From: Candidatus Rokuibacteriota bacterium
GTDB taxonomy: Bacteria > Methylomirabilota > Methylomirabilia > Rokubacteriales > CSP1-6
Assembly: GCA_023249095.1 (NCBI GenBank)
Contig: JAHFDK010000011.1
Span: forward strand, 1,165 to 65,164
Reading direction: 5' to 3'
DNA: 64,000 nucleotides
The notes below the pieces were generated by a model. That model searched no databases and was not told where the DNA came from. It was given only the letters and a program-made list of their open reading frames with translations. The position numbers and the translations under genes are program-made. This document shows, one piece after another, positions 1 to 64,000 of the stretch (position 1 is its first letter; each line of letters starts with the position of its first letter).

Positions 1-108
1 CTCGCCGGCATCCTCTATGCGCTGCTGCGCGATGGCAGCATGTTCGAGCCCCAGCGCGTTCGACATCCTGGTCCCACTGCGGCGGCGGCTGCCCTCGTGG
101 GCATGTGA
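1..108 (+). CDS. IS110-family transposase/recombinase, C-terminal 35 aa (partial, 5' end outside window)
   Basis: Frame 1 reads LAGILYALLRDGSMFEP...GM*, the typical IS110 C-terminal helix (RKLAxILyAmlRDG). It is followed by a long structured non-coding end. Confidence 0.7.
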   Translation, partial: LAGILYALLRDGSMFEPQRVRHPGPTAAAAALVGM

Positions 109-148
109 ACGAAACGACGCCGCCCTGACGATGCGGGCCCTGGTTTCT

Positions 149-334
149 CGCAGGTTCGATGGGTGGGTGAGCGCGAATGTTGCCTTGGCCGCCGTTGCAG
201 GGCCGCCGCGTAGATGGCGCCCCCACCCTTCGACTCCACTCCTGCGCCGACGAGCTCAATGGGCTCGTCCTTGATGAGCGCGAATAGAAGGCTGACAGAA
301 CCTCGCGAGATCGGCCCACTGTCACAGGCCAGCC
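149..334 (+). ncRNA. Putative IS110 bridge/seek RNA
   Basis: Nested stems 149-154/241-246 and 156-167/222-233 (11/12), hairpins 249-269 and 293-298/319-324, and an 11-nt motif TGAGCGCGAAT repeated at 168-178 and 275-285. Each motif copy runs into a sequence matching the element's right junction. Confidence 0.55.
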
Positions 335-429
335 AGGACACGGAACAGATCTCAAACCACGGAGGGAGGGAACGCGCTACGACTTGACACGGCCAGCCGC
401 TTCATAGAAGGCGACATAAACGCCCTTCT

Positions 430-603
430 GCTTATCGGGTTGACTCCGAACGGTACAGCATGTCGTAGGTCGTGGGGCCGTGGACGCCCGCGGCGAGGCC
501 AAGGAGGGTCTGGAAGGCCGCCATCGGGGTTCGCCGACGGTTGAAGCGAAAGGCGAACTCGTCGAGGTAGGCCTGGAGGTGATCGTGCCCGACGCCGTGG
601 TGG
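430..603 (-). mobile_element. IS1595-family transposase 3' remnant with probable terminal repeat
   Basis: Reads HHGVGHDHLQAYLDEFAFRFNRR...YDMLY*, the IS1595 C-terminal signature HLQxYLDEFxFRFNRR. It ends in GGAGTCAACCCGATAAGC (447-430), which resembles IS1595-type ends. Confidence 0.75.
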
Positions 604-675
604 GCCCGCGACTTCACCGCTGGCAGGCTGACGCCGAGCGTCTCGGCGATCTCGGGGTTCGACACGCCTTCGACA
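604..675 (-). pseudogene. ECF sigma factor region-4 HTH fragment
   Basis: VEGVSNPEIAETLGVSLPAVKSR matches the sigma-70 r4.2 pattern (EIAE.LG.S...VKSR). Boundaries approximate. Confidence 0.55.
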
Positions 676-803
676 GCGCCGAGCGCCTCGAGCACCTGAG
701 CGAGGCCCAGGCGGGCGCGCATGTACGGGCGCGCCTCGACGAGGCTCCAGAAGCGTCCCGCCTCCTGCTCGAAGAGCTGCGGACCGAGGGCGCGTTCGCC
801 GGC
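676..803 (-). pseudogene. Fragment of an unrelated conserved hypothetical (TPR-like) gene
   Basis: AGERALGPQLFEQEAGRFWSLVEARPYMRARLGLAQVL resembles the FW...ETRPYMRAR motif of TPR/SEC-C-type hypotheticals. Recalled similarity only. Confidence 0.4.
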
Positions 804-1111
804 GGGCACCGAGCTCTTCCGCCACCTCGTTCCATTGCTTGACCTTCGCGATCTCGCTCTGCCGCCAGGTGGTGGCGGCGCGGCCGAAGTCGTTGTGGAC
901 CCCGATCCCGATGATGGCGAGACCGAGATCGGCGGCGGTCCGACGGAGCGCCCGGAGGTAGGCGGGGCGCGTCTGCGGAAAGTGGATGTCTTGCAGCTCC
1001 GCGCCCTGGAACCCCGAGCACGGTCGCGCAGTGCTGGAGGAAGCCGGTCTGGTCCATTGTCCTCACGTCGAAGGAGCGATTGAAGCAGCCGCATATGCAC
1101 CCGAGCTTCAT
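804..1111 (-). pseudogene. Sugar phosphate isomerase/epimerase (xylose-isomerase-like TIM barrel), 5' fragment, frameshifted and truncated
   Basis: ATG at 1111 overlaps the upstream stop (ATGA). Reads MKLGCICGCFNRSF...VLG, then after removing one base at 1010-1011, VQGAELQDIHFPQTRPAYLRALRRTAADLGLAIIGIGVHNDFG...VAEELGA, then breaks at ~804. Confidence 0.7.
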
Positions 1112-2190
1112 GTCGCCAGCGGGCGCTTGATCGCGTGGAAGATCCGGTGCAGAAGCAGGACGTCCCCCCGCGCCTCCGCTGGCGTGGTCTCGGGCTCCCG
1201 GCCGCCGGCGACGCATTCGGCGAAGTGCAGGAGCTCCTCCTTGAACGCTTCCTTTATAGAGGCGGTCACCCGCTTCTCGAACGCTTTGCCGTCCTCCATC
1301 CCCTCCACGATGACCTCGGTGGGCATGTTGCGGAAGAAGGGCGAGGGGAACACGAGCCGCACGCGGTCCGCCCGGCCGAGGTACGTCACCGTCTCCTCAT
1401 AGTGGGCGAGGTCCCAGAGGTAGTGGAGGCTGAGGGTGGCGCGTACGCCGGAGGCATAGCGCAGGCACGTCACCAGGCTATCGCCTCCAGCCCACACGTC
1501 GGTGAAAAGGACCTCCGCCGGATCGCCCGATAGACCCCGAAGCAGGTTGATGTCGTGAACCAGAGTGGAGAGTAAGTTCCCGGCGAAGACGCGGCGTTCG
1601 AGAGGCGTGAAGTCGCCGATCGCCTCGCGGATCAAGCGGTCTTGCTCACCGCGCAGGAGCGCCGCCGCCTCTCCAGGGACATCCGCAAACCGCCGCAGGT
1701 CGTGGTGGCCGGTCTGGTTCGCCTCGGAAGGATGGAGCACGGTGATCTGGATCGCCCGGAGATCGGGCAGCCGGCGGATGAGAGGAGCGGCGTAGCGGAC
1801 GGCGGGATCGTAGCGCTTCATGTAGGCGACCAGACATACGGTACCCGCCCGCGCGTGGGCGGCCAGAATCTCGTCGGCTTCGCGCAGTGTGTAGCACATC
1901 GGCTTTTCGGTGAAGACGTGCTTTCCTGCCCGAAGCGCGTCGACGATCAGCTGGCCGTGGGAGTCGGCGCTGAGGACGGCGATGGCCTCGATCTCGTCTT
2001 TGAGCAGGTCACGGTAGTCGGTATAGCGCCGGCGGACGTCGTAGCGGTCGGCAACGTGCTTCAGGGTTGCCGGCGATACGTCACAGAGCGCGACCACCTC
2101 GTAGGCGTCGGCGAGCTCCCGGAGATGGGGCAGGTGCATCATCTGGGCGATCAGCCCGCAGCCGACGACACCGATCTTGATGCGCGCCAT
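1108..2190 (-). CDS. Gfo/Idh/MocA family NAD(P)-dependent oxidoreductase
   Basis: IKIGVVGCGLIA Rossmann motif, AGKHVFTEKP, YMKRYDP. AAGGAG RBS before ATG 2190. Confidence 0.92.
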   Translation of the reverse strand: MARIKIGVVGCGLIAQMMHLPHLRELADAYEVVALCDVSPATLKHVADRYDVRRRYTDYRDLLKDEIEAIAVLSADSHGQLIVDALRAGKHVFTEKPMCYTLREADEILAAHARAGTVCLVAYMKRYDPAVRYAAPLIRRLPDLRAIQITVLHPSEANQTGHHDLRRFADVPGEAAALLRGEQDRLIREAIGDFTPLERRVFAGNLLSTLVHDINLLRGLSGDPAEVLFTDVWAGGDSLVTCLRYASGVRATLSLHYLWDLAHYEETVTYLGRADRVRLVFPSPFFRNMPTEVIVEGMEDGKAFEKRVTASIKEAFKEELLHFAECVAGGREPETTPAEARGDVLLLHRIFHAIKRPLAT

Positions 2191-2264
2191 TCGCTCCTTG
2201 ATCCTTCTACAGGTGCCGCGGAGCCGTGGGCCCCGGGTCGCGCTATCGTAGACGTTACACGGTT

Positions 2265-3335
2265 TCAATCCACGACGGTGACGCCGTGACTGATGAAGCC
2301 GATCGAGACCCCGGCACCGACGGTGAGGGGCGCCGCCACCCCGCCGCTATCGACCACGAACAGTTCGCCGATGATCGAGCCGACCGTGTACTCCATGTGG
2401 CTCCCGAGGTAGGCGGCCTTGAGAATGGTTCCTATGAGGGGGGCATCCGTCCCGTCGGCCGGGCGGAGCCGCACCGCCTCGGGGCGGATGGCGACGTTGA
2501 CCTCGCCGTCGGTGGCCCCACGGTGGGGTAGGGCAAACTCGACGCCACCGAGGCGGAGGGCGGCCAGACGCTCGTCAGTGCGCTTCAACGTGCCCTTGAC
2601 GAGGTTGGCGTCGCCGATGAAGTCGGCGACGAACCGGCTGGCCGGCTCGCGGTAGAGCTCGGTCGGCGTGCCCTGCTGGGCGATCACCGCGTTGTCCATG
2701 ACGATGATCTGATCGGACACCGCCAGCGCCTCCTCCTGGTCGTGAGTGACGTAGACGACGCTCAGGCGGAGCTTTTGCTGGAGATCGCGGATCTCCTCGC
2801 GCACGCGACGGCGGAGCTTGGCGTCGAGATTCGAGAGCGGCTCGTCGAAGAGGAGGACTCTCGGCTCGAGCACCAGCGCGCGCGCCACAGCCACCCGCTG
2901 CTGCTGCCCGCCCGAGAGCTCGCTGGGAAGGCGGTCGTCGAACCCCACCAGGCCGAGCAGGGCCAGTCCCTCCCGGGCGGCCGCGACCGCCCGGTCGCGG
3001 GGCTCGCCGCCGACCCGCAGCCCATAGCAGACGTTCTCGAGCACCGTCATGTGAGGAAAGAGCGCGTACGACTGGAACACCATGCTCACGTCGCGGTCAG
3101 TGGCGGGAACGCGGGTGACATCGCTGCCCCCGATGAGGATCTGCCCGCTGGTCGTCATCTCGAGGCCGGCGATGAGCCGGAGGGTCGTCGTCTTCCCGCA
3201 GCCGGACGGCCCGAGGAGAGTGACCAGCGTTCCCGCGGCGACGGTGAAGGAAACGTCGCGGACGGCCACCACCGGGCCGTACGCCTTGGTGACCCGGCGG
3301 AACTCGACCGAGCCCGAGCGGGTCTCGAGGCTCAA
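2265..3335 (-). CDS. ABC transporter ATP-binding protein (FbpC/AfuC/PotA-like)
   Basis: GPSGCGKT, LSGGQQQR, LLFDEPLSNLD, C-terminal TOBE-like region. Start set at TTG 3335 overlapping the permease stop. Confidence 0.92.
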   Translation of the reverse strand: MSLETRSGSVEFRRVTKAYGPVVAVRDVSFTVAAGTLVTLLGPSGCGKTTTLRLIAGLEMTTSGQILIGGSDVTRVPATDRDVSMVFQSYALFPHMTVLENVCYGLRVGGEPRDRAVAAAREGLALLGLVGFDDRLPSELSGGQQQRVAVARALVLEPRVLLFDEPLSNLDAKLRRRVREEIRDLQQKLRLSVVYVTHDQEEALAVSDQIIVMDNAVIAQQGTPTELYREPASRFVADFIGDANLVKGTLKRTDERLAALRLGGVEFALPHRGATDGEVNVAIRPEAVRLRPADGTDAPLIGTILKAAYLGSHMEYTVGSIIGELFVVDSGGVAAPLTVGAGVSIGFISHGVTVVD

Positions 3336-5476
3336 GCCGGTATTCCCTCGAGGCTCACCTGGGTGGGGGCCCGCCGGCCCAGTCGACGCCGACCGACGAC
3401 GAACTGAATCAGGAGCACCACAAGGACCATGAACCCGATCAGGACCGAGCAATAGGCGATCGCCAGGCCGTAGTCACCGTTCTCCACTCGGCCGACGATG
3501 TAGGAGGTTGCCATGTCGTAGTTCGCGCTGACCAGGAAGATGACGGCGCTGATCGCGGTCATGGCCCGCACGAAGCTGAAGACCAGCGCGGCGACGATGG
3601 CCGGACGCAGCAGGGGCAGGATCACCCGACGGATGGTGGTCAGACTCCGGGCGCCGAGGGTGAGGGAAGCTTCGTCGAGGCTTCGGTCGATCTGGCTCAT
3701 GGCCGCGATTCCGGCGCGGACGCCCACCGGCATGTTACGGAAGACGAAGCAGATGACGAGGATGATCCCGGTACCGGTCAGCTCGATGGGCGGCGTGTTG
3801 AAGGCCAGGATGTAACTGATCCCGATCACGGTGCCCGGGATGGCGAAGCTCAGCATGGTGCCGAACTCGAAGGCCTCCTTGCCCCGAAACCGCTGGCGCA
3901 CGATCAGGTAGGCGGTCAGGAGCCCGACGGCGGCGGTGAGCGGGGCCGAGATGGCTGCGATCTCGATGGTCGTCCAGAGGGAGTTCCACGCCGCGCCTTT
4001 CCAGTGCAGGCCGAACTCGGTGACGTCGACCGCGAAGGCGGCCGCGTAGTGGCGGAGCGAGAAGCGATGGTCCCGTCCCCAGGTCTCCACGAACCCGCCG
4101 AACAGGATCATCACGTAGATGACCGCAGTGAAGACGGCCCACGGCAACGCCGTCGCATAGACCAGCCGCCGCACCGACGCCGGCAACGGCGGATGAAGAC
4201 CGGCGTCTCCCTTGCCGGTGACGGTGGCGTACGACCGCCGCCCCAACCAGCGCCGTTGGGCGTAGAAGGCGCCGAGCGTGAACACGAGCAGGACGATCGA
4301 GAGCACGGCGGCCCGGCCCCGGTCGTGCTGGGCCCCGACCACGGCGAAGAAGATGGAAATCGACAGCACGTGGTAATTGCCGCCGAGGACGAGCGGGTTG
4401 CCGAAGTCGGCCAGGCTCTCGATGAAGCCGAGCAGGAAGGCATTGGCGAGGCCGGGGCGCATGAGCGGGAGCGACACGGTGGTGAAGGTGCGCCACCGGT
4501 CGGCGCGCAGAGTCTGCGCCGCCTCCTCCATCGAGGGGCTGATGCCCTCGACCACCCCGATGAGGACGAGGAAGGCGATGGGCGTGAAGGCCAGCACCTG
4601 GGCGAGCCAGACGCCGGGCAGGCCGTAGATCCAGCGCGACGGCACCACCCCGAAGGCTTGCTCCATGAAGGTGGTGAACGCGCCTGCGCGGCCGAAGAGG
4701 AGGATCACGGCGAGGCCGATCACGAACGGCGGGGTGATGATTGGCAGCACGGTCAGGAGACGCAGCGCCTTCTTGGCTCGGAACCCCGTGCGGGTGACGA
4801 TCAGCGCGAAGGCGAGACCGAGCGCCGTGGTGCTCGCCCCGACGAGGACGCCGAGAATCAGTGTGTTCCACGCCACCCCGCATCCGGCCGACGAGCTCAG
4901 GCAATCGAGCCCCCACACCTCACGCGCGGAGAGCTTGGCCCAGAACTCGCTCGGCGCAAAGGCGCCGCTGCTGTCCTCGACGGCGCCGACGAGCACGCAG
5001 GAGACCGGAAAGAATACGAAGACGACGACGAGGGTGACGACGGTGCCGATCCCCCCGCTGACGAAACGGTCGCCGTTGAAGGCTCCCTTCGCGGCCATGC
5101 CCACGCAGAAGAGCATGAGGAGCGCGGCGAAGACGACGAGACCTCCGACGCCGATGCCGGGCTGGCCGCCAACCGCGAAGCCCTGAACCGCAATCCACGC
5201 CGTCCCGCCGGCGCCGACGGTGAGGAGCAGGGCGGGGCGGGCGCCGGCGCCTCTGACGCCCCGGACCGCGAGCGGGGCGAGCAGGAACACGGCCACGGGG
5301 AGAAGAGCGAGGCGCCCGTGAAGGAGGGCCTGGACGAGGGCGGGGGCGCCGGCGCGGTCGGTGGGATACCCGCTGAGCCAGCCGAAGCCGAAGATGCCGT
5401 CCTCGAGCGCGTACCACGGCAGGAGCGCGTACGCGATCCCGCCGGCGACGGCCCATCCGAGAACGGCGCGATCCAT
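3332..5476 (-). CDS. ABC transporter permease with two TM domains (AfuB/FbpB-like)
   Basis: Two EAA motifs (MEEAAQTLRA, LDEASLTLGA) and many TM helices. Confidence 0.92.
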   Translation of the reverse strand: MDRAVLGWAVAGGIAYALLPWYALEDGIFGFGWLSGYPTDRAGAPALVQALLHGRLALLPVAVFLLAPLAVRGVRGAGARPALLLTVGAGGTAWIAVQGFAVGGQPGIGVGGLVVFAALLMLFCVGMAAKGAFNGDRFVSGGIGTVVTLVVVFVFFPVSCVLVGAVEDSSGAFAPSEFWAKLSAREVWGLDCLSSSAGCGVAWNTLILGVLVGASTTALGLAFALIVTRTGFRAKKALRLLTVLPIITPPFVIGLAVILLFGRAGAFTTFMEQAFGVVPSRWIYGLPGVWLAQVLAFTPIAFLVLIGVVEGISPSMEEAAQTLRADRWRTFTTVSLPLMRPGLANAFLLGFIESLADFGNPLVLGGNYHVLSISIFFAVVGAQHDRGRAAVLSIVLLVFTLGAFYAQRRWLGRRSYATVTGKGDAGLHPPLPASVRRLVYATALPWAVFTAVIYVMILFGGFVETWGRDHRFSLRHYAAAFAVDVTEFGLHWKGAAWNSLWTTIEIAAISAPLTAAVGLLTAYLIVRQRFRGKEAFEFGTMLSFAIPGTVIGISYILAFNTPPIELTGTGIILVICFVFRNMPVGVRAGIAAMSQIDRSLDEASLTLGARSLTTIRRVILPLLRPAIVAALVFSFVRAMTAISAVIFLVSANYDMATSYIVGRVENGDYGLAIAYCSVLIGFMVLVVLLIQFVVGRRRLGRRAPTQVSLEGIPA

Positions 5477-5499
5477 GGCTCAGCTCCGCCGCGCGCGAG

Positions 5500-6546
5500 C
5501 TACTGGGGGAGCGACTTGACCTCCTTGCCCCACTTCTCGAGCAGACGTTTCCGCTCGGCGGAAGTGCCGTACTTGGCGAAGTCGTAATCGATGAGCTTGA
5601 TCTCACCGAGCTTGGGGGCCTGCGGCGGCGTCGCTGCTCCCTTGTTCGACGGCACCTGGTAGGCCTCGGCCTTGGCTCCCAGACTCTGGGCCGCCGCCGT
5701 CAGCGCCCAGTCGTAGAATCTCTTCGCCGACTCGAGGTTCCGGGCGCCCTTGATAATGCTCATCGAGCCGACCTCGTAGCCGGTGCCCTCGCAGGGGGCG
5801 ACGACCTTGATGGGTGCGCCGCGCACCGCCATGGTCACGGCGTCGTGCATGAAGACGATGCCGACCGTCGTCTCGCCCTGAGCGGCGGCCTTGATCGGTG
5901 ACGAGCCCGACTTGGTGTACTGGTTCACGTTCCGGTGGAGCTTCTTCAAGTACTCGAACGCCTCCGCTTCGCCGAGGAGCTGGACCATCGTGGCGAGCAT
6001 CGTGTACGAGGTGCCCGAGGAGTTGGGGTCGGCGACCTGTACTTCGCCCTTGAGATCCGGCCGGATCAGATCCTTCCAGCACTTCGGCTCGGGCAGCTTC
6101 TTCTTTGCGACGAGCTCGGTGTTGTAGCCGAACCCGAGGGCGCCGGCGTAGACCCCGACGGTGCGATAGTTGGAGGCCTTGGCCTGGTTTGTCGCCCACG
6201 CCTGGAGCTCGCCCAGGCGCGGGGACCGGTACTCGAGGGTGAGGCCTTCCTCCGCCGCCTGCAGGTGCGGGTCACCGGTGCCGCCCCACCACACGTCCCC
6301 TTTCGGGTTGCTCGCCTCTGCCTTGATCTGCGCGAACGTTTCGCCGGAGCTCTTGCGGGTCATCGCGACCTTGATCCCGGTGGCCTTGGTAAACTCGGCG
6401 ATCACGAGCTGGCACCACTCGATCTGCGGACTGCAGTAGAGGGTGAGATTCCCTTCGCCGCGGGCCGCCGCGGGCACCAGGACAAGGGTAGTGAGAGCGC
6501 ACGTCGCGAGGAGCATGGCCTTGGGGAAACTGGACTTCCGACGCAT
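5500..6546 (-). CDS. ABC substrate-binding protein, AfuA-like (sugar-phosphate/Fe family)
   Basis: Signal peptide, then LTLYCSPQIEWC, WWGGTGDPH, YAGALGFGYN, DPNSSGTSY, GYEVGSMSII. GGAGG RBS before ATG 6546. Confidence 0.85.
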   Translation of the reverse strand: MRRKSSFPKAMLLATCALTTLVLVPAAARGEGNLTLYCSPQIEWCQLVIAEFTKATGIKVAMTRKSSGETFAQIKAEASNPKGDVWWGGTGDPHLQAAEEGLTLEYRSPRLGELQAWATNQAKASNYRTVGVYAGALGFGYNTELVAKKKLPEPKCWKDLIRPDLKGEVQVADPNSSGTSYTMLATMVQLLGEAEAFEYLKKLHRNVNQYTKSGSSPIKAAAQGETTVGIVFMHDAVTMAVRGAPIKVVAPCEGTGYEVGSMSIIKGARNLESAKRFYDWALTAAAQSLGAKAEAYQVPSNKGAATPPQAPKLGEIKLIDYDFAKYGTSAERKRLLEKWGKEVKSLPQ

Positions 6547-6587
6547 GAGTCCTCCGTTGGCGTAGGATCGGGATCGCGCGGCAGCGA

Positions 6588-7382
6588 TCATAGAACGAAG
6601 CGCTCGAGCACGTCGCGGAAACCTTCTTCGTCGGCCGTCCCGCACACGTGGTCGGCTCGTGCGCGGACCCCTTCCGGCGCATCGGCCATTGCCACGCCCA
6701 GCCCGGCCGCCTCGATCATCTCGAGGTCGTTCCAGTTGTCGCCGACTGCGACCACCTCTCCGACTTCGACCCCGAGCGCCTCGACCATCGCGCGGAGAGC
6801 GGTGCCCTTGGAGATGCCCGGGGGCAGGAATTCCAGCTTCGTGGGTTCCGACTGCACGGCGCGCGCGGAAAGCCGCGCCTGGCGCGCCGCGCTGCTGAGC
6901 GCCTCCAGCTTCCCCGGCGCGCCGAGCACGAGGATCTTGTGCGGATCATCCGTGAGGAGCGGCTCGAAAGCGGTCACGACCTCGTAGCCGAGCCCGTCGT
7001 CCTCGGCGTAGGCCTCCGTCATCGGGTGCTGCCGCTCGACGTACACGTGGTCGTTCAAAAAGAGGTGGGGCTGGACGTCCGGGTCACGACGGATCACGGC
7101 GAGGGCCTGGCGGGTGAACTCAGCGGCGAGCCGCCTCTCGTAGAGGATGCGGCCGCCGTCGAAGTCGAAGACACGACCCCCGTTGTAGAGGATCACTGGC
7201 GTGTCGGCGCCGAGGCTCTGGACCCAGGGGGCGGCCGACCGCCACATGCGTCCGGTGGCCACGCACACACGGACGCCGCTCGCCCGGACATCGGCGATAG
7301 CCCGGCGTACGCCCGGGGTGACCCCAAAGCGTCGGGACCGCGCCGTACCGTCGAGGTCGGCGACGACCAGGCGATAGGCCAT
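6588..7382 (-). CDS. Cof-type HAD-IIB phosphatase
   Basis: DLDGT motif I, ATGR, SKG, GDNWNDLEM...GVAM. Confidence 0.93.
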   Translation of the reverse strand: MAYRLVVADLDGTARSRRFGVTPGVRRAIADVRASGVRVCVATGRMWRSAAPWVQSLGADTPVILYNGGRVFDFDGGRILYERRLAAEFTRQALAVIRRDPDVQPHLFLNDHVYVERQHPMTEAYAEDDGLGYEVVTAFEPLLTDDPHKILVLGAPGKLEALSSAARQARLSARAVQSEPTKLEFLPPGISKGTALRAMVEALGVEVGEVVAVGDNWNDLEMIEAAGLGVAMADAPEGVRARADHVCGTADEEGFRDVLERFVL

Positions 7383-7484
7383 GGCACACCACTATATTCC
7401 TCGCGATATGCCTTTCCACCCCGCAGGGGGCAAAATGGGCGACGACATGCCCTCTAGATCCGAGGATTACTAGCCGGGTTGAAG

Positions 7485-7905
7485 ATGATCGAGCACACGA
7501 CCGAAGTGCCGGTGCGGTGGAGTGACGTGGATCCGGCCGGAGTCGTCTTCTATCCGCGCTTCTTCGAGTGGTACGACCTGGGCTGCGAGTTGCTGTTCGC
7601 GTCGCTAGGGCTTCCGTGGCCCGAGGCGTTTCCCAGGTACGACATCGTTGGCGTGCCCATCGTCGAATCGGGCTCGAAGTTCGTGAGCCCGGCGCGCTAT
7701 GGCGACGTCCTGACGATCAGGTCGAAGGTGGCGTGGGTGAGAGAGAAGACGTTCCGAATGGAGCACGAGATCTCGGTGGGCTCTCGGCTCTGCTCGACGG
7801 GCTTCGAAGTCCGCGCGTGGGTCGGTCGCCCCGAAGTCGCCCGGCGAGACGCTCCACGCCCGGCCGATTCCGGAGGAAGTGGCCGGGCGGCTCCGGGGAG
7901 CGTGA
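7485..7905 (+). pseudogene. Acyl-CoA thioesterase (4-hydroxybenzoyl-CoA thioesterase/YbgC family), +1 frameshift near the 3' end
   Basis: VRWSDVDPAGVVFYPRFFEW hotdog motif. Removing one C from CCCC at 7829-7832 gives a natural ending GRPKSPGETLHARPIPEEVAGRLRGA* (TGA 7903-7905). Confidence 0.8.
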
Positions 7906-7951
7906 GGCCTGACGTTCGCCCCGACGTTCCTGGACTGTCTCCGGCGCTCTT

Positions 7952-7960
7952 TGCTAGAAT
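7952..7960 (+). promoter_or_regulatory. Extended -10 promoter element (TGcTAGAAT)
   Basis: TGnTAGAAT lies 31 nt upstream of GTG 7992, with a GGAGG RBS at 7981-7985. Confidence 0.5.
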
Positions 7961-7991
7961 CGCGCCACTCGCTTCGGGACGGAGGTCAACT

Positions 7992-9164
7992 GTGCGCACG
8001 ATCACTCGCGTTGCTCTCGTCGGACTCCTCGCGGCCCTCATCGCCGCTCCGGCGGCCGCGCAGACGGTGAAGATCGGCTTCATCACCACGCTGTCGGGGC
8101 CGCAGGGCATCATCGGGGAACACATGAAGAACTCGGTCGAGCTGGCGCTCGACCATCTCGGACGGAAGGTCGGCGGGCTCGACGTCGAGATGATCTACGG
8201 TGACGATCAGGTCAAGCCCGACGTCGGCAAGCAGCTCGCCGACGAGATGCTCAAGAAGCACAAGGTCCATTTCGTCTCGGGTGTCATCTGGTCCAACGTG
8301 ATGCTGGCGGTGGCGCCCACCGTGACGAGCGCCGGCACGTTCATGATCGGGACCAACGCCGGGCCCCACGAGCTCGCCGGCAAGATGTGCCACGAGCTGT
8401 TCTTCACCACGTCGTGGCAGAACGACCAGACGCCCGAGGCCATGGGCAAGTACATGCAGGACCAGAACATCACCGACGTGTACGCCATGGCGCCCAACTA
8501 CGCCGCCGGCAAGGACATGATCTCGGGGTTCAAGCGTTACTTCAAGAACAAGGTCGTCGCCGAGGTCTACACGCAACTCGGCCAGCAGGACTATCAGGCC
8601 GAGATCAGTCAGATCCGGGCCGCGAACCCGAAAGCGGTCTTCGTGTTTTACCCGGGCGGCATGGGCATCCAGTTCCTCAAGCAGTACGCCCAGGCGGGCC
8701 TCCGCGGCCAGATCCCGCTCTACTCCGTGTACACAGTGGACGAGATCTCGCTGCCGGCCGTGAAGGAAGCGGCGCTCGGCCAGTTCGAGACGCGCTACTG
8801 GAGCCCGGATCTCAAGAACGAGGCGAACCAGAAGTACGTCGGCGAGTTCCGGAAGAAGTATGGCAAGGCGCCGGTGTTCTACGGGGCGCAGAGCTACGAC
8901 GGCATCATGCTGATCGACGCCGCGATTCGGGCCGTGAAGGGCGACCTCACGAACAAGAAGGACATGATCGCGGCCATGCGTCGAGCCGACTACAAGTCGA
9001 CGCGGGGGCCGTACAAGTACAACGTGAACCACTTCCCGATCGAGAACTTCTACCTGCTCAAGGCCGTGCAGAACCCCGACGGCGAGTTCGCCATGCAGAT
9101 CCAGCGCACCGTCTTCGAGAACCACAAGGACGCCTACTCCGCCGAGTGCCCGATGAAGTGGTAG
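7992..9164 (+). CDS. Liv-type ABC substrate-binding protein, aromatic-acid (benzoate-like) binding subfamily
   Basis: Own RBS and signal peptide (VRTITRVALVGLLAALIAAPAAAQ), KIGFITTLSGP, TTSWQNDQTPEAMG. Confidence 0.85.
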   Translation: MRTITRVALVGLLAALIAAPAAAQTVKIGFITTLSGPQGIIGEHMKNSVELALDHLGRKVGGLDVEMIYGDDQVKPDVGKQLADEMLKKHKVHFVSGVIWSNVMLAVAPTVTSAGTFMIGTNAGPHELAGKMCHELFFTTSWQNDQTPEAMGKYMQDQNITDVYAMAPNYAAGKDMISGFKRYFKNKVVAEVYTQLGQQDYQAEISQIRAANPKAVFVFYPGGMGIQFLKQYAQAGLRGQIPLYSVYTVDEISLPAVKEAALGQFETRYWSPDLKNEANQKYVGEFRKKYGKAPVFYGAQSYDGIMLIDAAIRAVKGDLTNKKDMIAAMRRADYKSTRGPYKYNVNHFPIENFYLLKAVQNPDGEFAMQIQRTVFENHKDAYSAECPMKW

Positions 9165-9188
9165 AGGCGGCTGACGTGGCGGGGCTCG

Positions 9189-9220
9189 AGGGGCGCGGCC
9201 AGGCCGCGCCCCTTTTCTTT
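9189..9220 (+). terminator. Intrinsic terminator-like hairpin after the SBP gene
   Basis: AGGGGCGCGGCC-A-GGCCGCGCCCCT perfect inverted repeat followed by TTTCTTT. Confidence 0.75.
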
Positions 9221-9234
9221 CGACGGAGGCGCCG

Positions 9235-10167
9235 GTGACGGTAACCGTCGCCCTCGTCCTGGAGCAGACGCTCAACGGCTTGCAATACGGTGTGATGCTC
9301 TTCCTCATGGCCGCAGGGTTGACGCTCGTCTTCGGCATCATGAACTTCGTCAACCTCGCCCACGGCTCGCTCTACATGGTCGGCGCCTATCTGGCCACGG
9401 CGTTCGCGGCGTGGTCGGGGTCGTTCGTGCTCGGCGCCGCGCTGGCGCTGCCGGCCACGCTCCTGGTCGGCATCGTGGTGGAAGTGGTCGCGCTTCGGAC
9501 CCTCTACGAGCGCGATCATCTCGACCAGGTGCTGGCGACCTTCGGGCTGATCCTCTTCTTCAACGAGTTGATCGCGATCATCTGGGGACGTGCGGCGATC
9601 TACACCAGCCTTCCGCCGTTTCTGGGCGGCCACATCCGCGTGTTGCCAGGAGTTCCCTATCCCGCGTACCGGGCGGGAATCATCCTGGTGGGCGTCACGG
9701 TGGCCGTGCTCCTCTGGGTTCTGGTGACGCGCACCCGACTAGGCATGCGCATCCGGGCGGGGGCCAGCAACCGCACGATGGTCTCGGCGCTCGGTGTGAA
9801 CATCCGGCTCCTCTACACCCTGGTCTTCGGGTTGGGCGCCGCGCTGGCTGGCCTCGCCGGGGCGATGGCCGGCCCCATCTACTCCGTGCAGCCGGGCATG
9901 GGCGAGGCGATCCTCATCCAGGTCTTCGTCGTCATCGTCATCGGCGGCATCGGTTCCATCCGCGGAGCGATGGTCGGCGCCATCGTCGTGGGGATGGCGG
10001 ACACTCTCGGGCGCGCGTTCCTCAAGCCCATGCTGGCCACGGTCATCTCTCCGCCCGCCGCCGACAAGGCGGGGCCGGCTCTCGCCTCGATGTTGATCTA
10101 CCTGCTGATGGCAGCGGTGCTGTTCTTCCGTCCGGAGGGACTGTTCCCGGCGCGTGGTCGCTCCTGA
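9235..10167 (+). CDS. Branched-chain amino acid-type ABC permease (LivH-like)
   Basis: GLTLVFGIMNFVNLAHG, RTRLGMRIRA, VIVIGGIGS. Confidence 0.92.
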   Translation: MTVTVALVLEQTLNGLQYGVMLFLMAAGLTLVFGIMNFVNLAHGSLYMVGAYLATAFAAWSGSFVLGAALALPATLLVGIVVEVVALRTLYERDHLDQVLATFGLILFFNELIAIIWGRAAIYTSLPPFLGGHIRVLPGVPYPAYRAGIILVGVTVAVLLWVLVTRTRLGMRIRAGASNRTMVSALGVNIRLLYTLVFGLGAALAGLAGAMAGPIYSVQPGMGEAILIQVFVVIVIGGIGSIRGAMVGAIVVGMADTLGRAFLKPMLATVISPPAADKAGPALASMLIYLLMAAVLFFRPEGLFPARGRS

Positions 10168-11111
10168 TGGCGATCTCGCGGCGTACGATCGTGCTCGGTG
10201 TCGCGGGCCTCCTGCTGGCGCTGGTGCCGCCGATTGCGGCACTCACCAACCAGCCCTTCTACGTCGACCTGTTCCGTCGCATGATGATCTTCGCCATCGC
10301 CGCGGTGAGCCTCGATCTGATCCTGGGTTACGGAGGCATGGTGAGCTTCGGGCACGCGGCCTACCTCGGCATCGGCGCCTATGCAGTCGGGATCCCCGCC
10401 TTCCACGGCATCGACAACGGCTTCCTCCAGTGGGGCCTGGCCATCGTGGCTTCCGCGCTGACGGCGCTGGTGATCGGCGCGATCTCGCTCAGGACCAGCG
10501 GCGTCTACTTCATCATGATCACGCTCGCCTTCGCTCAGATGCTCTACTACCTGGGCATCAGCCTCGAGACTTACGGCGGTGACAACGGCATGCGGCTCGC
10601 CGCGCGCAGCAAGTTCGGCGGGCCGATCGATCTCCACCAGCCGATGGTCTTCTACTACGTCGTGCTGGCAATCCTCGTCCTGTTCCTCGTGCTCGGCGGC
10701 CGGCTGGTCGAGTCGCGCTTCGGCATGGTCATCCGGGCGGCAAAGTCCAACGAGCCGCGCGCGCGAGCGATCGGCTTCTCGCCGTTCCGGTACAAGCTCA
10801 CCGCCTTCGTCATCGCCGGGAGCGCGGGCGGTCTGGCCGGGGCGCTGCTGGCCAACCAGACGGAGTACCTGACGCCGGAGTTCATGCACTGGACCCGCTC
10901 GGGCGAGATCATGTTCATGGTGATCCTCGGCGGCATGGGGACGCTGTTCGGACCCGTGATCGGCGCGATCGTGCTCCTGCTGCTCGAGGACGTGCTGTCC
11001 GCCCTGACCGCGCACTGGCAGATCGTCCTCGGGCCCATCCTGGTTCTGGTCGTGCTGTTCGCGAAGCACGGCCTGGTTGGTCTCCTGCGCGTCACCCCGC
11101 GTGATGGCTGA
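10167..11111 (+). CDS. Branched-chain amino acid-type ABC permease (LivM-like)
   Basis: ATG overlaps the previous TGA. GYGGMVSFGHAAY, GVYFIMITLAF, MVILGGMGTLFGP. Confidence 0.92.
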   Translation: MAISRRTIVLGVAGLLLALVPPIAALTNQPFYVDLFRRMMIFAIAAVSLDLILGYGGMVSFGHAAYLGIGAYAVGIPAFHGIDNGFLQWGLAIVASALTALVIGAISLRTSGVYFIMITLAFAQMLYYLGISLETYGGDNGMRLAARSKFGGPIDLHQPMVFYYVVLAILVLFLVLGGRLVESRFGMVIRAAKSNEPRARAIGFSPFRYKLTAFVIAGSAGGLAGALLANQTEYLTPEFMHWTRSGEIMFMVILGGMGTLFGPVIGAIVLLLLEDVLSALTAHWQIVLGPILVLVVLFAKHGLVGLLRVTPRDG

Positions 11112-11859
11112 GACGCTGCTGACGGTTCGCGGTCTCAGCAAGCGCTTCGGCGGTCTGCTCGCCAGCGATCAGGTCGACCTCGACGTGGTCCGGGGCGAGA
11201 CGCACGCGATCATCGGCCCCAACGGCGCGGGCAAGACCACGCTCCTCGGGCAGCTCGCGGGCGACCTGCGTCCCGACGCGGGCGCCATCCGGTTCGCCGG
11301 CCGGGACGTCACGCGTTTCGACGCGCCTCTGCGGTCACGGCTGGGGCTGGCGCGCTCGTTCCAGATCACGAGCATCTTCCGCGACTTCTCCGCGCTCGAT
11401 AACGTGGCCCTCGCCGTGCAGGCGCACCGCGGCGGGAACTTCCGTTTCTGGCGGTCGGCCCGGGACGAGCGGGCGCTCCGCGAGCCGGCGCGCGTCGTTC
11501 TGGAGTCGGTGGGACTCGGCGCGCGCGCCGGCGTGCTCGCGGCCCATCTCGCCCACGGCGAGCAGCGGCAACTCGAGATCGCGATGGCCCTGGCGACGGA
11601 GCCACGGCTGCTCCTGCTCGACGAGCCGGTCGCGGGCATGGGACTCGATGAGTCTCAGCAGATGGTCCGCTTCCTCGGCGCCCTCAAGCGGCGGATCACG
11701 ATCGTGCTCGTCGAGCACGATATGGACGCCGTGTTCTCCCTGGCCGATCGGATCTCCGTCATGGTCTACGGCCGGATCATCGCGACCGGGACGCCCCCAG
11801 AGGTCCGGAGCAACGCGGAGGTACGGAGAGCCTATCTGGGCGAGGACGCGACGCCGTGA
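11104..11859 (+). CDS. ABC ATP-binding protein (LivG-like)
   Basis: GPNGAGKTT, LAHGEQRQLE, LLLDEP. Confidence 0.93.
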   Translation: MAETLLTVRGLSKRFGGLLASDQVDLDVVRGETHAIIGPNGAGKTTLLGQLAGDLRPDAGAIRFAGRDVTRFDAPLRSRLGLARSFQITSIFRDFSALDNVALAVQAHRGGNFRFWRSARDERALREPARVVLESVGLGARAGVLAAHLAHGEQRQLEIAMALATEPRLLLLDEPVAGMGLDESQQMVRFLGALKRRITIVLVEHDMDAVFSLADRISVMVYGRIIATGTPPEVRSNAEVRRAYLGEDATP

Positions 11860-12560
11860 TGCTGACGGTCGACTCGATCGAGACGGCGTACGGCGTGAGT
11901 CAGGTCCTGTTCGGCGTGAGCCTCGCCGTTGGGGCCGGGCAGGTCGTGACGCTGCTCGGCCGTAACGGCATGGGCAAGACCACGACCGTGCGCTCGATCA
12001 TGGGCATCGCGAGGCCGCGGGCCGGTACGATCCAGTTCGAGGGCCGCGCGATCCACGGCCTGCCCCCGTACCGTGTGGCGCAGGCCGGGCTCGGCCTGGT
12101 GCCGGAGGGACGCCAGGTGTTTCCCAATCTCACCGTGAGGGAGAACCTCGTGGCGACCGCGGCGAACCGCGCCGGGAGCGCCGACCCCTGGCGAGTCGAG
12201 CCGGTCTTCGAGCTTTTTCCCCAGCTGGCGGCTCGCGCGCGCAGCCTCGGCGGCGCGCTGTCCGGAGGTGAGCAGCAGATGCTCGCGATCGGTCGCGCGC
12301 TGATGACGAACCCGCGCCTGCTCATCCTCGACGAGGCGACCGAGGGGCTCGCGCCGCTCGTCCGCGCCGAGATCTGGCGCTGCGTGGAGCGGCTCAAGGC
12401 GGGTGGCCAGTCGCTCCTGCTCATCGACAAGGACGTGGGAGCGCTCACTCGCATCGCGGATGCGCACTACATCCTCGAGAAGGGTCAGATCGTCTGGAGC
12501 GGAACGTCCGCCGACCTGAGAGCCCGAGCGGACATCCAGCACCGGTACCTCGGCGTATGA
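11856..12560 (+). CDS. ABC ATP-binding protein (LivF-like)
   Basis: GRNGMGKTT, LSGGEQQML, LILDEATEGL. Confidence 0.93.
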   Translation: MMLTVDSIETAYGVSQVLFGVSLAVGAGQVVTLLGRNGMGKTTTVRSIMGIARPRAGTIQFEGRAIHGLPPYRVAQAGLGLVPEGRQVFPNLTVRENLVATAANRAGSADPWRVEPVFELFPQLAARARSLGGALSGGEQQMLAIGRALMTNPRLLILDEATEGLAPLVRAEIWRCVERLKAGGQSLLLIDKDVGALTRIADAHYILEKGQIVWSGTSADLRARADIQHRYLGV

Positions 12561-12573
12561 GAGACTGCACGGC

Positions 12574-13428
12574 GTGAGCTGGATCGACCGCTCGTTTCCG
12601 ACAACGGCGACGCCGAGCGACCTGGTGGGGCGGGTGCTGGGGCTCAACCCGGGGATGATGACGGGGCCGGGCACGAACACGTACCTCGTGGGTCGCCGCG
12701 ATCCGATCCTCATCGACACCGGCGCCGGCGTGGCCGAGTATCCGCCGCTGCTCGCGCGCTATCTCGCCGAGCGCGGGTGGCCCCAGCCCTCGCGCATCAT
12801 CCTCACGCATCGCCACCCGGACCACCTGGGCGGCGTCTCCCAGCTCCGGGCGCGCTTTCGCGGCATCCATGTCTCGAAGATGATCTTTCGCGACGCGTCG
12901 CTGCCGGAGTCGATCCACGATTTGCGCGACGGCCAGAAGATCGAAAGCGACGGTGGCACGCTCATCGCCGTCCACACGCCGGGCCACGCCTCCGACCATC
13001 TCTGCTTCTACCTGGTAGAGGAAAAGGCGCTGTTCACCGGAGACGTGATCCTGGCCGGATCCACGACGGTCATCCCGTCCGGCGACGGAGACCTCCTCGA
13101 CTACATGAATTCGCTCAAGCGCATTCAGGGGCTCGACGTTCGGCGGATCTATCCGGCGCATGGCCCTGTCATCGAGGACGGTCCGGGCCGGATCCAGGAG
13201 TACATCGACCACCGCCTGATGCGCGAGCGCCAGATCCTGGAATCGCTCGGTGACGGTCTCGCCACCATTCCCGCGATGGTCGAGCGGATCTACGCCGACG
13301 TGTCGAAGGCCCTCCACCCGATGGCGGCCATGTCCGTGGAGTCGCACCTGAAAAAACTCGCGCGGGAGGGGCGCGTGCTCGAGACCGTCGTGCGGGACGC
13401 GCCGTCCCGCTGGCTGCTCGTGCGCTAG
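12574..13428 (+). CDS. Metallo-beta-lactamase fold hydrolase (LACTB2-like)
   Basis: THRHPDHLGG, TPGHASDH, FTGD, YPAHG, C-terminal winged-helix-like tail. Confidence 0.9.
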   Translation: MSWIDRSFPTTATPSDLVGRVLGLNPGMMTGPGTNTYLVGRRDPILIDTGAGVAEYPPLLARYLAERGWPQPSRIILTHRHPDHLGGVSQLRARFRGIHVSKMIFRDASLPESIHDLRDGQKIESDGGTLIAVHTPGHASDHLCFYLVEEKALFTGDVILAGSTTVIPSGDGDLLDYMNSLKRIQGLDVRRIYPAHGPVIEDGPGRIQEYIDHRLMRERQILESLGDGLATIPAMVERIYADVSKALHPMAAMSVESHLKKLAREGRVLETVVRDAPSRWLLVR

Positions 13429-13588
13429 CGTCCCGTCCTCGAAGTTCTGTTAACGATCACGCTGCACCGGAGGCGACGGGCGGGTGCGGGAGGGGGCGAC
13501 GGGATCCGTTCCCGCCTCGCCCGATGCGGACGCGATGCGCCCGGATGGAGCCCAGCCGCACCCGAGCAGCGAGCGCGTGCCGCGTGGG

Positions 13589-14350
13589 CTAGCGCGCGCG
13601 GAGCGCCGGCCTCAGACGCTCGCCCGCGCGCGCCCTCTCGACCAGCGCCGCGAAGAGGTTACGCGCGGCGCGATCGTGGCCGACCAGCTCCTCCGGGTGC
13701 CACTGGACCCCGACGACGAACCGAGCGCCGTCGCCGAGCTCCACGCCCTCGACGATCGAGTCCGGCGCCCACGCCACGTCCGTGAGTTCGCGCCCGAGCC
13801 GATTGATCGCCTGGTGGTGGAAGCTGTTCACGTCGACCTCCAGCGCGCCGAGGATGCCGGCGAGCCGCGAGCCTTCCCGTACCTTCACCTGGTGTGTCGT
13901 AATGTTCCGAGCCTTGCCCTGGAGCACCGTCTGGCTGTGATCGAGCGGCGAGCCCGGCTCGCTCGGAATGTCCTGATGCAGGCTGCCGCCGAGGGCGACA
14001 TTGAGTACCTGGAGGCCGCGGCAGACCGCGAGGAGGGGAACGTGGTGCTCTATCGCCCAGCCCGTCAGCTCGATTTCGAGTCCGTCGCGGGCCGCGGAGA
14101 CCTCGGCGGTGGTCGGGTGCGGTGGCTCGCCAAAGCGTGCGGGATCCACGTCACCGCCCCCGGTCAGCAGCACCCCGTCGAGCCGCTTCAGGAGCTCGGC
14201 GCGCGCGGCGGGTCCTAACTGGGGCGGGAGCGGAACCGGTACCCCGCCGGCCTGCTGGACCGCGTTGAGGTACGCCGCGTTGATGTAGGCGCGTTCCGGA
14301 TATTTGTCGACGGTGACCGACGTCGAGACGCCGATGAGCGGAAGATTCAT
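13589..14350 (-). CDS. Gamma-glutamyl-gamma-aminobutyrate hydrolase family (PuuD-like, peptidase C26)
   Basis: LLLTGGGDVDP, AVCRGLQVLNV, VNSFHHQ, VQWHPE catalytic motifs. Confidence 0.92.
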   Translation of the reverse strand: MNLPLIGVSTSVTVDKYPERAYINAAYLNAVQQAGGVPVPLPPQLGPAARAELLKRLDGVLLTGGGDVDPARFGEPPHPTTAEVSAARDGLEIELTGWAIEHHVPLLAVCRGLQVLNVALGGSLHQDIPSEPGSPLDHSQTVLQGKARNITTHQVKVREGSRLAGILGALEVDVNSFHHQAINRLGRELTDVAWAPDSIVEGVELGDGARFVVGVQWHPEELVGHDRAARNLFAALVERARAGERLRPALRAR

Positions 14351-14411
14351 CGTTCCAAGCCTAGCACGGTGCCCCTTGGCGGGTGGCTCCCTCACGGGTA
14401 TGATGGCCGCC

Positions 14412-16190
14412 ATGAGCCTTGACTCCGCCAGCTCCCAGCAGAAGGCGCCCGCTCACACCCCGACCTCCACGGCCCAGGTCATTGGCACGCGCTGGGCGGT
14501 GGCCGCAGGCCACGCGCTCGCTTCCGAAGCCGCCGCGCGCGTTCTCGGCGCCGGCGGAAACGCGATCGATGCCGGCGTCGCCGCTGGTATCACCCTGGGT
14601 GTCGTCCACTGCGACATGGTGAGCGTCGCGGGGGTGGCGCCGATCCTCGTGCACGTCGCGCGCACCGGCGAGACCTGGCAGGTCTCCGGCGTCGGACCGT
14701 ATCCGCGCGCGACGACGGCCGCGTATTTCCGCGAGCGCCACGGCGGTCAGATCCCGCCGGGGCTGCCGCGCACGGTCGTGCCGGCGGCGCCGGATGCCTG
14801 GTGCACCGCGCTCTCGCGGTGGGGCACGATGTCGTTCGCCGAGGTTGCGACGGCCGCCACTGAACACGCCGAGCGCGGTTTTCCGATCTCGCAGTTCACC
14901 GCCTATCAGATGGCGTCGAACGCCGACAAGTACCGCCGCTGGCCGTCCTCGGCGGCGCTCTACCTGCGTGACGGTCGGGCGCTTCGCATCGGCGAGGTTC
15001 TCGTGCAGCGCGAGCTGGGCGAGACGCTCCGCCGCATGGCCCGCGCCGAAGCGAAGGCAGGCGGCAGCCGCGAGACCGGGGTGCGCGCCGCGCGGGACGA
15101 ATTCTATCGGGGCGAGACGGCCGAGCGCATCGCCGAGTTCCACCGCGCCGAGGGTGGGCCGCTCGCCGCCAGCGACCTCGCCGAGTTCAGCGTCGAGGTG
15201 GGCCCCGCCTTGCGGACCACCTTCGGCCGGTACGAGGTCGCCGCGTGCGGCTTCTGGTGTCAGGGGCCGTCGTTCCTCCAGATGCTCAACCTCCTCGACG
15301 GCGTCGACCTCAAGGCCCTCGGCCACAACTCACCGGTGTACCTGCACCGGCTCATCGAGACGATCAAGCTCGCCTTCGCCGATCGCGACGCGTACTACGG
15401 CGATCCGCACTTCGTGAAGATTCCGGACGGGCTCCTCTCGAAGGCGTACGCCGCGACGCGGCAGCGACTCATCAAGGAGCGGGCATGGCCCGACATGCCG
15501 CCCGCCGGCGATCCCGATCGGCTCGACGCGGTGAGACGCCTGGAGGCGGCGCTGCCGCTGGCGGGAGGCTCGCACCCGTCGCCCGGCGGCACGACGGCGA
15601 CGGAGACGCTCGACACGAGCTATGTCGCCGTCGTGGACGAGGCGGGCAATGGCTTCTCGGCCACACCCAGCGACCCGAATGTCGACTCGCCCGTCGTCAC
15701 CGGCGTCGGCTGCGTCGTCTCGCCTCGCGGCTCGCAGTGCTGGCTGGACCCGGAGCATCCGAGCGTTGTCGCGCCCGGCAAGCGGCCTCGACTCACACCC
15801 GCGCCGGCGATGGCGTTCACGGGTGGCCGCCTCTTCATGCCGTTCGGCACGCCAGGCGGCGACGTCCAGCAGCAGGCGATGCTCCAGGTCTTCCTGAACA
15901 CCACGGTCTTCGGAATGGACCCGCAGCCCGCCATCGAAGCACCCCGCGTCGCGTCGCGCAGTCATCCGGATTCTTTCTGGCCGCACTCGATCGCGCCCGG
16001 CAAGGTCGAGGCTGAGCGACGCATTCCGCGCGAGACGCGCGACGCGCTGGCGGCGCTCGGACACGCGGTCGCGGAGTGGTCGGAGTGGGAGTGGCGGGCC
16101 GGCGGGGTGTGTGCGGTCAAGGTCGGGCCGGACGCTACCCGGTGGGCCGGGGTCGATCCGCGTCGCGGCTGTCACGCCATCGCACGGTAG
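14412..16190 (+). CDS. Gamma-glutamyltransferase-family Ntn hydrolase (non-canonical subfamily)
   Basis: GGNAIDAGVA, LDTSYVAVVD (Thr nucleophile), PGKRPRLTP, FGTPGGD. Start uncertain (14400-14412). Confidence 0.88.
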   Translation: MSLDSASSQQKAPAHTPTSTAQVIGTRWAVAAGHALASEAAARVLGAGGNAIDAGVAAGITLGVVHCDMVSVAGVAPILVHVARTGETWQVSGVGPYPRATTAAYFRERHGGQIPPGLPRTVVPAAPDAWCTALSRWGTMSFAEVATAATEHAERGFPISQFTAYQMASNADKYRRWPSSAALYLRDGRALRIGEVLVQRELGETLRRMARAEAKAGGSRETGVRAARDEFYRGETAERIAEFHRAEGGPLAASDLAEFSVEVGPALRTTFGRYEVAACGFWCQGPSFLQMLNLLDGVDLKALGHNSPVYLHRLIETIKLAFADRDAYYGDPHFVKIPDGLLSKAYAATRQRLIKERAWPDMPPAGDPDRLDAVRRLEAALPLAGGSHPSPGGTTATETLDTSYVAVVDEAGNGFSATPSDPNVDSPVVTGVGCVVSPRGSQCWLDPEHPSVVAPGKRPRLTPAPAMAFTGGRLFMPFGTPGGDVQQQAMLQVFLNTTVFGMDPQPAIEAPRVASRSHPDSFWPHSIAPGKVEAERRIPRETRDALAALGHAVAEWSEWEWRAGGVCAVKVGPDATRWAGVDPRRGCHAIAR

Positions 16191-16232
16191 ATCCACGGGT
16201 CAGCCCCGGAGCTCCATAGCGGTCCCACAGCG

Positions 16233-17399
16233 ATGAGGAGTGTCTACTCCTCGACGGTCGTGCGTGTGACCATGTTCGCCGTGCTCGGGCTCGGCGCCGC
16301 GTCCGTCGCTGCGCAGCCCTTGCCTGCACCGGCCGTCGCGGCGTCTCCTACGGGCAAGCTCCGAGCTGAGCGCCCTGTCTATCGGGTCGGAGACCAGTGG
16401 GTTCGCACCGACGGCGTGTACGAGCTCGTGCGCATCGACCGGGACGTCTACGTCTTTGCAGCCGGCGCAGGCAAGGAATTTCACCTCACGAAGGATCTCG
16501 GCGTCACGAGAATCGTGCTCGACGGGCGGACCGAGCTCGACATCGATTCTTCGCCGAAGTTCGGCTGGCCGCTCGAGGTCGGCAAATGGGGTGTCGGCCG
16601 CGCCACCTGGCGCTCCCCACCGCCCAGGCCGTTGGTGAGCTTCACGGGCGCGGTCAATGTCTCCTGGCAAGTCGAGCTGTCCGAGGATCTCGTCACGGCG
16701 GCCGGGACCTTCCGGACGTTACGGATCACGCAGAAGATCGAGACGGTCTCGGGGTCGTTCGGCGGCAGCGGCCAGCAGTTCGGTCAGTTCTTTCTCTGGT
16801 ACGCGCCGGACGTCCAGCGGTTCGTGAAGGCCGAGGGCAATCTCAAGGGGCTCAGCTGGGAGCTCGGCGGTGCCGCGCGGTCGCCGGCCCCGCCCGTTGC
16901 CGTGGCGCCGCCGCCGGTCCAGCCACGCCCGGAGCCAACGTCTCCAGCCACGTCGCCGCCGCCCGTCGCGACACCGGCCCCCGCCGCGCCGCCGCCGCCC
17001 GCGAAAACGCCATCGGTCCCCACACCGCCGCCATCCGTCGCGGTGGCGCCCCGAAGCGACACCGAGGCGCCGAAGATCACCATCAACTATCCCCTCCCGG
17101 ACGCGAGACTAAGCGAGGAGAACATCCTGATCACGGGCCTGGTCACGGACAACGTCGAGGTCGTCCGCCTTCAGGTGCTCGTGAACGGGGTCGAGGCAAC
17201 GCCGCTGCGCGATGTCGGCGTGATGGGCCGGGGCGTCCTGGTAGGCGCGCTTGGAGCGCTCAAGCCGGGGCCGAACGTCATCGAGGTCATCGCCACCGAC
17301 AAGGCGGGGAACGTCGCTCAGGTGCTCCGAACCGTGACCCGTGTCGTTGCCGCGCCCGCACCGGGGCCGGCCCCGACGTCCGCGGTCCCGCGTCGCTAG
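16233..17399 (+). CDS. Secreted hypothetical protein: beta-rich N-domain, Pro-rich linker, C-terminal Ig-like domain
   Basis: Signal-like N-terminus, PPPP-rich linker (~16870-17060), DTEAPKITI...GPNVIEVIATDKAGN Ig-like pattern. Confidence 0.7.
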   Translation: MRSVYSSTVVRVTMFAVLGLGAASVAAQPLPAPAVAASPTGKLRAERPVYRVGDQWVRTDGVYELVRIDRDVYVFAAGAGKEFHLTKDLGVTRIVLDGRTELDIDSSPKFGWPLEVGKWGVGRATWRSPPPRPLVSFTGAVNVSWQVELSEDLVTAAGTFRTLRITQKIETVSGSFGGSGQQFGQFFLWYAPDVQRFVKAEGNLKGLSWELGGAARSPAPPVAVAPPPVQPRPEPTSPATSPPPVATPAPAAPPPPAKTPSVPTPPPSVAVAPRSDTEAPKITINYPLPDARLSEENILITGLVTDNVEVVRLQVLVNGVEATPLRDVGVMGRGVLVGALGALKPGPNVIEVIATDKAGNVAQVLRTVTRVVAAPAPGPAPTSAVPRR

Positions 17400-17409
17400 G
17401 TCGCCGCGA

Positions 17410-18687
17410 TCAGGAAGTGGCGGGCGCCGCGAGCGGCGTCGGCCGCGAGGCGACGGGCTCTTCGCGGATCGCGAGCGCCAGGCCGGCGGCGAGAAAGCCC
17501 ATGAGCGCGGCGGACACGAACGCGATCTCGTAGCCGCCGGTCCACTCGTAGATCCAACCGGCGAGCGCCGCCCCGAGCGCCGAGCCTACCTGGTGGGACA
17601 AGAAGATCCAGCCTGAGAGCTCGCCCACCGAGTATCGGCCAAAGATGTTCGCCGTCAGCGTGGTGGTGGGCGGCACGGTCGAGATGTAGTTCAGCCCGTA
17701 AACCGCGGCCCAGACGTGGAGCGAGGGCGCGTCCCAGACGTAGAGCAGGAACAGGAGCGAGAGGCCCCGGACGAAATAGTAGAATGCCAGCGGTCCCCGC
17801 CGGCCGAACCGATCGCATATCCAGCCCGAGCCAAGCGTGCCGAGCACGTTCATGGCACCCATCACGCCGAGCGCGGTCGAGGCCTGCAGCTCGCTGAAAT
17901 TGTGCTCGAGGGCGTGCGGCATAAAGTGGGTGAGCACCATGCCGTTGGCGGTGTAGCCGCAGATGAAGAACGTCGCCATCAAGAGCCAGAACTGTGGCAC
18001 CTTCAGCGCTTCCAGGATGGAGATGCGCTGAGACCTTTCGAGCGCAGCTGCCTGCGCCGCGGCGACGGCTGTGCCGGTGGCCCCGTACGGGCGGAGCCCG
18101 CGATCGGCCGGGTCGTCGCGCACGAGGAAGAGCGCCACCGGGACCACCAGCGCAAGGAGGGCCACGCCGAGCCAGAGATAGCTCATGCGCCACCCGAGCC
18201 AGAGCGTCAGCGCCATGGCGAGCGGGATCACGACGAGCTGCCCGGCCGACATGCCGCCGGCCGAGATCCCGATGGCGACGCCCCGCCGCGCCTCGAACCA
18301 CCGCGCTGCCACGGTCGCCGCCATCGGCGTGGAGACGCCGCCTGCGCCTAGCGCCATGAAAAGTCCTATGGTGACGTAAACGTGCCAGAGGCTCTGCACG
18401 AAGGCGGCGCCGACCGAGCCGGCCCCCAGCAAGAGAAGTGAGACGGTGACTATCCGCCGTGGCCCGTAGCGATCGGCAAGGCGGCCGACCAGGGGACCGG
18501 CAGCGCCCAGGAGGAGAAGCGAGATTGCCGCGGCGCCGGACAGGGCGCCCCGGCCCCAGCCGAACTCCGCCTCCATGGGCTTGATGTAGACCCCGAAGGT
18601 CGAACGGATCCCCGACCCGGCCATCATACAGAGGGTCACGGCGCCCAGCACGATCCACGCCGGGTGCACACGCCGGATCGAGCTCAC
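17410..18687 (-). CDS. MFS transporter
   Basis: Motif A GRLADRYGPR and repeat GWICDRFGRR, ~12 TM helices. Confidence 0.92.
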   Translation of the reverse strand: MSSIRRVHPAWIVLGAVTLCMMAGSGIRSTFGVYIKPMEAEFGWGRGALSGAAAISLLLLGAAGPLVGRLADRYGPRRIVTVSLLLLGAGSVGAAFVQSLWHVYVTIGLFMALGAGGVSTPMAATVAARWFEARRGVAIGISAGGMSAGQLVVIPLAMALTLWLGWRMSYLWLGVALLALVVPVALFLVRDDPADRGLRPYGATGTAVAAAQAAALERSQRISILEALKVPQFWLLMATFFICGYTANGMVLTHFMPHALEHNFSELQASTALGVMGAMNVLGTLGSGWICDRFGRRGPLAFYYFVRGLSLLFLLYVWDAPSLHVWAAVYGLNYISTVPPTTTLTANIFGRYSVGELSGWIFLSHQVGSALGAALAGWIYEWTGGYEIAFVSAALMGFLAAGLALAIREEPVASRPTPLAAPATS

Positions 18688-18738
18688 GAGTCTAGGATGC
18701 CACCTTCCCGGGTCGGAGATTCAAGGGAACACGGGAGG

Positions 18739-18779
18739 GCAGGGTTGGGCCGGGGAGGCACTCCCCGGCCCAACCCTGC
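18739..18779. terminator. Perfect 19-bp inverted repeat between clpB and the MFS gene
   Basis: GCAGGGTTGGGCCGGGGAG-GCA-CTCCCCGGCCCAACCCTGC, 12 nt after the clpB stop. No poly-U tail. Confidence 0.6.
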
Positions 18780-18791
18780 TGGCGACGTGGG

Positions 18792-21389
18792 CTAGCCGAC
18801 GACTTCGGCCGGCGCTGCGCGCTTGAACACGATCGCGTCCCCCTCGGCGTCGACCGTCACGGTATCTCCGTCGGAGAGCTCGCGCTGGAGCAGCTTCAGC
18901 GAGAGCGGGTCCTGGACCAACCGCTGGATGGTGCGCTTGAGTGGCCGGGCCCCGAACGTCGGGTCGTAGCCCTCGCGCCCGAGGAGCGCGCGGGCTCCAT
19001 CGGTGACCTCGAGCTCGATCCGCCGCGCCGCGAGACGGCGCCGGAGGTGTCCGAGCTGGATGTCCACGATTCGGGCGATCTCGTCGCGCCCCAGGGGGGC
19101 GAAGATCACCACGTCGTCGATCCGGTTGAGAAACTCCGGTCGGAGCGTATTCCGTAGCTCCTGCATGAGGAGCGGGCGGACTTTCTCGGGTCGCTCGTAC
19201 TCGCGGAAGATGTGGCTCCCCAGGTTCGAGGTCATGATGACGACCGTGTTCCGGAAGTCGACCGTGCGCCCGTGGCCATCGGTCAGACGACCGTCGTCGA
19301 GGAGCTGCAGCAGGACGTTGAACACGTCCGCGTGCGCCTTCTCGATCTCGTCGAAGAGGATGACCGAGTAGGGGCGACGACGCGCGGCTTCGGTGAGCTG
19401 CCCGCCTTCGTCATAGCCGACGTAGCCCGGCGGCGCCCCGATCAGGCGGGCCACCGTGTGCTTTTCCATGTACTCGGACATGTCGATCCGGATCATCGCG
19501 CGTTCGTCGTCGAAGAGGAACTCGGCGAGGGCGCGCGCGAGCTCGGTCTTCCCAACTCCGGTGGGCCCGAGGAAGAGGAACGAGCCGATGGGCCGATTGG
19601 GGTCGGCGAGCCCCGACCGAGCGCGCCGGACCGCATTGGCCACGGCGCGGAGGGCCTCGTCCTGGCCGACGACGCGCCGCGCGAGCCGCTCCTCCATGTT
19701 GACGAGCTTCTGGATCTCGCCCTCGAGGAGCCGGGTGACGGGGATCCCCGTCCACTTGCCCACCGTGGCGGCGATATCCTCCTCGTCGACCTCCTCACGC
19801 AGCATGCGCCCCTGTGCGTGTTGGTCGGCGAGTCGCGCGTCGAGCTCGCCGAGCTGCTTCTCGAGCGCCATCAGCGTGCCGTAGCGAAGCTCGGCGGCGC
19901 GGTTCAGATCCCCGCGGCGCTCCGCGTCGGCCATCGCGTGCCGCGTCGTCTCGATCTCCTCCTTGATCTTTCCGATCCGTGTGATGCCCTCCTTCTCGGC
20001 CTGCCACCGCGCCTTGAGGCCGTCACCCTTTTCACGGAGCTCGGCCAGCTCCGCGTCGATCTTCGCGAGCCGCTCGCGCGAGACGGCGTCCTCCTCGCGC
20101 GCGAGGGAGACACGCTCGATCTGAAGCTGCATGACGCGGCGCTCGATCTCGTCGATTTCCTGCGGCATCGAGTCGATCTGCATTCGGATGCGCGCGGCGG
20201 CCTCGTCGATGAGGTCGATCGCCTTGTCGGGCAGAAAGCGGTCGCCGATGTAGCGATGGGAGAGCACGGCCGCCGCGACGAGCGCGGTGTCCTTGATCTT
20301 CACCTTGTGGTGGACCTCGTACTTGTCCTTCAGGCCGCGCAGGATCGCGATGGTGTCCTCCACCGAGGGCTCACGGACCATGACCGGCTGGAACCGGCGT
20401 TCGAGCGCGGCGTCCTTCTCGATGTGCTTGCGGTACTCGTCGAGCGTTGTCGCCCCGACGCAGCGCAGCTCGCCCCGCGCCAGCGCGGGCTTGAGCATGT
20501 TGGCCGCGTCGACAGCCCCTTCGGCCGCGCCCGCGCCCACGAGGGTGTGGAGCTCGTCGATGAAGCAGATGATGGCGCCCGCGGCCTCGGTGATCTCCTT
20601 CAAGACGGCCTTCAAACGGTCCTCGAACTCGCCACGATACTTCGACCCTGCCACCAGAGCGCCGATGTCGAGCGCGACGAGCTGCTTGCCCTTCAGCCCT
20701 TCGGGCACGTCGCCGGCGACGATCCGCTGGGCGAGCCCCTCGACGATCGCCGTCTTGCCGACACCGGGCTCACCGATGAGGACCGGGTTGTTCTTGGTGC
20801 GGCGCGAGAGCACCTGGATCACGCGCCGGATCTCCTCGTCGCGGCCGATGACCGGGTCGAGCTTGCCCCGGCGCGCGAGGTCCGTGAGGTCGCGGGAATA
20901 GCGGAGGAGCGCCTGGTACTTCTCCTCCGGGTTCGGATCGGTCACGCGCTGTGTCCCGCGAATTTCCACGAGGGCCTTGTAGATCGCCTCGGCGCTGACA
21001 CCGTTGGCCGTCAGCACGCGGCCCGTGGCCCCATCGCGCTCCTGCGCGAGCGCCAGCAGAAGGTGCTCGGTCGAGACGTATTCGTCCTTGAGCCGCTCGG
21101 CCTCGGCCTGGGCCCGATCGAGCGCCTGCCGCGTCCGCTCCCCCAGGTAGTGCCCGCTCGCGCCCTTGACCGTCGCCAGCTTGCCGAGCGCGGCCTGGAG
21201 CTCGCGCTGGATCGCTTCGGGGCGCGCCCCGAGCTTCGCCAGAACAGGCCCGACGACGCCTTCACGCTGCTCGAGAAGGGCGACGAGCAGATGCTCGGGC
21301 TCGATCGCCTGATGGTCGTGCTGGTCGGCCATCGACTGCGCCGCCTGCAACGCCTCCTGCGCCTTCACGGTGAATTTGTCCAGTCTCAT
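18792..21389 (-). CDS. clpB: ATP-dependent chaperone ClpB
   Basis: 865 aa, two AAA modules ([16 protein letters not shown]), coiled-coil M domain, [11 protein letters not shown]. Confidence 0.97.
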
Positions 21390-21482
21390 GTTCTAATTCT
21401 TCCCTTTTTCAAGCTCGCCTCGACGGCGGAGCCATAGTCGTTCTGCTCGCTCGCGTCTGCGTCCTGCTCGACTCCCCGTGGG

Positions 21483-22514
21483 CTACCCCAGGTACGCCCG
21501 GGGGTTATCTCGGCGGAGCGCCGCGAGCTTCTCGTACAGCTCGCGTTCCGCGGGCGCCACATCGCTCGGCATGACGATCTTCACCGCCACCAGCTGATCG
21601 CCCGCGCCGGTGCCCTTGAGACGCGGCATCCCGTAGCCCGGAAGTCTGAATGTGCGTCCGCTCGACGTCGCGGGCGGTACCTTCATCGACACCTTGCCGC
21701 GCAGGGTCGGCACCTCGAGCGTGGTCCCCAGCGCGGCCTCGGGCGCAGTGATCGGCAGGGTCAGATGCACGTCGTCGCCCTTGCGCTCGAGGAACGGGTG
21801 TGACGCCACCGTGACACTCAGGTAGAGGTCGCCGCGCGCTCCCGCCGTGCCGGCGCCCTCGCCGGAGACGCGCACGCGCTGCCCACTCTTCACGCCCGCC
21901 GGTATCTTCACATCGACCTGACGGCGCGCCCGCTGCCAGCCTCCGCCGCCGCACGCGGCGCACGGCTTTCCCTTGACGTGGCCGGAGCCTTGACAGGTTC
22001 CGCAAGGTTCCTCGAGGTCCAGGGCGAATGTCTTCCGCGCGCCGTGGAAGGCCTCGTCGAGCGAGATTTCGACGTTCGCCTGTACATCCCCACCGCGGGA
22101 GCTTTGGTCCCGATCGAAGAGATCTTCGATTCGCATCCCCCCGCCCCGTGGCCCACGTCGCGCCTGCGCCCCCAGGTCGCCGAAGATGGTGCGAAAGAAC
22201 TCAGAAAAGTCCCCGGTGGTTCCGAGGTCATCGCCGTATTCCACTCTGAACCCGCTGCCACGGCCCCCGGGCGGGGACTGGGAATATCCCTTCCAGTCGG
22301 GTCCGAGCGAATCGTAGCGGCGGCGCTTCTCGGGGTCGGAGAGGACCTCGTACGCTTCGCTGATCTCCTTGAAGCGTTCGGTGGCGTCCTTGGTCTTTGC
22401 GACGTCGGGGTGATGCTTTCGCGCGAGTCGTCGATACGCGGACTTGATCGTCTTGTCGTCGGCCTTCCGGTCGACTCCGAGAATCCGATAGTAGTCTTTG
22501 AAATCGACCGCCAT
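21483..22514 (-). CDS. DnaJ-family (CbpA/DnaJ2-like) co-chaperone
   Basis: J domain with HPD, G/F region, only two CxxCxGxG repeats, DnaJ C-terminal domain. Confidence 0.92.
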   Translation of the reverse strand: MAVDFKDYYRILGVDRKADDKTIKSAYRRLARKHHPDVAKTKDATERFKEISEAYEVLSDPEKRRRYDSLGPDWKGYSQSPPGGRGSGFRVEYGDDLGTTGDFSEFFRTIFGDLGAQARRGPRGGGMRIEDLFDRDQSSRGGDVQANVEISLDEAFHGARKTFALDLEEPCGTCQGSGHVKGKPCAACGGGGWQRARRQVDVKIPAGVKSGQRVRVSGEGAGTAGARGDLYLSVTVASHPFLERKGDDVHLTLPITAPEAALGTTLEVPTLRGKVSMKVPPATSSGRTFRLPGYGMPRLKGTGAGDQLVAVKIVMPSDVAPAERELYEKLAALRRDNPRAYLG

Positions 22515-22534
22515 TTTCGACTTATCCTACAAGA

Positions 22535-22543
22535 AGTATAGCA
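22535..22543 (-). promoter_or_regulatory. Extended -10 promoter (TGcTATACT) for the dnaJ-like/clpB genes
   Basis: On the minus strand, 20 nt upstream of ATG 22514, inside an AT-rich intergenic region. Confidence 0.55.
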
Positions 22544-22648
22544 GACGATTTGAGTCTTTCGCGCTAACGTCTAAATCCATACTAACCGACGATTTATTCC
22601 ATGAAAAATCTCAAATTAGAGAGCCTTTTGAGGTACTTCTCGGGCGCT

Positions 22649-24130
22649 TTATCCTCGACCAACACGGAAGGCGACGTAGAGGGACATCGGTCCGCGCTGA
22701 AGCAGGACCGTGAGCGGATCGCCTTCCTTGACGTCACGGGTCAGGCGCTCGAAATCCACCATCGTCCGCACCGTCTGGCTGTTGAGCTGCTTGATCACGT
22801 CGCCGCGCTGGACGCCAGCTTCCGCCGCCGCGCTCCCATCCTCGACGCGGACCACGACGACACCGTCGGTAGACCGGAGGTTGAGTTGCCGCGCGATTTC
22901 GGGTGTTACGGGGCGGACCTCGAGCCCGAGCATCGAGCGAGCGCGGCCGCCCGGCCGCGGCTGCTGGGCCTGGCGCTCGTCGGGGGCTTGGCCAACCTTG
23001 ACCTCGACGGTCTTCTCGCTCTGCTCACGCCAGACCTTGACCTTCGCCGTGCGGTCGGGGGAGGCGAGGCCGACGGCGCGCTGCAGGTCGCCCGGACCTT
23101 CCATCGGGCGTCCCTCGAACTCGAGCAGGATATCGCCAGGCTTGAGACCGCCCTTTGCGGCTGGGCTGTCCGGCACTACTTCGTTGATGAGCACACCCTT
23201 CGGGTCCTTGGCGCCGAACGAGCGAGCCAGCTCGGGGGTAAGCGGCTGGATCGAAATGCCGAGCCACCCACGCGTCACGCGGCCCTTGTCGCGGAGCTCC
23301 GCGTAGATCTTCCGCGCCATGTTCGAGGGGATCGCAAAGCCGATGCCTGAGCCGCCGGCGACGATCGCGGTATTGATCCCGATCACCTCGCCCTGCATGT
23401 TCACCAGCGGCCCCCCGGAGTTGCCCGGATTGATCGCGGCGTCGGTCTGAAGGAAGTCGTCGAACGGGCCCTGGTCGAGCTGCCGCGCCTTGGCGCTGAT
23501 GATGCCGGCCGTGACCGTAGCCTGCAGGCCGAACGGGGAGCCGACGGCGAGCACCCAGTCCCCCACTTGGATCCGGTCGGAGTCACCCAGGCGCGCGTAC
23601 TTGAAGGTGCCTTTCCCGTCGTCGAGCTTGAGGACGGCGAGGTCGGTCTTCTTGTCCACCCCGATGATCTTGGCCTTGTGCTTTCCGCCGTCGAGCGTCA
23701 CCACTTCGATCTCCGTGGCCTTCTCGACCACGTGGGCATTCGTGAGCGCGATCCCGGTGGGATCCACGATGACGCCCGAACCGAGGCTCCGCTGCGGGAT
23801 GCGTTCGGGTACCTCGCCGAAGAAGCGCCGGAAGAACTCCTCCCCGAAGTACTCCTCGAACGGCGTGCGGCCCTGGAGGCCAGCCCCTCGCGAGAAGGTG
23901 TTGATGTTGATCACGGCCGGCTTGATCGCGTCCGCGACCGCGGCGAACGTCCCACCCGGAGGCGGCATCTGCACCGGGAGGATCGGCAGCGGGCTGACAG
24001 GCGCCTGCGCCAGCATCGGCGGGCGCCGGAGCTCCGCGCGGGGCGCCGTGAACGCCCCGAGCGCGACGCCCGCCACCAGGGCGAGTACCAGTGCTCCGAG
24101 AAAAGTCCTTCGCTTGAGCTGCATCGTCAT
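22649..24130 (-). CDS. degP: Do/DegP (HtrA) serine protease with two PDZ domains
   Basis: [20 protein letters not shown] catalytic triad motifs, two PDZ domains, N-terminal signal/TM. Confidence 0.93.
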
Positions 24131-26031
24131 CGCATCTCCTCCATCATGCTTTCGCCGGCCAGCGCCCTGCGGAGTCGCTCCCCCTCGAGCGTCTCCGTCC
24201 GCTTCAGCGCTTGGGCTGCGGAAATCAGGACGGCCTTCTTCGTCGTCAGCATCCCACGGACCCGGTCGTGGGTGCGCTCGAGGATCGCCCGCACTTCCTC
24301 GTCGATCGTCCGAGCGGTCGCCTCGCTGTATTCGCGTTCGCCGCCGATTCCGGCGCCTTTGAGGAAGAGCGACGTGCGCTCGCCGTAGGTCGCGAGCCCC
24401 ACCCGCTCCGACATCCCGTACTTCGTCACCATGAGGCGCGCCACCTCGGTCGCGCGCTCGAGGTCGTTGTGTGCGCCGGTCGAGACCTCGCCGTAGACGA
24501 GCTCCTCGGCGACGCGTCCGCCGAGCAGGACCGCGATTCGATCCTCCAGCTCGCTCCGGGTCATCAGGAAGCGCTCCTCCGTCGGCAGCTGGTAGGTCAT
24601 TCCGAGCGCGGCGATGCCGCGCGGGATGATCGTCACCTTGTGAACGGGGTCGGCGTGGGCGACCGAGGTGGCCACCAGCGCGTGACCCATCTCGTGATGG
24701 GCGACGATATCGCGCTCCTTTTCGGAGAGGACTCGACTCTTCTTTTCGAGTCCCGCGACGACTCGATCGATCGCTTCTTCGAAGTCGGACATCTCGACCG
24801 CGTTCTTCTCCTTGCGCGCCGCGAGCAGCGCCGCCTCGTTGACGATGTTGGCGAGATCGGCGCCCGCGAAACCCGGCGTGCGCGCTGCAATGATGCCGAG
24901 GTCGACGCCCTGCGCCAGGACCACGGCGCGGGCGTGCAGTCTCAGGATTGCCTCGCGGCCCCGGAGATCGGGCTTGTCGACGACGACCTGCCGGTCGAAG
25001 CGGCCCGGGCGCAGGAGCGCCTGGTCGAGCACCTCGGGGCGGTTCGTCGCGGCCATGATGATCACGCCCTTCGAGGAGTCGAAGCCGTCCATCTCAGCCA
25101 GCAGCTGGTTGAGGGTCTGCTCGCGCTCGTCGTGGCCCCCGATGAACCCGGTGCTGCCCGCACGCGACTTGCCGATCGCGTCCAGCTCGTCGATGAAGAT
25201 GATGCACGGGGCCTTGTCCTTGGCCTGTTCGAACAAGTCGCGGACGCGCGCGGCACCAACGCCGACGAACATCTCGACGAACTCGGAGCCGGACAGGGTG
25301 AAGAAGGGCACGTCCGCCTCGCCCGCGACGGCCCGCGCCAGCAGGGTCTTGCCCGTGCCCGGAGGACCCACCACCAGCACGCCCTTGGGAATACGGCCGC
25401 CGAGCCGCTGGTACTTTCTCGGATTTTTGAGGAAGTCGACGATCTCGACGAGCTCGGCCTTCGCCTCGTCGACGCCGGCGACGTCGCCGAACGTCGTTTT
25501 GAGCTCCTTGCGATCGAAGATCTTGTGTTTGGAGCGGCCGAACGAGAGTGCCTGTGTGGGCCCGCCCCCGACCCGCCGCATCAGGACCATCCAGATGGCG
25601 ATCATGACCCCGAGCGGGATGATCCAGCCGAAGAAGAGGTCGCGAACGAAGGTCGACTCGATCTTCCCGGTGAATTCGACCTTGTGCCGCTCGAGCTCGG
25701 CGATGAGCGGCGCCTCCTCCACGCCGGGGATTCGGGTCACCGTGAACACACGTACTTCGGCGGCGTCGGACGTGAGCCACTGGCGGAGGCGGTCACCCGC
25801 CCCGCTCGGCCCGGTGGGGAGCGCATCGGGCTTCGCGATACCCCGGATTTCCCGCTCGGTCAGCGCCACCTTCTCGACCTTGTCGGCGCGCACGAGGTCG
25901 AGGAACCTGGACATCGGGATCTCGACCGTGCGGGGGGCCTGAAGCCAGGACTGCAGTAGCAGCAGGACCATCGCTGCGACCAGCACGTAGGCCAGCGAGA
26001 ACTGGATGCGCTGGTTGAGCCGCGGCTTCAT
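24127..26031 (-). CDS. ftsH: ATP-dependent zinc metalloprotease FtsH
   Basis: Two TM helices, [23 protein letters not shown] zinc motif. Confidence 0.96.
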
Positions 26032-26048
26032 CGATGCCCCCTTCCGTC

Positions 26049-26125
26049 ATGCTAGCGTCGGCGCGATGGTGTGTCAAACGTGCAGCCTCTTTTCGCTTGA
26101 CACATCAAGCCCTTTGGCCTAAAAG
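26049..26125. promoter_or_regulatory. Back-to-back sigma70-type promoters
   Basis: Minus strand: TTGACA (26077-26072), 17 nt, TAGCAT (26054-26049). Plus strand: TTGACA (26097-26102), 17 nt, TAAAAG (26120-26125, weaker). Confidence 0.65.
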
Positions 26126-26190
26126 TTGGCGCTGACCGCTCCTGTGAAACTGAGAACAAGCTCATCTCTCGCGAGGGTCGGCCAACACCG

Positions 26191-28092
26191 TTGCGAGTTT
26201 CTGGTCTGGGGGTCGAGGTGAGGGAGTGCCATGCGGTTCGCCGGGGCGCCTGGGCGGCTCTGGCGGTGGTGGCGCTCCTTATGATGCTGCCGACGCTTCC
26301 GGCCCTGGCCCAGGACGCGGCCCGGGAGCCCGCGTACCGGGCCTTTCCCCTGATCGGCTCACGGCTCGCCGTGTGGGCGGTCGCCCAGCTCCACCTGAAC
26401 TTCGCGGCGTTCATCCTCGGCGTACCGATCTTCGCCGTGATCATCGAGATCATCGGCTGGCGGACGGGTGACGCCCGGTACGACTGGCTCTCGCACGAGT
26501 TCGTCAAGCTCACCTTCGCGGCGTTCTCGACCACGGCGCTGCTGGGCGCCTTCCTCCTGTTCCTCTTCGTCGGCTACTATCCGAAGTTTTGGACGTATAT
26601 GACCTCGATCTTTTTCCCCACCTACTGGATCTACGCGCTCCTCTTCTTCGCGGAGACCTTCACGGTCTACGTCTGGTACTACGGGTGGGACTGGCTCAGC
26701 GGCCCCCGGAAGGGGATCCACGTCGCCCTCGGCGTCCTCAGCAATCTCTTCGGTACCGCAATACTGTTGGTGGCGAACTCGTGGGTCACCTTCATGATAT
26801 CGCCCGCGGGGATCGACGAGTCGGGCGCCCTGAAGGGATCGGTGTGGGCGGCGATCAACAACTTCACATGGATGCCGATCAACATCCACCGGCTGATCGC
26901 CAACATCGTGTTCGGCGGCACGATCGCGGCGGCCTACGCGGCGTTCCGCTTCCTTGGCGCCAAGACCGACGAGGAGCGCGCCCGCTACGACTGGATGGGC
27001 TACATCGGCAACTTCGTGGCGCTGTCCGCCTTCATCGTCCTGCCGTTCGCGGGCTATTACCTCGGCCGTGAGATCTACGCGTTCAACCAGACCATGGGCA
27101 TCACAATGATGGGCGGCTTCATGTCGTGGCTCTGGATCATCCAGGCGATCCTGATCGGGGTGCTCTTCATCGGCTCGAACTACTACCTCTGGCTCGGCAT
27201 GGAGCGTATCCCCGGCTCGGAGCGGTACCGGCGCTACGTCCCGATGATGATCGGCATCCTCGCCCTCGGCTTCATGGTCTGGGCGACGCCGCGCTCCATG
27301 GTCATCACGCTCGACGAGGCGCGGGCCATGGGCGGCACGCATCATCCGGTGCTCGGCTTCCTGGGTGTCATGTCGGCGAAGAACACCGCGGTGAACATGA
27401 TGATTCTCACCACGTTCGTCTCGTTCGTCCTCTATCGGCGCGCGAACCGGATCTCGATCAAACCGTGGGTCGGGATCGGGATGGTGGTCCAGTGGGCTGC
27501 CCTCGGACTCGCCGCGGCGGTCGTCGTCTTCTACGGCGTGTACGGGTACTTCGTCGAATCGCTGGTGAGAATAGGCTTCTCCGTGTATCAGGTGCTGGCC
27601 GTTCTCGCATCGATCGTCATCGTCATGGCGATCGATATCCCGATGTTCAGGGGCGCCCGCTCCACCGGGACAATTCGCTGGGGGACGATCGCCCCGCGCT
27701 CTCAGTACGTGCTCATCCTCCTGGCGGTGACGTTCACCTGGCTGATGGGTCTGATGGGCTTCGCCCGCTCGGGAATCCGCCAGCACTGGCACGTCTACGG
27801 CGTCATGCGGGATAACTCGGTCGACGCGGTGACGCCCGCGATCGGGTACGCGGCCAACATGATCACCACGGTCACGATCGTGTTCTTCGCCCTGGTGATG
27901 TTCATGTTCTGGCTCGGTGGTCTCAGCGAGAAGGGCAAGGCCGGAGAGTCGGGCCACGCCTCCACGCCGGTCTTTGCGGGCGGGAGCGACGCGGACCCGA
28001 CGGAGTCGGGACGAGGGCGGAGCCGCGCGGGAGGAAGCGAGGCCTCGTCCGCGGGGGAGTCGAGAGGGGGGCGGAGCCCCCTTCTCCCATAG
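26191..28092 (+). CDS. Cytochrome bd-like oxidase subunit I homologue (CydA-like, atypical)
   Basis: AQLHLNFAAFILG and NIHRL His motifs, HEFVKL, many TM helices, C-terminal RSGIRQHWH in place of EYGRQPW. Start uncertain. Confidence 0.8.
   Translation: MRVSGLGVEVRECHAVRRGAWAALAVVALLMMLPTLPALAQDAAREPAYRAFPLIGSRLAVWAVAQLHLNFAAFILGVPIFAVIIEIIGWRTGDARYDWLSHEFVKLTFAAFSTTALLGAFLLFLFVGYYPKFWTYMTSIFFPTYWIYALLFFAETFTVYVWYYGWDWLSGPRKGIHVALGVLSNLFGTAILLVANSWVTFMISPAGIDESGALKGSVWAAINNFTWMPINIHRLIANIVFGGTIAAAYAAFRFLGAKTDEERARYDWMGYIGNFVALSAFIVLPFAGYYLGREIYAFNQTMGITMMGGFMSWLWIIQAILIGVLFIGSNYYLWLGMERIPGSERYRRYVPMMIGILALGFMVWATPRSMVITLDEARAMGGTHHPVLGFLGVMSAKNTAVNMMILTTFVSFVLYRRANRISIKPWVGIGMVVQWAALGLAAAVVVFYGVYGYFVESLVRIGFSVYQVLAVLASIVIVMAIDIPMFRGARSTGTIRWGTIAPRSQYVLILLAVTFTWLMGLMGFARSGIRQHWHVYGVMRDNSVDAVTPAIGYAANMITTVTIVFFALVMFMFWLGGLSEKGKAGESGHASTPVFAGGSDADPTESGRGRSRAGGSEASSAGESRGGRSPLLP
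28052..28087 (+). repeat. REP-like hairpin repeat, copy 1
   Basis: CGGGGGAGTCGAGAGGGGGGCGGAGCCCCCTTCTCC with a 10-bp stem (28062-28071/28077-28086). Matches the copy at 49952 apart from that copy's insertion. Confidence 0.7.
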
Positions 28093-28093
28093 C

Positions 28094-28891
28094 GTGCGTC
28101 CCCCCGTCGGCGTCAAGGTCGGTGCGTTCGCGCTCGCCGTGATGGGCACCTACACGTACTACGCCAACTCGATTCCCCAGATACAGTCGAAGCCGCCGGC
28201 CGAGCTGTCGCTCGAGGGCGGAAACGTCACACCGGCCCAGCTCGTGAAGGCCGGCGAGGAGATCTTCAAGACGAAGGGAACGTGCGAGATCTGCCACCGG
28301 ATCGGCCAGAAGGGCACCCGTGCGCCCGACCTCGCCGGGGTCGGGGGTCGAGCCGGCAAGGTCAAGGCCGGCCTGAGCGGCAAGCAGTACATCATCGAGT
28401 CGCTGCTCCAGCCGGGCGCCTACCTCGTCGAGGGCTACCCGAACATCATGCCCCAGGCCGACAAGCCGCCGATCGCGCTGAACCGCTCCGAGGTCTGGGC
28501 GCTCACGGCGTTCCTCGAGTCCCTCGGCGGCGCCGTCGACGTCACGCTGGACGACATTCCGAAGACGGCGGGCGCCCCCGCGGGCGGCGGGGCGGTGGCC
28601 GAGCTGAAGCTGCCGGGCGACCCGAAGGCCGGCGAGGTGATCTTCACCGGCAAGGGCGCTTGTATCGCCTGCCACAAGGCGGGGAAGATCGGTGCCTCAC
28701 CGGTCGGCCCGGATCTCTCGCAGATCGCGAAGATCCAGACGCCGGACTACGTGATGCGGAAGATCCTGGATCCGGCCGGCGCGGGCACGGTGGCGGGCTT
28801 TCCCAAGGGTGTGATGCCCCCGATGTTCGGCCAGACGCTGACGGCGAAGGAGTTCGTCGATCTCGTGGCCTTCTTGATGACGCTGAAGTGA
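28094..28891 (+). CDS. Membrane-anchored diheme cytochrome c
   Basis: N-terminal TM, CEICH and CIACH, distal Met candidates (NIMP, GVMP). GTG 28094 lies 1 nt after the previous stop. Confidence 0.88.
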   Translation: MRPPVGVKVGAFALAVMGTYTYYANSIPQIQSKPPAELSLEGGNVTPAQLVKAGEEIFKTKGTCEICHRIGQKGTRAPDLAGVGGRAGKVKAGLSGKQYIIESLLQPGAYLVEGYPNIMPQADKPPIALNRSEVWALTAFLESLGGAVDVTLDDIPKTAGAPAGGGAVAELKLPGDPKAGEVIFTGKGACIACHKAGKIGASPVGPDLSQIAKIQTPDYVMRKILDPAGAGTVAGFPKGVMPPMFGQTLTAKEFVDLVAFLMTLK

Positions 28892-28895
28892 GCCG

Positions 28896-29648
28896 ATGAG
28901 CTTCTTGCGGTCGCGCTTCGTCCAGGCCGTCCTCGTGCTGGTCATCGCCTTCGTCGTCCTCCGGTTCGGTATCCAGCCGCCGGCGCCGTGGAGCGTCCTG
29001 ACCCTCTACATGTCGATCGTGCTCCTCGCGGTGCTCGTGTTCGTGTCCTCGGACTCCGATTCGTGGCGCGAGTTCGTGCGGCCGATCCGCGCGACGCTGA
29101 TCAGTCCCGACAAGCGCCGCGCACGGCTCGGGCTTCTGATCGCCCTGCCGCTCCTTTTCGGTTACTACGCCTACACGCAGGCCGCCGCCAAGCCGCAGGC
29201 GCCGCCGGAGTTGCGCGCTGTCCACCCCGCTCCGCCGGCGTCCATGCCGTTCCGCGGCAAGGAGATCCAGATCACGGGGCTGGACAACCCGCTCCGGAAG
29301 GACCAGGCGACCTTCAAGAAGCACGTCGCGGCCGGCGCGGAGATCTACATTCGCAACTGCCTGTACTGCCACGGCGACAACCTCGACGGAAAGGGCCACT
29401 TCGCGTACGGCTTCAACCCGCCGCCCGCGAACTTCCAGGACCCCGGAACGATCGCCATGCTGCAGGAGGCGTACCTCTTCTGGCGCATCGCGAAGGGCGG
29501 GCCCGGGCTTCCGAAAGAGTCGACACCCTGGAACTCGGTCATGCCCGCCTGGGAGGATCGACTGACCGAGGGCCAGATCTGGCAGGTCATCGTGTATCTC
29601 TACGACGCGACGGGGCAGCAGCCGCGGCGATGGGAGGAATCGCATTGA
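28896..29648 (+). CDS. Membrane-bound monoheme cytochrome c
   Basis: Three N-terminal TM segments, CLYCH, SVMPAW. Confidence 0.88.
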   Translation: MSFLRSRFVQAVLVLVIAFVVLRFGIQPPAPWSVLTLYMSIVLLAVLVFVSSDSDSWREFVRPIRATLISPDKRRARLGLLIALPLLFGYYAYTQAAAKPQAPPELRAVHPAPPASMPFRGKEIQITGLDNPLRKDQATFKKHVAAGAEIYIRNCLYCHGDNLDGKGHFAYGFNPPPANFQDPGTIAMLQEAYLFWRIAKGGPGLPKESTPWNSVMPAWEDRLTEGQIWQVIVYLYDATGQQPRRWEESH

Positions 29649-31102
29649 TCCCCTCGCTCACCGTCCTCGCGGCGGCTGGACTCATCGCGCTTTCTCTCAG
29701 CGCGGCACCGTCGCCGGTCGCGGCGCAGGCGGGGGACGCGGCGGCGGGGGAGGCCGTGTACGAGAGGAAGTGCGCGGGCTGTCACGGTGACAAGGGGGAT
29801 GGCAAGGGGCCGGCCGCCGAGCTGCTCGCCCCGAAGCCCCGCGACTTCACCGCGGGCCTCTACAAGGTTCGGACGACGGCGAACAAGGTCCCGACGGACC
29901 AGGATATCTTCCGGATCATCACGGACGGCATGCCCGGAACGTCCATGCCGGCGTGGGCGGTGCTCCCGGAAAAGGACCGGTGGAACCTCGTCGCGTATAT
30001 CAAGGCGTTTGCAGCGGAGAAGTTCAAGGAGGGCCCGAAGAAGCTGGAGCTGCCGAAAGACGTCGCTTCGTCGCCGGAGTCGATCAAGCGCGGCAAAGAG
30101 ATGTTCGAGGCGATCGAGTGCCACAAGTGTCATGGCACCGAGGGACGGGCCGACGGCCCCTCGCGCGCCGAGCTGAAGGACGAGTGGAGCAACCCGATCG
30201 CGCCCGCGAACCTCGCCAAGCCGTGGACCTTCCGCGGGGGCGCGGGCCGGACCGAGATCGCCACCCGGCTCGCCAACGGCGTCCTCGGCACCCCGATGCC
30301 CGCCTTTCTTGACAGTGTCGAGAAGCCCGAGGACATCTGGCACCTGACGAACTTCATTCTTTCGCTCGGCGCCGCGTCGCCGCGCTATGCCACGCTCGTC
30401 ACGGTCACCGCGGTGTCCGACGCGATCCCCGACGACCCGAACGCCGACTACTGGACGAAGGTCGCGCCGGGCAACATCCCGCTGATGGGGCAGGTGATCG
30501 TCGACCCGCGGAACTTCAATCCGGCGATCGATCTCGTGTCGATCCGCGCCGTCTACAACGACAGGGAGATCGCCTTTCACTTGACGTGGGACGACCCGAC
30601 CCAGTCCGCCGACGATCCGGCGAAGAAGCTCTACGCCGACGCGATCTCGCTCCAATTTCCTCCGCAAATCACCTCCGGTCCCGAGCGGCCGTACTTCCTG
30701 ATGGGCGACGGCTCGGACGCCGTCTACCTCCTGCGCTGGGAGAACGGCAAGGGCGTGAGCGAGGCGACGGCGAACGGCCCGACGAAGATCGCCCCCCTCG
30801 CGGGCGCCGAGGCGACGGGCAAGGCCGTGTACACCAACGGCCAGTATCGCGTCGTGATCAAGCGCCCGCTGGGGTCCAAGGACGCGGCGAGCCCGGCATT
30901 CAGTCCCGCGGTCTTCACGCCGGTCGCGTTCCAGGCCTGGGACGGCGGCGCCGGGGAGGCCGGCACGAAGATGTCGTTGACCTCATGGTACTATTTGCGG
31001 CTGGAGGAGCCGCAGTCGAACCGACGTTTCGTCATTCCTCCGGTCGTCGCAATCCTCACACTGGCGGTGATGCTGCTCGTGGTGCGAGTTGCGAACAGGT
31101 GA
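29645..31102 (+). CDS. Diheme cytochrome c fused to an ethylbenzene-dehydrogenase gamma-like (EB_dh/DOMON) heme domain, C-terminal TM anchor
   Basis: TTG start overlaps the previous TGA. CAGCH, CHKCH, KPRDFT, then HLTWDDPT, DAISLQFP, PYFLMGDG, AFQAWDG...KMSLTSW. Confidence 0.85.
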   Translation: MIPSLTVLAAAGLIALSLSAAPSPVAAQAGDAAAGEAVYERKCAGCHGDKGDGKGPAAELLAPKPRDFTAGLYKVRTTANKVPTDQDIFRIITDGMPGTSMPAWAVLPEKDRWNLVAYIKAFAAEKFKEGPKKLELPKDVASSPESIKRGKEMFEAIECHKCHGTEGRADGPSRAELKDEWSNPIAPANLAKPWTFRGGAGRTEIATRLANGVLGTPMPAFLDSVEKPEDIWHLTNFILSLGAASPRYATLVTVTAVSDAIPDDPNADYWTKVAPGNIPLMGQVIVDPRNFNPAIDLVSIRAVYNDREIAFHLTWDDPTQSADDPAKKLYADAISLQFPPQITSGPERPYFLMGDGSDAVYLLRWENGKGVSEATANGPTKIAPLAGAEATGKAVYTNGQYRVVIKRPLGSKDAASPAFSPAVFTPVAFQAWDGGAGEAGTKMSLTSWYYLRLEEPQSNRRFVIPPVVAILTLAVMLLVVRVANR

Positions 31103-31133
31103 GCACAACTCGAATTCAGGAGGAACCAGGGCA

Positions 31134-31832
31134 ATGCGTAAGGTAATCGGAGCGCTTCTGGCGATCGCGCTCGTCGTGGGCGTCGCCGCCGTCGCCCACC
31201 GCCCGGGGCCGGCCGGGGCGCAGGGAGGCGGGACCATCGAGGCCGCGGTGACGTACGCCGGCGCGGCGGTGGTCGAGAAGCTCAAGGTGAACAAGGACAC
31301 GGAGAAGTGCGGGACCGAGGCGCTGATCGAGAAGGTCGTGGTGGGCACCAACAAGGGGCTGGCGAACGCCGTCGTCTCCGTCCCGGGCGCCAAGGGCGCG
31401 CCGAAGGCGGTGAAGGCGACCGTCGACCAGCACGGCTGCAAGTTCGTCCCCCGCGTGGTCGCGATGACGCCGGGCGAGGTCGAGCTCAAGAACTCCGACG
31501 ACATCCTGCACAACATCCATACGTACTCGACGGCGAATCCGTCCATCAACAAGGCGCAGCCGAAGTTCAAGAAGGTGATGACCGAGAAGTTCGAGAAGCC
31601 CGAGATCATCAAGCTCACCTGCGACGTGCACAGCTGGATGCTCGGGTGGGTCGCCGTCATGCCGAACCCGTTCTTCGGCGTCACCGACGCGAATGGCGTG
31701 ACCAAGATCGAGAACGTGCCGCCCGGCAAGTACAACGTCGAGGTGTGGCACGAGACGCTCGGCAAGCAGACGAAAGAGGTCGAGATCAAGGCCGGGCAGA
31801 CGGCGAAAGTCGCGATCGAGATGAAAAAGTAA
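31134..31832 (+). CDS. Secreted carboxypeptidase-regulatory-like/cupredoxin-like protein 1
   Basis: Signal peptide, LHNIH, CDVHSWM, NVPPGKYNVEVWHE. Confidence 0.75.
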   Translation: MRKVIGALLAIALVVGVAAVAHRPGPAGAQGGGTIEAAVTYAGAAVVEKLKVNKDTEKCGTEALIEKVVVGTNKGLANAVVSVPGAKGAPKAVKATVDQHGCKFVPRVVAMTPGEVELKNSDDILHNIHTYSTANPSINKAQPKFKKVMTEKFEKPEIIKLTCDVHSWMLGWVAVMPNPFFGVTDANGVTKIENVPPGKYNVEVWHETLGKQTKEVEIKAGQTAKVAIEMKK

Positions 31833-31853
31833 GAGCCAGGAGGGTCGGCGCGC

Positions 31854-32606
31854 ATGCTTGACTGGTGGCTGCCGGAAAACGTTTCGACTTACGGCCAGGA
31901 GATCGACTGGCTCTTCCACCTCATCTACTACATCACCGGCGCGACCTTCATCCTGGTCTTTGTCACGATGCTGGTATTCCTCGTGATGTACCGGGATCGC
32001 CCCGGCCGGCGGGCTCGCTACACCCATGGCAACACAACGCTCGAGATCGTCTGGACGGTGGTGCCGGCGCTGATCCTGGTCATCCTCACGATCCTCAGCG
32101 TCCCCGCGTGGTCGAAGATCAAGATGACCATGCCGGAGACGGACTTCGTCGTGCAGGTGACGGCCAAGCAGTTCAACTGGCAGGTGACCTACCCGGGCCC
32201 CGACGGCCAGTTCGGTACGGCCGACGACAAGACGCTCTTGGACGAGATGCACGTCCCGGTCAACAAGGTCGTCCGGGTCATCCTGAAATCCCAGGACGTC
32301 ATTCACAGCTTCTTCGTCCCCCAGTTCCGGATGAAGCAGGACGCGGTCCCCGGCCGTGAGATCCGGCAATGGTTCGAGGTGGTCAAGCCCGGCAGATACG
32401 AGTGGCCGTGCGCGGAGCTGTGCGGCTTCGGACACTCGGGAATGCGGGGGTGGATCTATGTCCACACCCCCGACGAGTACGGGAAGTGGGCGGCGCAAAA
32501 CCTGACGGCGGAGGCTGCGCCGGCCGCCGCCGAGCCGAAGCCGGAGGGCACGAAGGCCGAGACGACCAAGGCCGAGCCTAAGAAAGAGGGGAAAGCCAAG
32601 AAATGA
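31854..32606 (+). CDS. ctaC: Cytochrome c oxidase subunit II
   Basis: Two TM helices, DVIHSF and CAELCGFGHSGM CuA ligands. No fused cytochrome c. Confidence 0.96.
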   Translation: MLDWWLPENVSTYGQEIDWLFHLIYYITGATFILVFVTMLVFLVMYRDRPGRRARYTHGNTTLEIVWTVVPALILVILTILSVPAWSKIKMTMPETDFVVQVTAKQFNWQVTYPGPDGQFGTADDKTLLDEMHVPVNKVVRVILKSQDVIHSFFVPQFRMKQDAVPGREIRQWFEVVKPGRYEWPCAELCGFGHSGMRGWIYVHTPDEYGKWAAQNLTAEAAPAAAEPKPEGTKAETTKAEPKKEGKAKK

Positions 32607-34357
32607 GCGCCACCAGCGCGACCGCGCACGCGCACGTCGAGCACGGCGGCCACCACGAGCTCGGCTTCGTGCGGACCTACATCTTCTCCACGGACCACAA
32701 GATGATCGCCCGGCAGTTCCTGTTCCTGGGGCTCTTCATGATGATCCTCGGCGGGCTGCTCGCGCTCGTCGTCCGCTGGCAGCTCGCCTGGCCCGAGACG
32801 GCCGTGCCCGGCCTCGGCGGCATCCTCACGGAGACGGGCGGCATCCTGGAGCCCAGCACCTACAACATGGCGTTCACGATGCACGCCACGATCATGATCT
32901 TCTTCGTGATCATGCCGATCCTCGCGGGCTGCTTCGGGAATTTCTGCATCCCGCTGATGATCGGGGCGCGCGACATGGCGTTTCCGTTTCTGAACATGCT
33001 TTCATTCTGGGTGACGGGCAGCGCGGGCCTCATCATGCTCTCCGGCTTCTTCGTGGAGGGCGGCCACGCCGCCGCCGGCTGGACCTCCTACGCCCCGCTC
33101 TCGGCGGTTCCGGCGTACACGGGCGTGAACTGGGGCCAGAACATCTGGTGCATCAGCCTGTTCATCATGGGCGTCGGCTCGATGATGGGATCGATCAACT
33201 ACATCACGACGATCATCAACATGCGGGCGCCGGGCATGCAGCTCTTTCGGATGCCGCTCGTGGTGTGGTCGCTCTTCATCACGGCGATCCTGCTCCTCCT
33301 GGCCCTGCCGGTGCTCACGTCGGGCGTCGCCATGCTGCTGTTCGACCGCACGCTCGGCACGAGCTGGTTCAGGCCCTCGGGTGGCGGCGAGCCGCTCCTG
33401 TGGCAGCACCTCTTCTGGTACTTCGGCCACCCGGAGGTGTACATCCTGATCCTCCCGGCGATGGGCATCGCCTCCGAGATCCTGCCGGTCTTCTGCCGCA
33501 AGCCGATCTTCGGCTACCACGCGATGGCGTTCTCGATGATCGCGATCGCGTTCCTGTCCTGGATCGTCTACGGCCACCACATGTTCGTCAGCGGCATGAG
33601 CCCGGCCCTCGGAATGGCCTTCACGGTCACGACGATGGTCATCGCGGTGCCCTCGGCCATCAAGACGTTCAACTGGCTGGGCACCCTGTGGGGCGCCCGG
33701 ATCCAGTTCACCGTCCCGATGCTGAATGCGCTCGCGTTCGTCTCGATGTTCGTCATCGGCGGGCTCTCGGGGATCTTCATGGCCTCGACCCCGGTGGACA
33801 TCTACATCCAGGACACGTACTTCATCGTGGCGCACATCCACTACGTCGTCTTCGGCGGCTCGATCTTCGGCGCGTTCGCCGCGATCTACTACTGGTTCCC
33901 GAAGATGTTCGGCCGGATGACGAACACGGTCCTCGGCCACCTGCACTTCTGGCCGACGTTCGTGTTCTTCAACCTGACCTTCTTCCCGATGCACATCATC
34001 GGGGTCGGCGGCCAGATGCGCCGTATCTACAACCCGATGCAGTACGAGTTCCTCCAGCACCAGCAGCCCTGGAACGTGTTCATCACCGTGAGCGCGCTCG
34101 CGCTCGGCATCTCCCAGATCCCGTTCGTCGTCAACTTCTTCTGGTCGCTGTTCGCCGGCACGAGGGCGCCGCTGAACCCATGGAACGCCACCACGCTCGA
34201 GTGGACGGCGCCATCACCGCCCCCGCACCTGAACTGGGGCCCGACGCTGCCGACGGTGTATCGAGGCCCCTACGAGTACAGCTCGCCGGAGTCGAAGGAA
34301 GACTTCTTGCCGCAATCCACGCCCCCGGTGGGGGCCGCCGGAGCGCGGCGGCACTGA
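32603..34357 (+). CDS. ctaD: Cytochrome c oxidase subunit I, type A1
   Basis: TMHAT, WYFGHPEVY (A1 Glu), GHHMF, AHIHYV, D-channel ARDMAFP, K-channel SAIKTF. Confidence 0.97.
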   Translation: MSATSATAHAHVEHGGHHELGFVRTYIFSTDHKMIARQFLFLGLFMMILGGLLALVVRWQLAWPETAVPGLGGILTETGGILEPSTYNMAFTMHATIMIFFVIMPILAGCFGNFCIPLMIGARDMAFPFLNMLSFWVTGSAGLIMLSGFFVEGGHAAAGWTSYAPLSAVPAYTGVNWGQNIWCISLFIMGVGSMMGSINYITTIINMRAPGMQLFRMPLVVWSLFITAILLLLALPVLTSGVAMLLFDRTLGTSWFRPSGGGEPLLWQHLFWYFGHPEVYILILPAMGIASEILPVFCRKPIFGYHAMAFSMIAIAFLSWIVYGHHMFVSGMSPALGMAFTVTTMVIAVPSAIKTFNWLGTLWGARIQFTVPMLNALAFVSMFVIGGLSGIFMASTPVDIYIQDTYFIVAHIHYVVFGGSIFGAFAAIYYWFPKMFGRMTNTVLGHLHFWPTFVFFNLTFFPMHIIGVGGQMRRIYNPMQYEFLQHQQPWNVFITVSALALGISQIPFVVNFFWSLFAGTRAPLNPWNATTLEWTAPSPPPHLNWGPTLPTVYRGPYEYSSPESKEDFLPQSTPPVGAAGARRH

Positions 34358-34374
34358 TCGAGACGGGGAGATCG

Positions 34375-35415
34375 GTGGCGTACCGTCTGGCGCTCGCGAC
34401 CCTGGCCGCGACGGGCGTGCTCATCCTTCTCGGGGGGCTGGTCACGAACACGGGCGCGGCCCTCGCGGTGCCCGACTGGCCGAGCACGTTCGGCTACAAC
34501 ATGGTCCTCTTCCCCTGGTCGCGCATGGTGGGCGGCATCTTCTACGAGCACAGCCACCGGCTGATGGGCGCGCTCGTCGGCCTGCTGACCCTGGCGCTGA
34601 CCGCGCTACTGTGGCGCGAGGGCCGACTGCGCCGGCTCGGCCTCGTTGCGGTGGCCGTCGTCCTCGCCCAGGGCGTGCTCGGCGGGCTACGTGTCGTGCT
34701 TCTGGAGAACACGCTGGCCATCGTCCACGGCAGCCTGGCCCAGGCCTTCTTCGCCCTGCTCGCGGCGATCGCTCTGCTGACGGCTCCGCGCGGGCGCGTG
34801 GCCGGGGCCCGGGTCGAGCCAGCGTTGAAAGGCTTGACCGTGCTCGCAGCTGCGCTCGTGTATGCGCAGATCGTGTTCGGCGCGCTCCTGACTCACGCCG
34901 GACGCATCGACCTTCACCTGGCGGGTGCCGTCCTCGTGTTCGCCATCGTGCCGATTGTCACGGCGCCGCTGCGCCGGACCGGAGACGCGGTAGCGGCGCC
35001 GGTCTCGCGGCTGTTGCTCGTTCTGCTCGGCGCCCAGCTTCTCCTCGGCGTCGGCAGCTTTCTGGCGAGGTTCTCACCGTTCTGGATCCCCGGTGAGCAG
35101 CTCGCCGGGGTCGCCCTGCCAGTAGCGCATCGATTGGTCGGCAGCCTCATCCTGGCCGCCATCGTGATTCTGTCAGTCCGGGTCCATACTGTAAACGCCG
35201 AGCCGGAACGGGTTGATCAGGCGCCACGGAGCCACGCCGCATCTGTCTCGGGCCACCCGCGGTCCGACGCGGCCTCACGGACCCCGCTCCAACAAACCCA
35301 CGCCGCATCGGTCTCAGGCCACCCTCGATCCGAGCCGGCCGACGAACGGAGCCACGCCGCATCGGTCTCAGGCCACCCTCGATCCGAGCCGGCCTCACGG
35401 ACCCCGCTACAATGA
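34375..35415 (+). CDS. ctaA: Heme A synthase (CtaA/COX15 family) with a repetitive His-containing C-terminal tail
   Basis: AVPDWP, EHSHRL, VHGSLAQ, HLAG, AHRL. GTG 34375 follows GGGGAG. Confidence 0.85.
   Translation: MAYRLALATLAATGVLILLGGLVTNTGAALAVPDWPSTFGYNMVLFPWSRMVGGIFYEHSHRLMGALVGLLTLALTALLWREGRLRRLGLVAVAVVLAQGVLGGLRVVLLENTLAIVHGSLAQAFFALLAAIALLTAPRGRVAGARVEPALKGLTVLAAALVYAQIVFGALLTHAGRIDLHLAGAVLVFAIVPIVTAPLRRTGDAVAAPVSRLLLVLLGAQLLLGVGSFLARFSPFWIPGEQLAGVALPVAHRLVGSLILAAIVILSVRVHTVNAEPERVDQAPRSHAASVSGHPRSDAASRTPLQQTHAASVSGHPRSEPADERSHAASVSGHPRSEPASRTPLQ
35226..35412 (+). repeat. Three-copy in-frame direct repeat at the ctaA 3' end
   Basis: ~43-bp core CCACGCCGCATCGGTCTCAGGCCACCCTCGATCCGAGCCGGCC at 35232, 35298 and 35352 (periods 66 and 54 nt), encoding HAASVSGHPRS x3. 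Confidence 0.92.
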
Positions 35416-36338
35416 CCCCGCCCACGCTCGACACGGCCCGGGTCCCGCCCCAGGCGATCGTCGTCGCGCTCGCACGCGACCGCCGTCGCGTTGTCGTCGA
35501 CCTGGTCGCCCTCACGAAACCGCGCGTCGTCCTCATGATCCTGGTGACGACGGTCGTCGGATACTATGTCGGGCTGACCGGCGCGCCAGACTACGTCAGG
35601 CTCGTACACCTGCTGCTCGGCACGATGCTGGCCGCCGGCGGGACACTCGCGCTGAACCAGTACTGGGAACGGGACGTGGACGCCCGAATGGAGCGCACGC
35701 GCGTGCGCCCGCTGCCGGACGGGCGGCTCGCGCCCCTCGAGGCGCTCCTTTTCGGCAGCGCGGTCACCGTGGCCGGACTCTGTTACCTCGGCACATTTGT
35801 GGGTCCGCTTGCGCTGCTCGTGACCGCGGCGACGACTGTGCTCTATCTCTTCGCCTACACGCCGCTCAAGCTCCGGACGCCGTTCTGCACGATCATCGGG
35901 GCGGTGCCCGGCGCGTTGCCGCCCGTGACGGGCTGGGTGGCGTCGCGGGAGGACTTCGGGATCGGTGCCTGGGTGTTGTTCGGCATCCTGTTCCTCTGGC
36001 AGTTGCCCCACACGCTTGCCATCGCGCGCCTCTACCGCGACGACTACGCCCGGGCGGGCGTACGGCTCCTGCCCGTTGTCGACGCCGAGGGAACCAGCAC
36101 CGAGCGGCAGATCGTCACCGGCTCCCTGGCGTTGCTCGCCGTGAGCTTGTTGCCAACGCTGATCGGCCTGGCCGGTCCGGTCTACTTCGTGGGCGCTTTC
36201 CTGCTTGGCACGGCCTTCGTCGCCCTCGGTACGCGCCAGGCACTGACGCCGTCGGCCGGCGCGGCCCGGCGTGTGCTGTTCGCGTCGCTGTTGTACCTGC
36301 CGGTCCTTCTCGCCCTGCTGGCCTTCGACAAGGTATGA
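35412..36338 (+). CDS. ctaB: Protoheme IX farnesyltransferase (heme O synthase)
   Basis: LTKPRV, NQYWERDVDARMERTRVRPLP, YTPLK, LWQLPH. Confidence 0.96.
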   Translation: MTPPTLDTARVPPQAIVVALARDRRRVVVDLVALTKPRVVLMILVTTVVGYYVGLTGAPDYVRLVHLLLGTMLAAGGTLALNQYWERDVDARMERTRVRPLPDGRLAPLEALLFGSAVTVAGLCYLGTFVGPLALLVTAATTVLYLFAYTPLKLRTPFCTIIGAVPGALPPVTGWVASREDFGIGAWVLFGILFLWQLPHTLAIARLYRDDYARAGVRLLPVVDAEGTSTERQIVTGSLALLAVSLLPTLIGLAGPVYFVGAFLLGTAFVALGTRQALTPSAGAARRVLFASLLYLPVLLALLAFDKV

Positions 36339-36433
36339 CGAGCGACGCGCGGAACCGGCAGACGCTGCGGGTGCTCCTGACGATCATCGGGGCGCTGGTC
36401 GTCTCGGCGTTCCTCATCGGGATCCGCTGGTGA
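36335..36433 (+). CDS. 32-aa single-TM small protein
   Basis: MTSDARNRQTLRVLLTIIGALVVSAFLIGIRW*, coupled by ATGA and GTGA overlaps on both sides. Confidence 0.7.
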   Translation: MTSDARNRQTLRVLLTIIGALVVSAFLIGIRW

Positions 36434-37098
36434 CAACCCTCACCGAGCGCCCGCCGATCGCCCGGCGGACCAACGGGCACCGCCTGCCGCCGCCGCCGCC
36501 GACGGGAGGTGGCGACGGTCCAGAGCGCGAGCCGGGGCCGCGACGTCCGCTGCTGGACAACGTCGGGCTCGCGATGCTCTTCCTCATCTGCGGCGAGATC
36601 ATGTTCTTCGGGGGCCTCGTCTCGGCTTTTCTGATCTTGAGAATGACGTCGGCCCTGTGGCCACCGCCGCTCCAGCCGCGCCTGCCCATCGGCGTGACCG
36701 GCGTCAACACGCTGGTGCTGCTCGCCTCCAGCGTCGCGATGGTGGCGGCGAGCCGGGCGCTCGAGCGTGACGACATGCGAGGGCTCGTGCGACGGCTCCT
36801 GGTCGCCGCGGGACTTGGCGTGGCGTTCCTGGCCGTGCAGGGCTACGAGTGGGTCCGCCTCGTCAGCTTCGGGCTCACCGTCTCGTCTGGCGCGTACGGC
36901 GGAGCTTTCTACACGCTCATCGGGGCGCACGCGGCCCACGTCGTCGCGGCGGTCATCTGGGTCGCCGCCATGGTTCTGCTCGCCGCCCGCGGCCGGTTCG
37001 CCGACGGCCGGACGGGACCGCTGCGGGCGTGCGCAATCTATTGGCACTTCGTCGTGGCGCTGTGGCCGATCCTCTACGTGGCGGTGTACCTGGTATGA
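36430..37098 (+). CDS. Cytochrome c oxidase subunit III family protein (first copy)
   Basis: FLICGEIMFFGG, NTLVLLASS, FYTLIGAH, YWHFV. Confidence 0.9.
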   Translation: MTTLTERPPIARRTNGHRLPPPPPTGGGDGPEREPGPRRPLLDNVGLAMLFLICGEIMFFGGLVSAFLILRMTSALWPPPLQPRLPIGVTGVNTLVLLASSVAMVAASRALERDDMRGLVRRLLVAAGLGVAFLAVQGYEWVRLVSFGLTVSSGAYGGAFYTLIGAHAAHVVAAVIWVAAMVLLAARGRFADGRTGPLRACAIYWHFVVALWPILYVAVYLV

Positions 37099-37361
37099 AG
37101 TCCTGGGGATTCGCCGCGCTGGCCTTGATCCTGACGCCGCGTTTCGCCCTGGCGTGCGCGTCGTGCATGGCGTCGCCGTTCGGCGACCGCACCTACACCT
37201 GGCCGTACCTCGGCCTCATCCTGCTGCCGTTCATCCTGATCGCCGCAGTCGTCGGTATCCTCGCGTACCTCGCCGGCTATCGCCCGCGGACCGTAGCGCG
37301 ACGGCTCGCGGCCCGCTTCGCCGTCAAAGACGCCCCTGAGATCATCAAGGAGACGACATGA
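37095..37361 (+). CDS. Small exported/membrane protein with a CxxC motif
   Basis: MKSWGFAALALILTPRFALACASCM..., one TM, overlapping start and stop codons. Confidence 0.7.
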   Translation: MKSWGFAALALILTPRFALACASCMASPFGDRTYTWPYLGLILLPFILIAAVVGILAYLAGYRPRTVARRLAARFAVKDAPEIIKETT

Positions 37362-37975
37362 GTCAGGTAGCCTCAATGCATGGGGCGGTGGAACCGGCCG
37401 AGTCGCCGCTCACCCCCGAAAGCTGGGGGAAGCTCGGCATGTGGATCTTCCTGGCGGGCGACGCCGTCGGCTTCGGCACGCTCCTCGCCGGCTACGGCGC
37501 GATGCGGGCTACCAGCGCCGACTGGCCCTCGCCATACGAAGTCCTCGGCATCAACCTGACGGCCGCGATGACCTTTCTGCTCATCTGCTCGAGCGTGACG
37601 ATGGTGAAGGCGCTGGAGTGGCTGGGGAAGGGGGACAAGACCAGAGCGAACAGGTTCCTCTTCTTCACCGCGCTCGGTGGCGCGATCTTCGTCAGCCTGC
37701 AGGCATACGAGTGGACGCACCTGATCCACCGGGGGCTCCACATCAACGGCAACCCGTGGGGCGCCTCGCTCTTCGGCACGTCCTTCTTCCTCGTGACGGG
37801 CTTTCACGGCCTGCACGTGACCGGCGGCGTCATCTACCTGCTCTCGATCATGAGGGTCGTCGCCCGGCGCCCCTCGCCCGCGGCGAGCTACAACGCCGTC
37901 GAGATCACCGGGCTCTACTGGCACTTCGTCGACCTCGTCTGGATCATGGTGTTCACCTTCATGTACCTCCTGTAG
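37358..37975 (+). CDS. ctaE: Cytochrome c oxidase subunit III family protein (second copy)
   Basis: GKLGMWIFLAGD, TFLLICSSVTM, TGFHGLHV, LYWHFVDLVW. Confidence 0.92.
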   Translation: MSQVASMHGAVEPAESPLTPESWGKLGMWIFLAGDAVGFGTLLAGYGAMRATSADWPSPYEVLGINLTAAMTFLLICSSVTMVKALEWLGKGDKTRANRFLFFTALGGAIFVSLQAYEWTHLIHRGLHINGNPWGASLFGTSFFLVTGFHGLHVTGGVIYLLSIMRVVARRPSPAASYNAVEITGLYWHFVDLVWIMVFTFMYLL

Positions 37976-37987
37976 GGGGTCGAAGCG

Positions 37988-38317
37988 ATGGCGACCGCAG
38001 AGCACAAGCATCCGAACTACATGGCGATCTTCTGGTACCTGGCGATCCTTACCGTGATCGAGATTGCGGTGATTTACATGCCGCTGGCGAAATTCACGAT
38101 CGGCGTGCTGTTGTGCGCGCTCGCCCTGGGCAAGGCGGTGCTGGTCGCGATGTACTTCATGCACCTCCGGTTCGAGACGCGCACCCTGGGCATGGTCGCC
38201 ATCACTCCCCTCGTGATCGCCACGCTGCTGGTCTTCGTGCTGCTGCCCGACGGGTTCGCGGTCATGAAACGGACGACCGGCGCCAAGGCGGCCGCGACCG
38301 AGCCCGCGAAGCGCTGA
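37988..38317 (+). CDS. Cytochrome c oxidase subunit IV family protein
   Basis: YMAIFWYLAILTVIE, KAVLVAMYFMHL. Confidence 0.88.
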   Translation: MATAEHKHPNYMAIFWYLAILTVIEIAVIYMPLAKFTIGVLLCALALGKAVLVAMYFMHLRFETRTLGMVAITPLVIATLLVFVLLPDGFAVMKRTTGAKAAATEPAKR

Positions 38318-38348
38318 GTGGTCCGCCTTGAGGCCGGCGGCGTGAGCG

Positions 38349-38717
38349 ATGGAGTCGCAACGACTGGCCGACCGGATCGCGAAATCCCTGGGCCGGGCGG
38401 TACGCCTCCGTTGTCCCCGTTGCGGGACGACGGCGCTCTTCCGGGGCTGGTTCTCGATGGCCGAGGCGTGCGCCCTCTGCGGCCTCCGGTTCGAGCGAGC
38501 GCAGGGCTACTTCGTCGGGGCGATCTACATCAACTACGCGGTGACCGCGATCCTCGCGATCGGCGGCTTCTTCCTCCTCTGGGGCCTGACGGCCCTCTCC
38601 ACGGCGGCGCAACTCGCGCTGCTGGTGCCGGTCGTGATCCTGTTCCCGCTGTGGTTCTTCCGGTACAGCCGGAGTTTCTGGCTCGCCCTCGAGTGGCTGA
38701 TCAACCCCGAACCCTGA
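38349..38717 (+). CDS. DUF983-like membrane protein with two CxxC motifs
   Basis: RCPRCG...LFRGW...CALCGLRFER.GYFVGAIY. Confidence 0.75.
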   Translation: MESQRLADRIAKSLGRAVRLRCPRCGTTALFRGWFSMAEACALCGLRFERAQGYFVGAIYINYAVTAILAIGGFFLLWGLTALSTAAQLALLVPVVILFPLWFFRYSRSFWLALEWLINPEP

Positions 38718-38728
38718 GGCGCCCGCGC

Positions 38729-39472
38729 GTGACCGCGGGCGTGTTTCTCTCCGTGCTCGTGCTTGTCGCACCGGCCGGCGCCTACGAGGCGGTCGCGGTG
38801 AAGGACGGCGGCACCCTCACGGGGATCGTCCGGTTCGCCGGGACCCCGCCGACCCTGAGTCCGATTCCCGTGAACAAGAACCGAGATGTCTGTGGTGACC
38901 AGAAGGCATCCGAGGCCCTTGTGGTCGGCCCGGACCGGGGGGTGCGAGACACCGTGGTGATGATCGAAGGCGTCACCCGCGGCAAGAAGGGCACGGGCGA
39001 CGTCATCGTCGACAATCGGCACTGCGTCTTCGTCGGTCACGTGACGGCTGTGGTACCCGGCGACCGGGTGCGCGTCCGCAACTCGGACCCGATTCTCCAC
39101 AACACGCATGGGTTCCTCGGCCAGCCGACCGTCTTCAACCTGGCATTACCGAACAAGGACCAGATGATCGACATCACGAAGCGTCTCCAGAAGCCTGGCG
39201 TGGTGCGCGTGCTGTGCGACGCACACCCGCACATGTTCGCGTGGATGATCGTCCACGACAGCCCGTACGTGACGGTGACTGACGCGTCGGGCGCCTTCCG
39301 CATCGGCGACGTCCCGCCGGGCACCTACAAGGTCACGATGTGGCACGCCGGCTTCCGGCCCAAGGGCGCCGACAAGGACGGCCGGCCCGTCTACGACGAG
39401 CCGCGGACCATGACGAAAGAGCTGACGATCGCGCCGAAAGCGACGGCGACGGTCGAGTACGAGTTGCGCTGA
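38729..39472 (+). CDS. Secreted carboxypeptidase-regulatory-like/cupredoxin-like protein 2
   Basis: Paralogue of 31134-31832: LHNTH, CDAHPHM, DVPPGTYKVTMWH. Confidence 0.75.
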   Translation: MTAGVFLSVLVLVAPAGAYEAVAVKDGGTLTGIVRFAGTPPTLSPIPVNKNRDVCGDQKASEALVVGPDRGVRDTVVMIEGVTRGKKGTGDVIVDNRHCVFVGHVTAVVPGDRVRVRNSDPILHNTHGFLGQPTVFNLALPNKDQMIDITKRLQKPGVVRVLCDAHPHMFAWMIVHDSPYVTVTDASGAFRIGDVPPGTYKVTMWHAGFRPKGADKDGRPVYDEPRTMTKELTIAPKATATVEYELR

Positions 39473-39497
39473 GGCGGTTGAGATAGAGGGGGATTCC

Positions 39498-41405
39498 ATG
39501 TTCAAGCACATCTGCGTTCCGGTGGACAACTCGGATCATTCGAACCGCGCGATCGACCTGGCGGTCGAGTTGGGCCGGACGTGCGGCACGAAGCTCACGG
39601 GCATCCACGTCTACGCCGCGCGCCTCCACGACTACCGGTTCAAGCAGATGGAGTACACGCTCCCCGAGGAGTACAAGGACGAGAACGAGCTCGAGCGCCA
39701 GCGGAAGATCCACGACTCGCTGATCGCGATGGGGCTGCAGCTCATCTCCGAGTCGTACCTCGATGTGATGGCGCGCAAGGCGGTGGAGGCCGGGCTCGCC
39801 TTCGAGCCCAAGATGATCGACGGCAAGCATTACAAAGTCCTCGTCGAGGACTGCCTCGCCGCCGACTACGACCTCGTGGTCATGGGCGCCCTCGGCATGG
39901 GCGCGGTGAAGGACAGCCAGCTCGGCTCCGTCACCGAGCGGTTCGTCCGCCGCGTGACACGCGACACGCTGATCGTGCGCAACACCGACCCGTTGCTAGA
40001 TAAGCAGGGCGCGATCGTCGTCTGCCTCGACGGCTCGCCACAGTCCTTCAACGGCCTCAAGCTCGGCATCGAGCTCGCGACGGCCCTCCGCCGGCCGCTC
40101 CAGGCCATCGCCGTCTACGACCCGTACCTTCACTACGCGATGTTCAACGGCATCGTCGGCGTGTTGACTGAAAAAGCATCCAAAATCTTTCGATTCAAGG
40201 AACAAGAGCAACTGCACGAGGAGATCATCGATACCGGGTTGGCCAAGATCTACCAGTCGCATCTGGAGATCGGCCGCAAGCTCGCCGCCGAGGCGGGGGT
40301 CGAGCTCGCCATCACGCTCCTCGACGGCAAGTGCTTCGAGAAGATCCTGACGTTCGTTCGCAAGGAGCAGCCGTGGCTCCTCATCCTGGGGCGGGTCGGC
40401 GTACACTCGGAGGAGAACGAGGTCGACCTCGGCTCTAACACCGAGAACATTCTGCGGCTGGCCCCGTGCAACGTGCTGCTCACGGGCGGCAAGTTCTATC
40501 CGCCGCTCGACGTCAAGGCCGAGGAGATCATCTCCTGGACGGAGGAAGCGGAGGCGCGGATGGAGCGGGTGCCGCCCCAGGTGAAGGGCGTCGCGCGCAC
40601 GGCGCTCCTGCGCTATGCGATCGAGCAAGGCCATACCGTCGTCACCAACAAGGTCATCGACGAGGCGATGGCCATCTTCATGCCGACGCGCATGGCCGAG
40701 CGGATGCAGATCCTCGCCGAGGACGTCGCGATCGCGCAGCTCCGTGCTGAGACGCAACCGGCCACGGCGATTTGCTCCGTCTGCGGCTACACGGTCAAGG
40801 GGCCCAACCCCGTCGTCGCGTGCCCGGTGTGCAAGGCCACCGCCGACAAGTTCCAGGTCATCTCGAAGGAGGCGATCGAGGCGATCGCCACCCAGGAGGG
40901 CGGGATCGAGGCGGAGGAGTCGCTGCCCGGCGTCCAGGTGAAATGGTCCGCCGAGGCGCGCGACGCGCTACGCGAGGTGACCGACGCCTACCTCCGACGC
41001 CGCGCCAAGGCGCGAGTGGAGAAGTACGCGCGCTCGCGGAAGATCCCTGTCATCACCTGCCAGCTCGCCCTGCCGATGATCGAGGAGACCGTCGGGCGGG
41101 AGAAGCTCGGGGCGGGCTGGGACACCCTGCTCGCGAGGACGAAGTTCGAACCGGCCGATCTCCCCGGTGCCTCGACGAGGGGTGACAGCGCCGGCTTCGG
41201 GTGGACCGAGGAGGCGACGGCGCGGCTCAACCGCGTTCCCGCCGGATTCATGCGCGACATGACGCGCGAGGAAGTAGAGCGTGTGGCGGCCGCCAAGGGT
41301 GTGACCACCATCGATCTCGCGGTGTGCGAAGAGGGCATCGGGCACGCGCGCGAGACCATGAACGAAGTGATCGCTGGGTACGTCTCGAACAAGAAACCGC
41401 GATAA
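39498..41405 (+). CDS. Universal stress protein (two USP domains) fused to a rubredoxin-like motif and three PCP_red-like helical domains
   Basis: HICVPVDNS, DLVVMGALG...LGSVTERFV; second USP IVVCLDGS, LGSNTENIL; CSVCG..CPVC; three W(T/S)xEA..RL..VP repeats. Confidence 0.85.
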   Translation: MFKHICVPVDNSDHSNRAIDLAVELGRTCGTKLTGIHVYAARLHDYRFKQMEYTLPEEYKDENELERQRKIHDSLIAMGLQLISESYLDVMARKAVEAGLAFEPKMIDGKHYKVLVEDCLAADYDLVVMGALGMGAVKDSQLGSVTERFVRRVTRDTLIVRNTDPLLDKQGAIVVCLDGSPQSFNGLKLGIELATALRRPLQAIAVYDPYLHYAMFNGIVGVLTEKASKIFRFKEQEQLHEEIIDTGLAKIYQSHLEIGRKLAAEAGVELAITLLDGKCFEKILTFVRKEQPWLLILGRVGVHSEENEVDLGSNTENILRLAPCNVLLTGGKFYPPLDVKAEEIISWTEEAEARMERVPPQVKGVARTALLRYAIEQGHTVVTNKVIDEAMAIFMPTRMAERMQILAEDVAIAQLRAETQPATAICSVCGYTVKGPNPVVACPVCKATADKFQVISKEAIEAIATQEGGIEAEESLPGVQVKWSAEARDALREVTDAYLRRRAKARVEKYARSRKIPVITCQLALPMIEETVGREKLGAGWDTLLARTKFEPADLPGASTRGDSAGFGWTEEATARLNRVPAGFMRDMTREEVERVAAAKGVTTIDLAVCEEGIGHARETMNEVIAGYVSNKKPR

Positions 41406-41552
41406 GCAGGGGCGAGGGGTGGGGATGGGGGTGCCTCCCGGGATCCGACTGCTGACTTCTGGGTCCGGCTAACTCTCGTGCTTCGCGCGCGTGCGACCCT
41501 GACTACACGGATCCCGGGAGGCACCCCCATCCCCATCCCCTCGCCCCTGCTT
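41404..41552. repeat. 44/45-bp inverted repeat around a 60-nt spacer (MITE-like or long RNA hairpin)
   Basis: Arms 41404-41447 and 41508-41552 are reverse complements apart from a single 1-nt bulge. Confidence 0.9.
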
Positions 41553-41554
41553 CC

Positions 41555-43021
41555 ATGGATCCCGACCGGCATGCCCGCGCCTCCATCCTGGGGTCTCTCG
41601 TCGTGACGGACTCGCCCTCCGGTCACGAGGCGGCTCCGGCGTCCGCGGGGTCGACGGCGGCGCCGCCGTATACCGCGTACAGCGTGTCGTGGAACCTGAC
41701 GCAGCGGTGCAATCTCGAGTGCTCCCACTGTTACATGTCGGCGTTCGCGGGCGCCGACACGCGAGGCGAGCTGTCCACCGACGAGTGCCGGCGCGTGATG
41801 GACGAGATAGCCCTCGTCAACCCGAACGTCTTCCTGATCCTGACCGGCGGTGAGCCGCTGCTCCGCAAGGATATCTGGGACATCGCCGCCTACGCTTCCG
41901 AGAAGCGGTTCACGACGGTGCTCGGCACGAACGGCGTGCTCCTGCGCGAGCGCGAAGCGAAGCTCATGCGGACGCACGGCGTCCTCGGTGCTTCGATCAG
42001 CCTCGACTCCACCGACCACGCCCGGCACGACGCGTTCCGCCGCCTGCCGGGCGCCTGGGAGGCCGCGGTGCGGGCCACCCGTGTGCTGTCTGACGCCGGC
42101 CTCGATTTCTCTCTCCACATGTCGGTGACCGACTGGAACGTGGGCGAGGTTCCCGCGATGATCGACTTGGCGAAGGAGCTCGGCGCGAAGGTGCTGAACT
42201 TCTTCTTCCTCGTGCGGACCGGTCGTGGGACGAACCTGACGGACGTCGATCCCGCGACCTACGAGCGTATCCTGACCTACCTCGCCCAGGTCCAGGGTGT
42301 CGGCGGCGGTCCTCCTTCCTTCGTGAAGGCGCTATTCGGAATGGGCGAGCGGCGCGGCCCTCAGACGTTCGAAGACCCGTGGTCCACCCCGGTGGGCCGC
42401 GCCGACGGGCTGCTCATTCGCGCGAAGTGCGCCCCGCACTTCCGGCGCATCCTCTACGGGATGAATCCGTCCTCTCCGCTCCTCCGGAACTACGCTCACG
42501 GCTCGTGCCCGGCCGGCAAGTACTACTGTCGCATCACTCCCGAGGGCGACGTCACGCCGTGCCCCTACATGCCGGTCGCGGCGGGCAGCCTGCGCGAGCG
42601 ATCCTTCGCCGACGTGTGGCGGACCGCGCCGGTGTTCGCCGACCTGCGCGACCCGAAGCTCGGCGGGCGCTGCGGCGCTTGCGAGTTCGCGAGAATCTGC
42701 GGCGGGTGCCGGTGCCGTGCCTACGCGACGTACGGCGACTACCTCGCGGAAGATCCCGCGTGCGCCTACCAGCCGGGCGCGCACGGCGGCCAGCTCATCG
42801 ACGTGCCGGCGTCGCTGACGTTCGGGCTTCCGGTCGACTACGAGCTCGCCTGGGACGAGGAGGCGCGCGCGCGGCTTCAGGCGATCCCTTCGTTCGCGCG
42901 CGGCATGGTGATCAAGGCCGTCGAGGCCTACGCGCGGGGTCGGGGCGAGACGACCATTACGAAAGAACTCCTCGCCGACGTCCGCTCGAAGTGGGGCTCC
43001 CGCTTCCGGCCCCGATCCTGA
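41555..43021 (+). CDS. Radical SAM/SPASM enzyme (NirJ/AhbC/AhbD-like) with a C-terminal PCP_red-like domain
   Basis: WNLTQRCNLECSHC, LTGGEP, SPASM CPAG...PCPY...CGACEFARICGGCRCRAY. Start may be GTG 41603. Confidence 0.88.
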   Translation: MDPDRHARASILGSLVVTDSPSGHEAAPASAGSTAAPPYTAYSVSWNLTQRCNLECSHCYMSAFAGADTRGELSTDECRRVMDEIALVNPNVFLILTGGEPLLRKDIWDIAAYASEKRFTTVLGTNGVLLREREAKLMRTHGVLGASISLDSTDHARHDAFRRLPGAWEAAVRATRVLSDAGLDFSLHMSVTDWNVGEVPAMIDLAKELGAKVLNFFFLVRTGRGTNLTDVDPATYERILTYLAQVQGVGGGPPSFVKALFGMGERRGPQTFEDPWSTPVGRADGLLIRAKCAPHFRRILYGMNPSSPLLRNYAHGSCPAGKYYCRITPEGDVTPCPYMPVAAGSLRERSFADVWRTAPVFADLRDPKLGGRCGACEFARICGGCRCRAYATYGDYLAEDPACAYQPGAHGGQLIDVPASLTFGLPVDYELAWDEEARARLQAIPSFARGMVIKAVEAYARGRGETTITKELLADVRSKWGSRFRPRS

Positions 43022-43446
43022 TGGATCCTTTTCGGCTGGCCGCGCACGCATACCGGATCTACGGAGTGATCTATTGGATCGGTGGCTTCTATCTCGCGAT
43101 GCATGGGGTCGGCATCCGCGGCGGACGCATGATGCAGTCGGGCCTGGTGTGGATCGTCCTGGGTTTCGCCTTCCTGGTGGTGATCCCGTATCTCCTCGCG
43201 CAGCGCCGAACGTGGTTCGAGCGCTGGATTCTCTCCCGCCGCGACTTCGCGCGGATTCTCACCGCGTTCATGGCTTTGCGGGCCTGGCACGTTTTGAGGG
43301 TCGCGCTTCGCCCAGAGACCGCCAGCGTGTCCACACCCTGGGGCGGCGAGATGACCTTCCGGGCCGGCGGAATCGTGTTCCTGGTCGTCACCGTGGCCGC
43401 GCTTGTCCTGGTAGGTCGGGCGGCCTGGACGAAGGAAGCTGCGTGA
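43021..43446 (+). CDS. Hypothetical membrane protein (about 4 TM)
   Basis: ATG overlaps the radical SAM stop. Hydrophobic helices and normal codon usage. Confidence 0.75.
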   Translation: MDPFRLAAHAYRIYGVIYWIGGFYLAMHGVGIRGGRMMQSGLVWIVLGFAFLVVIPYLLAQRRTWFERWILSRRDFARILTAFMALRAWHVLRVALRPETASVSTPWGGEMTFRAGGIVFLVVTVAALVLVGRAAWTKEAA

Positions 43447-44303
43447 AACGCTACAAGGACATTGCGGGCGACGGCGGCTCGAACATCGCGGGTCAGGTCG
43501 AGGCTCAGCAGGGCAGGCTCCGACAGCGGCTTGCGTCGGTGCGGACGATTGTCGCCGTCGTTTCCGGCAAGGGCGGCGTCGGGAAGTCGGCCCTTACCGC
43601 GAACCTCGCGTGCTGCTTCGCGCTCGACGGCTGGAAGGTCGGTGTCCTCGACGCGGATCTCAACGGCCCGACGCAGGCCAAGCTTCTGGGCGTGCGCGGC
43701 CGGCGACTCGTCATGGCCGACGGGGGCGTCGAGCCGCCGCGGACCGAGCTGGGTGTGAAGGTGATGTCGATGGACCTGCTCCTGGCCGGCGATGCCGCGG
43801 CGCTCACCTGGGACGCGACGGTCAAGGACGAGGCGCACACCTGGCAGGGGGCCATGGAGGCCAACGCGATCCGCGAGTTCCTGGCGGATACGAACTGGGG
43901 CCCGCTGGACGCGCTCCTCCTCGACTTACCGCCCGGCACCGACCGCCTCGCGACGATCGCGTCGCTGGCGCCGACGCTCGCCGGGATCGTCGTGGTGACG
44001 ATCCCGTCCGAAGTGTCGCACCTCGTCGTGCGGAGAGCGATCACCGCGGCCTCTCACACGAAGGCGCCGGTGCTTGGGCTCGTCGAGAACATGGCCGGCC
44101 TGTTTCCCGGGCCGGACGCCTCCCGGTTCGCTGCCGACGCCGGGATCCCCTTTCTCGGAAGCGTGCCGTTCGACTCGGCGCTCTCCATCGCCGCCGATCG
44201 GGGCGAGGCGTTCGTGGCCAAGGCGCCGTGGCGCGAGTCGGTCCGGGCCCTCAAGCGGATCGCCGACGGGATTCGCGCCGCACTGCCGCCCCGCCGGGCG
44301 TGA
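43443..44303 (+). CDS. Mrp/NBP35 (ApbC-like) P-loop ATPase lacking the C-terminal CxxC
   Basis: SGKGGVGKS, DADLNGP, DLPPGTD, then ENMAGLFPG with no CPxC. Confidence 0.88.
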   Translation: MKRYKDIAGDGGSNIAGQVEAQQGRLRQRLASVRTIVAVVSGKGGVGKSALTANLACCFALDGWKVGVLDADLNGPTQAKLLGVRGRRLVMADGGVEPPRTELGVKVMSMDLLLAGDAAALTWDATVKDEAHTWQGAMEANAIREFLADTNWGPLDALLLDLPPGTDRLATIASLAPTLAGIVVVTIPSEVSHLVVRRAITAASHTKAPVLGLVENMAGLFPGPDASRFAADAGIPFLGSVPFDSALSIAADRGEAFVAKAPWRESVRALKRIADGIRAALPPRRA

Positions 44304-44325
44304 GCGCCCGCCGGGGTCTCCTACC

Positions 44326-45033
44326 TCAGGGGCAGGTAGCCCGGGGATCCGGCGTGTAGCCGGCGACCTTGTACGTCAACACGAAATCATCGGCCCAGGC
44401 CTTGGGCTTCACGTTGCCGAGCTTCGTCTCCCCGTCCCAGGCCAGCACGTGCGCACCGTCCGCGAGTTGCGTGATGCCGACGCGACCCCGAAGATAGTCC
44501 GCGACCAGCGGCTTTGGCATGAAGGCCGCGGCCGTTTCCAGCACCGGGGGCTGGCCGCCCGTTGGCTCGGCCTTCAACCAGCTCACGATCACGGTGAATC
44601 CCTCGAGAGCGGGCTCCTTGAGCAGGTCGCTGGTGGCCATGGAGCGCAGCAAGTGGGGTACGTAGCGCGAGAACATCGCGGACACCCGCTCCTGGACGGA
44701 CAAGCGCGTGAACTCGGGCGCCGGCTGCTGATCGACGATCGCGTTCAGCGAGAGATACCGGATATCGCCGTCGATGTGCTTGGGCTTGTAGAAGCCGATG
44801 CCTTCATTCTTGACGTCCAGCCACGGCATGCAGTGATAGACCTTCGCGTTGAGGTCGCGGAGAGGTCCCTGGAACTTTTGCCCGAGCGCGCGGCCCTTAT
44901 CGGAGGTGTACCGATCGATCTGGAGGACCCGGTCGGACGGAGGATCTGCCGCCAGTGCGCTGTTGGTGCCCAGGGCGAGGGTCGCGGCCGCGGTCAGTCC
45001 AAGAATCGCCCGGGCGAGCATCAAGGTTGTCAT
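44326..45033 (-). CDS. Secreted hypothetical protein
   Basis: Signal peptide (..LALGTNSALA) and good codon usage. No family recognised. Confidence 0.7.
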   Translation of the reverse strand: MTTLMLARAILGLTAAATLALGTNSALAADPPSDRVLQIDRYTSDKGRALGQKFQGPLRDLNAKVYHCMPWLDVKNEGIGFYKPKHIDGDIRYLSLNAIVDQQPAPEFTRLSVQERVSAMFSRYVPHLLRSMATSDLLKEPALEGFTVIVSWLKAEPTGGQPPVLETAAAFMPKPLVADYLRGRVGITQLADGAHVLAWDGETKLGNVKPKAWADDFVLTYKVAGYTPDPRATCP

Positions 45034-45181
45034 ACGTGACACTTAGGGCATGCGCCGTGCCAGCCGGCCAGAACCGCTAAGTCTGCGGATCATCGTCAAT
45101 CCTTTGACGGCGAGAGGCAGACCCGTCGGCCAAACTGCCCCCCGAATCGTCAGGCGGGTGCCTGCGTGACCGAGAGGCTTC

Positions 45182-45439
45182 CTAGCGCTCGAGGATCTGC
45201 TCTTGGGCCACCGTGACCGGTCGACCGAACCAGTTCTGGTTTTTCGCCATGGTGATGTCGTTCCGCGTCACTGACGCCGACGAGCCCCCACTGTTCTTCA
45301 TGGAGAAGTCGTAGTGCTCCTTGGACGCGAAGTGGCTCGTGTTCGACCGCCATGTGTTCCACTCTTCGCTGGATGCGCAGCCGCCGACGAGAAGAAGTGA
45401 GGTTCCGATCAGGAGCGATCGCCAGTGCTTCCCGCGCAT
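45182..45439 (-). CDS. Small lipoprotein, hypothetical
   Basis: MRGKHWRSLLIGTSLLLVGG-C lipobox, GAGGA RBS. Confidence 0.7.
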   Translation of the reverse strand: MRGKHWRSLLIGTSLLLVGGCASSEEWNTWRSNTSHFASKEHYDFSMKNSGGSSASVTRNDITMAKNQNWFGRPVTVAQEQILER

Positions 45440-45597
45440 ATACCGGTCCTCCTCAGGAAGTCGAAGCTGGCACATCGTACCGTCGCGAGGGAGGCTGGTC
45501 AATTGGCCGTTCGTGCTAGACTCCCCATTACAACGTCGAGGAGAGTGCAGATGCTCCACGAGATCGTGACGCGGGACCGGCTCCCGATCGAGGCTGA

Positions 45598-46485
45598 ATG
45601 GACGCCCTGAAGATCCACGCGCGCCCGGAGGGCCTCCGCCGGCCGATCTTGATCATGGCGTTCGGCGGCTGGAACGACGCGGCCGAATCGGCGACGACGG
45701 CGGTGCGGTACCTGGGCACGTCGTTCCGGGCAGAAAAATTCGCCGAGATCGACCCGGAGGAGTTCTATCACTTCGGCCTCTCCCGCCCGTACGTCCGCTT
45801 CAAGCAAGGCTCGGAGACGGAGCGCGAGATCACCTGGCCGGCGACCGAGTTCTCGATCACCCAGGCGTCGGCGCTCGCGCGCGACGTCATCGTGGGCGTG
45901 GCGGTCGAGCCGCATCTGCGGTGGAAGACCTACTGCAGCTTGGTTCTCGACCTCGCGCGGCGCTGCGAGGTGGCATTGGTGTTGACGTTGGGCGCGCTAC
46001 TCGCCGAGGTGCCGCACACCCGACCAGTCCGCCTCTCCGGCAGCGCCTCCGACCCGGAGCTCGCGGTCCGCCTCGGGGTCCGCCCGACGAAGTACGAAGG
46101 CCCCACCGGGATCGTCGGCGTTCTCAACACGATCTGCCGTGAGCAGGGGTTCGCCACGGCGAGCCTCTGGGCCAATGTCCCGCACTACATCTCGGGCATC
46201 GAAAACCCCAAGGCGACGCTGGCGCTGGTCCAACGCGTGGCCCCGCTGCTGGGCACCACGGTCGAAGTCGGAGACCTCGAGGAGGCGGTGAAGCAATTCG
46301 ATGTCAATCTGAAGGAGATCGTCGCGCAGAATGCGAAGATCGCCAACTACATCAAGAAGCTCGAGTCGCGTGATGCCGCCGAAGAGCCCCCGCCGGCCGG
46401 GCGGGGCGGACCGAGCGACCTCCCGCCGGCCGCCGAGCTCGTCGCCGAGTTCGAGCAGTTCCTCCGCCAGCAGCGTCCGGAGTGA
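45598..46485 (+). CDS. PAC2 (proteasome assembly chaperone-like) family protein
   Basis: AFGGWNDAAESAT, IDPEEFY, EPHLRW, PHTRP, YEGPTGIVG, LWANVPHY. Confidence 0.9.
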   Translation: MDALKIHARPEGLRRPILIMAFGGWNDAAESATTAVRYLGTSFRAEKFAEIDPEEFYHFGLSRPYVRFKQGSETEREITWPATEFSITQASALARDVIVGVAVEPHLRWKTYCSLVLDLARRCEVALVLTLGALLAEVPHTRPVRLSGSASDPELAVRLGVRPTKYEGPTGIVGVLNTICREQGFATASLWANVPHYISGIENPKATLALVQRVAPLLGTTVEVGDLEEAVKQFDVNLKEIVAQNAKIANYIKKLESRDAAEEPPPAGRGGPSDLPPAAELVAEFEQFLRQQRPE

Positions 46486-47357
46486 CCTGGGGCCGAATAG
46501 GCGTCGTCGCCGCTCTCGGCCTGCTATTCGTTTCGGGCACTTCAGGCGCGGCCGAGAAGACCAGCATCTCCTGGCATCCGTCGAAGCCACGGCCCGGTGA
46601 CGTCGCCTGGCTTCACGTGCAGAATGTCGTCGAGATCGCGACGGTCGAAGGCTCGGTGGACGGCCGGCCCCTCACGTTCTTCCCTTACGCGGGCGGTCAC
46701 GCCGCGCTCCTGGGCATCGATCTGGAGGTGAAGCCGGGTGCCCATGCGTGGCGGGTAGGGGTCGTCGAGCAGGGCCGCGAGCCGCGGAGCGCGCAGGGAA
46801 AGCTTTTGGTCGCGCGGCGTAATTTCCCTCTGGAGCGCCTCACCCTGCCGCAGACGATGGTCGATCTCGACTCCGAGACCGAGCGGCGGGCGGTGGCCGA
46901 GGGCAAGCGGCTCGCGATACTCTATCGGACGATTACCCCGGAGCGGCTCTGGCGCGGGAAGTTCACGAAGCCCGTGGGGACGCCGGCAGCCGGCACCGGA
47001 TTCGGCGCGCGTCGGATCATCAATGGCCAAGCCCGCTCGCCCCACGGCGGGATCGACTATTCGGTGCCTCGGGGGACACCGGTGGTCGCGGCCAATACCG
47101 GCAGGGTTGCCCTCGTCGCCGAGTTCTTCTTCCCCGGTCGGCTGGTGGTCCTCGACCACGGTCTCGGCCTCTACACACTCTATTTCCACCTCGACACGGC
47201 CTCGGTCGCCGAGGGGGAGCGCCTGGAGCGCGGCCAGACGCTCGGGAGCGTGGGGGCCACCGGCCGAGCCACGGGCCCGCACCTGCATTTCGGGGCCCAG
47301 GTCGGCGCGGCCAGGGTCGACCCGGCAACCCTCCTGGGCCTTTCGCTTCTCGACTAG
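46482..47357 (+). CDS. M23 family metallopeptidase
   Basis: HGGID, YFHL, GRATGPHLHF. Confidence 0.92.
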   Translation: MTWGRIGVVAALGLLFVSGTSGAAEKTSISWHPSKPRPGDVAWLHVQNVVEIATVEGSVDGRPLTFFPYAGGHAALLGIDLEVKPGAHAWRVGVVEQGREPRSAQGKLLVARRNFPLERLTLPQTMVDLDSETERRAVAEGKRLAILYRTITPERLWRGKFTKPVGTPAAGTGFGARRIINGQARSPHGGIDYSVPRGTPVVAANTGRVALVAEFFFPGRLVVLDHGLGLYTLYFHLDTASVAEGERLERGQTLGSVGATGRATGPHLHFGAQVGAARVDPATLLGLSLLD

Positions 47358-47596
47358 CGCCGACGCCGCGCCTTAGCCTTCTTCCTGCTCTTGCTCCGGG
47401 CCTTGGCCTTGACCTTCCGCTTTGGCTTGGCCATGGCTTTCTTCCTGGCCTTCGGCTTGGCTTTGGGCCTCGCCGCCCGCGGCGCCTTCGGCGCGGGCCT
47501 GGGAGGCCCGGGTGCGGGGACCGGTGGTGCCGCCGGAGCTGGGGTCGGTGTCCAGGGCTCGGGTTCACCGAACATGCGTTCCATCGTCTCCTCCAT
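47354..47596 (-). CDS. Small Pro-rich, Lys/Arg/Ala-rich basic protein
   Basis: Fills the intergenic gap and has an extremely basic C-terminal half. The likely start is ATG 47584 after GGAGGAG. Confidence 0.55.
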   Translation of the reverse strand: MEETMERMFGEPEPWTPTPAPAAPPVPAPGPPRPAPKAPRAARPKAKPKARKKAMAKPKRKVKAKARSKSRKKAKARRRR

Positions 47597-47661
47597 GTCA
47601 GGACAGTTGGTTCACGCCTGCCCTACCCTGCCGTCGAGCCCTTGCGAGCGCAAGAGGGAAA

Positions 47662-48678
47662 TTAGACCGCGATACGCGCGCGCAGGCGCGCGGCGTGGGC
47701 GGCGAGCGCGCGATTGGACCATACCGTGAGAGTCGATCGCGCAAGCAGCGCGCGCACCGCGCCGCGCGGGATCTTGATCGGCGCCGTCACGATGAGCGGA
47801 TTCGGGTGTGCGGCGAGGTCGGCGAGGGTCGCGAGTCCGATCAGGAGCGGCCAGGCGCACGCCAGACGCATCCGCCACTCTCGGCGTGGGATCGCGAGCG
47901 TGTAGTCCCACGCGACGTTGTAGTGCTCGAGCGCCAGGCCGAGCAGGCGGCGGTAGAGCGGGAGCGCGCGAGCGGCGCCGGTGGGCTCGAGCAGGTCGCG
48001 GGGCCCGAGACCCAGAGCCGCCAGCTCGCGCGCCGGCAGGTAGCATCGGCCGTGGGCAAGATCGCCGGGCACGTCGCGCAGGACGTTGGTGAGCTGTAGC
48101 GCCTTGCCGAAGCTCACGCCCTGCTCGCTCATCTCGCGCAGCGCCCAGTCGCTGAGGCGCCGCCGATGCGCCACGTGCAGCACCGTCCAGAACGGCCCGA
48201 CGCAGCCGGCCACCAGGTACGTGTAGTGATCCAGCTCCTCGAGGTTTTCGATGGCCGCGAGGCTCTTCGAGTCCTCGCCCGGGAAGCGCGTGAGGTCGAA
48301 GATCATTCCCGACGTCAGCGTTGCCAGCACTGCGCGCACCTCGTGCCGGTCGGCCGGCGCCAGCGCCTCGACGCGGTCCAGTGCCTCGCCCACGCGCTCG
48401 AGCAACACGCGCTCGGCGGGCGCGTGCTGAGGCGCGCACGCCCGCGCCAGCGCCCCGACGTCGACCGCCTCGCCGGCGCACGCCCGCCGCAGGGTCTCGA
48501 GATGGCCGAGACGCTCCTCGCGCTTGATGAGCCGCGTGTCCGCGACGGTGTCCGCCGCGCGCGCGAGCAGGTATGCAAGGCCGATTGGCTCGCGGAGGGG
48601 ACGGGGAAGGACCGCGAGCGAGAGGTAGAAGCTCCGGCTGACCTGCCGCAGGAGGTCGCCCAGCAGGTCGCCGCCCAT
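47662..48678 (-). CDS. Phytoene/squalene synthase family protein
   Basis: VSRSFYLS, YLLARAADTVAD, YTYLVAGCVG, GKALQLTNVLRD. Confidence 0.9.
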   Translation of the reverse strand: MGGDLLGDLLRQVSRSFYLSLAVLPRPLREPIGLAYLLARAADTVADTRLIKREERLGHLETLRRACAGEAVDVGALARACAPQHAPAERVLLERVGEALDRVEALAPADRHEVRAVLATLTSGMIFDLTRFPGEDSKSLAAIENLEELDHYTYLVAGCVGPFWTVLHVAHRRRLSDWALREMSEQGVSFGKALQLTNVLRDVPGDLAHGRCYLPARELAALGLGPRDLLEPTGAARALPLYRRLLGLALEHYNVAWDYTLAIPRREWRMRLACAWPLLIGLATLADLAAHPNPLIVTAPIKIPRGAVRALLARSTLTVWSNRALAAHAARLRARIAV

Positions 48679-48679
48679 G

Positions 48680-48976
48680 CTACTCGTAGTCGAACGGTCG
48701 CTTCGGCGGGGCGGGGTCGTCCTTGGCCTTCTTCAGACCCTCCTGGAACTTGCGGTCGAGGAGCTTGCCCTTCTCGCCTTCGGCCCGGAGCTGCTCCTTG
48801 AAGCGCTCCTCGCGCTCGGCGGACTTCGTGCGGAGCTTGTCGAAGGCGGCGCCGAGATCTTCGACCGACCGCGTGGGGGGCGGCGCTTCGTGCGAGATGA
48901 CGGCCTGAAGCTCCGCGTCCAGCGTGAGCTTGGCCCTGCAGCACGGGCACTCGACCGTGAATGATGGTCTAGCCAT
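48680..48976 (-). CDS. Small conserved hypothetical protein with CPCC motif and coiled coil
   Basis: MARPSFTVECPCC...KLLDRKFQEGLKKAKDDP..KRPFDYE. Confidence 0.7.
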   Translation of the reverse strand: MARPSFTVECPCCRAKLTLDAELQAVISHEAPPPTRSVEDLGAAFDKLRTKSAEREERFKEQLRAEGEKGKLLDRKFQEGLKKAKDDPAPPKRPFDYE

Positions 48977-49023
48977 GTGCGCCACGCTAGCAGCGCGCCC
49001 GAAGGGCGTCAAGCCGTGCGACA

Positions 49024-49947
49024 ATGCCGCGGATGGGCGAAATCGCCAACGAGTTTTCCTGGTCGCGCAGTCGTGACCACACCTTTCAGGACTGTCGGCG
49101 CCGCTACTTCTACCATTACTACGGCTCGTGGGGCGGGTGGGACGCCGGAGCCCCCGAGGACATCCGGCGGCTCTACATCCTCAAGCAGCTCGCGTCCAGG
49201 CAGCAGTGGGCGGGACGAGTCGTCCACGACGCCATCGAGATGGTCTTCCACGCCTTCGCCGGAGGTCGAGACCTCCCGGTCGAGCCGTTCATCGCCGACG
49301 TCGTCGAGCGGATGCGCGGCGAGTGGCGCTCCTCGAAAGCCGGACGCTACCGCGAGAGTCCAAAGACGGTGGCGCTCTTCGAGCACGAATACTCGATCGA
49401 GCTGAAGCCCGAGGTATGGCAGGCACTCTCCCGCAACGTCGCGGTCTGCCTGCGCAACTTTTTTCGCCTCCCGCTCCTGGCGACGATTCGCAGGAGTGCA
49501 CCCGAGCACTGGTCGATCGAGCACTGGTCCAAGGTCTTCGACTTCGAGGGCACATCGGTGTGGATGGCGCCCGACTTCGGGTTCTGGACGGACGACGGCC
49601 AGCTCGCGCTCGTGGACTGGAAGACGGGGGGCGCGACGCCGGACGGCGCCGCGTTCCAGCTCGGCTGCTACGCGCTCTACGCCGCCGAGGTGCTCGGCGT
49701 GCCCCCCGCAAAGGTCGACCTCTTCGAGGCGAACCTGCGCGAGCCGGAGGTGACGCAGCTCCACTGGAGCGACGAGCGGCTCGCGGCCATCAAGGAGCAG
49801 CTCCGCCTTTCGATCCGCTCGATGAAGGCGTACCTCGTGGATCCCGCCGCCAATGTCGGGGCGATTGCGGACTTCGAGAAGACCGAGGACCTGAGGATCT
49901 GCAAGTGGTGTAACTTCCGCGTCGTGTGCCGCCCGGAGCTCACGTGA
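49024..49947 (+). CDS. PD-(D/E)XK nuclease (RecB/AddB/Cas4-like) with probable Fe-S staple
   Basis: N-terminal CRRRY, APDF...VDWKTG, QLGCY, C-terminal CKWCNFRVVC. Confidence 0.88.
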   Translation: MPRMGEIANEFSWSRSRDHTFQDCRRRYFYHYYGSWGGWDAGAPEDIRRLYILKQLASRQQWAGRVVHDAIEMVFHAFAGGRDLPVEPFIADVVERMRGEWRSSKAGRYRESPKTVALFEHEYSIELKPEVWQALSRNVAVCLRNFFRLPLLATIRRSAPEHWSIEHWSKVFDFEGTSVWMAPDFGFWTDDGQLALVDWKTGGATPDGAAFQLGCYALYAAEVLGVPPAKVDLFEANLREPEVTQLHWSDERLAAIKEQLRLSIRSMKAYLVDPAANVGAIADFEKTEDLRICKWCNFRVVCRPELT

Positions 49948-49951
49948 GGGC

Positions 49952-50013
49952 CGGGGGAGTCGAGAGGGGGGCGGAGCCTGCACGCGTGCCGCGCAGGCGG
50001 AGCCCCCTTCTCC
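49952..50013 (+). repeat. REP-like hairpin repeat, copy 2, with a 26-nt insertion
   Basis: Identical to 28052-28078, then an insertion at 49979-50004 that duplicates GGCGGAGCC, then CCCTTCTCC. Confidence 0.7.
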
Positions 50014-50032
50014 AAACAGACAGGAGAGCGTC

Positions 50033-50824
50033 GTGAGAGAGAACACGGTGAAGAAGATCTGGGCGCGGGGCGAGGCGGTCGTCAACGGGTGGCTGTCGAT
50101 TCCGAGCTCGTTTGCCGCCGAGGTCATGGCCCACCAGGGGTTCGACTCGCTCACCGTCGACATGCAGCACGGTGTCGTGGATTACCAGACCGCGGTGACG
50201 ATGCTCCAGGCCGTCTCCACGACGCCGGTCATCCCGCTGGCCCGCGTGCCGTGGAACGATCCGGCGCTCCTCATGAAGATCCTCGACGCGGGCGTCTACG
50301 GCGTCATCTGCCCGATGATCAACACGCGGGCCCAGGCCGAGGCGCTCGTGGGCGCTTGCAAGTACGCCCCGCGGGGTTACCGGAGCTGGGGCCCCGTGCG
50401 CGCGTCGATCTACGCGGGCACCGACTACGGCGACCACGCCAACGAGGACCTGATCGTGATGCCCATGATCGAGACTGCCGAGGCGGTGAAGAACATCGAC
50501 GAGATCCTGCGCGTGCCCGGCATCGACGCGGTCTACGTCGGCCCGTCGGATCTCTCGCTCACGCTCGGCTGCAAACCGCGCCTGGACCAGACCGACCCAC
50601 CGGTGGTGGAGGCGCAGCAGACAATCGTCGAGGCGTGCAAGCGGCACGGGGTCGCCGCGGGGATCCACAACGCGACCGCCGCCTACGCGCAGAAGATGAT
50701 CGCGGCGGGCTACCAATTCGTCACGCTCGCGAGCGACAGCCGGTTCATGGCGGCCAAAGCGGCCGAAGAGGTCGCGGTGATCCGGAAGACCGGCGTGAAG
50801 ACCGGCACGCTGCCCGCGTACTGA
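50033..50824 (+). CDS. HpcH/HpaI aldolase family protein
   Basis: VDMQHG, ARVPWND, LDAGVYGVICPM, MIET, VGPSDL. Confidence 0.92.
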   Translation: MRENTVKKIWARGEAVVNGWLSIPSSFAAEVMAHQGFDSLTVDMQHGVVDYQTAVTMLQAVSTTPVIPLARVPWNDPALLMKILDAGVYGVICPMINTRAQAEALVGACKYAPRGYRSWGPVRASIYAGTDYGDHANEDLIVMPMIETAEAVKNIDEILRVPGIDAVYVGPSDLSLTLGCKPRLDQTDPPVVEAQQTIVEACKRHGVAAGIHNATAAYAQKMIAAGYQFVTLASDSRFMAAKAAEEVAVIRKTGVKTGTLPAY

Positions 50825-51238
50825 ATGGGCCTCGACGAGGCTCAGATCCAGGGGTTCCTGGCGACCAAGGACGTCGTCGTGCTGGCGACCGTTCAGGCCG
50901 ACGGCGCGCCTCTCGCGATGCCGATGTGGTTCCTGCACGACCCCGCGGCGCTGACCATGATCAGTGTCGACGCCACTCAGAAGGTCCAGAACCTGCGCCG
51001 TGACCCGCGCGTGTGCGTGGTCGCCGAGGCCGTGGGCGGTGGCGGCGACGTGTGCGGGGTGACGGTACAGGGGCGCGCCGAGTTCTTGTCGGACACATCG
51101 CAGCGGCGCGCGCTCGTCGAGCGCTTCCACGAGAAGTACCGGCGCCTCGAGCGGCTCTGGAACGGCAAGACCATGCCGGCGAGCCGTGTCATGTTCCAGA
51201 TCGTCCCCTCGCGTGTGCGGAGCTGGGGGCTCGGATGA
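50825..51238 (+). CDS. Pyridoxamine 5'-phosphate oxidase-like (PPOX/F420-type split barrel) protein
   Basis: LATVQADGAP..PMWF, KVQNLRRDPRV. Confidence 0.85.
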   Translation: MGLDEAQIQGFLATKDVVVLATVQADGAPLAMPMWFLHDPAALTMISVDATQKVQNLRRDPRVCVVAEAVGGGGDVCGVTVQGRAEFLSDTSQRRALVERFHEKYRRLERLWNGKTMPASRVMFQIVPSRVRSWGLG

Positions 51239-51252
51239 ACATCCGCTAGCGC

Positions 51253-51888
51253 GTGGCCGATCTCGACGCGGGCCGATTCGACGACGGGCTGAAGGCGCGG
51301 GTTCAGGAGAACCTCGCCGGATTCGAGCGGAAGCCGATCGCCCCTGACGGGCGCCGCCCGGCCGCGGTGGCGGTGGTGCTGCTCGCCGACGACGAAGGAC
51401 GCGCGTGCTTTCTCCTGACCCGGCGTACGGCGACGCTGCGCGTTCACGCCCGCCAGTGGGCGCTGCCCGGCGGCCGCATCGACGTGGGCGAGAGCGCCGA
51501 GGGCGCGGCGCTGCGCGAGCTCCGCGAGGAAGTCGGCCTCGTGCTCGACGCCGGGTCGGTGCTGGGGATCCTCGACGACTACGGCACGCGGTCCGGATTC
51601 ATCATCACGCCCGTCGTCGTGTGGGCGGGGGAGAAGGTCGAGCTGGCGCCGAATCCGGCCGAGGTGGCCCACGTGTACCAGGTGCCGCTCGCCGAGCTCG
51701 ACAAGCCCGACGTCCCGCGCCTGATCACCATTCCCGAGAGCGACCGGCCGGTGATCCAAGTCCCGCTGCTGTCATCCCTCATCCACGCGCCGACCGCCGC
51801 CGTGCTCTACCAGATCCGCGAGGTCGTCGTCCACGGCCGGCCCACACGCGTGGCCCATTTCGAGCAGCCGACCTGGGCCTGGAAGTGA
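51253..51888 (+). CDS. Nudix hydrolase, CoA pyrophosphatase-like
   Basis: PAAVAV, QWALPGGRID...AALRELREEVG Nudix box, NPAEV. Confidence 0.9.
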   Translation: MADLDAGRFDDGLKARVQENLAGFERKPIAPDGRRPAAVAVVLLADDEGRACFLLTRRTATLRVHARQWALPGGRIDVGESAEGAALRELREEVGLVLDAGSVLGILDDYGTRSGFIITPVVVWAGEKVELAPNPAEVAHVYQVPLAELDKPDVPRLITIPESDRPVIQVPLLSSLIHAPTAAVLYQIREVVVHGRPTRVAHFEQPTWAWK

Positions 51889-52048
51889 CCGGCCGTCTCG
51901 GGATACCCTCGGCTCACGCGGGGACGGCTGACGCCGCGGGTCGGGTCAGACCGGGCGTGCGGAGCCGGGTCGTGCCTCTCTCAGGCCACTCTCGGATGAG
52001 GCGGCCTCGCGGCACCCGCTACAACGAACGCGGTAGCCAGGAGGCCCC

Positions 52049-52993
52049 ATGGGCACGCTCGATCGGCCGCGAGGAGACGGCGTGACGGAGACCAAGTTCA
52101 CGATCATCGACGGCGGGCGAGTGGCTGAGGTCGGCGAGCGAGAAGGCGTCGAGCTCGCGAAGCGAGCGGAGGCCATGGGGCGTCCGGTAGCGGTCGCCCG
52201 CGACGAGGGGGTCGCCTACCTGGGCACGAGCGCCCGCGAGCGGGCGAAGGTGCTCGCCTCGCTCGAAGCGCCGGACTTTACGCTCCCTGACCTCGACGGA
52301 CGGGTGCACACGCTCTCCCGGCACCGCGGTACGAAGGTGCTCCTGGTCGCCTATGGCTCGTGGTGAGGGTGCCGCCTCGACCTGCCGGTCTGGCAGGCGG
52401 TGTACGAGGAGCTGCGAGGGTACGGCTTCACCGTCATCACGGTGGCGCTCGACCGGAGCGCCGAGGACGCGCGTCCCTGGATCGAGGCGGCGAAGCCCGC
52501 GCACCCGTCACTGATCGACACCGCGCACATGCTCGCCGACCTCTACAACATCGTGAACGTGCCGACGATCCTCTGGATCGACGAGCGCGGGCGGATCGTC
52601 CGACCGAACGACGTCGCGTTCGGCACCGACATCTTCAAGTACATCACCGGGCTCGAGGCGGCCAGGCATCTCGCGGCGCTCCGTGCATGGGTGCGCGGCG
52701 AGGCGACGGCGCTGCCGGAGGCGCGCGCCCGTGCGCTCCAGTCGTTGCCGACGGACGGGGACCAGCAGGCGCGCGCCGAGTTCGGCCTGGGCGAATGGCT
52801 CTACACCAGGGGACGGACGGAGGCGGCCGGACGCCATTTCGTGAGAGCCGGCGAGTTAGCGCCCCACGACTTCACGATCCGACGCGGGACGATGCCGATG
52901 CGCGGGATCGATCCGATGGGGCCGAAGTTCCGCGAGATGCTCGGGGCGTGGGTCCAGGCAGGGAACCCTTACTATCGACCGTTACCGGAGTGA
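52049..52993 (+). CDS. Selenocysteine-containing redoxin (ResA/TlpA/AhpC-like, WUGC motif)
   Basis: ORFs 52049-52366 and 52400-52993 are in the same frame. Read-through of TGA 52364-52366 gives APDFTLPDLDG...LVAYGSW-U-GCRLDLPVWQ, a continuous thioredoxin fold. Confidence 0.85.
52367..52402 (+). promoter_or_regulatory. Bacterial SECIS element
   Basis: Hairpin CCTGCC-GGTCT-GGCAGG at 52381-52397, starting 15 nt after the UGA, with a lower stem TGCCG/CGGTG. The apical GGUCU resembles the E. coli fdhF SECIS. Confidence 0.75.
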
Positions 52994-52996
52994 CCA

Positions 52997-53989
52997 ATGG
53001 GAATGCTCAGCGGAAAGACAGCACTGGTGACAGGCGCCGGACGTGGCATCGGCCGCGGGATCGCGATCGCGCTCGCCGTGGCGGGCGCCAAGGTGGTCGT
53101 CAATGACCTGGGCGCCTCGCTCAGCGGGGAAGGCGTCGAGGCGACTCCCGCCCAGTCGGTCGTCAACGAGATCGTCAAGGCGGGCGGCACCGCGCAGCCC
53201 AACTACGGCTCGGTGGCGGACATCGCCCAGGCCGCCGCGATGGTCCAGCAGGCCATCGACGCGTGGGGCCGGATCGACATCGTGGTGCACGTCGCCGGCA
53301 TCTTGCGCGACCGGATGATCTTCAACATGACCGAGGCCGAATGGGACGCGGTGCTCGCCGTGCACCTCGATGGCATGTTCAACGTGGTGCGCGCCGCCTC
53401 CGGCTCGATGCGCGAACAGAAAGGAGGCCGCATCATCAGCATGTCGTCGGTGTCCGCCCTCGGCGCGCCCGGGCAGCCCAACTACGCGGCGGCGAAGGCC
53501 GGCATCATCGGCCTCACGTGGTCTACCGCGAACGCGATGGCGAAGTACGGCGTGACGGTGAACGCGATCATGCCGAGCGGCGCCACGCGCATGATCGACT
53601 CTACCCCACGCGGACGGCAGGTCTTCGAGTCGACCGGTAAGTGGCCGAGCGAGCTGGCCGCGGGAACCGACCGCGACCCCGACAACGTCGCGCCCATCGT
53701 CGTCTACCTGGCGAGCGACGCCGCCGCGAACGTGAACGGCCAGGTCTTCCACGCCCGGGGCTACGGCTACACGCTGCTCGCCCAGCCGCACGCCGTGCGG
53801 CACATCAGGGCCGATCGTCGCTGGGATCCCGAGGAGCTCGTGAAGATCTTCCCCGAGACGCTCGGCGCCAACCTCAAGCAGCCGCCGAGCATCGAATTCG
53901 GTCAGAAGCTCGACGAGCGCCCCGCGGACGAGTGGCGGGACCTCGGTGCGGGTCGGCGCTTCTGGAAGTCCCGCTACGAGGAGCCGTGA
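52997..53989 (+). CDS. Short-chain dehydrogenase/reductase
   Basis: TGAGRGIG, VVNDLG, GILRD, NYAAAK. Confidence 0.93.
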   Translation: MGMLSGKTALVTGAGRGIGRGIAIALAVAGAKVVVNDLGASLSGEGVEATPAQSVVNEIVKAGGTAQPNYGSVADIAQAAAMVQQAIDAWGRIDIVVHVAGILRDRMIFNMTEAEWDAVLAVHLDGMFNVVRAASGSMREQKGGRIISMSSVSALGAPGQPNYAAAKAGIIGLTWSTANAMAKYGVTVNAIMPSGATRMIDSTPRGRQVFESTGKWPSELAAGTDRDPDNVAPIVVYLASDAAANVNGQVFHARGYGYTLLAQPHAVRHIRADRRWDPEELVKIFPETLGANLKQPPSIEFGQKLDERPADEWRDLGAGRRFWKSRYEEP

Positions 53990-54468
53990 AGACCGTCCTC
54001 ATGGTGTGCCACGCCAACACCGCCCGGAGCGTGATGGCCCACGTGCTCCTGGAGCGGATGTTGGCGGGGCGCGGTGTCGACGGCGCCATCCGCGTCAGAT
54101 CGGGAGGGATCGCCAACTACGCGCGGGACGGCATGCTCGCCTCGCTCGACGCGCGCCTGGCGTTGCGCGAGGAGGGCATCCATCTGGCCGAGGAGGACTT
54201 TGCCTCGACCGACCTGAAGCGCCACCGCCACCTCCTCGCCGAGGCGGACCTGATCCTGACGATGACCGCGCTCCAGAAGCAGATGCTCGGCGCGTTCGCC
54301 GAGGCTCACGATCGGTCCGTGTTCACGCTCCGGGAATTCGCCGGCGAGGCGGGCGACATCGACGATCCCGCCACTCAGGGCGAGGACGTCTTCCGGGCGT
54401 GCCGCGACGAGATCAAGCGTTGCCTGGAAAAGTCGGTGGGCCGGCTACTGATGATATTGTCGGGCTGA
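53986..54468 (+). CDS. Low-molecular-weight protein tyrosine phosphatase/ArsC-like protein
   Basis: VCHANTARS P-loop, ADLILTM, DIDDP. GTG overlaps the SDR stop. Confidence 0.85.
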   Translation: MKTVLMVCHANTARSVMAHVLLERMLAGRGVDGAIRVRSGGIANYARDGMLASLDARLALREEGIHLAEEDFASTDLKRHRHLLAEADLILTMTALQKQMLGAFAEAHDRSVFTLREFAGEAGDIDDPATQGEDVFRACRDEIKRCLEKSVGRLLMILSG

Positions 54469-54524
54469 ACGCGGAGGGGACTGGATGACTTTGCCGTACC
54501 GCACCGGCGGCCCATGAGAGACGC

Positions 54525-57431
54525 ATGACGCCTGGCGGTCGCCTTTTCCGGAAGTATGTGATCGTCTTTGCGGGTCTCGTGAGCGGGGCCCTCCTCATGT
54601 CCGGGCTCACCGAGATCTACTTCTCCTACCGGGAAAACCGGGAAGCACTCGTCGCCCTCCAGCGCGAGAAGGCGCTCAGCGTGGCGTCACGAATCGAAGG
54701 GTTCATCAAGGAAATCGAGCGGCAGATCGGCTGGACGACCCAGCCGCAGCTCGGCGCTGCGTCCGCCGCCATGTACCAGCGCCGCGTCGACTACCTGCGC
54801 CTCCTGCGCCAAGCCCTGATGATTACCGAGATCAGCCATCTCGACGGAGAGGGGCGAGAGCAGCTGCGCGTCTCGCGTCTCGCGATGGACGTCGCCGGCA
54901 GCCAGACCGATTTCTCGCGCGAGCCGGAGTTTGTCGAGGCCAAGGCCGGGAAGGTCTACCACGGGCCGGTGTACTTCCGGAAGGAGTCCGAGCCCTACAT
55001 GACGATCGCGATGGCCGGGAGCGGCCAGGGTGCCGGCGTCACTGTGGCCCAGGTGAACCTGAAATTCATCTGGGACGTCGTCTCCCAGATCAAGATCGGC
55101 AAGGCCGGCCACGCCTTCGTCCTCGATGGCCAGGGCGTCCTCATCGCGCACCCGGACATCAGCCTCGTGCTCCAGAAGACGACCTTCGCCGGGCTCGACC
55201 AGGTCAAAGCCGCCCTGGCCGGCGGGCGGCTGGCCCCGGGCGAGCCGCGGGAGCAGGTCACGATCGCGCGCGATCTCAAGGGCCGGAGCGTGATGACCGC
55301 GTACGCCACGATCGCGCCGTTGCGGTGGTCGGTCTTCGTCGAGCAGCCGCTGGGGGAGGCGTTCGAGACGCTCTATGCCTCGATCCAGCGCACGATCGGT
55401 CTCCTCGCTCTGGGCGTGTTGCTGGCGGTCGCCGCCAGTCTCCTCCTGGCACGGCGGATGGTCACGCCCATCCAGGCGCTCCAGGCCGGTGCCGCCCGGA
55501 TCGGCGCGGGCGAGCTAGACCAGCGGATCGACGTCCGAACGGGCGACGAGGTGGAGGCGCTGGCCGACCAGTTCAACAGCATGGCCGCCCAGCTCAAGGA
55601 GTCATACGCGGGGCTCGAGCGCAAGGTCGAGGCGCGGACGCGCGAGCTGACGGAATCGCTCGAGCAGCAGACGGCGACCGCCGAGATCCTGCGCGTCATC
55701 TCGAGCTCGCCGACGGACCTGCAGCCGGTGATGGACGCGGTGGCGGAGAATGCCGCGCGGGTGTGCGGAGCGAACGATGCGAGCATCTTGCGCATCGAGG
55801 GCGACGTGCTGCGGAGGGTCGCCCGGTTCGGATCGCTCCCGACGCTTGTGCCAGACGTGATCCCTGTCAGCCGGGATTTCCCGAGCGCGCGGTCCTTCAT
55901 CGAGCGCCGGACGATCCACATCGCCGACATCATGCCCTTGCTCGAGACGGAGTACCCCGCGGTCAAGAGTGCCGCGACCGCGGGCTGGCCTCGCACCCAC
56001 CTGGCCACGCCCCTGATGCGCGAGGGAATGCCGATCGGTGTCATTCTGATTCGACGGGCGGCGGTGCAGCCGTTCACGGACAAGCAGATCGAGCTCCTCA
56101 AGACCTTCGCCGATCAGGCCGTGATCGCGATCGAGAACGTCCGGCTGTTCCAGGAATTGCAAACGCGGACGCGCGAGCTGGCCCGGTCGGTCGACGAGCT
56201 ACGGGCGCTCGGCGAGGTCGGCCGCGCCGTCAGCTCCACGCTGGACGTCGAGACCGTGCTCAACACGATCGTGTCCCGGGCGAGCCAGCTCGCGGGGGCT
56301 GACGGATGCACGATCTACGAGTACGACCGTGATGCCGAGGAGTTCCGCTTGCGGGCGGCCCACAACGCCGACGCGGGCTTCGTCGCGGCGATTCGCGCGG
56401 TGCCGCTCCGGAAGGGCGAGGGAGTCATGGGCCGCGCGGTGCAGATGCGCGAGCCGATTCAGATCCCGGACATCGCGGTGCCCGGAGCCTATCAGAGCCG
56501 TCTGCGCGATGTGCTGATCGGGGCCGGCTATCGCGCGCTTCTCTCCGTGCCGCTCGTGCGCGAAGACGAGATCATCGGGAGTCTCTCGCTGACTCGAAAA
56601 CTGCCCGGCGAGTTCCCGACCGAAGTGGTCGAGTTGCTCAGAACGTTCGCCACCCAGTCCGCGCTGGCTCTCCAGAACGCGCACCTCTTTCAGGAGATCG
56701 AGGAGAAGAGCCGCCAGCTCGAGGTCGCCAACCGCCACAAGTCCGAGTTCCTCGCCAGCATGTCGCACGAGCTCCGCACACCGCTCAACGCGGTCATCGG
56801 GTTCTCCGAGGTCCTGCTCGAGCGGATGTTCGGCGAGATCAATGACAAGCAAGACGAGTATCTGCAAGACATCCTGAGCTCCGGCCGCCATCTACTGTCG
56901 CTGATCAACGACATCCTCGACCTCGCGAAGATCGAGGCCGGTCGCATGGAGCTGGAGGTGGTCGACTTCCACCTCCCTCAGGCCATCGACAACGCGATCA
57001 CGCTGGTGCGCGAGCGCGCCGCGCGGCGGGCGATCACGCTCGCGATCGAGATCGACCCTCGGCTCGGCGAGATCAAGGGCGACGAGCGCAAGGTCAAGCA
57101 GGTGCTGCTGAATCTCCTGTCCAACGCGATCAAATTCACGCCCGAAGGGGGCCATGTGGGAGTTCAGGCCGGGCTTTCCGATGACTTCGCCGAGGTTGCG
57201 GTGACGGACACGGGCGTCGGGATCGCGCCCGAAGATCACGAGGCGGTCTTCGAGGAATTCCGCCAGGTCGGGACCGACTACGCCAAGAAGCACGAGGGCA
57301 CGGGCCTTGGGCTGACGCTCTCGCGACGGTTCGTCGAGCTCCACGGTGGCAAGATCTGGGTCAAGAGCCAGCTGGGCCAGGGAGCGACGTTCACCTTCAC
57401 ATTACCGGTGAAGCCATGGCAAACGAGCTGA
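54525..57431 (+). CDS. Sensor histidine kinase (TM-Cache-TM-HAMP-GAF-GAF-HisKA-HATPase)
   Basis: MSHELRTPLN, NLLSNAIKF, DTGVGI, GTGLGL. Two GAF repeats (QQTATAEIL.., FATQSALA). Confidence 0.95.
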   Translation: MTPGGRLFRKYVIVFAGLVSGALLMSGLTEIYFSYRENREALVALQREKALSVASRIEGFIKEIERQIGWTTQPQLGAASAAMYQRRVDYLRLLRQALMITEISHLDGEGREQLRVSRLAMDVAGSQTDFSREPEFVEAKAGKVYHGPVYFRKESEPYMTIAMAGSGQGAGVTVAQVNLKFIWDVVSQIKIGKAGHAFVLDGQGVLIAHPDISLVLQKTTFAGLDQVKAALAGGRLAPGEPREQVTIARDLKGRSVMTAYATIAPLRWSVFVEQPLGEAFETLYASIQRTIGLLALGVLLAVAASLLLARRMVTPIQALQAGAARIGAGELDQRIDVRTGDEVEALADQFNSMAAQLKESYAGLERKVEARTRELTESLEQQTATAEILRVISSSPTDLQPVMDAVAENAARVCGANDASILRIEGDVLRRVARFGSLPTLVPDVIPVSRDFPSARSFIERRTIHIADIMPLLETEYPAVKSAATAGWPRTHLATPLMREGMPIGVILIRRAAVQPFTDKQIELLKTFADQAVIAIENVRLFQELQTRTRELARSVDELRALGEVGRAVSSTLDVETVLNTIVSRASQLAGADGCTIYEYDRDAEEFRLRAAHNADAGFVAAIRAVPLRKGEGVMGRAVQMREPIQIPDIAVPGAYQSRLRDVLIGAGYRALLSVPLVREDEIIGSLSLTRKLPGEFPTEVVELLRTFATQSALALQNAHLFQEIEEKSRQLEVANRHKSEFLASMSHELRTPLNAVIGFSEVLLERMFGEINDKQDEYLQDILSSGRHLLSLINDILDLAKIEAGRMELEVVDFHLPQAIDNAITLVRERAARRAITLAIEIDPRLGEIKGDERKVKQVLLNLLSNAIKFTPEGGHVGVQAGLSDDFAEVAVTDTGVGIAPEDHEAVFEEFRQVGTDYAKKHEGTGLGLTLSRRFVELHGGKIWVKSQLGQGATFTFTLPVKPWQTS

Positions 57432-57799
57432 TCCTGATCGTCGAGGACAACGAGAAGAACCTCAAGCTGGTGCGAGACGTGCTCCAGTACAAGGGTTACC
57501 AGACGATCGAGGCGGGCACCGGCGAGGACGGCGTGCGGCTCGCACGGGAGCGCGGCCCCGCGCTCATCCTCATGGACATCCAGCTTCCCGGAATCGACGG
57601 CATCACTGCGCTCGGCCAGCTCCGCGCCGATCCGGCGACGCGCGCGATTCCGGTGATCGCGGTGACCGCGTCGGCCATGACCCAGGACCGCAAGAAGATC
57701 ATGGCCGCGGGCTTCGACGGCTACCAGACCAAGCCGATCAAGGTGCGGGAATTCATGGACGCGGTACGCGAGACGCTCGACCGCCGGGCCACAGGGTAG
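57416..57799 (+). CDS. Single-domain response regulator (DivK-like)
   Basis: IVEDN, LMDIQLPG, TASA, KP. Confidence 0.93.
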   Translation: MANELILIVEDNEKNLKLVRDVLQYKGYQTIEAGTGEDGVRLARERGPALILMDIQLPGIDGITALGQLRADPATRAIPVIAVTASAMTQDRKKIMAAGFDGYQTKPIKVREFMDAVRETLDRRATG

Positions 57800-57808
57800 C
57801 GCGTACCC

Positions 57809-58900
57809 ATGCCCGAGAAGATCCTCGTGGTCGACGACATGCCCGTCAACGTGAAGCTGCTCGCCGACCTCCTGACGGTGAAGGGGTACACGGTCGTCAC
57901 GGCCGCGAACGGTGCCGAGGCGCTCACGAAGGTCGACAAGGAGCAGCCCGGGCTCGTGCTGCTCGACGTCATGATGCCCGGGATGAGCGGCTACGACGCG
58001 TGCCGGAAGATCCGCGAGAACCCGGCGACGGCGATGCTCCCGATCATCATGGTGACGGCGCTCGACCCCGCGCAGGAGCGCGTGAAGGGCATCGAGGCCG
58101 GCGCCGACGACTTCCTGACCAAGCCCATCAACCAACCCGAGTTGCTGGCGCGCGTGAAGTCGCTGCTGCGGATCAAGCTGCTTCACGACGAGCTCGCCGA
58201 GTGGAACCGGACTCTCGAGCAGCGAGTGGAGCAGCAGCTCGCCCAGCTGAACCGGCTCGAGCGGCTCAAGCGCTTCTTCTCGCCCCAGCTCGCCGAGCTG
58301 ATCGTCAGCGGGGACACCGACGATCCGCTGAAGAGCCACCGGCGCGAGGTCACCGTGGTCTTCCTCGACCTGCGCGGCTTCACGGCCTTCGCCGAGACGT
58401 CCGAGCCGGAGGAGGTCATGGGCGTGCTGCGCGAGTACCACGCCGCGATGGGGCGGCTCATCCTGGAGCACGAGGGGACCCTCGAGCGCTTTACCGGCGA
58501 CGGGATGATGATCTTCTTCAACGACCCCGTACCGGTGCCCGACGCGCCGGAGCGTGCCGTCCGGATGGCGGTGGCGATGCGCGATCGGGTGGACGAGCTC
58601 CTCGTGAAGTGGCGCCGGCGCGGCTACGATCTCGACTTCGGGATCGGCATCGCCCAGGGGTACGCGACCATCGGCGCGATCGGCTTCGAGGGCCGCATGG
58701 ACTACGGTGCCATCGGTACCGTGACCAACCTGGCCGCGCGGCTCTGCGGCGAGGCCGGGCCGCGCCAGATCCTCATTGCGCAGCGCGTGCTCGGGGCGGT
58801 CGAGGCGCTGCTCGAGGTGGAGGAGCTGGGCGGCCTCACGCTGAAAGGCTTCTCGAAGCCCGTGGCCGCCTTCAACGTCCTCCAGCTGAAGGGATCCTGA
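57809..58900 (+). CDS. Response regulator fused to a class III nucleotidyl (adenylate/guanylate) cyclase
   Basis: REC domain (VVDD, LLDVMMP, TKP); FLDLRGFT, FTGDG, NLAARL. Confidence 0.92.
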   Translation: MPEKILVVDDMPVNVKLLADLLTVKGYTVVTAANGAEALTKVDKEQPGLVLLDVMMPGMSGYDACRKIRENPATAMLPIIMVTALDPAQERVKGIEAGADDFLTKPINQPELLARVKSLLRIKLLHDELAEWNRTLEQRVEQQLAQLNRLERLKRFFSPQLAELIVSGDTDDPLKSHRREVTVVFLDLRGFTAFAETSEPEEVMGVLREYHAAMGRLILEHEGTLERFTGDGMMIFFNDPVPVPDAPERAVRMAVAMRDRVDELLVKWRRRGYDLDFGIGIAQGYATIGAIGFEGRMDYGAIGTVTNLAARLCGEAGPRQILIAQRVLGAVEALLEVEELGGLTLKGFSKPVAAFNVLQLKGS

Positions 58901-58902
58901 GC

Positions 58903-59871
<969 letters not shown>

Positions 59872-59883
59872 CGCCCTAGTCGA

Positions 59884-60867
59884 TCACCTGGTCGTGGGGT
59901 CCGACAGCCAGCAACGGCTCGTCTGAGCGTCCGCGACGCGGAACTCGGGCGGCGCCTCCGAGCGGCAGCGGTCCATGACCTTGGGGCAGCGCGGGTGGAA
60001 CGCGCAGCCCGGAGGAGGCGCCGCCGGGTCCGGTGGCTGGCCGTCGATGGCGGTAAGCCGCTTCCGGTTGTCGCCGACCCGGGGGATGGACTCGAGAAGC
60101 GCCTGCGTGTAGGGGTGCGCCGGCGCGTTGTAGATCTGCCTAACCGGGCCGGCCTCGACCAGGCGGCCCGCGTACATCACCGCCACCTGGTCGCACATCT
60201 TGGCGACGATGCCGAGGTTGTGGGTGATGAAGATCAGCGCCAGGTTGTGATCGCGCTGGAGATCGCGAAGGAGCTTCAGGTACTGCGCCTGGATCGTGAG
60301 GTCGAGGCTCGTCGTGGGCTCATCGGCGATGAGGATCCGCGGCTCGCACGAGATCGCAATCGCCCCGACGATGCGCTGACGCATCCCACCGGAGAGCTGG
60401 TGGGGATACTCGCGCACGCGCGTTTCGGGCGCCGCGATGCGGACGGACTTCAAGAGCTCCGTCGCCCGATTCCACGCGCTGCCGCGGGACGCGCCCTCGT
60501 GGACGCGAATCGGCTCCGCCACCTGATCGCCGACGGTAAAGAGCGGGTTCAGCGACATCATCGGGTCCTGGAGGATCATCGCGATGCGCTTGCCGCGGAT
60601 CCGCCGTATCTCGCCGTCGGACTTCTTCATCAGATCGGCGCCCTCGAAGAAGATCTCGCCCGACACGATGCGGGCCGCGGGCGGGAGCAATCGCAGCAGC
60701 GTGAGCGCCAGCGTCGTCTTCCCCGAGCCCGACTCGCCGACGATCCCGAGCGTCCCGCCCACGTCGAGCACCAGCGAGACGTCGTCCACCGCCCGCGTCA
60801 CGCGCGTGCCGCGGGCGCTCACGTAGTGAGTGGAGAGATGCCTGACGTCGAGGAGCGGGCCGCTCAC
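59884..60867 (-). CDS. Oligopeptide/dipeptide ABC ATPase (DppD/OppD-like)
   Basis: GTG 60867 overlaps the permease stop. [24 protein letters not shown]. Confidence 0.93.
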
Positions 60868-61766
60868 AGCTGGCGGAGCTGTGGATCGAACTTCACCCGG
60901 AGCCAGTCCCCCAGGAGGTTCGCGGAGAGGACCATCAGCATGATGCAGGAGCCCGGCAGCACCGTCAGCCACCAGTATCCGGCCATCATGCCCTTCTTGC
61001 CGTCGGCCAGCATCAACCCCCACGCCGGCATGGGCGGCGGCACGCCGACTCCCAGGAACGAGAGCGTCGCCTCGGCGATGATCGCCTGGCCGAGCTGCAG
61101 GGTGGCCAGCACGATCGCGGAGTTGACCACGTTGGGCAGGATGTGGCGGCGCATGATCGTCCCCTTCGAGCAGCCCGCGACGACGGCCAGGCGCACGAAG
61201 TCCCGCTCCCTGACGGACAGCACTTCCGCCCGAACGACGCGCGCGTAGCGCGTCCAGTAGACGGCGGCCAGGATGATGATGATGTTGGACACGCTGGGCC
61301 CCAAGATGGCGGCCAGGAAGATCGCGAAGGTGACCCCGGGCAGGGCCAGCCAGGCGTCGGTGATGCGCATGATGACCTGATCCACCCAGCGGCCGAGATA
61401 GCCGGACATGATGCCGAGGAGGGTGCCGATGAACCCGGCCACGATCACGACGGTGAGGCCCACGATCACGGAGATCCGGGCGCCGAAGATGAGCCGCGAG
61501 AGCACGTCGCGCCCGAGGTGATCGGTCCCGAGGAGGTGGTCGATGGTGCCGTTCGCCTGCCACGCCGGCGGCCGGAAGCGGTCGCCCAGCACTCCGACCT
61601 CGGGATTGTGCGGGGCGAGCACATTCGCAAAGAGCGCCACCAGCATCACGGTCATGAGGATCGCGATCGGGATGAGCGGGAATCCTTCGGTGCGGAAGGC
61701 GGCCAGACGCCGGGGAAGGGTTAGGATCGCGGACGCGGACCGGCTGCTCGCTGCGCTACCGTTCAT
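60864..61766 (-). CDS. Oligopeptide/dipeptide ABC permease (DppC-like)
   Basis: LGTDHLGRD, YTRYARVVR..EFVRLA, EATLSFLGVG. Confidence 0.93.
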   Translation of the reverse strand: MNGSAASSRSASAILTLPRRLAAFRTEGFPLIPIAILMTVMLVALFANVLAPHNPEVGVLGDRFRPPAWQANGTIDHLLGTDHLGRDVLSRLIFGARISVIVGLTVVIVAGFIGTLLGIMSGYLGRWVDQVIMRITDAWLALPGVTFAIFLAAILGPSVSNIIIILAAVYWTRYARVVRAEVLSVRERDFVRLAVVAGCSKGTIMRRHILPNVVNSAIVLATLQLGQAIIAEATLSFLGVGVPPPMPAWGLMLADGKKGMMAGYWWLTVLPGSCIMLMVLSANLLGDWLRVKFDPQLRQL

Positions 61767-61774
61767 ATTCTCTC

Positions 61775-62695
61775 CTAGCCTTCATATCTGATCCTCGGGT
61801 CGATGACGGCGTACAGGATGTCCACGAGGAGATTGACGACGACGATCATCACGCCGCCGAGCAGAACCGTCGCCTGCACGACCGGGAAATCGCGGAAGGC
61901 GATGCCCTCGTAGAGCAGGCGGCCGACGCCCGGCCAGGCGAAGACGGTCTCTACGACGACCGCAACGTTGACCATGATCACGAGGTTGATCCCGGCCAGC
62001 GTGAGCACCGGGATCAGCGCGTTCTTGAAGGCGTGCTTGGAAATGACGAGCGCCTCCGGCAACCCCTTGAGCCGCGCGAGCTTCACGTACTCGGAGCCGA
62101 GCACGTCGAGCATCGACGAGCGCGTGAGCCGCATGTGGACGGCGGCGAAGAGCCACCCGAGCGAGATGGCGGGCATCACCAGGTGGAACACCGTCCCGGA
62201 TCCGGACGAAGGGAGCCAGCCGAGGTAAACCGAGAAGAAGAGGATCATGAGCAGCCCGACCCAGAATGACGGCATCGAGAGCCCGAGCAGCGCGAAGATC
62301 TTCCCCCCGCTGTCCCACCATTGGTTGACCCGCACCGCGGCGATGATCCCGGTCGGAATGCCGACGAGGAGCGAGAACGCCATCGCCGCCGAGGCCAGCA
62401 GCAGCGAAGCCGGCAGCCGTGAGAGATAGAGCTCGAAGACGTCCGTGCGGTAGTAGAACGATTGGCCGAAGTCCCCGCGGAGGAGATGCGTGAGGAAGCT
62501 CACGTACTGGGTCCAGAGGGGCCGGTCGAGGCCGAACTGCTGTCGAATCGCGTCGAGGTCCGCCGCGCTAGCGCCGGGCTCCGCGAGGAGCACGGCGGGA
62601 TCTCCCGTGATCCGCATCAAGAGGAAGATCGTTATCGAGAGGAGCAAGAGCGAGATGAGCGCCAACCCGAGCCGCTTGACGATGTACTTCTTCAT
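61775..62695 (-). CDS. Oligopeptide/dipeptide ABC permease (DppB-like)
   Basis: GLDRP..QY, GDFGQS, TRSSMLDVLGSEYVKLARLKG, KHAFKNA. Confidence 0.93.
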   Translation of the reverse strand: MKKYIVKRLGLALISLLLLSITIFLLMRITGDPAVLLAEPGASAADLDAIRQQFGLDRPLWTQYVSFLTHLLRGDFGQSFYYRTDVFELYLSRLPASLLLASAAMAFSLLVGIPTGIIAAVRVNQWWDSGGKIFALLGLSMPSFWVGLLMILFFSVYLGWLPSSGSGTVFHLVMPAISLGWLFAAVHMRLTRSSMLDVLGSEYVKLARLKGLPEALVISKHAFKNALIPVLTLAGINLVIMVNVAVVVETVFAWPGVGRLLYEGIAFRDFPVVQATVLLGGVMIVVVNLLVDILYAVIDPRIRYEG

Positions 62696-62801
62696 AGCAT
62701 CCTGTCCCTCACGGCCTGATCCTCAATAGAGTCTACCCGCATCACCGGCTGCGGACCCGACTACGGAGCGGAAGAGGTACGACCGCCCGAAAAGTGAAGG
62801 G

Positions 62802-62829
62802 ATTATGCCCGATTTTGTTTCGGTGTCAA
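62802..62829 (-). promoter_or_regulatory. Sigma70-type promoter for the dpp operon
   Basis: Minus strand: TTGACA (62829-62824), 16 nt, CATAAT (62807-62802). Confidence 0.55.
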
Positions 62830-62906
62830 TGGCCTGGCGCGTCAACGTCTTGGCGCGTCAACCCGGTTTGGACGCCGGCGGCCCGCCTGAGGGGATATCC
62901 GGTCGC

Positions 62907-63630
62907 ATGGCGATGGGTTACGGCCTGGTGCGGACCCTGGCTCGATGGGTGCTAGGCCTCTTCTACCGGCGCATCGATCTCGTCGGCCTCGAGAACATTC
63001 CGGAATCCGGGCCGCTGATCGTGGCGGCCAACCACCAGAACGCGCTGGTCGACCCGATGCTCCTGCTGGGGCTGCTCCCGCGCCGGGTTGGTGCTGGTTG
63101 CCAAGGCGCCACTGTTCCGCCACCCGCTCATCGGCCCCTTGCTGCGCCTGGTGGGCGCGTTGCCTGTCCACCGCCGGCAGGAGGGGGGTGTCGACCCCGC
63201 GGAAACCGGGCGATGTTTTCCGCCGCGATCGTCCATCTCGGGGCCGGGCCAAGCGGTGCTGATCTTTCCGGAGGGTGTGCCGGTTGGTCTCGTCTTCCAC
63301 GAGCCCGGAACGTTCCGTCCGGGGCGTGCGTTACTCTCGACCGGTAGCGTGGTCGCCACCGCCGATTGCATCGCCCTCCACGCGATCGTCCCGTCTCCTG
63401 CGTGTCGTCGAGTCCATTTCCCGCGATGAGGCCCCGTGGGACGCCGCGGGCCGGCGGCGCGCACCGCATGGATGCAGGGTGCCATGCGGGCGTATCGCGA
63501 CCTTCGTGAACGCGAGCCCTGGCGCGTCGGGCACTTTCGCGCTGAGGTCGAGCGGTACCGCGCTGCGGGAACGGGTCCGGTCGACTCCTACCGCCCGCGC
63601 CCGTCGTGCCGTCGCTCCGTGATCAGCTAG
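62907..63630 (+). pseudogene. Degraded lysophospholipid/glycerol acyltransferase (PlsC-like) gene
   Basis: NHQNALVDP (HX4D), AKAPLF, LIFPEG and VPVGL motifs are spread over different frames, with shifts near 63087, 63203 and 63248 and internal deletions. Confidence 0.8.
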
Positions 63631-64000
63631 AACATGTCCCGAAGCTCGGGGATGACCCAGAGCGGCTTCCGTCCGGCCGCCACCCTCTGGACGTTGTCGA
63701 ACGCGTTGCGGAACGCCTTCGCCCAGTTCTCCCACGTCGGCCCCGCCGTGTGCGGGGTGATCGTAATGTTCTCGAGGGCGAAGAGTGGGTGGTTCGCCGC
63801 CGGCGGCTCCTCGACCATGACGTCGAGGCCGGCCGCGGCGATCTGGCCCGAGGCCAGCGCGACCTGCAGGGCCGCTTCGTCGACGACGGGCCCCCGGCAG
63901 GTGTTGATCAGGATCGCGCTCCGCTTCATCGTCGCGAACTCGCGAGCGCCCATCATGCCGCGCGTCGCGCCGGTGAGCGGCACGTGCAGGGTGACGACGT
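63627..64000 (-). CDS. D-isomer-specific 2-hydroxyacid dehydrogenase, C-terminal part (5' end outside window)
   Basis: VVTLHVPLT, INTCRGPVVDE, AGLDVMVEEP, TPHTAG. Confidence 0.92.
   Translation of the reverse strand, partial: VVTLHVPLTGATRGMMGAREFATMKRSAILINTCRGPVVDEAALQVALASGQIAAAGLDVMVEEPPAANHPLFALENITITPHTAGPTWENWAKAFRNAFDNVQRVAAGRKPLWVIPELRDMF

Follow-up and report, generated by a model that had tools for sequence, protein, structure and literature searches.

A family of selenoproteins with a UGC motif was first predicted in 2008, when it was filed as 'Prx-like' with its function uncharacterised and was found to be commoner in non-marine samples (PMC2398784). Its proteins have an AhpC-TSA/TlpA-type thioredoxin fold and a U-G-C centre with one Sec, and have many Cys homologues (PMC2398784, PMC13188914). 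A curated model, NCBIfam NF041054, describes a 'ResA-like WAxxUGC motif-containing protein' (WAxxUGC_long; equivalog, 354 positions, cut-off 300 bits), and a literature search under the motif name 'WAxxUGC' returned nothing. Other systems with a comparable fold are the membrane-anchored or secreted proteins ResA, TlpA, DsbE and StoA, in which the active site is a CxxC with Cys. Sep15/SELENOF is a eukaryotic, ER-resident protein with a thioredoxin-like fold, a C-G-U centre and a SECIS in the 3'-UTR, and is thought to form a selenenylsulfide and to act in disulfide isomerisation or reduction.

The gene described here lies in a 64-kb stretch of DNA, which was analysed whole and is called the window below. 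It is a further member of the known UGC-motif family and not a new kind of selenoprotein. We put the probability of our main reading at roughly 85%: the gene would encode a selenoprotein of three parts, located in the cytoplasm and belonging to the 'UGC-containing TlpA/ResA-like (Prx-like)' family, decoded through a SECIS element, for which we propose a role as a selenol/thiol-disulfide oxidoreductase. It shares with the UGC-containing Prx-like/TlpA family the fold, the single Sec and the Cys homologues, and nothing defining differs, although the N-domain of the window's clade has lost its Cys-pair module. The family has a non-marine bias (PMC2398784), and the window resembles soil or groundwater Rokubacteria. 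A preliminary description of this DNA was right in stating that ResA-like proteins with a UGC motif had been noted before and are uncharacterised (NF041054, PMC2398784, PMC13188914).

A single gene with an in-frame TGA

The following features, all on the forward strand, define the gene.

52039..52044, +, Shine-Dalgarno sequence AGGAGG, strong, 4 nt before the ATG (read from the sequence)
52049..52993, +, complete predicted selenoprotein gene of 314 codons, with Sec at codon 106 and its own terminator TGA at 52991-52993
52364..52366, +, UGA predicted to encode selenocysteine (Sec106); in alignments it falls on the N-terminal Cys of CxxC, and homologues alternate between Sec and Cys here

The preliminary description had joined two split open reading frames into one gene, with an in-frame TGA at the redox motif YGSW-U-GC and thioredoxin-fold sequence unbroken on either side of it. 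Each part of this holds. Translation of 52049-52993 gives a single frame whose sole internal stop is the TGA at 52364-52366, in the context ...VLLVAYGSW*GCRLDLPVWQ..., and tblastn matches of homologues cross this codon, covering residues 8-314. The dN/dS ratio is ~0.2-0.4 upstream of the TGA and 0.12-0.25 downstream, indicating purifying selection on both halves, and the Pfam AhpC-TSA and Redoxin matches span residues 73-186. The two adjacent frames are thus confirmed as one gene, with a Sec-containing thioredoxin-fold redox protein of ~34 kDa as its predicted product.

We compared the gene with a set of 139 unique homologous copies, taken from genomes that each represent a species and spanning several phyla (Rokubacteria/Methylomirabilota, Chloroflexota, Actinomycetota, Proteobacteria, Myxococcota and Acidobacteriota). 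Among the carriers of a TGA form is a named strain, Rubrobacter marinus SCSIO 52915 (L329). At the column of the UGA, 126 of the 139 copies have TGA and 13 have TGC or TGT; among the first 80 loci examined, TGA was present in 90 of 91 copies. The 39 full-length database homologues that were aligned all have Cys at this place, in an invariant SWCGC, so that the Cys/Sec alternation looked for at this column does occur. Public gene callers, on the other hand, give products of 105 aa and 197 aa on the ENA contig, and elsewhere a 203-aa 'thioredoxin family protein', as they would if the TGA were a real stop, whether through an error of assembly, in a pseudogene or between two small genes (105 aa, 197 aa). 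The exact protein was found on two ENA metagenome contigs only. This reading is effectively refuted already, and we consider its probability negligible: the TGA recurs in 126 unique sequences, which were assembled independently and come from different phyla, selection has preserved both halves, the break would split the active-site turn of a single thioredoxin fold, and the Cys homologues are continuous there.

A predicted SECIS hairpin

52381..52397, +, apical SECIS hairpin, stem CCUGCC (52381-52386) with GGCAGG (52392-52397), loop GGUCU (52387-52391)
52375..52409, +, possible lower SECIS stem, 52375-52379 with 52405-52409, paired in 77% of cells with weak covariation

A hairpin with a GGUCU loop 15 nt past the UGA, as the preliminary description had proposed, is present; it is conserved and covaries in the Sec forms, and it is lost in 12 of 13 Cys forms. 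The 5-bp core, CUGCC, begins at that distance, the loop nucleotides G25/U26 lie 22-23 nt past the UGA, and the hairpin folded alone has an energy of -10.0 kcal/mol. In bacterial SECIS elements a stem of 6-8 bp carries a loop G ~20 nt past the UGA (PMC4605307), and the geometry of the hairpin in the window agrees with this rule. The E. coli fdhF SECIS has the same GGUCU loop with an exposed G-U, at positions 23-24 counted from the U of UGA as against 25-26 here, and with the loops identical, E. coli SelB may accept the hairpin of the window. As with bacterial SelB-binding hairpins in general, the element follows the UGA closely and is itself part of the coding sequence, with a stem of 6-7 bp; it differs from fdhF and the general bacterial SECIS in that it has no bulged U on the 5' side and has an unpaired U28 on the 3' side, beside a covarying 24:27 pair. 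The lower stem is tentative, since the known bacterial SECIS model does not require one.

The sequence is GC-rich, and the 57-nt stretch 52364-52420 folds no better than its shuffles (z = +0.98), so that stability alone is no evidence for a SECIS. Searches with Rfam found no SECIS or other family in the whole window at the gathering threshold, and chance matches alone (E 4-8.5) in 52330-52450 at a permissive threshold. The comparative tests, which beat chance, are decisive in pointing to a SECIS element. The five pairs of the core stem are unbroken in every one of the 126 Sec forms, and G25 of the loop is invariant among them. The 24:27 pair is GC in 57 cases, CG in 19 and AU in 2, these compensatory changes falling on third positions of Pro and Val codons, where they are synonymous, and one locus (L074) shows a complete swap from C-G to U-A. 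The Leu codon within the hairpin is YTG in 126 of 126 sequences, against 48% elsewhere in the same genes. Only 1 of the 13 Cys forms has kept all features of the hairpin, which has decayed in the other 12. Conservation of the hairpin is in part conservation of the protein, because the stem encodes the motif DLPxWQ, which is conserved in the Cys forms too.

Predicted selenocysteine decoding

The window contains no tRNA, no SelA, SelB or SelD detectable by tblastn, and no further gene with an in-frame TGA. The flanks of 80 redoxin genes likewise gave no tblastn match to SelA, SelB or SelD, and with the E. coli SelD as query there was no match in the window or in the flanks of relatives examined. 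The search for the Sec machinery that had been suggested as a check was run on related MAGs, with a positive outcome. The TGA gene was found in 51 Rokubacteria MAGs, of which 35 have selA, among them AR26, whose redoxin is 91% identical to that of the window. Next to selA stands selB in 78 of 80 recovered selA loci, and a tRNA-Sec lies upstream of selA in 53 of the 60 selA loci scanned, the three genes forming a cluster in these MAGs. The loci point to the use of Sec in close relatives, as distinct from the source genome itself.

Low-level near-cognate read-through of UGA occurs in bacteria. It is conceivable on this general ground, to which nothing specific can be added, that a standard amino acid (Trp, Cys or Gly) is inserted at the UGA by read-through or recoding, with no involvement of selenium. 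We regard this as highly improbable. TGA is the terminator of 29 of the 44 genes in the window, the selenoprotein gene included; the SelB-type hairpin downstream covaries and decays once the codon is TGC; and related genomes encode tRNA-Sec, SelA and SelB. Decoding of the UGA as Sec is strongly supported by these comparisons of sequence. We propose that SelB with Sec-tRNA(Sec) would be held at the UGA (52364-52366) by the hairpin at 52381-52397, whose loop would present G25 and U26 ~22 nt downstream, and that Sec would be inserted instead of termination.

Domain architecture

Three regions can be distinguished in the predicted protein.

52049..52264, +, N-terminal extension (aa 1-72), remnant of the family N-domain with ~44 residues deleted, including the GWxLKPEGLCxxxxCVP module
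52265..52606, +, ResA/TlpA-like thioredoxin-fold domain with the U-G-C centre (aa 73-186), from Pfam, a PDB profile search and Foldseek on a homologue (P0083)
52616..52990, +, C-terminal domain (aa ~190-314), built of helices throughout and particular to the family, part of it weakly TPR-like

The structure model used is an AlphaFold2 model of the Cys homologue P0083 (pLDDT 95.6), which stands for the window protein. The central domain matches Pfam AhpC-TSA (PF00578) with an E value of 1.5e-14 and 54.5 bits, above the cut-off of 26 bits, and Redoxin with an E value of 5.3e-10. Its redox motif, W-U-G-C-R at codons 105-109, contains the single predicted Sec. A PDB profile search returned ResA, TlpA and DsbE (E 9e-22 to 1e-20) with a one-residue gap inside CxxC, and in the profile alignment to the ResA-like structure 3kcm WCG-CR stands opposite WCPPCR. 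Foldseek with the P0083 model found ResA (1st9 and 1su9) with TM scores of 0.83-0.85, and the cis-Pro loop NVPT is retained in the aligned homologues.

The central domain thus has its nearest relatives, both among solved structures and by sequence, in ResA, TlpA, DsbE and StoA (E ~1e-20 by sequence, the TM scores being those of the P0083 model), with the nucleophile at the same position and the cis-Pro loop in common. Whereas these proteins have CxxC, the window protein has U-G-C, one residue shorter, and whereas they are membrane-anchored or secreted, it has no visible leader and has two extra soluble domains; by inspection, its N-terminus (MGTLDRPRGDGVTETKFTIIDGG...) contains neither a hydrophobic segment nor a leader. 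The substrates of ResA-type proteins (apocytochrome c, ScoI/CoxB) find no support as substrates here.

The preliminary description had also given the protein an extra N-terminal domain and a TPR-like C-terminus, and both statements stand in part. There is an N-terminal extension, but it is a remnant and not a full domain, since ~44 residues are deleted by comparison with homologues, as pairwise alignments to L016 and P0083 show. In a motif census the Cys-pair module of the N-domain was absent across the window's clade, while long forms keep a second conserved Cys pair. The extension had no Pfam match, even at an E value of 10 or less. Its counterpart folds confidently in the P0083 model, with which Foldseek found matches for the thioredoxin domain only and none for the N-domain. 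The C-terminal region is all-helical in the same model (helices H229-336), and the motifs D[FW]T[IV]RR and PYY within it are invariant in the aligned homologues; the TPR identity draws on TPR_12 and TPR_2 matches below the Pfam threshold (E 0.004-0.017).

Relationship to NF041054

NF041054 is the best NCBIfam match of the window protein (E 1.5e-64), with 218.5 bits against the cut-off of 300. The better of two matched stretches covers profile positions 41-203 of 354, and for the window's clade no match is shown past profile position ~205. True members of NF041054 score 302-397 bits and include Actinomycetota forms with WAPY-U-GC, Burkholderiales proteins and a second Rokubacteria paralogue. 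The signature W-A-x-x-U-G-C does not hold in the window protein, which has Y-G-S-W-U-G-C (W to Y, A to G) with the UGC kept, and close relatives have YASW-U-GC or WASW-U-GC. The two groups agree in architecture (N-domain, redoxin with x-x-x-W-U-G-C, helical C-domain) and in the SECIS, but the window protein has a divergent C-terminal domain and a shortened N-domain. Judged by these scores and motifs, NF041054 models a sister branch, and the window gene belongs to a sister subfamily that PGAP-style annotation would consequently miss. More than 100 close database matches are C-terminal fragments of 197-208 aa, which result from gene callers stopping at the TGA.

Proposed chemistry

In thioredoxin-fold proteins with CxxC, the N-terminal Cys is the one that attacks; Sec106 would take its place, where helix alpha-1 begins, and the centre is U-G-C because one spacer residue has been lost from CxxC. 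A likeness, with no apparent sequence relationship, is seen in Sep15/SELENOF, which also has a thioredoxin-like fold and a one-residue spacer between Cys and Sec, in the reversed order C-G-U as against U-G-C. In the mechanism that we propose, the substrate, a particular protein or small molecule, would contain an oxidised sulfur that the selenolate attacks; the adduct would be resolved by Cys108, giving a selenenylsulfide within the molecule; and recycling would fall to a general thiol reductant, for example thioredoxin. The protein would be a selenol/thiol-disulfide oxidoreductase, acting as a reductase or isomerase, to which the N- and C-terminal flanking domains would give substrate specificity.

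The preliminary description had suggested a peroxidase or reductase, and a role of this sort is what we, too, infer for the UGC enzyme, though the one-residue spacer could equally suit other chemistries. As a peroxidase of the GPx/Prx type, the protein would react with a hydroperoxide to form a selenenic acid on Sec106, which Cys108 would resolve to Se-S and thioredoxin would recycle. AhpC-TSA is the best Pfam domain match, there is a weak match to GSHPx (E 0.0056), some homologues carry a precomputed PF00255, and most family members have A-S-x-U-G, like the NVASxUG motif of GPx. The 2008 classification of the family as 'Prx-like' (PMC2398784) agrees with such a role. However, the protein does not have the Prx signature PxxxT/SxxC, its residue at position -3 from U being Gly (Ala in relatives) and that at position -7 Leu, the GSHPx match has 16.7 bits against a cut-off of 27, and the neighbours in sequence and fold (ResA, TlpA, DsbE, StoA) are disulfide reductases. 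A peroxidase is a possibility to be taken seriously, if an unlikely one, and we prefer the selenol/thiol-disulfide oxidoreductase.

Neighbouring genes

52997..53989, +, SDR-family oxidoreductase, 330 aa (Pfam adh_short, NCBIfam PRK07791-like); context, outside the Sec element
53986..54468, +, LMW-PTP-like phosphatase, 160 aa, P-loop CHANTARS (Pfam LMWPc, E 2.4e-20); context only

The reported coupling of the gene to an SDR and an LMW-PTP is real at this locus: a gap of 3 nt separates the selenoprotein gene from the translationally coupled SDR gene, and the GTG start of the LMW-PTP gene overlaps the SDR stop as GTGA. An SDR orthologue of the same family cluster lies directly downstream in 32 Rokubacteria loci, while tblastn finds an SDR at 34 loci, one of them (L044) an upstream match of ~34% identity. 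Among the 51 Rokubacteria loci, 45 have an LMW-PTP near the gene, as does no locus outside the lineage, and NUDIX neighbours are likewise confined to Rokubacteria. The coupling is a synteny of the Rokubacteria lineage and is not family-wide. All-against-all clustering of the flanking open reading frames of 141 loci gave no partner gene conserved across phyla; the only neighbours that recur across phyla are members of the SDR superfamily and alpha/beta-hydrolases. The recurring SDRs are of different subfamilies (PRK07791-like here, mycolate-reductase-like by P0068), as chance would lead one to expect of abundant families. The window also carries an aerobic respiratory gene cluster.

These neighbours bear on whether the U-G-C pair might bind or transfer a soft element (selenide or persulfide, As, Hg, Cu) with no disulfide exchange. 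The active site of E. coli SelD is also C-G-C (GAGCGCK), that of SelD in many organisms is U-G-C, and the N-domain of the long forms has its second conserved Cys pair. Other UxC/UGC selenoproteins are annotated as metal-related in a 2026 review (PMC13188914). Genes connected with metals, arsenic or selenium metabolism are not conserved beside the gene, however; by inspection, the neighbouring LMW-PTP has a DP motif and is without the additional Cys pair found in arsenate reductases of the ArsC type, and the N-domain Cys pair is lost in the window's clade. We think such a role improbable.

A further proposal, which we hold to be doubtful, is that the window's clade forms a distinct uncurated subfamily of UGC redoxins that acts not as a general antioxidant but as a dedicated selenium-based redox switch or re-activator for the LMW-PTP or the SDR product. 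It draws on the score below the NF041054 cut-off, the loss of the N-domain Cys pair, the different C-terminal domain and the position of the gene, in Rokubacteria, at the head of a translationally coupled operon that also encodes an SDR and an atypical LMW-PTP.

Conclusions

In principle the gene changes nothing that is known. Its value is in part one of annotation: in public databases the gene and hundreds of its close relatives appear as two pieces, a 105-aa orphan and a fragment of 197-208 aa labelled 'hypothetical' or 'thioredoxin family', and NF041054, the one curated model able to rescue such split genes, falls short of the window's subfamily. The family also provides an unusually clean natural experiment on the bacterial SECIS, which is fixed in the 126 Sec forms and eroding in the Cys forms. 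Soil bacteria of the Rokubacteria/Methylomirabilota join the lineages with a conserved tRNA-Sec, selA and selB locus, in agreement with the very large selenoproteome reported for the phylum (PMC13188914).

Recoding of the UGA in the redoxin frame

52049-52993 (+): redoxin gene, a single frame of 314 codons
52364-52366 (+): in-frame TGA (Sec106), the sole internal stop of that frame

Mechanical ORF calling cuts the redoxin frame into pieces of 105 and 197 aa, which the preliminary description had joined into one gene with a TGA at its redox motif (...KVLLVAYGSW-TGA-GCRLDLPVWQAVYEEL...). The frame bears this out. AGGAGG lies 4 nt upstream of its ATG. With Cys put for the stop, residues 73-186, which bridge the TGA, are covered by Pfam AhpC-TSA at E 1.5e-14 and by Redoxin at E 5.3e-10. 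When the window sequence was compared with 12 relatives, pN was far below pS on either side of the TGA, with dN/dS of about 0.2-0.4 upstream and about 0.12-0.25 downstream. TGA is also the ordinary terminator in 29 of the 44 window genes, the redoxin gene among them.

A protein-database search with the fused redoxin gave 2247 matches, and the best 120 are nearly all C-terminal fragments of 197-208 aa with 76-96% identity; judged from sequence, these are the footprint of gene callers ending at the conserved TGA. Only two of the matches listed, P0068 and P0083, are full length with SWCGC, and S-W-C-G-C-R is invariant in all 39 aligned full-length database homologues. At 80 loci from species-representative genomes (Rokubacteria/Methylomirabilota, Tepidiformaceae and other Chloroflexota, Acidimicrobiales, Alpha- and Deltaproteobacteria, Myxococcota and Acidobacteriota) the codon is TGA in 90 of 91 gene copies and TGC in one. 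A second locus set, seeded with a Cys form, supplied further examples, so that both sets and the window together hold 126 unique TGA sequences (Sec forms) and 13 unique TGC/TGT sequences (Cys forms); the alternation of Cys and Sec expected at this column is thus present. This pattern among homologues, the purifying dN/dS on both sides and the use of TGA as the usual stop rule out that the frame is a pseudogene, carries a sequencing error, consists of two separate genes or is read in a reassigned code. The comparative evidence shows that the UGA at 52364 is recoded.

No second gene with an in-frame TGA was found in the window. The only other in-frame TGA with coding-like flanks, at 50822-50827, was rejected as a second selenoprotein, being an ordinary junction where the HpcH-aldolase stop abuts the PPOX-class ATG in the same frame. 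In Tepidiformaceae and other Dehalococcoidia, two tandem UGC-redoxin paralogues lie about 1.1 kb apart, with TGA and hairpin in both (loci L050, L053, L054, L056, L058, L065-L068 and L070).

The SECIS hairpin

52381-52397 (+): hairpin CCUGCC / GGUCU / GGCAGG, 15 nt downstream of the UGA

The hairpin with a GGUCU loop that had been reported just past the TGA is present, and none of the 126 unique Sec forms has lost any of its five core pairs, with G25 invariant and the loop GU in 110 and GG in the remainder. The isolated hairpin has a folding energy of -10.0 kcal/mol. The wider 57-nt stretch does not surpass its dinucleotide shuffles in stability (z = +0.98), so we draw no support from folding energy. 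We aligned the 51 nt from the TGA onward in 81 unique Sec forms and tested a structure with columns 18-24 paired to 27-34, U28 unpaired and G25-U26 as the loop. In this structure 95.9% of cells are paired, and pairing falls to 31-49% when the 3' partners are slid by 1-3 columns. Pair 24:27 is G-C in 57 sequences, C-G in 19, A-U in 2 and other in 3, a covariation at synonymous sites because these columns are third positions of Pro and Val codons, and pair 19:33 is C-G in 80 and U-A in one (L074, TTG...CAA). All 126 Sec forms use CTG or TTG for the stem Leu; at other Leu codons of the same genes YTG makes up 48% and CTC alone 45%.

The stem also encodes the motif DLPxWQ, and since the Cys forms too conserve its D, L, P and W, part of the hairpin conservation lies at the protein level. 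The SECIS argument is carried by the synonymous-site signals and by decay in the Cys forms, of which 6 of 13 keep the hairpin core and one keeps all features. The geometry agrees with the general pattern given in the literature, a stem of 6-8 bp and a conserved G in the loop some 20 nt past the UGA (PMC4605307). The loop GGUCU is shared with E. coli fdhF (MG1655), although the G-U, counted from the U of UGA, stands at 23-24 in fdhF and at 25-26 in the redoxin, and no Rfam model matches the redoxin hairpin. Comparison across the family shows the hairpin to be a selected cis element.

Selenocysteine machinery of the lineage

L206-L285, e.g. L206 1441-6700: Rokubacteria/Methylomirabilota sel locus with tRNA-Sec, selA and selB
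26191-37975: respiratory gene cluster (633-aa Cyt_bd_oxida_I-like protein, two c-type cytochromes, COX2, COX1, a UbiA-family haem O synthase-like protein, two COX3)

The window contains no tRNA, SelA, SelB or SelD. The exact redoxin protein was matched on two ENA metagenome contigs only. When the genome collection was scanned for the SelA PLP motif GDKLLGGPQAG, back-translated with GC-rich codons, we found selA followed by selB (L120) in MAG OBJ2_061818_090_8, which also carries a redoxin locus (L051). With the L120 SelA as query, at least 80 Rokubacteria/Methylomirabilota loci were recovered; selB adjoins selA in 78 of the best 80, and a tRNA-Sec (anticodon tca) lies about 1.3 kb upstream in 53 of the 60 scanned. 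At least 35 of the 51 Rokubacteria MAGs with a TGA redoxin fall among these best 80, and AR26, with a redoxin 91% identical to that of the window, is one of the selA carriers. Comparative evidence from related MAGs shows that tRNA-Sec, SelA and SelB are present in the redoxin's lineage; selD was not found in the loci searched and is absent from the tRNA-Sec/selA/selB locus. Two small ORFs (177 and 162 aa) lie between tRNA-Sec and selA in L206. One Methylomirabilota MAG has been predicted to hold 63 selenoprotein genes (2026 review, PMC13188914). Given its respiratory cluster, the host looks aerobic while probably using selenocysteine.

Gene neighbourhood

3 nt after the redoxin gene: start of an SDR gene, its Shine-Dalgarno within the last redoxin codons
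53986-54468: LMW-PTP-like gene, its GTG start overlapping the SDR stop (GTGA)
Upstream of the redoxin: NUDIX, PPOX-class and HpcH-aldolase genes

The close spacing agrees with the coupling to an SDR and an LMW-PTP proposed earlier. The P-loop of the LMW-PTP-like product is atypical, C-H-A-N-T-A-R-S, and no NCBIfam model matches it at E 1e-5. The gene order is kept within Rokubacteria: among 51 loci, PTP occurs in 45, NUDIX in 42 and an SDR match in 34, with an orthologue directly downstream in 32. The LMW-PTP-like gene adjoins the redoxin in Rokubacteria only, and outside that group just some kind of SDR recurs among the neighbour genes, from different subfamilies. We read this neighbourhood as synteny of the lineage, perhaps forming a true operon within Rokubacteria, rather than as a partnership that defines the UGC family. 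Elsewhere in the window, at 39498-43021, two adjacent genes each end in PF08369 (PCP_red) domains, an unusual domain pairing:

635 aa: Usp + rubredoxin-like + 2x PCP_red protein
488 aa: radical SAM/SPASM enzyme with a PCP_red tail

Family placement and architecture

The UGC selenoprotein family is already known and uncharacterised, and the window gene adds another member. One UXC sequence was listed in 2005 (PMC1088965), and the GOS selenoproteome study described 'Prx-like (UGC-containing)' proteins (pfam00578, motif UGC), counting 46 sequences with Sec and 855 homologues with Cys, commoner in non-marine samples (PMC2398784). Our literature search found no experimental work on any family member. 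The best NCBIfam match is NF041054, 'ResA-like WAxxUGC motif-containing protein', at 218.5 bits against a cut-off of 300, chiefly over profile positions 41-203. Reconstructed proteins of other clades score 302-397 bits and the window and P0083 clades 218-271, which places the window gene in a sister subfamily to the NF041054 model. Rokubacteria/Methylomirabilota MAGs also hold another UGC-redoxin type, with TWASW-U-GC, a longer C-domain and some 44% identity to P0083, at L293, L296 and L306 (and L292 and L294); L293, the only one scored, clears the cut-off at 311 bits, so the lineage carries both subfamilies, seen in different MAGs.

Modelled with AlphaFold2 (123-sequence alignment, pLDDT 95.6, pTM 0.93), the Cys homologue P0083 has three parts: a beta-rich N-domain (1 to ~103) without any Pfam family, a thioredoxin fold and an all-helical C-domain. 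For the TPR-like C-terminus suggested earlier, Pfam gives only sub-threshold TPR matches to the C-domain. Relative to P0083 and the Rokubacteria relative L016, the window protein has 11 extra N-terminal residues and lacks about 44 N-domain residues, including a conserved GWxLKPEGLCxxxxCVP module missing throughout the close-relative clade (L001-L015, L051, L075). Unlike ResA and TlpA, the window protein is probably cytoplasmic, since neither a signal peptide nor a membrane segment can be seen in it.

Proposed chemistry and significance

A profile of the redoxin family matched ResA, TlpA, DsbE and StoA structures at E ~1e-20, and Foldseek matched only the middle part of the P0083 model, to ResA at TM 0.83-0.85. 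In the alignment to the ResA-like structure 3kcm, the family's WCG-CR lies opposite WCPPCR, so that Sec stands where CxxC has its attacking N-terminal Cys, with one spacer residue missing. We infer that Sec106 would be the nucleophile of the redox centre and that Cys108 would resolve the resulting adduct, forming an intramolecular selenenylsulfide for a general reductant to recycle. We favour a substrate-specific selenol/thiol-disulfide oxidoreductase (probability about 0.5), as both sequence and fold neighbours are disulfide reductases and the Prx and GPx signatures are not matched. A peroxidase is a less probable reading. Soft-element binding or transfer is quite improbable; selenium/sulfur handling is suggested by the E. 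coli SelD active site (L081), G-A-G-C-G-C-K, compared with window 52361-52375, and the resemblance of its C-G-C to the redoxin Cys forms may be coincidence. For the favoured oxidoreductase, a C-x-C disulfide is under strain and oxidises more strongly than CxxC, and eukaryotic Sep15 has a mirror-image C-G-U centre on a thioredoxin-like fold; both fit an isomerase or a fast-turnover reductase.

The view of a selenocysteine-using organism with a candidate peroxidase or reductase is supported overall by the comparative evidence for UGA recoding, the hairpin and the Sec machinery of the lineage, the chemistry being what we infer. Named strains carrying the family are possible experimental hosts: Rubrobacter marinus SCSIO 52915 (L329, NZ_CP045121.1) has a TGA form, and Streptomycetaceae NBC_01309, Yinghuangia aomiensis, Streptodolium elevatio and Myxococcus eversor (L299, L311, L318, L327) have Cys forms. 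The analysis corrects a systematic annotation split of UGC redoxins, provides a clean data set of SECIS covariation and points to a tractable expression experiment.
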